Positions 1-21,788 are shown, numbered from the stretch's first letter. The stretch: DNA of 21,788 bases from an archaeon (GCA_043813875.1 JBDRKP010000025.1:1-21788), one strand, 5' to 3'. Translations and numbers: made by a program. The notes: a model not told the origin generated them from the sequence alone.

Positions 1-67
1 AAACCCAAAACCCCCCGAACCAAACCCTTAAAAACATCAGAACCCATATATGACAACAGGTGACACA

Positions 68-694
68 ATGACCTCATTCACATATCAGGACGTAAGGATA
101 ACATACATCGCTCACGCCTCATTCAAGATAAACACCAAAGACCTCGTCATATACACGGACCCCTTCAAGATACCCGACAACATGATTCCTGCAGACCTCA
201 TACTCATCTCGCACGGCCACTACGACCACTGCGACCCAGCCGACATAGCAAAGATATCAAAACCGACGACTATCATCCTCACCACAGAAGAGGCCAAAAG
301 AAAAGTAAAAGGAAATGTACAGGTCATGGGCCAGCACGGGAAGTTTAAAATAAAAGGAACGACAATCACATCAATTCCTGCATACAACCGAAATAAGCCC
401 TATCATCCCAAAGGCTCTGGAATCGGCTTCATAATCGACACGACAAAGACACGCATATACTTCGCCGGAGACACAGATTACACAGAAGATATGGACAAAG
501 TTGAAAAGATTGACATATGCCTCGTACCGATAGGCGGAACATACACGATGAACGAGCAGGAAGCAGCACAATTTGTGAACAATATCAAGCCAAAAGTAGC
601 GATCCCCATGCACTACGGCACCATCACGGCAGGCGACCCCGTCAAATTCAAGCAGCTGACCGAAGGCTCCATTGACGTCAGGATATTAGCTTGA
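68..694 (+). CDS. Metallo-beta-lactamase-fold metal-dependent hydrolase (UlaG/UPF0173-like)
   Basis: HxHxDH motif (SHGHYDH), N-terminal HASF..YTDP, YFAGDT, PIGGTYTM and IPMHYG motifs. Start moved from 50 to ATG 68, which follows a GGTGA RBS. Confidence 0.9.
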   Translation: MTSFTYQDVRITYIAHASFKINTKDLVIYTDPFKIPDNMIPADLILISHGHYDHCDPADIAKISKPTTIILTTEEAKRKVKGNVQVMGQHGKFKIKGTTITSIPAYNRNKPYHPKGSGIGFIIDTTKTRIYFAGDTDYTEDMDKVEKIDICLVPIGGTYTMNEQEAAQFVNNIKPKVAIPMHYGTITAGDPVKFKQLTEGSIDVRILA

Positions 695-733
695 AAGCAG
701 AGATATATATTAGAAGAAACCCAATAAATCCTC

Positions 734-1633
734 ATGGTAAACATCGAGAATCTCTTCAACAACGCATTCTCTGCGATAAGGGCCCAGCCAAAAATACTTC
801 TCCCATTAGTCCTCAACTGGATACCCGAGACTGTCATCACAGTCGCCATGAGCCTCATCGCAAGCGACATAATAAAAGGATACACTCTCAACCAACTCCT
901 GGCCTCATTCAAAGCAGACCCCTCAGGCTTTATCCTGGCAATGCTTAGCGCATACCCGTACCATCTCGGATTCATAGCGCTCTCGATAATACTCTCCGCC
1001 TTCATAAGCTCATTCATCAAATCCTTCTATCCCACACTATCATACCAGATATACTACCACAAAAAAATAGAATTGAACAAGGCAACAGAACTCGCAGGAA
1101 AAAGATACCTCAAAGTCCTCTGGACTGACGCCCTCTTTGGCCTCATCTCAAATACAATCATATTCGGATTGATTTTCGGTGCAATACTCCTGTTCATATT
1201 CCTTGCCGCAGCAGGAGGCGGGGTAGGCATGATAATCGGCGCCATCACAGCAATAATCGCAGCAGGGCTGCTTTTTGTGGCGGTGGCCTACATCATCCCC
1301 ATAACAGTGATACTTGAACCCGTGGTCGTCATCGAAAACCTGGGAGGGTTTGCGGCAATCAAAAAGTCCCACCAGATCCTTAAAGGAAAACTGGGCCATG
1401 TATGGCGATTCATAATATTCCTTGCAATCGCTAACGGCCTCTACCATGCTATGGTGGGGTTGCTTGTAGGCATTTTCGAATTCACTATCGGAAAATACGC
1501 AGCGATATTCCAGATGATTCTCTTGCTATTGGCATCCGCATTCATCCTTTTATCCTACGGTCTGCTATATCTTGAAATATCTCCCGTATCGATAAACCTG
1601 TCGGATCATCAAGAGAAGACGAAGACAAATTGA
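734..1633 (+). CDS. Polytopic membrane protein of unknown function (about 6 TM segments)
   Basis: 299 aa ORF with multiple long hydrophobic segments. The 'PVVVIENLGGFAAIKKSHQILKG' motif is typical of a widespread uncharacterised membrane family. Confidence 0.75.
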   Translation: MVNIENLFNNAFSAIRAQPKILLPLVLNWIPETVITVAMSLIASDIIKGYTLNQLLASFKADPSGFILAMLSAYPYHLGFIALSIILSAFISSFIKSFYPTLSYQIYYHKKIELNKATELAGKRYLKVLWTDALFGLISNTIIFGLIFGAILLFIFLAAAGGGVGMIIGAITAIIAAGLLFVAVAYIIPITVILEPVVVIENLGGFAAIKKSHQILKGKLGHVWRFIIFLAIANGLYHAMVGLLVGIFEFTIGKYAAIFQMILLLLASAFILLSYGLLYLEISPVSINLSDHQEKTKTN

Positions 1634-2036
1634 CAAGAACAGAGCAATATTCATCTGCTTCATCGGACGAAACCGATGTCATACCCGCCATGATATCCCC
1701 TGAAATATAGCCATTGCAATCTTCAACACGCTTATCATAAAGCAACGCAAGTTCAACACACGACTCAAGCTCCTCATCACCCGCATAATAAATCCTGCAC
1801 AGCTCAGATATCTCTTCTGCATCAACATTGAAATCAAAGATTCGCTTGCAGAACGTATTGTCGACAGGAGTGCTTATAAAATAAGTGGCATTCTGCTTGT
1901 AACACAAAAGCTGCACTGTAAAATCCTTGAAAGTTTTTCCTTCGATACTATCAATAACAGAATCGCTGAAGACATTCAGAAGAATGGCCACTACACCTAT
2001 AACAACAAACAACTTTATGATCTGTGATTCTTCCAT
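1542..2036 (-). CDS. N-terminally anchored, acidic, Cys-containing extracellular protein
   Basis: Hydrophobic N-terminal helix (LFVVIGVVAILLNVF) followed by an acidic domain with six Cys. GGAGGAG..GGT lies upstream of ATG 2036. The 3' end overlaps the convergent gene. Confidence 0.6.
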   Translation of the reverse strand: MEESQIIKLFVVIGVVAILLNVFSDSVIDSIEGKTFKDFTVQLLCYKQNATYFISTPVDNTFCKRIFDFNVDAEEISELCRIYYAGDEELESCVELALLYDKRVEDCNGYISGDIMAGMTSVSSDEADEYCSVLVNLSSSSLDDPTGLSIREIFQDIADRRIKG

Positions 2037-2075
2037 ACCTGCGACTCCTCCAAAAAACATATGGTCAATAGAATA

Positions 2076-2083
2076 TTTATATA
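2076..2083 (+). promoter_or_regulatory. Putative archaeal TATA box (may serve the divergent gene pair)
   Basis: TTTATATA 22 nt before ATG 2106, consistent with a leaderless transcript. Confidence 0.45.
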
Positions 2084-2105
2084 TGTTCTAATCCAAATAG
2101 AGATT

Positions 2106-2435
2106 ATGTTAGTGATGATAGCATCCGCGATTCTGATTGCCTTTGGCATCTTCCTCTTGTATTTCATTGACAGGGATCTTGAAGAAAACAAGATGTATGC
2201 GGTCCTGTTTTTAGGCCTTGCCCTTGTAGCTCTTGGCATATACCTGATATTTGCATCGATGCCTGCTGAACTGATAAAGATGAAGATACTGGGCCTGGCA
2301 ATGTCTGCGGCAGGGTTCTGGCTGGTATTCAAATTCCCGGGAGCGACAGAGATACAGGGCGAAGGCTTCGGGATCGGCGGCATCATCATAGGGCTGGTAA
2401 TGCTGGTAATAGGCCTATACCTATTCATTTTTTAG
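2106..2435 (+). CDS. Small 4-TM membrane protein
   Basis: Four hydrophobic segments separated by short charged loops. Start placed downstream of the TATA box. Confidence 0.7.
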   Translation: MLVMIASAILIAFGIFLLYFIDRDLEENKMYAVLFLGLALVALGIYLIFASMPAELIKMKILGLAMSAAGFWLVFKFPGATEIQGEGFGIGGIIIGLVMLVIGLYLFIF

Positions 2436-2450
2436 GTCATTGAATAGAAA

Positions 2451-2457
2451 TATAAAT
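2451..2457 (+). promoter_or_regulatory. Putative TATA box of the dcd / mtrA-like transcript
   Basis: GAAA-TATAAAT (BRE-like purines plus TATA) 28 nt before the dcd ATG, which has no obvious RBS. Confidence 0.45.
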
Positions 2458-2485
2458 GTTACAGGGAATTACTTAACTGATTCTT

Positions 2486-3103
2486 ATGGTGCTCTCAGAC
2501 AGGGATATAAAAAAACGTTTGATCAAAGGCGACCTCATAATAAAAGGCATAGACATCGACACCCAGGTAGGTCCGAGCTCAGTCGACCTGAGGCTCGGAA
2601 ACAGGTTCCGCATGTTCAAGATGTCAGATCATCCCATGATAGACCCAAAAGACTACAATGACGAACTGATAAACAAATGGACCGACAAGGACACACTGGT
2701 CGAAGAATGCAGCTACACAAGGCTCTACATATCAGGCAAGCCCTTCATAATACACCCCGGCGAATTCGTCCTCGCCTCCCTTAAAGAATACATCTCAATA
2801 CCTTCTGACCTTGTCGGCAGGCTTGAAGGAAGATCATCTCTAGGCAGGCTCGGTCTCATGGTCCACTCAACAGCAGGCTACGTCGATCCCGGCTTCAGGG
2901 GCCATCTCACGCTCGAGCTTGCGAACGTCGGCAAACTGCCGGTGAAACTATACCCTGGCATGAGGATATGCCAGATAGTGTTCCAGGACATGAGCTCGCC
3001 CGCAGAACGCCCATACGGCACAAAAGCCTCGAAATATCAGGACGAGATAGGCGCAACCCAGAGCAGGATAAACATCGACATCGACATAGATAGCCTCAAA
3101 TGA
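2486..3103 (+). CDS. dcd: dCTP deaminase
   Basis: MVLSDRDI start, PSSVDLRLG, HPGEFVL, EGRSSLGRLGL, AGYVDPGFRGHLTLEL, PGMRICQ and KYQ motifs. Confidence 0.95.
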   Translation: MVLSDRDIKKRLIKGDLIIKGIDIDTQVGPSSVDLRLGNRFRMFKMSDHPMIDPKDYNDELINKWTDKDTLVEECSYTRLYISGKPFIIHPGEFVLASLKEYISIPSDLVGRLEGRSSLGRLGLMVHSTAGYVDPGFRGHLTLELANVGKLPVKLYPGMRICQIVFQDMSSPAERPYGTKASKYQDEIGATQSRINIDIDIDSLK

Positions 3104-3118
3104 TATGAGGGTCATCAC

Positions 3119-3697
3119 ATGATTCCAGGAGACTATAAGGTAATTAACAGGGACGGCCGCATATCAATCGACACCCTCACAAGCCCGATCGATAACTTCT
3201 TCTTCGATGAGGCATTCACCGTAGGCTCCCACAAGACAGAGAACCTCGGGGTCGAACGCATCATATCAAACATCGTCTCCAACCCCAATGTCCGCGCGAT
3301 CATCATCTGCGGCAGGGAATCCTTCGGCCACTACGCAGGCCAGGCCCTCTATTCTCTCTGGGAAAACGGCACAGACGAAGACGGGCGCATCATAGGCGCA
3401 AAAGGCCCCATCCCCTACATAGAAAACATAGATGAAAGAGTCATCAGCCGCTTCAGGGAACAGATACTATACGTCGAGGACATGATAGGGATAGAAGACA
3501 GGGAAGCTGTCCGCCAAAAAATGAAAGAGATACTTGAGCGCAACATGCCGAAGTTCGACAAGCTCCCCATGGACACGACAGGCATGTCAAGGAAGAAAAG
3601 AAGCGTATCCATCCCTATAGAAAGCACAGAAAAACTCACAGTGGCGAACGGCCTGCTGATCGACCCACTCTGCTTCACAATCGAATGCAGGTTATGA
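3119..3697 (+). CDS. mtrA: Soluble MtrA/MtxA-like corrinoid-binding protein (tetrahydromethanopterin S-methyltransferase subunit A homologue)
   Basis: PGDY, TENLGVERIISNIVSNPNVR, CGRESFGHYAGQ (cobalt-ligand His position), RIIGAKGPIPYIENI and RFREQI motifs. No C-terminal TM anchor. Confidence 0.85.
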   Translation: MIPGDYKVINRDGRISIDTLTSPIDNFFFDEAFTVGSHKTENLGVERIISNIVSNPNVRAIIICGRESFGHYAGQALYSLWENGTDEDGRIIGAKGPIPYIENIDERVISRFREQILYVEDMIGIEDREAVRQKMKEILERNMPKFDKLPMDTTGMSRKKRSVSIPIESTEKLTVANGLLIDPLCFTIECRL

Positions 3698-4114
3698 ATC
3701 ATTCCCGTAAAACAGGGATCATTTTATAAAACTCGTTCTCTTATGACCGATGATTATTTTTGACAGACAGCGATTATCCTTTCCCGAACAGGATCCAGAT
3801 TCAGGCAGGCTTCTTTGTTTCAGATAAAATGTAAAGAGATAAGGCGTGTCTTAAAACCCGAAGGGAAACTGTTGATGATAGAGCACGTGCTGAGCAGCAA
3901 TCCGATACTCAGAGCATTAGAGCACCGTCTTAACCCCCTGACAATGTGGATGAGCGGTGTCAACATCAACAGGGACACGAAATCAAACATCAGAAAGGCA
4001 GAAATGATTATAATAGAAGACCATAACCTCGCCCTCTTTTACATATTCCGCCTATTCATAGCAAAAAACAACAGCAATAGCCGCAAATGCATTGGAACAG
4101 CCTTTCGGTCTTGA
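3694..4114 (+). pseudogene. Truncated/decayed class I SAM-dependent methyltransferase
   Basis: The C-terminal half is recognisable (EIRRVLKPEGKLLMIEHV...GVNINRDT). The glycine-rich SAM-binding motif I is absent and the upstream sequence is interrupted by stops. The 5' boundary is uncertain. Confidence 0.65.
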
Positions 4115-4132
4115 CCTCACAAAAACACATCG

Positions 4133-4140
4133 TTTATATA
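4133..4140 (+). promoter_or_regulatory. Putative TATA box of the DUF4139-like gene
   Basis: TTTATATA 33 nt upstream of ATG 4174, with a GGTGA RBS in between. Confidence 0.5.
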
Positions 4141-4173
4141 TTTCAGAGCATATACATAAAACAGGTGATAAAT

Positions 4174-5604
4174 ATGAACGAAAAAATCAAAGGTATCTCG
4201 AAAAGCGCCATCACAATCATTCTATTGCTATTGATAGTTGGCTCTTATGCTGCATTCTCCGCAGCCCCGAAAGAAGTCACATTCAAGGCATCGGCAGAAT
4301 CAGTAGATGTGACAGTATACAACTCAAACCTGGGCGTCATAAAAGAAGTGAGGACAGAATCACTAGACTCAGGCCACAACCTAGTTTACTTCAAGGGCGT
4401 CGCAAGCCAGATAGACCCGACAAGCGTCCACTTCAAGGACCTCACATACCCTGAATCCGTTGTCCTTGAACAGAACTACGAATACGACCTCGTAAACAAA
4501 GACAAGCTATTCGAAAAATACATCGACAAGGAAATCACGATCAGGATAAAAAACGGCGACACGACAGAAACAAAGACCGGAACCCTGTTGAGCCACTCAG
4601 GCGACCAGGTTATCCTGAAAAGTCCTGAAGGCAAGATACTCATACTCAACGCAGACGAAGTCGAGCTGCCAGCGCTCCCGAAAGGCCTCATAACCCAGCC
4701 CACCCTCAAATGGCTGGTAAACAGCGCCGCCACAGGCAACCACTCGATTGAGCTCTCATACATGACAGGCGGCATGAACTGGAACGCGAACTACGTCGCA
4801 GTAGTCGACAAGGACGACAAGAAAACCGACCTCACGGGCTGGGTGACAATAAACAACAACGCTGGCACCACATTCGAGAACGCGAGGCTGAAACTTGTCG
4901 CAGGCGACATTAACCGGGTCCAACAGGCAGCACCAGCACCAAGATATGATTACGCCGTCTCCAATGAAAAAGCAGGCGGAGCCCAATTCGCCGAAGAGCA
5001 GCTCTTCGAATACCACATGTACACATTACAGAGGCCGACAACCCTTATGAACAACCAGCAGAAACAGGTCACGCTCTTCAACGCCCCCGATGTAAGCGTA
5101 ATAAAAGAATTCGTATACGACCCCGCGAGGCAATACTACTGGCAAAGCTCGGACAGCACCAAGGTGAACGTCATGCTGAACCTTAAGAACTCAGAAGCGA
5201 ACGGCATCGGCATCCCGCTGCCAAAAGGTATAGTAAGGGTCTACAAAAAAGACTCCGAAGGCAAGCTCCAGTTCATAGGCGAAGATTCCATTGACCACAC
5301 GCCAAAAGACGAAGAGATAAGGCTCTACCTCGGCAATGCATTCGACCTCGTCGGCGAAAAGAAACAGACAAAATACACCCAGATATCAGACCGCGTAAGC
5401 GAGACAAGCTACGAAGTGAAATTGAGGAACCACAAGGATGAAGACGTCTCGATAAACGTCATCGAGCATCCATACGGCGACTGGGAGATAACAACCGAAT
5501 CGGATATATCTGTAAAAAAATCAACAACCGAGCTCCAGTGGACCATAAAAGTCCCGAAAAACGCTGAAAAGACACTTAAATACACCATCAGGACCACATG
5601 GTAA
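4174..5604 (+). CDS. DUF4139/DUF4140-type exported protein
   Basis: N-terminal hydrophobic helix; VTVYNSNLG, IDPTSV, EQNYEYDL, SYMTGGMNWNANY, LVAGDINRV, FEYHMYTL, PLPKGIVRVY and FIGEDSIDHTP motifs. Start at ATG 4174 after GGTGA. Confidence 0.85.
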   Translation: MNEKIKGISKSAITIILLLLIVGSYAAFSAAPKEVTFKASAESVDVTVYNSNLGVIKEVRTESLDSGHNLVYFKGVASQIDPTSVHFKDLTYPESVVLEQNYEYDLVNKDKLFEKYIDKEITIRIKNGDTTETKTGTLLSHSGDQVILKSPEGKILILNADEVELPALPKGLITQPTLKWLVNSAATGNHSIELSYMTGGMNWNANYVAVVDKDDKKTDLTGWVTINNNAGTTFENARLKLVAGDINRVQQAAPAPRYDYAVSNEKAGGAQFAEEQLFEYHMYTLQRPTTLMNNQQKQVTLFNAPDVSVIKEFVYDPARQYYWQSSDSTKVNVMLNLKNSEANGIGIPLPKGIVRVYKKDSEGKLQFIGEDSIDHTPKDEEIRLYLGNAFDLVGEKKQTKYTQISDRVSETSYEVKLRNHKDEDVSINVIEHPYGDWEITTESDISVKKSTTELQWTIKVPKNAEKTLKYTIRTTW

Positions 5605-5623
5605 GCCCGGACAGAGTATTGAT

Positions 5624-6019
5624 ATGACAGAAAAGGCACGGCTCAACGTATATCAATTCAGTAAAGGAAAGAATGTCCCTGAATTCAAAAAGACCCTGAG
5701 CCTGCCCGCCTACCTTTACAGGCAGGATGACTTCGCCATGTTCATCGCAAGAAACTGCGGATGCCATTACTTCCACATAAGCTATCCGGACAGCGAAAAG
5801 AGATCAAGGCGGCTCGCGGACATAAAGATCAAAAGCCACGGCCAAAAGCAGGTTGAATACGCGATACCATATGAGGAAGACCAGCATCGTCTCATCCTCT
5901 TCCTTGAAAGGAACAAGAAAGAGCGCCACCACATGAAAGAGACCACAAGCGCAGGAAGAAAAGCGCCAGATAGATACCATGAAGAACAGCACATAGCGCA
6001 GGAAGACATATACGGATGA
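5624..6019 (+). CDS. Hypothetical small basic protein
   Basis: 131 aa ORF 19 nt after the previous stop, same strand, backbone-like codon usage. Contains a CGCH motif. No family recognised. Confidence 0.5.
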   Translation: MTEKARLNVYQFSKGKNVPEFKKTLSLPAYLYRQDDFAMFIARNCGCHYFHISYPDSEKRSRRLADIKIKSHGQKQVEYAIPYEEDQHRLILFLERNKKERHHMKETTSAGRKAPDRYHEEQHIAQEDIYG

Positions 6020-6100
6020 GTGATCAAAGCAATATAAATGCCCTCAAACAGCAAATGAATAGCCCGCAAACCTGAGAGTCTCATGCAGCAGAGATGCATG

Positions 6101-6128
6101 CTGCACAAAACTTCAAATATTTGTGCAG
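6101..6128. repeat. Perfect 9-bp inverted repeat upstream of dapF
   Basis: CTGCACAAA (6101-6109) / TTTGTGCAG (6120-6128). Confidence 0.7.
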
Positions 6129-6190
6129 TCAATATTCGATAATCATAATGATATGCTTAAAGAAAAAATAGAGAGATATAAGTGATAAAA

Positions 6191-7045
6191 ATGCCCATCA
6201 GATTCACAAAGATGCATGGAATAGGAAATGACTTCATAATCATAAACCGTTTTGAAGAGAACATCGAAGACATCAATATAAAAGACCTCGCCATAAAGAT
6301 GAGCGACCGCCACTTCGGAGCAGGCTCAGATGGTATCATCCTCATCATGCCCCCAGAGTCAAAAGAAAACGACTTCAGATACAGGATATTCAACCCCGAC
6401 GGCTCGGAGGCTGAGATGTGCGGAAACGGCATGAGATGCGCAGCCAGATACGTCTTTGACCACAACCTGACAAAAAAGACAAAACTGCGCTTCGAGACAA
6501 AAGCAGGCATAATAAAACCGGAACTGATCCTTGTGAAAGGCCATGTAAAAGAGGTGCGCGTGGACATGGGCGAACCGGTACTGGAGCGCGAAAAGATCCC
6601 GATGCTCGGACCGGCTGGAAAAGTAATCAACGAAGACCTGAAAGCAGGCAACAAGACAGTAAAAGTCACCTGCGTCTCGATGGGCAACCCCCACTGCATA
6701 ATATTCGTCGACGACACGGGATTCGACGGATTCGAACAGCTGGGAAAGGCGATAGAGACCCACAGATCATTCCCGAAAAAGACAAACGTAGAATTCGTAA
6801 AAGTATTGGACAGAAGCGAGATAGACATGCGCGTCTGGGAGCGCGGCGCAGGTGAGACGCTTGCGTGCGGCACAGGGGCTTGCGCATCAGCAGTCGCATG
6901 CGTCCTGAACAAAAAGACCGACAGGATCGTCACAGTCCACCTGTTGGGCGGCGACCTGAAGATCGAATGGGACAAAGACACCAATCATGTCTTCATGACA
7001 GGGCCTGCAGTTGAGGTTTTTGAGGGCAGATGGAAATGCTCATAA
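6191..7045 (+). CDS. dapF: Diaminopimelate epimerase
   Basis: FTKMHGIGNDF, NPDGSEAEMCGNGMRC, VSMGNPH, TNVEF and ERGAGETLACGTGA motifs, with both catalytic Cys present. ATG 6191 follows a GTGA RBS. Confidence 0.97.
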   Translation: MPIRFTKMHGIGNDFIIINRFEENIEDINIKDLAIKMSDRHFGAGSDGIILIMPPESKENDFRYRIFNPDGSEAEMCGNGMRCAARYVFDHNLTKKTKLRFETKAGIIKPELILVKGHVKEVRVDMGEPVLEREKIPMLGPAGKVINEDLKAGNKTVKVTCVSMGNPHCIIFVDDTGFDGFEQLGKAIETHRSFPKKTNVEFVKVLDRSEIDMRVWERGAGETLACGTGACASAVACVLNKKTDRIVTVHLLGGDLKIEWDKDTNHVFMTGPAVEVFEGRWKCS

Positions 7046-7080
7046 TTCTTAATCCACTAATATTTGACACGAAAACTCAA

Positions 7081-7324
7081 GTATGCAGACCATACATACA
7101 GAAAACAGTTCCCATTATTTCCTTCTTACGACGAGAGTTACCGGAATGTCACCATTACACCCGTATGAATAAAGCATAATGGGAATGGTAACTCTATGTC
7201 TTTACCCCTTACTTCGCTAGGGGTCAATCGCCATTATGAAATTGGTTTGTAGGAACTTACAGGGGCTTTAAGTCTTTCTCGCGGAAAAACAAAAATCGCA
7301 TCACTGCGAGTTCTTAAATCCTCT
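7081..7324. ncRNA. Candidate structured non-coding element, family unknown
   Basis: Dense complementary segments: 7081-85/7091-95, 7109-18/7176-85, 7134-42/7187-95, 7152-57/7177-82, 7204-09/7219-24 and 7261-72/7313-24 (imperfect). Confidence 0.35.
7285..7309 (-). terminator. Hairpin plus U-tract terminator of the 479 aa gene
   Basis: Minus strand reads UCGCA-GUGA-UGCGA (GNRA tetraloop) followed by UUUUUGUUUUU, 16 nt after the stop codon. Confidence 0.65.
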
Positions 7325-7325
7325 T

Positions 7326-8765
7326 TTAGGATTTATGCGAAGCAAATAGCTCATCTGCAAATAGAGTTTCTTTTATAGGGTATAATTTTCCATCTTTGTC
7401 AATTACAGAATATTCTTGCTTTCCAAACAATTCATTTGCAGCTTCAAGTAATTTTTTTCCATGAAAGCTAACATTGCCCTTCTTCTTAGATACAAGTTCG
7501 CATATGTCCCGATATGTATTTTTATCCAAAGCGTCAGCCATTCCCTTGAGATCGTTCATGAATAAAGCACTTAGAGGTCTATTGTTGTGAGATTCGTCAA
7601 GAGACTTGATAAACTCCCGAAGAGTGCCACTGCCACCATTATTCTTTTCGACAAAAGCAGTTTTAATTAATTCAGGACTTGGTATAAGATAGCCATCTTT
7701 ATTTAAGTATCCTACCGGACCCAGTAAATCATTCAAAAGGATGTAAACACCGCCATAAAACTCACCAATCCTGTCTTCACTTATAAGCCTTAGAGGCTTA
7801 TTGCCTATATTGTTGACAGAATTGGCATTTACATCGAGTGCTCCTCCAAATCCGGAAAATATGCTCCTTCGCAAATCAGGCCAATTATAAAGGGATTCAA
7901 CTGGTTGTTTAACATGGGATGAAGAAGCAGGTTTGCTTTTTTCAACCGGCTTTTTGCTGAAGTCTATGCCCATATGATCGCAATAGATTCCACCTTTATC
8001 TGTGAGCACAAACTTATTATTTATATATTTAACCAGATTTCTATTTTCTAGATAGTTAATTGCTTGATCGATATCTTTAGGAGCGCCATCGTAAAGCTCG
8101 TGTTTTTTCAGAACGTTAGAGAGTTTGCCTATTGAATTTATCGGGCCCATTTTCTTCTGTTCGTAGTATAGAAGCGTCTTTAGAACGTCATCCTTGAGCT
8201 TATCGAATTTATTGTAAAATCCTGCGCTTTTTAATGTATCAACACCTTCTTTTGTGGGCCAGAAAAGGTAACTCGCAATCTCTTTATTAGCCAATTCATC
8301 ATAGTAGGCAGATACCTCTACCTTTTCTACGAGCCCGAGTTCAAGTAATTTATCAACCGTACTTTGAACAGCACTTTCAACTTTGCGCCAGCTTGAATCA
8401 TAATTCTTACGTGCATCGAATTCAAATCCGGTTTTGCCGTCTTCTATGCGCAAATTCTCGTATAATTTATCCATTTCTATGGGATTCAAATTATTTAATC
8501 GATCAGAAGTGCTTTGTAAATTTGAATATATTGGTGGCTCTTTGTTTTTTCCACCATTTTTGGAACGCATATTCGTTAATTTCCATGTCAAATCCTGGGT
8601 TGAGCCCACAGTCATATCTTTTCTAATTTTATCCAATACAAGCATGTAGGTCATAACTTCGCCAACATCTGATAAATGATATTTAGCAGCATCATTGGAT
8701 CTATATTTCTCAGAATTATCTCCACTAATCGTTATTTGACCGAGGGGTTTATTTTCACTAGGCAT
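7326..8765 (-). CDS. Hypothetical protein with two predicted winged helix-turn-helix domains
   Basis: 479 aa ORF with a GGTGA RBS. wHTH-like signatures VDKLLELGLVE...FWPTKEG and INYLENRNLV...FVLTDKG. A low-complexity K/S/P linker precedes an unrecognised C-terminal domain. Confidence 0.7.
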   Translation of the reverse strand: MPSENKPLGQITISGDNSEKYRSNDAAKYHLSDVGEVMTYMLVLDKIRKDMTVGSTQDLTWKLTNMRSKNGGKNKEPPIYSNLQSTSDRLNNLNPIEMDKLYENLRIEDGKTGFEFDARKNYDSSWRKVESAVQSTVDKLLELGLVEKVEVSAYYDELANKEIASYLFWPTKEGVDTLKSAGFYNKFDKLKDDVLKTLLYYEQKKMGPINSIGKLSNVLKKHELYDGAPKDIDQAINYLENRNLVKYINNKFVLTDKGGIYCDHMGIDFSKKPVEKSKPASSSHVKQPVESLYNWPDLRRSIFSGFGGALDVNANSVNNIGNKPLRLISEDRIGEFYGGVYILLNDLLGPVGYLNKDGYLIPSPELIKTAFVEKNNGGSGTLREFIKSLDESHNNRPLSALFMNDLKGMADALDKNTYRDICELVSKKKGNVSFHGKKLLEAANELFGKQEYSVIDKDGKLYPIKETLFADELFASHKS

Positions 8766-9005
8766 AGTTTAATCACCATTGAGTTGTTATTGATACGCAT
8801 AATTGCGCTGATATCTTTAAATAGTTTACTTCTCTCAAGTGAATACGATGCAGTTAACAATAAGAATTATGTCCTCTCCTGAATTAATGGTAGTCTCCCC
8901 ATTAAGTACTGATAAATACTCTGCAAACATGAACATATTTAAATATTCGTCTTAAATTAATCATATATAAGTTGTAACGTCTAAAAAACTCAATTTGGTG
9001 TTTAA
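8766..9005. promoter_or_regulatory. AT-rich divergent promoter region
   Basis: TTTAAATA-type boxes near 8816 and 8938, perfect palindrome ATATTTAAATAT (8935-8946), inverted repeat TTAATGG/CCATTAA (8884-8905). Confidence 0.5.
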
Positions 9006-11066
9006 ATGGTTGACATAAACATATTTGACATCGGTATGCCAGGATATCTAGAAAAAGGTACCGAACAATTGCACAAGACTCATACGGATTACAAGGTAAG
9101 TTTTCAGCAAATTAAAGATGCAAACGGCTATCCCAAGCAAAGAATAGATATTTCGAGATTATACGGAGAAATAACAAAGAAAATACTTTATGGCGAGATA
9201 TCTGCTTCTAAAAGAACACCATCTGAACTAGAAAGCGTATTTAGAGATTCAAACGGAGAGGTTGTATTCAGCGAAGTTAATGAGACACATACAACTGAAG
9301 CAGTCGGCTTTCTTAATCATCTTAAATGGTATGATGCAATTCTCAGAAATCACCCTTATGTTTCAGGCTATTCAGAAGAGGAAGCGATGTATCTTAACCC
9401 CACGCCTAACGAAGTGGTTATCCGAAATGTAGCAAACTATGGCAAGTCACCATTTGGCGAATACGGAATAGATACAGTCACCAAAAAGAAACGCACGTGG
9501 TTTGGGCCAAACAAGACAAGAATATCCTTTAGAGGCAAAAACCAGGCCAATGAAACTGTAGCACAAATCTGGAACCGTCCAGATCACATCGAGATAACAG
9601 ACCACACATATAAATTGATTGTACCAACCAGAGAGCTTTTTGAAGGATCAAAGTGGATAAAAGATCATCAAAAATTGTATAGCCTTCTTGTAGAATCGAA
9701 ACTTGGCGACGTACCATTTCCCCTCTTTTTGATTCTTAAGTCCTCCATTAACACAGGCATGGAAGCTTATCTCACGAAAGGCGGCAAGACAGATAAGCTG
9801 GTGGATTCACATCGTGATTTCTGTAATAAACACCAAATAGTGATGGGAAGAGCCACAGATTACATATCAGCTATCAACGATAATCTCAAATATGCAGTCG
9901 ACATGGAAGGCGAGTTGATAAATGCTACAAAATTTAACCCCATATATATAAAAAGAGCCATAGTGGACAACTTGCTAGGCGGAAAGCCTATAAGGTTCCA
10001 TGGCAAGCACTATGGCTTAAATACACTCACTCCAGCTGTAAAAAAGATAAATATTAAAGACCTCAACGAGGATGGCAGTTTGGGGGAGAATAAAGCAGAA
10101 TTCGAATTTTATCCATGGATATCATACAAAGATTTTATAAGCACTTTAAGCTTAAACAAGCCAAAAGAATATCTGTTTGACTTCAAGGATCTCGGATCTG
10201 AAGAAGGAAGAGATAAGCTATTCACCTATTTAGATGATAAAGGGAGCTGGCTATATTATCTGCGCTCGCGTGAGCAGACAAAAGATGAATGGCTGGAAAA
10301 TGCAAATTTCAGATTAGACGATAAAAATAACCGTCTTATTGTTACAAAAGATAAGACAAGAAAAGGAAGCTGGATTGATAGAAAAATCCGTAAAAAAGAC
10401 ACTATAACGACGAAAGATTATATCGGCACTTTTGAGATAAAAGATGACTCTCTCTTTTACTGCGGCAAAAAAAGAATCCCATTCAAGGTTGCAGACATAG
10501 AAAAGGTTAAGGATGAAAATAAGCAGACATACGGCAAAAAAGAGCCAGAAGAGAGTATAAAAGTATATACAGACGGCAAAGAAGAAGTAGGAGACATCAT
10601 AATCGAGAGAAAACTAGAAGAGAAGAGCACCAATTTATATCTGCTATTCAGGAAGAGCCACTTTGAAGATGGTCCTTTCTTATTTAGAGGAGCTATTGCG
10701 GCAATGGCTAATATGCAAGGACCATTAAGATTAAAGACAGATGAATGGAACTATCGCAGCGTGTATCACTTACCTGTTCCGCTCGAGTTGACTTTTGACC
10801 TTCTTACGATGATATTATATTCCGGAGACCCCGCGGTTTACGGCGAACGCAAGGTTGACATCAATAAAGTGTATGGAGGTCACAAACTTCAACCGTTCAA
10901 CGGTACAGGAAAAGTCGTGGACGAAAATATGACCCCTGATACTATCTATTTCTTAAGCCAGATATTCAAAGATAAAGTCACAGAAGAAGACATTGCCCCA
11001 TTCGTGAAATGGCTTGAACCGGATAAATCAGATATCGCTCCTAAGGTCGCGGCTCAGGCAGCGTAA
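9006..11066 (+). CDS. Large soluble hypothetical protein
   Basis: 686 aa uninterrupted ORF in AT-rich DNA with a GGTG RBS. No signal peptide, TM segment or recognisable catalytic motif. Confidence 0.8.
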   Translation: MVDINIFDIGMPGYLEKGTEQLHKTHTDYKVSFQQIKDANGYPKQRIDISRLYGEITKKILYGEISASKRTPSELESVFRDSNGEVVFSEVNETHTTEAVGFLNHLKWYDAILRNHPYVSGYSEEEAMYLNPTPNEVVIRNVANYGKSPFGEYGIDTVTKKKRTWFGPNKTRISFRGKNQANETVAQIWNRPDHIEITDHTYKLIVPTRELFEGSKWIKDHQKLYSLLVESKLGDVPFPLFLILKSSINTGMEAYLTKGGKTDKLVDSHRDFCNKHQIVMGRATDYISAINDNLKYAVDMEGELINATKFNPIYIKRAIVDNLLGGKPIRFHGKHYGLNTLTPAVKKINIKDLNEDGSLGENKAEFEFYPWISYKDFISTLSLNKPKEYLFDFKDLGSEEGRDKLFTYLDDKGSWLYYLRSREQTKDEWLENANFRLDDKNNRLIVTKDKTRKGSWIDRKIRKKDTITTKDYIGTFEIKDDSLFYCGKKRIPFKVADIEKVKDENKQTYGKKEPEESIKVYTDGKEEVGDIIIERKLEEKSTNLYLLFRKSHFEDGPFLFRGAIAAMANMQGPLRLKTDEWNYRSVYHLPVPLELTFDLLTMILYSGDPAVYGERKVDINKVYGGHKLQPFNGTGKVVDENMTPDTIYFLSQIFKDKVTEEDIAPFVKWLEPDKSDIAPKVAAQAA

Positions 11067-11202
11067 ATTGAATAATCGTCACACTTACGGATTCTGAAAT
11101 TCCATCGCAGCATTCATATCGATTTTTATAATATAACAATCAGCTTTTATTCATGGGCTATCATCAGAAGAACCATAGCAATATATCAATATATCGACAT
11201 AC

Positions 11203-11251
11203 AAAAAAACAAAAAAAAGAAAAGAATGAAGAAGAGCCATTTGCTGGCTCT
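11203..11251 (-). terminator. Terminator of the T4SS-like operon
   Basis: AGAGCCA/TGGCTCT stem (11233-11251), 10 nt after the ATPase stop, followed on the minus strand by long T tracts. Confidence 0.7.
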
Positions 11252-11261
11252 CTTTTCACTC

Positions 11262-13991
11262 TCAGTCTTGGAGGGCATTTTTGTCCCCCAAGAGTCCCGG
11301 AATTGCCTCAACAATCTTGCTTGCATGCAAGATTGTATTTGGCACCTCCAGATTCCGATCTCTTGTAACGGCAACAGTCCTGCCGTTCCAGGAACCGATT
11401 TTAGCTATAACCGATTCCAAATCAGTCTCCTCAGGCACATACAACCTGATGATGTGGTGTCCCTTTTTGGACACTTTGATCCATCCTCCGGATGGAAGTA
11501 TCTTTATATCGTAGAGATACTTATTCTCTCCAAGGTATTTTTCAACCTCTTCGAGAATTAAAAATAGCAGGACACCATTTTCCCTGTTTTCGACAGGCTC
11601 GTGGATGAACTGCAATTGTTCACCGCCCACCAGTTCTGTCGATCTGGTGATCTGGTGCCCCTGGGCGAGTAGATCCGCCTTCCTCTCCGACGATATGTCT
11701 GAGATGCGGAAGAACCGGTTGCTTCTCTCCTCTATCTTAGGAGGCTGGAAACCGTCCAGATTTCCAAGAACCAGCTTCTGTACCATCGGCGATATGCCGA
11801 GATGAACCAGAACTGATCCAACACGCTTCTTCCAAAGAAGGGCAACTCCTGTCATGCCCTCTTTTCCAATGTCGATATCGTTCTCGATACCGATGGCATC
11901 ATAAACCTCACGGCTCACATTGCTGTAAATGAGAGCCGTACTCAAGTTCTTGAGTACGTCATAAAGTTTACGATCAATGAGATCCTGCGGGTTCTGCACC
12001 AGCAGACCCACATCCATATCGAACTTTCGCGCACCGCGGAAGTTTGATCTGACAATCTCCCCTATCGTTGGGGAACCCAACGTCTCATCCCCTGGAAGAA
12101 GATCCTGGGCTTCCTCCAAGTATAGTTCACAGGGATTTGTCGAACTTCTTATCTGTTCGATCAACATCACTATGTTTACCAATGCAATCTTTGACCTCAT
12201 GGAAGACATCTTCCAGAGGTTGTACGAAACATACTGGTTCTGCTCGAATACAGGACCAGAATCGTCCCCGAACATCCAGGGAGCACCGTCCCAGAAACCG
12301 AGTCGGTCACCCAAGTCACTATCCTTGATCTTTTCAAGCTCACTTACGAGCCCTGAAAAGGTGATGCATTGTTTTCTCAGTTGCATCACTTTCTTTGTCT
12401 CACCCTTGGTGAGACGACCAAGGATGGAAAAGAGATCCTTCTCGAACTCTTTTTGAGTCTCCTTGTCCTTGAAGACTCGGAAGATGTTTATCCGTGACGA
12501 TGTTTTAGGATCGTCACTGAAATCAAAGATCGTCAGTTCTTGAGCCTTTAAATACCCCTCATCTATGGCTCGCTTCATAGCCAAGAAGAAGGAATTCTTA
12601 GTCTGACCACTGCCCACATGGTCAATGAGTGCAACCCTCTTTAATTTCTCGAGGATTGTATTCAAAATCATTATCGCGGTCCCGACAGACTTGCCGGAAC
12701 CGGACTCGCCCGCAATCAGGCACCGTCCCATCTTTGAGAGATAGACGGCGAAGCCCGCAGGATCATGGCCAATCGGATAGCCATGAAGGAATGCGTCATC
12801 AGCATTTATGTACATCAATGACAACGCCTCCTCTACCTGGTCCACAGGTAGAGTGAAAACAGATTCCTTTTCCAATGTCCCCTGTGTTAAGGAGAACATA
12901 TTACTAAGTGCACTCGCTTGATTATCAGGTGCCATTAGATTGAATCCGGCAATCTGTGCCCATTCGGTCAGATTGCTTACAGACCTTTTAAGGCTGTCGT
13001 AATCGCCTGCGTTGACGACTACGATTACTCGCGTTCCGAGAAGTATCAACCCAGCGGAAACGCTCTTTTCAAGCTGGTCAATAATTTGCTGCTTATAATC
13101 AGCAATATTGTCCGCTTGTTCAGAGCGATTCTCTTTGCCCTCCTTTCTTTTTCTGGACTTCCTGTCTTCGTCCAGAACTGTTAGGGCAATGTCAGTCCTG
13201 AAGACATCAGGGGTTATGTATAAATTAACCCTTGCTGACTTCAGGTGTTTTATAAGCTCGCCCAATGAGCCTCCCGGCAGCTCCTGAGCTACCAGGACTT
13301 TGAAATATCCGCCTCCTGCAGACGGATATGGTCCGTCCCTTATTTGGAGGGTATTCTTGCCCTCCTTGAGCCTTATGTTCACAGGGGGCTTCCAAGGAAT
13401 CTGTTCTATCCGAACAAATCCTTTCAGCCGCAGCATAGCTGACTGAACATCCGCTGACGTCCCTGTCAGCAGGATTATGTTCATTGGAGACTTCTTGAAG
13501 TCTTCAATTGACTTCAAATAGTCAACAATGAACCTCTGGTGTTCCAAACCGGCGATTTTGAGTACTTCTCGAAGTACTCTTTTTAAGCGATGATATGGCT
13601 CCTCAGTCCATATCTCGCTAAAGGTCATAGTAACGTCTATGACCCTCAGGGCTTTGAATACTCCCACTAAGTCAATCCCCTTTTGATTTAGTGGGGTTAT
13701 CCGATAGGCACGCTGTACCTTTGTGCCTACCTTCAGGTCTTCCCCTTTAAGGATGACCTGTTGATCCCGACTTTTCTTGAAAAAGTCGGTGATTGCATTC
13801 CCTCCCCCCCTTTGATATGGGAGGAACAGGAAAAAGTATCCCAACCACAGGCCTGCGAGGCCTATAGCAAGGATAAAAAACGCTTGCCCAAAATAATTGG
13901 CAAGCATTTGTCCAATAACGAGGATAATCGCCGTCCCGAACCAGGCGGCGGTATTCTCATTTTTTTCTCTTGATCCCAACGAGAGTTTCAT
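11262..13991 (-). CDS. Membrane-anchored VirB4/CedB/HerA-FtsK superfamily ATPase
   Basis: Two N-terminal TM helices; Walker A GESGSGKS (12687-12710); VALID strand; Walker B LYLEEAQ; arginine-finger/sensor motif GARKFDMDVGLLVQNP; long VirB4-like N-terminal half. Confidence 0.8.
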   Translation of the reverse strand: MKLSLGSREKNENTAAWFGTAIILVIGQMLANYFGQAFFILAIGLAGLWLGYFFLFLPYQRGGGNAITDFFKKSRDQQVILKGEDLKVGTKVQRAYRITPLNQKGIDLVGVFKALRVIDVTMTFSEIWTEEPYHRLKRVLREVLKIAGLEHQRFIVDYLKSIEDFKKSPMNIILLTGTSADVQSAMLRLKGFVRIEQIPWKPPVNIRLKEGKNTLQIRDGPYPSAGGGYFKVLVAQELPGGSLGELIKHLKSARVNLYITPDVFRTDIALTVLDEDRKSRKRKEGKENRSEQADNIADYKQQIIDQLEKSVSAGLILLGTRVIVVVNAGDYDSLKRSVSNLTEWAQIAGFNLMAPDNQASALSNMFSLTQGTLEKESVFTLPVDQVEEALSLMYINADDAFLHGYPIGHDPAGFAVYLSKMGRCLIAGESGSGKSVGTAIMILNTILEKLKRVALIDHVGSGQTKNSFFLAMKRAIDEGYLKAQELTIFDFSDDPKTSSRINIFRVFKDKETQKEFEKDLFSILGRLTKGETKKVMQLRKQCITFSGLVSELEKIKDSDLGDRLGFWDGAPWMFGDDSGPVFEQNQYVSYNLWKMSSMRSKIALVNIVMLIEQIRSSTNPCELYLEEAQDLLPGDETLGSPTIGEIVRSNFRGARKFDMDVGLLVQNPQDLIDRKLYDVLKNLSTALIYSNVSREVYDAIGIENDIDIGKEGMTGVALLWKKRVGSVLVHLGISPMVQKLVLGNLDGFQPPKIEERSNRFFRISDISSERKADLLAQGHQITRSTELVGGEQLQFIHEPVENRENGVLLFLILEEVEKYLGENKYLYDIKILPSGGWIKVSKKGHHIIRLYVPEETDLESVIAKIGSWNGRTVAVTRDRNLEVPNTILHASKIVEAIPGLLGDKNALQD

Positions 13992-13995
13992 ACTC

Positions 13996-14832
13996 TCACC
14001 TCCTCCATGTTCTTATTCTTTTCATTAGTGACCCCATATTTTTCGTATTTGGGATCACGAATACCTCTATCACGTCAGCCTTTACTTTCGGCGAATCTAA
14101 GACCGACGAAAACACCATATACATGACTATTACCTGCGTACAGATATAGCCCAGGGCGATGATGAATCGTGAGATGATGTCACTCCCCATCCCTGAAGAG
14201 GCGAAGAGAGTCATCATCAGCAATCCTGTATTTATTATTGCCAATCCCAGATCGGCAACTAGGATTTTAATAATAAAATCTCCTTTTTCCTTAAAGGAGA
14301 CCATTGGGATCATATAATAGATCCCCGCGATACACAGTAAATATCCGCCAATCAGGCCGATGAATACCTGGATCGCCATCCCGATTATAAATAAAATAAT
14401 CGGGAGAGACCCTATAAGTAGGGCTATAGATCCACCTGCCAAAAGGTGGAACAATGCAGAGACTGGATTGTCGAATGTCGACAACATCACAGTTACGGCT
14501 GCTGTTGTAACCATGAGAACGTCCCTGAATATAAAGAGTCCTGTTTTCATTAACAGGAACCCTAGAAACAGGTACCGGTAGTTAAACTTTACCTCTCCCC
14601 TTTCTTTAAAGAGGATGTAAAATCCTGCGTATATTATGGCGCAAAGCGCCAAAACGCACAGAGTCATGCTCCATTGCGCCTGTACGTCCGGGGGTGGTAC
14701 TTCCGGCACCCCCCAGAACAAAACCTTTTCGAGAATGTCAACGAAAAGGCGGATGAGTGCCCCTATGGTGGCATCATATACCACTCCCAGGGCACCAATT
14801 ATGCCGTCAACTATAATATTACCTTCGGCCAT
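13996..14832 (-). CDS. VirB6/CedA-like polytopic membrane protein
   Basis: 278 aa with about 6-7 hydrophobic segments and an amphipathic N-terminus, directly upstream of the VirB4-like gene. Family call rests on topology and context. Confidence 0.6.
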   Translation of the reverse strand: MAEGNIIVDGIIGALGVVYDATIGALIRLFVDILEKVLFWGVPEVPPPDVQAQWSMTLCVLALCAIIYAGFYILFKERGEVKFNYRYLFLGFLLMKTGLFIFRDVLMVTTAAVTVMLSTFDNPVSALFHLLAGGSIALLIGSLPIILFIIGMAIQVFIGLIGGYLLCIAGIYYMIPMVSFKEKGDFIIKILVADLGLAIINTGLLMMTLFASSGMGSDIISRFIIALGYICTQVIVMYMVFSSVLDSPKVKADVIEVFVIPNTKNMGSLMKRIRTWRR

Positions 14833-14833
14833 A

Positions 14834-15877
14834 TTACCACCTCACTACTTTCTTAAACGAAAAATTCAAAATCCCCATCACGATGAGAATAGCAATCACT
14901 ATCCTCCACCCGTTATCGGAATTTCTAGAAGTGACTTGTATCCTCTCGATACTTATCACTTTTTCTTCCCCGGCAGGGGACCTGACGGAAATGTTTGTTA
15001 CGTTCACTCCCCGAGGAACGTAAAAAATTCCGTTCAAATACGTTATCAGCGTGCTATTGCACCTGATAACCGGAGGAAGATCAAACGCTTCCCCATAATA
15101 CAGCCCTCTATTGTCTCTCTTTAAGAGGAATGTATCTGGTATCAGTGAAACGGTTATGTTCCCACTGACATTTGTCATGTTGAACACATGACCCGGCCCA
15201 AAGGAGTCCATCCTTATTGAGCCGATATCAGTCCCGTTGACTGATATCTCCATGGCATTTTGATATTCTGCCATGGTGACGTTTGCATACCTTGAAAACT
15301 GCTGCGGTTTTTCAAGGCTGTCGACCAATGGTCCTGTGTATGAGAGCAACACTTTAGCCAGATACTCATAACAGTCCCCGTCGTAATAGTGACACCTTTT
15401 TTCAAAGGTGTGACCTTTGGCTTCAATAGTCACACTAAGTGTGACATTGCCATCGTCTACGAAGACCTCTTTTTTTGTCATCGTACACGAATCGACTATT
15501 ACCCGGGCATAGGTATACTGGTCTTCGCCAGACTGGTATACGGGGTATGCCCCATAGTTAAAGCGTAGACCATTTTCATAATCCACACTTTCCGGGATAT
15601 AATGTGTCCCGGAAATGTTTATCCGGGGAGTATACCCGAACAAGGTCAGGTATATCCCGAGTTTTCCATTATCTTGCGATTTGGAAAAATCAGCTCTTGG
15701 TGTAGAGCCAATGTAGATACTATTATTCTCCATAATATCTACAATCGTGACCTCATTTTTCACGATTTCTTCAATCGTTTTATTGATAAGGTCATCGGAC
15801 TCATCATCCGCTGTACTTGTACTGATTGTTAGAATCAATACGAAGACGAGTATTAAGGCCATGACTCTAACTCGCAT
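14834..15877 (-). CDS. Secreted beta-rich protein with signal peptide and C-terminal membrane anchor
   Basis: Signal-like N-terminus (MRVRVMALILVFVLILTISTSTA), many N-x-S/T sequons, CHYYDGDC loop, C-terminal TM followed by KKVVRW. Confidence 0.75.
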   Translation of the reverse strand: MRVRVMALILVFVLILTISTSTADDESDDLINKTIEEIVKNEVTIVDIMENNSIYIGSTPRADFSKSQDNGKLGIYLTLFGYTPRINISGTHYIPESVDYENGLRFNYGAYPVYQSGEDQYTYARVIVDSCTMTKKEVFVDDGNVTLSVTIEAKGHTFEKRCHYYDGDCYEYLAKVLLSYTGPLVDSLEKPQQFSRYANVTMAEYQNAMEISVNGTDIGSIRMDSFGPGHVFNMTNVSGNITVSLIPDTFLLKRDNRGLYYGEAFDLPPVIRCNSTLITYLNGIFYVPRGVNVTNISVRSPAGEEKVISIERIQVTSRNSDNGWRIVIAILIVMGILNFSFKKVVRW

Positions 15878-15880
15878 GGC

Positions 15881-16207
15881 TCACCTCACCAGAAGAACGA
15901 TAAAGAAGTCAACGATGAGGCCAACTAGCCCTATCACAATTGATAGGACAATAATCGCCTTATTATCGGCGATTATTTGATCCGTCGCTTTCTTATCAAC
16001 TAGCCCGTTGAAAAACGTTCCCAACAGGATTGATATGGACAGCAATACTGCCCATATTCCGAGATTTGCTTTCGCAATTACCTCGAAATTATCAATCTTT
16101 TCAGATTGCCGTGGTGTGAGAGGACCCCCCATCGCTCCTGTGACAGATGCAATTCCTATAGCCATGACTATAAGAATTAAGATCACGTTCACGGTTATCC
16201 GGGACAT
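15881..16207 (-). CDS. Pilin-like (VirB2/CedA1 topology) small membrane protein 3
   Basis: 108 aa: signal peptide, hydrophobic helix, charged loop (DKKATDQ), second hydrophobic helix. Confidence 0.6.
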   Translation of the reverse strand: MSRITVNVILILIVMAIGIASVTGAMGGPLTPRQSEKIDNFEVIAKANLGIWAVLLSISILLGTFFNGLVDKKATDQIIADNKAIIVLSIVIGLVGLIVDFFIVLLVR

Positions 16208-16209
16208 TT

Positions 16210-16551
16210 CTATGCTCCCGGGACCGTTGTTCCCTGTATGGCTAAATAGAACTTACCTATAATTTCAATCAAGCCCACAATAATACAAATAAGAACGAGA
16301 TACTTACTCATTCTTTCAATTTTCTCTTTTGGGGACAAATCCTTCCCGTTGTCATCCCCAAATAGGGATAATGGTATATCCATAAAGTAACAGTAAGCCG
16401 CTGCTACGATTACTGCTACCTGCGCAAGAACTTTCAGAATCATTACTGATTCTAAATATTGTTCCGCGCGTTCTGCCCCTACCACCTCACCGCTTACGGT
16501 GTTGATGGTTACGAAAAGGAGAAGAAGCAATAGACAGTGTCTACGCTTCAT
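16210..16551 (-). CDS. Pilin-like (VirB2/CedA1 topology) small membrane protein 2
   Basis: 113 aa: signal peptide, hydrophobic helix, charged loop (DDNGKDLSPKEKIER), hydrophobic helix. GGAG RBS. Confidence 0.6.
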   Translation of the reverse strand: MKRRHCLLLLLLFVTINTVSGEVVGAERAEQYLESVMILKVLAQVAVIVAAAYCYFMDIPLSLFGDDNGKDLSPKEKIERMSKYLVLICIIVGLIEIIGKFYLAIQGTTVPGA

Positions 16552-16561
16552 GATTTACTCC

Positions 16562-16903
16562 TTATTTGAGGATCGCAAGGGCAAGGTTTAACAGTTGCTG
16601 GGCTAAGCCAATTAGGATTAGGATTAGCAACACAATCTTTGCCTTGCTAATTACTGTATTCTCCTCTTCCTCCTTCTCCTTCTTGTTCTTTTGCAGCACT
16701 GACAATGCTGCATACACTATCAAGAACAGTGCCGCCAAATACGGGTATATACTCGTAATGATAGCCAAGCCGGAGTCCCAGAACCCCATGCCGACCGCCT
16801 TTCCAGCGGCCTGAATCGCAGCCTTATCAGCGGCGACTACTTGGACTGTGAGCCCAAGTAAGAGTCCCATTAGGGACAACAATTTTCTTACAATTCGGTT
16901 CAT
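16562..16903 (-). CDS. Pilin-like (VirB2/CedA1 topology) small membrane protein 1
   Basis: 113 aa from ATG 16903 (GGAGG RBS): signal peptide ending VVAA, Ala/Gly-rich helix, TM, KNKKEKEEEE loop, TM. Confidence 0.65.
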   Translation of the reverse strand: MNRIVRKLLSLMGLLLGLTVQVVAADKAAIQAAGKAVGMGFWDSGLAIITSIYPYLAALFLIVYAALSVLQKNKKEKEEEENTVISKAKIVLLILILIGLAQQLLNLALAILK

Positions 16904-17032
16904 ATTTCCTCCCCCCCTGTTAGATGCCAGGGGAGATAGCTTTTTCAACAACATTCCAGGCATCATCCCTTTGGAGAGGTCTGCCTATTTTTTATGAGCG
17001 CTCTAGCTGCGCTCTATGTTTGCGTTTCTTTA

Positions 17033-18454
17033 TTACCTCCTCATTCTCCTAAAAGACATAATAAGGATAAGGATCGCCAGTACAAGCATGGCGGAAAGAA
17101 ACCCGAATCCAGGCGTTTCTTTTTTACCCTCTTCTTGAGTCTCCGTCTCCTCTTCAGAGATATTCTCCTCTACGGGAGAAATTCCCTCTTTCTGGTCCTG
17201 CTGTTCAACCTCTTTTTCAGATGGTTTCTCCAAGACCTCAAAAGAGTAGGTTTTCTCCGGGCACTGCTTTTTATCGCAGGCCTTTGCAACGACCTTATAA
17301 GTCGCTGCTCTTCTTGGGATAAAGGTAATATTGCCCTTATCACCAATAACCCGCCCTGTTGTGTAGCGGGTTTCATCGTTGTAATCTCCATAGATTTTTA
17401 CGTCTATGAAGCTTACTTGACGCCCATCGTCATAAGTCCAAAGACTTATATTGACGGGCTCACCGGCAACAGCTGGTGTTGTTCTATTGATGATTATTAG
17501 GGGAGGGTCATCAATAGTATCATCCACCAGAAACTCGGTAGTTCCGGTAGCGATGACGCTCCCGTTGTATGTCACATTTGTTGTGACATTATACGGACCT
17601 TCGTCATCAAAGGACCATGTGAACTCTACCCCTTCTGCGGAGTCAGTATGACCTCGTTCGATGTCAATGACTGACGTCGTATACTTACAAACGTCATCAT
17701 GACACGGATGCTTCAAGCGGAACTTGATATCAGATCCTTCAGAAACATAATCAGGATCATATTCAATCTCCAGGTCTTTCGAGCCCTGGACCTTAACTCC
17801 GAAATTCACCGAACTTGCCTGCCCGGCTTCATCCGTCGCCGTCACAAGGACATCGTATGTCCCTTGTTTTGCGGCAAACAATGAGAAAGTGGTATTGTCA
17901 CCATCCTCCTCAATTTCCCCGGTCTCAAGACCCACTGGAGAAACTTTGACTGAAAAGGTCGTCTCGTCGTCCTTTTCAGCCTCCTCTTTGTTCCAGACGA
18001 TAATCTGGACCGAGGCAAACAAAGGAACAGTGAGTTCCCTCTCTGACTCTTTCTCTGAGTCACTGAACGGATCAGAATATTTCATGACCCCTTCAATCTC
18101 CGGAGCGGGATTTTTATATACATAAAAATCCCTGCTAATGAGGTCGTTTCCATACGACCCCCCAGGGCCAGTCTCAACGTAAAGGCTGACATTGTAGTCA
18201 CCCTCTTTAAAGGGTCTTACAAAAGAGCATTGCGTGGAGACCGCTTCCCCGTTGATTCCCCAGATGCATTTGTGTTCGTAATCGAACACCTCCAGAGAAT
18301 TATTCGCGCTCAGCATAACCGGAGTCCCTGCAAGGATTCCTTCTGACGGATCTGGATCAAGATCCATCACCGCTTCTGGCGGCGGAACCGCAGAAGCGAT
18401 ATTTATCATCATTATTGCAATCACGGTCGTCGTGATTGTGATGATTTTATGCAT
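17033..18454 (-). CDS. PGF-CTERM cell-surface protein with tandem PKD/Ig-like domains
   Basis: Signal peptide; repeated PKD-like strands (F.EGDYNVSLYV, GTYDVLVTATD, F..EGPYNVT, ATYKVVAKACD); Glu-rich stalk; TPGF + TM + RRMRR tail; GGAGGTG RBS. Confidence 0.88.
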   Translation of the reverse strand: MHKIITITTTVIAIMMINIASAVPPPEAVMDLDPDPSEGILAGTPVMLSANNSLEVFDYEHKCIWGINGEAVSTQCSFVRPFKEGDYNVSLYVETGPGGSYGNDLISRDFYVYKNPAPEIEGVMKYSDPFSDSEKESERELTVPLFASVQIIVWNKEEAEKDDETTFSVKVSPVGLETGEIEEDGDNTTFSLFAAKQGTYDVLVTATDEAGQASSVNFGVKVQGSKDLEIEYDPDYVSEGSDIKFRLKHPCHDDVCKYTTSVIDIERGHTDSAEGVEFTWSFDDEGPYNVTTNVTYNGSVIATGTTEFLVDDTIDDPPLIIINRTTPAVAGEPVNISLWTYDDGRQVSFIDVKIYGDYNDETRYTTGRVIGDKGNITFIPRRAATYKVVAKACDKKQCPEKTYSFEVLEKPSEKEVEQQDQKEGISPVEENISEEETETQEEGKKETPGFGFLSAMLVLAILILIMSFRRMRR

Positions 18455-18469
18455 ATTTCAACACCTCCC

Positions 18470-18503
18470 GCTGCTAACTCATGAAAGGTTAACAGCATTT
18501 ATA
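18470..18503 (-). promoter_or_regulatory. TATA-like box with adjacent inverted repeat ahead of the operon
   Basis: Minus strand TATAAAT (18497-18503), then GCTGTTAAC-N9-GTTAGCAGC (18470-18496), then GGGAGGTG. Confidence 0.5.
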
Positions 18504-18788
18504 CACATAAATACAATTCCTCCTTCCCCTTTCTGAGAAGAAGAATTGCCCAGAATAACTCAAAAGACCCCAAGGACAAGAAAAAGACACCTCAAGCGCA
18601 TAGAATCCTCTAACCAAGAAGTCCTACCTGTCTTCGCTTCCAACCCTTGCCTTTCACAGCTAAGGTTAAAAGTTTAGACAGCGCTTCAGGTATTTGGACA
18701 GTCCATAAGAACTAATCCAAACTTTTTATGCCTCGAAAGGTCTTTCATTGAATTCTGGAACATAAACTGTTGTTTCTTTTCATGCGCA

Positions 18789-20960
18789 TCAGACAGCAAC
18801 GCCTTTAGGCGGCTTGTTGATGAGTTCCGTTGTCACATCACGCGGCGCGTCATAATGGAAAAACTCGATACGCGCGAAGCTTTTCCTCTCAAGAAGCGCC
18901 TGTGCGCTGATGACAAATATGACGACATTCGGGTTCTTGTGGCCGCAATCAGCAGCGAACCGCGAAAATCCCTGTATGACAGCATTCTTCACCTTATCAG
19001 AAGAGCAGATGACATAGGAGCGTGCGCCGACAGTCTTCACATTCTCATAGATCTTATCATAATCAGTCGTATTCTCAAAATAAAGGCTCACAGCCGAACC
19101 CTCCTTCTCGATGACACAGACAGAATCATTCACCTTGGAAGAGACTTTGAACCCTCGCTCCTTCAAAAAATCCATATAAGGATAGACATTCATCTTCTCA
19201 GTGACCGGCTTGATCGACCTGAAACGCACGTCAAACGCCCGCCTTCCCTTGGATTTCAGGAAATAATAATGCGACTTCTGCTTGTACACCTTGCCTTCCT
19301 TCATGCCGACAAACCCGCGCTCGACAAGATCCGTCACCTGCTCCTTGAACACAGTCCCCGAGCAGCCGATCTCCTTGTATATCATGGCAGCGCTATACGC
19401 CTTCGCAGCCCCGATCATCTCGATGATATCCCACTGCCTGTCCGTCAGGCTAGAGACATCCACCCTATCATCAATCACCATAGCTGCCGTTTTTTGAGTA
19501 TCATCAGTCTTTACAGTCCTGGCATCCACCACTGCAGCCTTCAAAGCCTTATCGCCAAGAATATCAAGCAGTTTCTCATCATTCACATTCCCCTTCTTCA
19601 CCTTCACATGTGGGAACTCCACAAGAAACGCGCTCGAAAAAGCAAGCCTCCTGCATAGCATGAACCCATGCCCTACAGGCAGTTTCCTTATATATTGCCC
19701 GTCCTCGTCATAATCGATGCCAAGCATATTGCTCGCGTCATGGATATCAGAATTCTGCTTAGAATCAAGCCCGAGATTCATATAGACATGCGTACTCGTA
19801 TTACCTAAAGCCGGATAGCTGATCATAGACGGATGCTGGTCCGTATATATGATACCGACGCCAAGCTCACGGATCTCCCTGAAAATCAGATCAATCACAC
19901 TCTCAGTGCCCATCTTCGCCGTCTTCTCCCTATTCACAAGATGATGCGCCTCCTCAAGCACGATAACAGCATTAAGGTCCTCGCGCACACCCTGCAAAAG
20001 CAGCCAGTCCCGCAGCCACTGAAGTATGATCTCTATAATGAACGTACGGTCATTAGGCGACAAAGAATCAAGCTCAAGCACAGTGATAGATCCAGTCTCA
20101 AGAAACGTGGACGGCAGAACGCCGATATCAACATCAAAAATTTTGCCCGTATCCCTGTAATTAAGAGACTCGATAGGCCTCTCGGCAGTCGCGATCCAGT
20201 TCCTCTCCCTCGCAGAGACCTTCGAATCGCCATGCGCATATACCCAATTGCGCAGATCCTTTATTTTCGGCATCTTACTCGCTCCGTCATAGATATCATC
20301 AAGCGCCTTAAGAACAACATGCTTACCGCCACCCATAAGCCAGTAAGAATGATCGAATATCTCAGCAAACTCCTTGGACCACTGCGTTATGCTCACTCCT
20401 TTCGGAGGGACAAGCGGATTGAACCTGAACGGCGCCACCTCCCTGCCCACAGTATAGACATTCATGCGCCCCTTGAATTCAGGCATCTCTATCATGTCGC
20501 GATAATTCATCTTGGAAAAATCAAAAATTATTATAGGCACATCCTGCTTTGCAAGCATCGTAATCATATGCTGTATCAGGTTAGTCTTTCCGTATCCTGA
20601 AGAGCCGAATACCCCCATATGCGTCAGAAGATGCTTTTTATCATACATGAACGGATACAATTTCCTCTTGCCGTAAAGCACATGGCCCATCTCAAGATCT
20701 CCGGCATTGCACTCATCGCGCGACGGCGGCTCAAGAAGTATGGATTTGCGAAGATCCTCGTCCTTGAACGCAGTAGCCTTAAGCCCGTCAATGATAGACA
20801 TGATCCTGCCCCGAGTCTCCTCATCACCCAAAAGATACGCCCTCTCAAGCTTGCGGGCATTCACGGCATCAATAATAGGGCTCAGCCTGCTGATCTCATC
20901 CGCAATCTCACGGGAACCAAGCGTTCTTCCCCTTGCAATGAACGGCCTTTTGTATTCCAT
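18789..20960 (-). CDS. HerA/DUF87-type P-loop ATPase with C-terminal winged-helix domain
   Basis: THMGVFGSSGYGKT (Walker A), IIIFDFSK, FRFNPL, VIVLEEAHH (Walker B), REIRELGVGIIYTDQHPS; wHTH LTDRQWDII...LVERGFV...YFLKSKG. Confidence 0.88.
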   Translation of the reverse strand: MEYKRPFIARGRTLGSREIADEISRLSPIIDAVNARKLERAYLLGDEETRGRIMSIIDGLKATAFKDEDLRKSILLEPPSRDECNAGDLEMGHVLYGKRKLYPFMYDKKHLLTHMGVFGSSGYGKTNLIQHMITMLAKQDVPIIIFDFSKMNYRDMIEMPEFKGRMNVYTVGREVAPFRFNPLVPPKGVSITQWSKEFAEIFDHSYWLMGGGKHVVLKALDDIYDGASKMPKIKDLRNWVYAHGDSKVSARERNWIATAERPIESLNYRDTGKIFDVDIGVLPSTFLETGSITVLELDSLSPNDRTFIIEIILQWLRDWLLLQGVREDLNAVIVLEEAHHLVNREKTAKMGTESVIDLIFREIRELGVGIIYTDQHPSMISYPALGNTSTHVYMNLGLDSKQNSDIHDASNMLGIDYDEDGQYIRKLPVGHGFMLCRRLAFSSAFLVEFPHVKVKKGNVNDEKLLDILGDKALKAAVVDARTVKTDDTQKTAAMVIDDRVDVSSLTDRQWDIIEMIGAAKAYSAAMIYKEIGCSGTVFKEQVTDLVERGFVGMKEGKVYKQKSHYYFLKSKGRRAFDVRFRSIKPVTEKMNVYPYMDFLKERGFKVSSKVNDSVCVIEKEGSAVSLYFENTTDYDKIYENVKTVGARSYVICSSDKVKNAVIQGFSRFAADCGHKNPNVVIFVISAQALLERKSFARIEFFHYDAPRDVTTELINKPPKGVAV

Positions 20961-21593
20961 CTAAATCGCCCCTGCGCCATCAAAAATCGATGCTATCTTC
21001 TTCTCAGAATGATACTCCTCACGGAGCGCCCTAAGCTCAGTCGTCAAAGCGATATTATCATGGAAACGCTGTATGAGCTCCTTTCTTTTCTGCTGGCGGA
21101 GCATGGAAATATGAAGCTTGATGCTTCTTAAGTCATCAAAATCAATGCATTTCGTAGCGAACAGTTCCTTGTCCTGTATATCGCCATCAATATCCTTGAT
21201 AATCTCCTCATGTATCTGGTTACGAAGCTCAACCGCCTTGCTGATCTCAGCAATCCTCTCTTCAAGAAATCCCACACGGTCAAAAAGATTGCCTATTATC
21301 TGCGAACCTGCGCATCGAAGCTGCCTGACCTCCTCAGGATCTTCCCTCGGAACAGCTTCCCTCTGCATGATCTTTATAGAATCAGGCACAATTTCAGGCT
21401 TTTCATCATCATCTATCTCGGCAACCGGACGATTGGCAATCTTATAGAGGAGCTCTTCTTTAGACGCATCCTTATACGTCCTTTCGATATTTTCTCCTTC
21501 ATAATCCTGCTTCATCTGCTCAGGAGTCTTGTGTGTCATATACTCCTTAGACCGTATATAATCGCGTTTTTTCTCCTTGTACATTATAACCAT
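20961..21593 (-). CDS. Charged coiled-coil hypothetical protein
   Basis: 210 aa, E/K/R-rich with a heptad pattern. Its stop directly abuts the HerA start. The true start may be ATG 21584. Confidence 0.75.
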   Translation of the reverse strand: MVIMYKEKKRDYIRSKEYMTHKTPEQMKQDYEGENIERTYKDASKEELLYKIANRPVAEIDDDEKPEIVPDSIKIMQREAVPREDPEEVRQLRCAGSQIIGNLFDRVGFLEERIAEISKAVELRNQIHEEIIKDIDGDIQDKELFATKCIDFDDLRSIKLHISMLRQQKRKELIQRFHDNIALTTELRALREEYHSEKKIASIFDGAGAI

Positions 21594-21788
21594 TCCTTAC
21601 TCATCATCTAAATGGGCGCGAAGTAAAGACACCCCAAAGGATTAGAACTTCAAAGTAACAATAACGATGTTTCTACCAACAAGTAACTTTATAAATGTTA
21701 CGCCAACGCCTATAATAATAGGGCAATGCCTGTGCATGGAGAAAACACATTGTAAATACATATTGTACATAATAGATAATACATCAGA

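Follow-up and report, generated by a model that had tools for sequence, protein, structure and literature searches.

The operon described here raises the question of whether seven adjacent archaeal genes, ending in one for a membrane-anchored ATPase, encode a secretion machine and, if so, of which type. The operon lies in a window, the whole stretch of DNA analysed, of 21,788 nt from a small-genome archaeon (GCA_043813875.1 JBDRKP010000025.1:1-21788; positions are counted from its first letter). An earlier note on this DNA had proposed a minimal Ced/Ted-like type IV secretion system (T4SS), chromosomal and possibly domesticated. ORF calling of the window recovered the seven co-oriented genes where that note had placed them, all on the minus strand and spanning 18454–11262. 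The last six are separated by only 10, 2, 3, 1 and 4 nt; the first and second genes lie 66 nt apart, or 129 nt if translation of the second begins at Met22, as it probably does, giving a product of 113 aa instead of 134 aa. The whole operon forms one compact transcription unit.

The 334-nt spacer upstream of the first gene (18455–18788, minus strand) is the putative promoter region. Its sequence includes a TATA-like box at about 18510–18497 and a Shine-Dalgarno motif, GGAGGTG, 7 nt ahead of the ATG of this 473-aa gene. The terminator reported to end the cluster is present (11198–11252, minus strand), its GAGAGCC-loop-GGCTCTT hairpin at 11252–11232 being followed by T8 and T7 runs. It is called on the plus strand too and so serves both convergent genes, that of the ATPase and that of a 686-aa protein. 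Upstream, a terminator-like hairpin at 18545–18518 closes a separate HerA-like module of two minus-strand genes (18789–21593), encoding a 210-aa coiled-coil protein and a 723-aa HerA/DUF87 ATPase. The latter gene (20960–18789), directly upstream of the operon and on the same strand, had been overlooked in the first reading; its product matches Pfam DUF87 (E 1.9e-10), carries a C-terminal MarR-like wHTH and has no transmembrane (TM) segment. The pair is kept in 73 of 78 related loci, none of which has any operon gene, and hence the HerA-like ATPase lies outside the operon module.

The identity of the machine is carried by the 909-aa ATPase (11262–13991, minus strand). It comprises a two-TM hairpin (residues 18–59) in a VirB3/PrgI-like position, a VirB4-type N-domain, an FtsK/HerA-fold P-loop domain (Walker A at residue 428 and Walker B, LYLEEAQ, at about 623) and a C-terminal extension of about 170 aa. 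In an ESM Atlas structure search, all 10 of the rows listed were VirB4/TraC/TraE/CD1110-type or PrgI-VirB4 fusion clusters, with TM-scores of 0.60–0.65 over 645–728 aligned residues for an Atlas model of moderate quality (pTM 0.53); a separate AF2 model had a pLDDT of 33. Two of these rows, both PrgI-VirB4 fusions, align from residue 1–2 of the ATPase, so that the TM hairpin is included.

Profile comparisons point the same way. The three-member ATPase family matched eight archaeal P-loop_TraG/AAA_10 proteins at 94.8% by hhalign (E 5e-8, 546 columns, query 227–822), with Walker A, Walker B and an RKF..Q motif aligned, compared with 59.8% over 93 columns for canonical HerA, 28.5% for a 500-aa AAA_10 group and 5.8% for the neighbouring HerA-like family; since members of the VirB4/HerA superfamily cross-detect, the reference VirB4 set itself matching HerA groups at 97–98%, VirB4 is preferred on the strength of relative score and coverage. 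Among Pfam families, AAA_10 ranks first for all three family members (best E 3.2e-8), and the window ATPase by itself scores 22 bits against it, under the cut-off of 27.5. A phmmer search of the PDB with the ATPase found FtsK only, around Walker A, its N-terminal hairpin had no sequence match among PrgI-domain proteins (0.3% by hhalign), and a tree of the ATPase domain was a star without resolution on which a branch reached 3.3 substitutions. The structural and profile comparisons show that the ATPase is VirB4-class, and it carries its N-terminal membrane hairpin in an arrangement like that of PrgI(VirB3)-VirB4 fusions. It is the only one of the seven proteins tied to T4SSs by homology.

The topologies proposed for the other products were borne out by a hydropathy scan. 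Three small proteins, of 134 aa (16562–16966), 113 aa (16210–16551) and 108 aa (15881–16207), all on the minus strand, each consist of an N-terminal signal-like segment and two TM helices with a short charged loop between them (QKNKKEKEEEE in the first), the topology of VirB2-type pilins. The 134-aa and 108-aa proteins had no Pfam or NCBIfam family above cut-off and the 113-aa protein matched no Pfam family; the pilin families PF18895 and PF04956 matched none of the three. The AF2 model of the 134-aa protein has three helices (pLDDT 63); a Foldseek search with the pilin-topology model, of that pLDDT, returned nothing at E <= 0.001, and VIA-align fold matches were generic helical hairpins. Next comes a 347-aa secreted protein (14834–15877, minus strand) bearing a signal peptide, numerous N-x-S/T sequons and a TM anchor at its C terminus, which has no family in Pfam, NCBIfam or PHROG; we would guess at a stalk, a VirB5/VirB8-like component or a wall-spanning part.

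The 278-aa polytopic membrane protein (13996–14832, minus strand; about six to seven TM segments) is a candidate translocon or pilus platform. It adjoins the VirB4-class ATPase, the position taken by VirB6/PrgH/CedA-like proteins, and Pfam, PDB-profile and hhalign searches gave no link to known families. Its only relatives, P0125 (58%) and P0126 (55%), lie on the same two contigs as the relatives of the ATPase, pointing to co-inheritance. The pilin-like and polytopic proteins matched no Pfam or PDB profile, and none of 90 hhalign pairs with the partner proteins of T4SS-like loci of small-genome archaea exceeded 20%. The pilin and VirB6 fold matches that the earlier note had looked to for support were thus not obtained, and the pilin-like and VirB6-like assignments are made from topology and gene order only.

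The first gene encodes a 473-aa surface protein (17033–18454, minus strand), a candidate adhesin with a signal peptide, PKD/Ig-like domains (Pfam PKD, E 5.2e-8, above cut-off), an acidic linker and TM segments at residues 3–25 (the N-terminal signal/TM) and 446–471. Its C terminus reads PGFGF (..TPGFGF), TM helix, RRMRR, that is, a PGF motif, a TM helix and a basic tail, and tails of this type occur in 3 of the 2045 genome ORFs of >=150 aa, this protein included. NCBIfam includes a PGF-CTERM model, which did not match the protein at E <= 0.1; the sole NCBIfam CTERM match was Heimdall-CTERM (E 0.026). Two archaeosortase-family genes, on contig C53, pass the family signature TIGR04178 but fall far short of the cut-offs for ArtB/ArtC/ArtE, and the listed matches include no ArtA model. 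Hence, of the proposed PGF-CTERM/archaeosortase A pairing, the motif stands, whereas neither archaeosortase-family gene was recognised as an ArtA equivalog.

We conclude, with a probability of roughly 0.7, that these genes specify a compact type IV secretion-like apparatus of the monoderm/archaeal kind, probably acting as contact pilus and translocon, in which divergence is so extreme that the motor ATPase is the sole component still recognisable. The ATPase would dock at the membrane as a hexamer on a platform of the 278-aa polytopic protein and would pull at least one of the three two-TM proteins, after processing of its signal peptide, from the membrane for polymerisation into a short conduit or a pilus of conjugative type. 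The anchored 347-aa protein, a putative glycoprotein, may cross the envelope, and the PGF-type tail would fix the PKD protein to the surface, where it may bind the partner cell. The most likely use would be contact-dependent uptake or exchange of macromolecules; the cargo could be host material, an idea put forward for Patescibacteria, or DNA, by analogy with Ced/Ted.

An alternative reading makes the operon the transfer module of an integrated conjugative element or a remnant plasmid, the 11.7-kb segment in which it sits being the remainder or part of a mobile element. The genomic setting is that of rare, accessory DNA. Of 42 genomes of the phylum, 1 was found to have the ATPase, which has two relatives among 5.8 billion protein clusters, on contigs of 110 kb and 43 kb. 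Moreover, the segment breaks the synteny of four same-genus genomes: the gene that follows dapF in all four same-genus loci analysed has its counterpart in this genome on contig C59, and the genes that follow HerA in one of these genomes (G003) have theirs on contig C28. This makes the description of the operon as chromosomal and domesticated doubtful, Ced being by comparison conserved. Beside the operon lie 4.2 kb of co-resident accessory DNA (7046–11261) at 37% G+C against 43.8% for the genome. They hold two orphan genes: a 479-aa gene with a weak wHTH (8765–7326, minus strand) and the 686-aa gene (9006–11066, plus strand), which has no family and occurs in 1 of 42 phylum genomes. The DNA-processing genes of a conjugative element could be unrecognisable (such as the orphan genes at 7326–11066), lost or off the contig, and known archaeal conjugative plasmids likewise lack recognisable relaxases in the available text of PMC9905601 and PMC12857230.

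Searches for mobility functions nevertheless argue against this alternative, as does composition, the tetranucleotide profile of the operon being ordinary for the genome (87th percentile of 322 windows). The window contig yielded no integrase, relaxase or tRNA, and no flanking direct repeats were found around the segment; nor was a second copy or related DNA found elsewhere in the genome, where Phage_integrase matches are confined to contigs C65, C55 and C40. The MOB families searched, relaxase (PF03432) and Rep_trans (PF02486), had no match in the whole genome. The coupling-ATPase models PF02534 and PF10412 hit only the canonical HerA on contig C75, the HerA-like neighbour, whose two-gene module lacks T4SS genes in 78 of 78 loci, and, with a sub-threshold 19.1 bits, a frame of 857 aa on C61, and no coupling ATPase of VirD4/TraG/TcpA type was recognised in this 91.5% complete genome, whereas Sulfolobus plasmids and pT33-3 are described, in the source text available, as having VirD4-like proteins. 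In addition, the 110-kb contig with an ATPase relative also carries the chromosomal HerA-like gene. We therefore regard a conjugative remnant as unlikely. As the operon comes with neither relaxase nor integrase, as had been noted, nor with a coupling ATPase, export of its own DNA is unlikely.

It is improbable that the operon is a Ced/Ted-type domesticated importer, taking up conspecific chromosomal DNA for repair as in Sulfolobales and Thermoproteales, although its minimal parts are the same (small two-TM proteins, a polytopic protein, a TM-anchored VirB4/HerA-class ATPase and no relaxase) and a 'DNA import protein CedB' cluster ranked 5th in the Atlas feature search with the ATPase (score 0.92). 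The NCBIfam Ced models (CedA/CedA1/CedA2/CedB, CedD/CedE) had no match at E <= 0.1 among the seven operon products; the sole CedD match, of model NF053655, was to the TM-less HerA-like neighbour and scored 50 bits where the cut-off is 600. No pilus or Ted entry turned up when profiles of the ATPase and 278-aa families were searched against the PDB, and the structural neighbours of the ATPase are full-length VirB4 proteins with an N-domain, not split CedB/CedD. Occurrence in 1 of 42 phylum genomes also contrasts with the conservation of Ced in Sulfolobales, and a signal-peptide array of three paralogue-like proteins with a dedicated adhesin falls outside the Ced/Ted descriptions available. The earlier proposal thus holds for a T4SS-like module with pilin-topology and polytopic partners and no relaxase found, but a specific relationship to Ced/Ted is not supported.

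Finally, that the operon encodes no secretion machine but an FtsK/HerA-superfamily ATPase with unrelated membrane proteins, serving as a defence module, a virus-derived cassette or a means of exporting and anchoring the PKD protein, is very improbable: the best PADLOC match of the ATPase is mad8 (E 8e-10, residues 405–679), its PDB sequence searches see FtsK only, its top Atlas feature cluster is 67% viral and all six partners are without a known machine family, yet the HerA-like neighbour matches mad8 even better (7e-16), so this match reports the shared P-loop fold only, the seven proteins hit no PHROG family, full-length structural matches take in the VirB4 N-domain, and the genes follow the order, and their products the topologies, seen in genuine T4SS loci of archaea.

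The operon, read as a diverged T4SS-like apparatus, can be set beside known systems. Archaeal conjugative plasmids (pNOB8 family, pT33-3) likewise combine a VirB4-like ATPase and membrane proteins with no recognisable relaxase in the available text of PMC12857230, which however describes a VirD4-like coupling ATPase and replicons of 25–103 kb; no coupling ATPase, replicon or integration function was found with the operon. Ced (Sulfolobales) and Ted (Thermoproteales), as far as the text of PMC9905601 and PMC11868833 available goes, share with it an archaeal envelope, two-TM proteins of pilin-like topology, a polytopic protein in a VirB6-like role or position, a VirB4/HerA-class ATPase and the lack of a relaxase; the operon differs in its unsplit VirB4-type ATPase, its accessory rather than lineage-conserved occurrence and its dedicated candidate adhesin, and the cleavable-looking signal peptides of its small proteins are like those of TedC and unlike CedA1. 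The chromosomal T4SSs of Patescibacteria, ultrasmall host-dependent cells, are described in the part of PMC12102498 available as relaxase-poor, with arrays of VirB2-like pilins and proposed non-conjugation functions. The operon resembles them in having no relaxase and arrayed pilin-topology genes, whereas theirs are conserved phylum-wide, often near the origin, and it is archaeal and was found in 1 of 42 genomes of its own phylum.

Structure and profile comparisons place the ATPase nearest to PrgI-VirB4 fusions and to the TraC/TraE-type ATPases that monoderm bacteria and small-genome archaea possess. MPF-FATA T4SSs of monoderm bacteria (pCF10 PrgH/PrgI/PrgJ, CD1110 family), including PrgI(VirB3)-VirB4 fusions, supply its best structural neighbours. 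The operon has no sequence-level match to the PrgI, PrgH or TrbL/VirB6 families and no recognised coupling protein, relaxase, VirB1-like hydrolase or VirB8-like protein, and it has in addition three signal-peptide pilin-topology proteins and a PGF-anchored candidate adhesin; shared by both are the TM hairpin before a VirB4 N-domain and P-loop domain, the polytopic partner adjoining VirB4 and the absence of outer-membrane parts. Eight loci of small-genome archaea (L114–L121) encode T4SS_pilin, polytopic, PrgI/TraC_N and P-loop_TraG ATPase proteins that, unlike those of the operon, Pfam recognises (P-loop_TraG, E 1e-25 to 6e-32; PrgI; T4SS_pilin). They have the gene order and topologies of the operon, and the 94.8% ATPase profile match over 546 columns is to proteins of this group: L118 runs T4SS_pilin (E 1.8e-8), polytopic protein, PrgI/TraC_N, VirB4, and in L117 a 125-aa protein with a signal and two TM helices is followed by proteins of 63 aa and 835 aa, the latter polytopic, and by a TM-VirB4 fusion of 1002 aa. 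L116 and L117, like the operon, fuse the TM hairpin to the ATPase.

The operon consists of seven minus-strand ORFs (18454–11262) encoding, in order, proteins of 473, 134, 113, 108, 347, 278 and 909 aa, in a genome of 1.64 Mb (90 contigs, 91.5% complete), of which the window is one entire contig (C25, 21,788 bp). The first gene is separated from the second by 66 nt, and the last six follow one another at gaps of 10, 2, 3, 1 and 4 nt. In the 334-nt spacer upstream, the operon has a ribosome-binding site (GGAGGTG) and a TATA-like box of its own. At the 3' end, a hairpin (11252–11232) followed by T8 and T7 runs forms a terminator common to the convergent 686-aa gene. The ORF coordinates, the 1–10 nt gaps and the hairpin with its T-runs bear out the earlier note, which had described seven co-oriented, tightly packed genes ending in a terminator. 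The topologies it had claimed are likewise reproduced by a hydropathy scan: the 473- and 347-aa proteins each have a signal and a C-terminal anchor; in the 134-, 113- and 108-aa proteins a signal-like segment precedes two TM helices with a short charged loop between them; about 6–7 TM segments are seen in the 278-aa protein; and the 909-aa protein, whose Walker A motif lies at residue 428, has an N-terminal two-TM hairpin.

The 909-aa ATPase scores 22 bits against Pfam AAA_10, under the cut-off of 27.5, and matches NCBIfam VirB4-type models at E 0.003–0.006; FtsK, around the Walker A motif, is its only match among PDB sequences. A word-indexed search of 5.8 billion clusters, in which 8000 candidates were scored, yielded, apart from the protein itself, two relatives at 67% and 62% identity, and a full phmmer scan of 1.84 billion representative proteins returned one cluster, the ATPase's own, with no relative outside it. 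AAA_10 is the top Pfam family for all three members (best E 3.2e-8). The ESM Atlas model of the exact 909-aa sequence (pTM 0.53) has as structural neighbours, among the matches listed, VirB4/TraC/TraE/CD1110-type ATPases or PrgI-VirB4 fusions in 10 of 10 cases, at TM 0.60–0.65 across 645–728 aligned residues, two of them aligning from residue 1–2.

Profile comparison gives the same assignment. Against a reference set of eight archaeal T4SS ATPases, verified by Pfam (P-loop_TraG, E 1e-25 to 6e-32), hhalign placed the three-member family at 94.8% (E 5e-8) over 546 columns (query 227–822), with Walker A, Walker B and an RKF...Q motif in register. With canonical HerA the value dropped to 59.8% over 93 columns, with a group of 500-aa AAA_10 ATPases to 28.5% and with the neighbouring HerA-like family to 5.8%. 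Since the eight reference ATPases for their part reach 97–98% with HerA groups, the argument for VirB4 is one of relative score and coverage. An ATPase-domain tree of 23 rows, which left out three rows without a Walker A pattern match (two canonical HerA proteins and L121_588), is a star with long branches and no resolved grouping, and an AF2 model built from the three-sequence alignment reached pLDDT 33.2 and pTM 0.21. Taken together, the structural neighbours, the hhalign comparison and the AAA_10 ranking assign the 909-aa protein to the VirB4 class, as a motor with a fused membrane hairpin.

A different architecture is seen in the ~500-aa AAA_10 ATPases found at six loci, which match VirB4 profiles at 99.9% yet have no N-domain. 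At one of these (L125, 10199–16738), six membrane-protein genes, four of them for polytopic proteins of similar size (360–464 aa), run ahead of the ATPase gene, whose product has its Walker A close to residue 70.

For the 278-aa protein the search gave exactly two relatives, at 58% and 55%, on contigs that agree in length (110,258 and 43,498 bp) with those of the ATPase relatives. At least these two genes therefore travel together in three genomes, which shows that motor and polytopic protein are inherited jointly. The profile of the 278-aa family found no match among Pfam families or PDB sequences, and hhalign against 16 T4SS-neighbour or operon proteins gave values of at most 3.1%. PKD excepted, none of the six non-ATPase proteins has a Pfam, NCBIfam or PHROGs family above cut-off; PHROGs gave no family for any of the seven. 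The three small proteins have no detectable similarity to one another. An AF2 model of the 134-aa protein, started from Met22, comprises three helices (pLDDT 63) and had no Foldseek match in the PDB at E <= 0.001; the matches of a wide VIA-align search were helical hairpins of a generic kind, with Z 8.2 at best. At rank 27 of that search, among unrelated rows, stood a VirB5/VirB6 stalk entry, which is no evidence of a shared fold.

In comparator archaeal loci the gene order is small pilin, polytopic protein, PrgI/TraC_N, VirB4. This is exemplified by L117, where a 125-aa protein with a signal and two TM helices is followed by 63-aa, 835-aa polytopic and 1002-aa TM-VirB4 fusion proteins; in L118, a 133-aa protein matches T4SS_pilin (E 1.8e-8). 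The order and topology of the operon are the same as in these T4SS loci. The pilin and VirB6 assignments of the earlier note agree with topology and gene order and found no counterpart in the fold and profile comparisons made: besides the empty Foldseek search with the 134-aa model, none of 90 hhalign pairs between the six partner proteins and partners in verified archaeal T4SS loci exceeded 20%. Searching plasmids with tblastn gave only seven weak matches (E >= 0.1).

Two verified archaeal T4SS loci encode a ~605-aa protein after VirB4 (L114, 1327–3150; L115, 7798–9612). A domain scan of the L114 copy found an Mrr-type restriction-endonuclease domain and a C-terminal PAP2-like membrane domain, and in L114 a gene for an SPFH/Band 7 protein lies between VirB4 and the ~605-aa gene. 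The Mrr-type protein could serve relaxase-less T4SSs of archaea as a partner in DNA processing. A further T4SS-like locus, L121 of another archaeon, has five tandem paralogous genes (~285–315 aa; 15056–19464) 1 kb away; four start with the same N-terminal motif, which the start of the first gene merely resembles.

The 473-aa protein contains a PKD domain above the Pfam cut-off (E 5.2e-8) and ends in PGFGF-TM-RRMRR, a tail that by its sequence is PGF-like. PG[FL]-TM-basic tails occur in 3 of 2045 genome ORFs of at least 150 aa. In an NCBIfam scan the tail drew no match to a PGF-CTERM model at E <= 0.1. Two archaeosortase-family genes in the genome pass the family signature, fall far under the ArtB, ArtC and ArtE cut-offs and have no ArtA match. 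Of the PGF-CTERM/archaeosortase A system proposed earlier, the PGF-type tail is present, and matches to a PGF-CTERM model and to ArtA were not found.

Upstream of the operon lies a 723-aa DUF87/HerA-like gene (E 1.9e-10), absent from the earlier note, whose CedD match is weak (50 bits against a cut-off of 600). It was rejected as a coupling ATPase because it has no TM helices and belongs to a separate conserved two-gene module. Its family comprises 407 proteins at E <= 0.001, with 45–50% identity across phyla; the 210-aa partner is upstream in 73 of 78 related genome-contig loci, and all 78 lack the seven operon genes as well as the two orphan genes (479 and 686 aa) from the operon's other side. 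The HerA-like gene is thus part of a separate chromosomal two-gene module (18789–21593, minus strand; loci L010–L087), made up of a 210-aa coiled-coil protein and a ~700-aa ATPase with a C-terminal MarR-like winged helix. The module occurs in many small-genome archaeal lineages at 42–77% identity, beside varied housekeeping genes, and gives weak matches to CedD, mad8, DndH and anti-phage HerA models.

The ATPase family was found in none of 60 relatives and, by profile, in a single one of the 42 phylum genomes; a second, weak profile match, in genome G017, is a canonical HerA set among housekeeping genes. Locus searches of genome and metagenome contigs with the family, and a single-protein HerA query, found nothing. 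Of 401 archaeal genomes sampled, 15 have a recognizable AAA_10 protein (E <= 1e-10), and these 15 include none of the 42. In all four same-genus loci analysed, dapF is followed by a gene whose counterpart here sits on another contig, C59, and the genes next after the HerA-like gene in the related genome G003 are located here on C28. The segment 7046–18788 is thus non-syntenic at either end, and it is accessory. It also carries, in 37% G+C DNA, the two orphan genes, divergently arranged between dapF and the operon (7326–8765, minus strand; 9006–11066, plus strand). The 686-aa orphan is present in 1 of 42 phylum genomes and has no family and no PDB match; the 479-aa orphan has weak wHTH matches, and its C-terminal third alone matches proteins in four other genomes. 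The operon's tetranucleotide profile is ordinary for the genome (87th percentile of 322 windows).

The 110-kb contig of one ATPase relative also carries an orthologue of the HerA-like gene, a hint that a second species has the same neighbourhood. Contig fragments from public runs (200–500 nt, depth 2–5; four runs, three studies) match all parts of 5500–21788, and several cross gene junctions within the operon; no RNA run was among those listed. Because no fragment bridges the right-hand junction (18455–18788), the join there may be chimeric. In a soil-metagenome run (X4), a single contig of depth 3.6 follows the HerA-like gene at its 3' end and diverges completely from 18728 on, toward the operon, suggesting that in a related strain other DNA lies downstream of the gene.

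Several absences count against an active mobile element. As described earlier, no relaxase or integrase was found with the module: the genome has no Relaxase or Rep_trans match, and its three integrase matches are on C65, C55 and C40. The operon's contig has no integrase, tRNA or flanking att-like repeats, and the genome has no second operon copy. Nor was a coupling ATPase found; the sole T4SS-DNA_transf match, on C75, is a canonical HerA beside pilin-like genes. At that site (locus L129, 3136–8071) seven small proteins are encoded beside the HerA, six of them with one N-terminal hydrophobic segment and a type IV pilin-like look.

We consider it probable (roughly 70%) that the operon encodes a VirB4-driven T4SS-like apparatus of monoderm/archaeal type. 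As T4SS evidence the operon rests mainly on one protein; its value is that of a clearly delimited target for study, and the discovery is not a settled one. In such an apparatus the motor would extract and polymerize one or more of the small proteins as pilins, the 278-aa protein would act as platform or channel, the 347-aa protein would span the envelope and the PKD protein would be an adhesin. With neither coupling ATPase nor relaxase, the apparatus is unlikely to transfer itself; the most economical function would be to take up or exchange material when cells touch. A bolder and rather doubtful reading is that a VirB3-VirB4 fusion motor, a three-pilin array and a dedicated PKD adhesin with a PGF anchor form, as a hyper-diverged T4SS, a conduit to another cell, through which a host-dependent small-genome archaeon takes up DNA or metabolites. 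The operon might then stand beside Ced and Ted as a third, independent lineage of minimal T4SSs in archaea, and be an archaeal counterpart of the Patescibacteria T4SS, which is reportedly essential for epibiotic growth.

Few T4SS-type machines are known in archaea, namely those of Sulfolobus plasmids and pT33-3 and the Ced and Ted systems. The operon would extend them to a small-genome, probably symbiotic lineage, and illustrates how far VirB4 systems drift with gene order and topology kept. This extreme drift suggests that sequence-based surveys, such as those with CONJScan-type profiles, undercount archaeal T4SSs. The parts list is very small, seven genes without outer-membrane or wall-hydrolase components, which bears on the question of a minimal pilus and translocon and makes a case for asking whether such machines mediate contact of tiny archaea with their partners.

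In the parts of the literature covered, which include the archaeal section of a T4SS review (PMC12857230), no T4SS-like operon of this composition was found in small-genome archaea; the nearest case described there is that of nanohaloarchaeal VirB4/TraG-like ATPases beside giant surface proteins (PMC10266531). The earlier interpretation survives as a VirB4-class T4SS-like module and finds no support in its kinship with Ced: none of the seven proteins matched a Ced model, the CedD match belonging to the 723-aa neighbour, and so the operon is not a member of Ced. In its proposed function it would nonetheless work like Ced and Ted (pili, PMC9905601; CedD/CedE, PMC11868833) and like the T4SS of Patescibacteria (PMC12102498).
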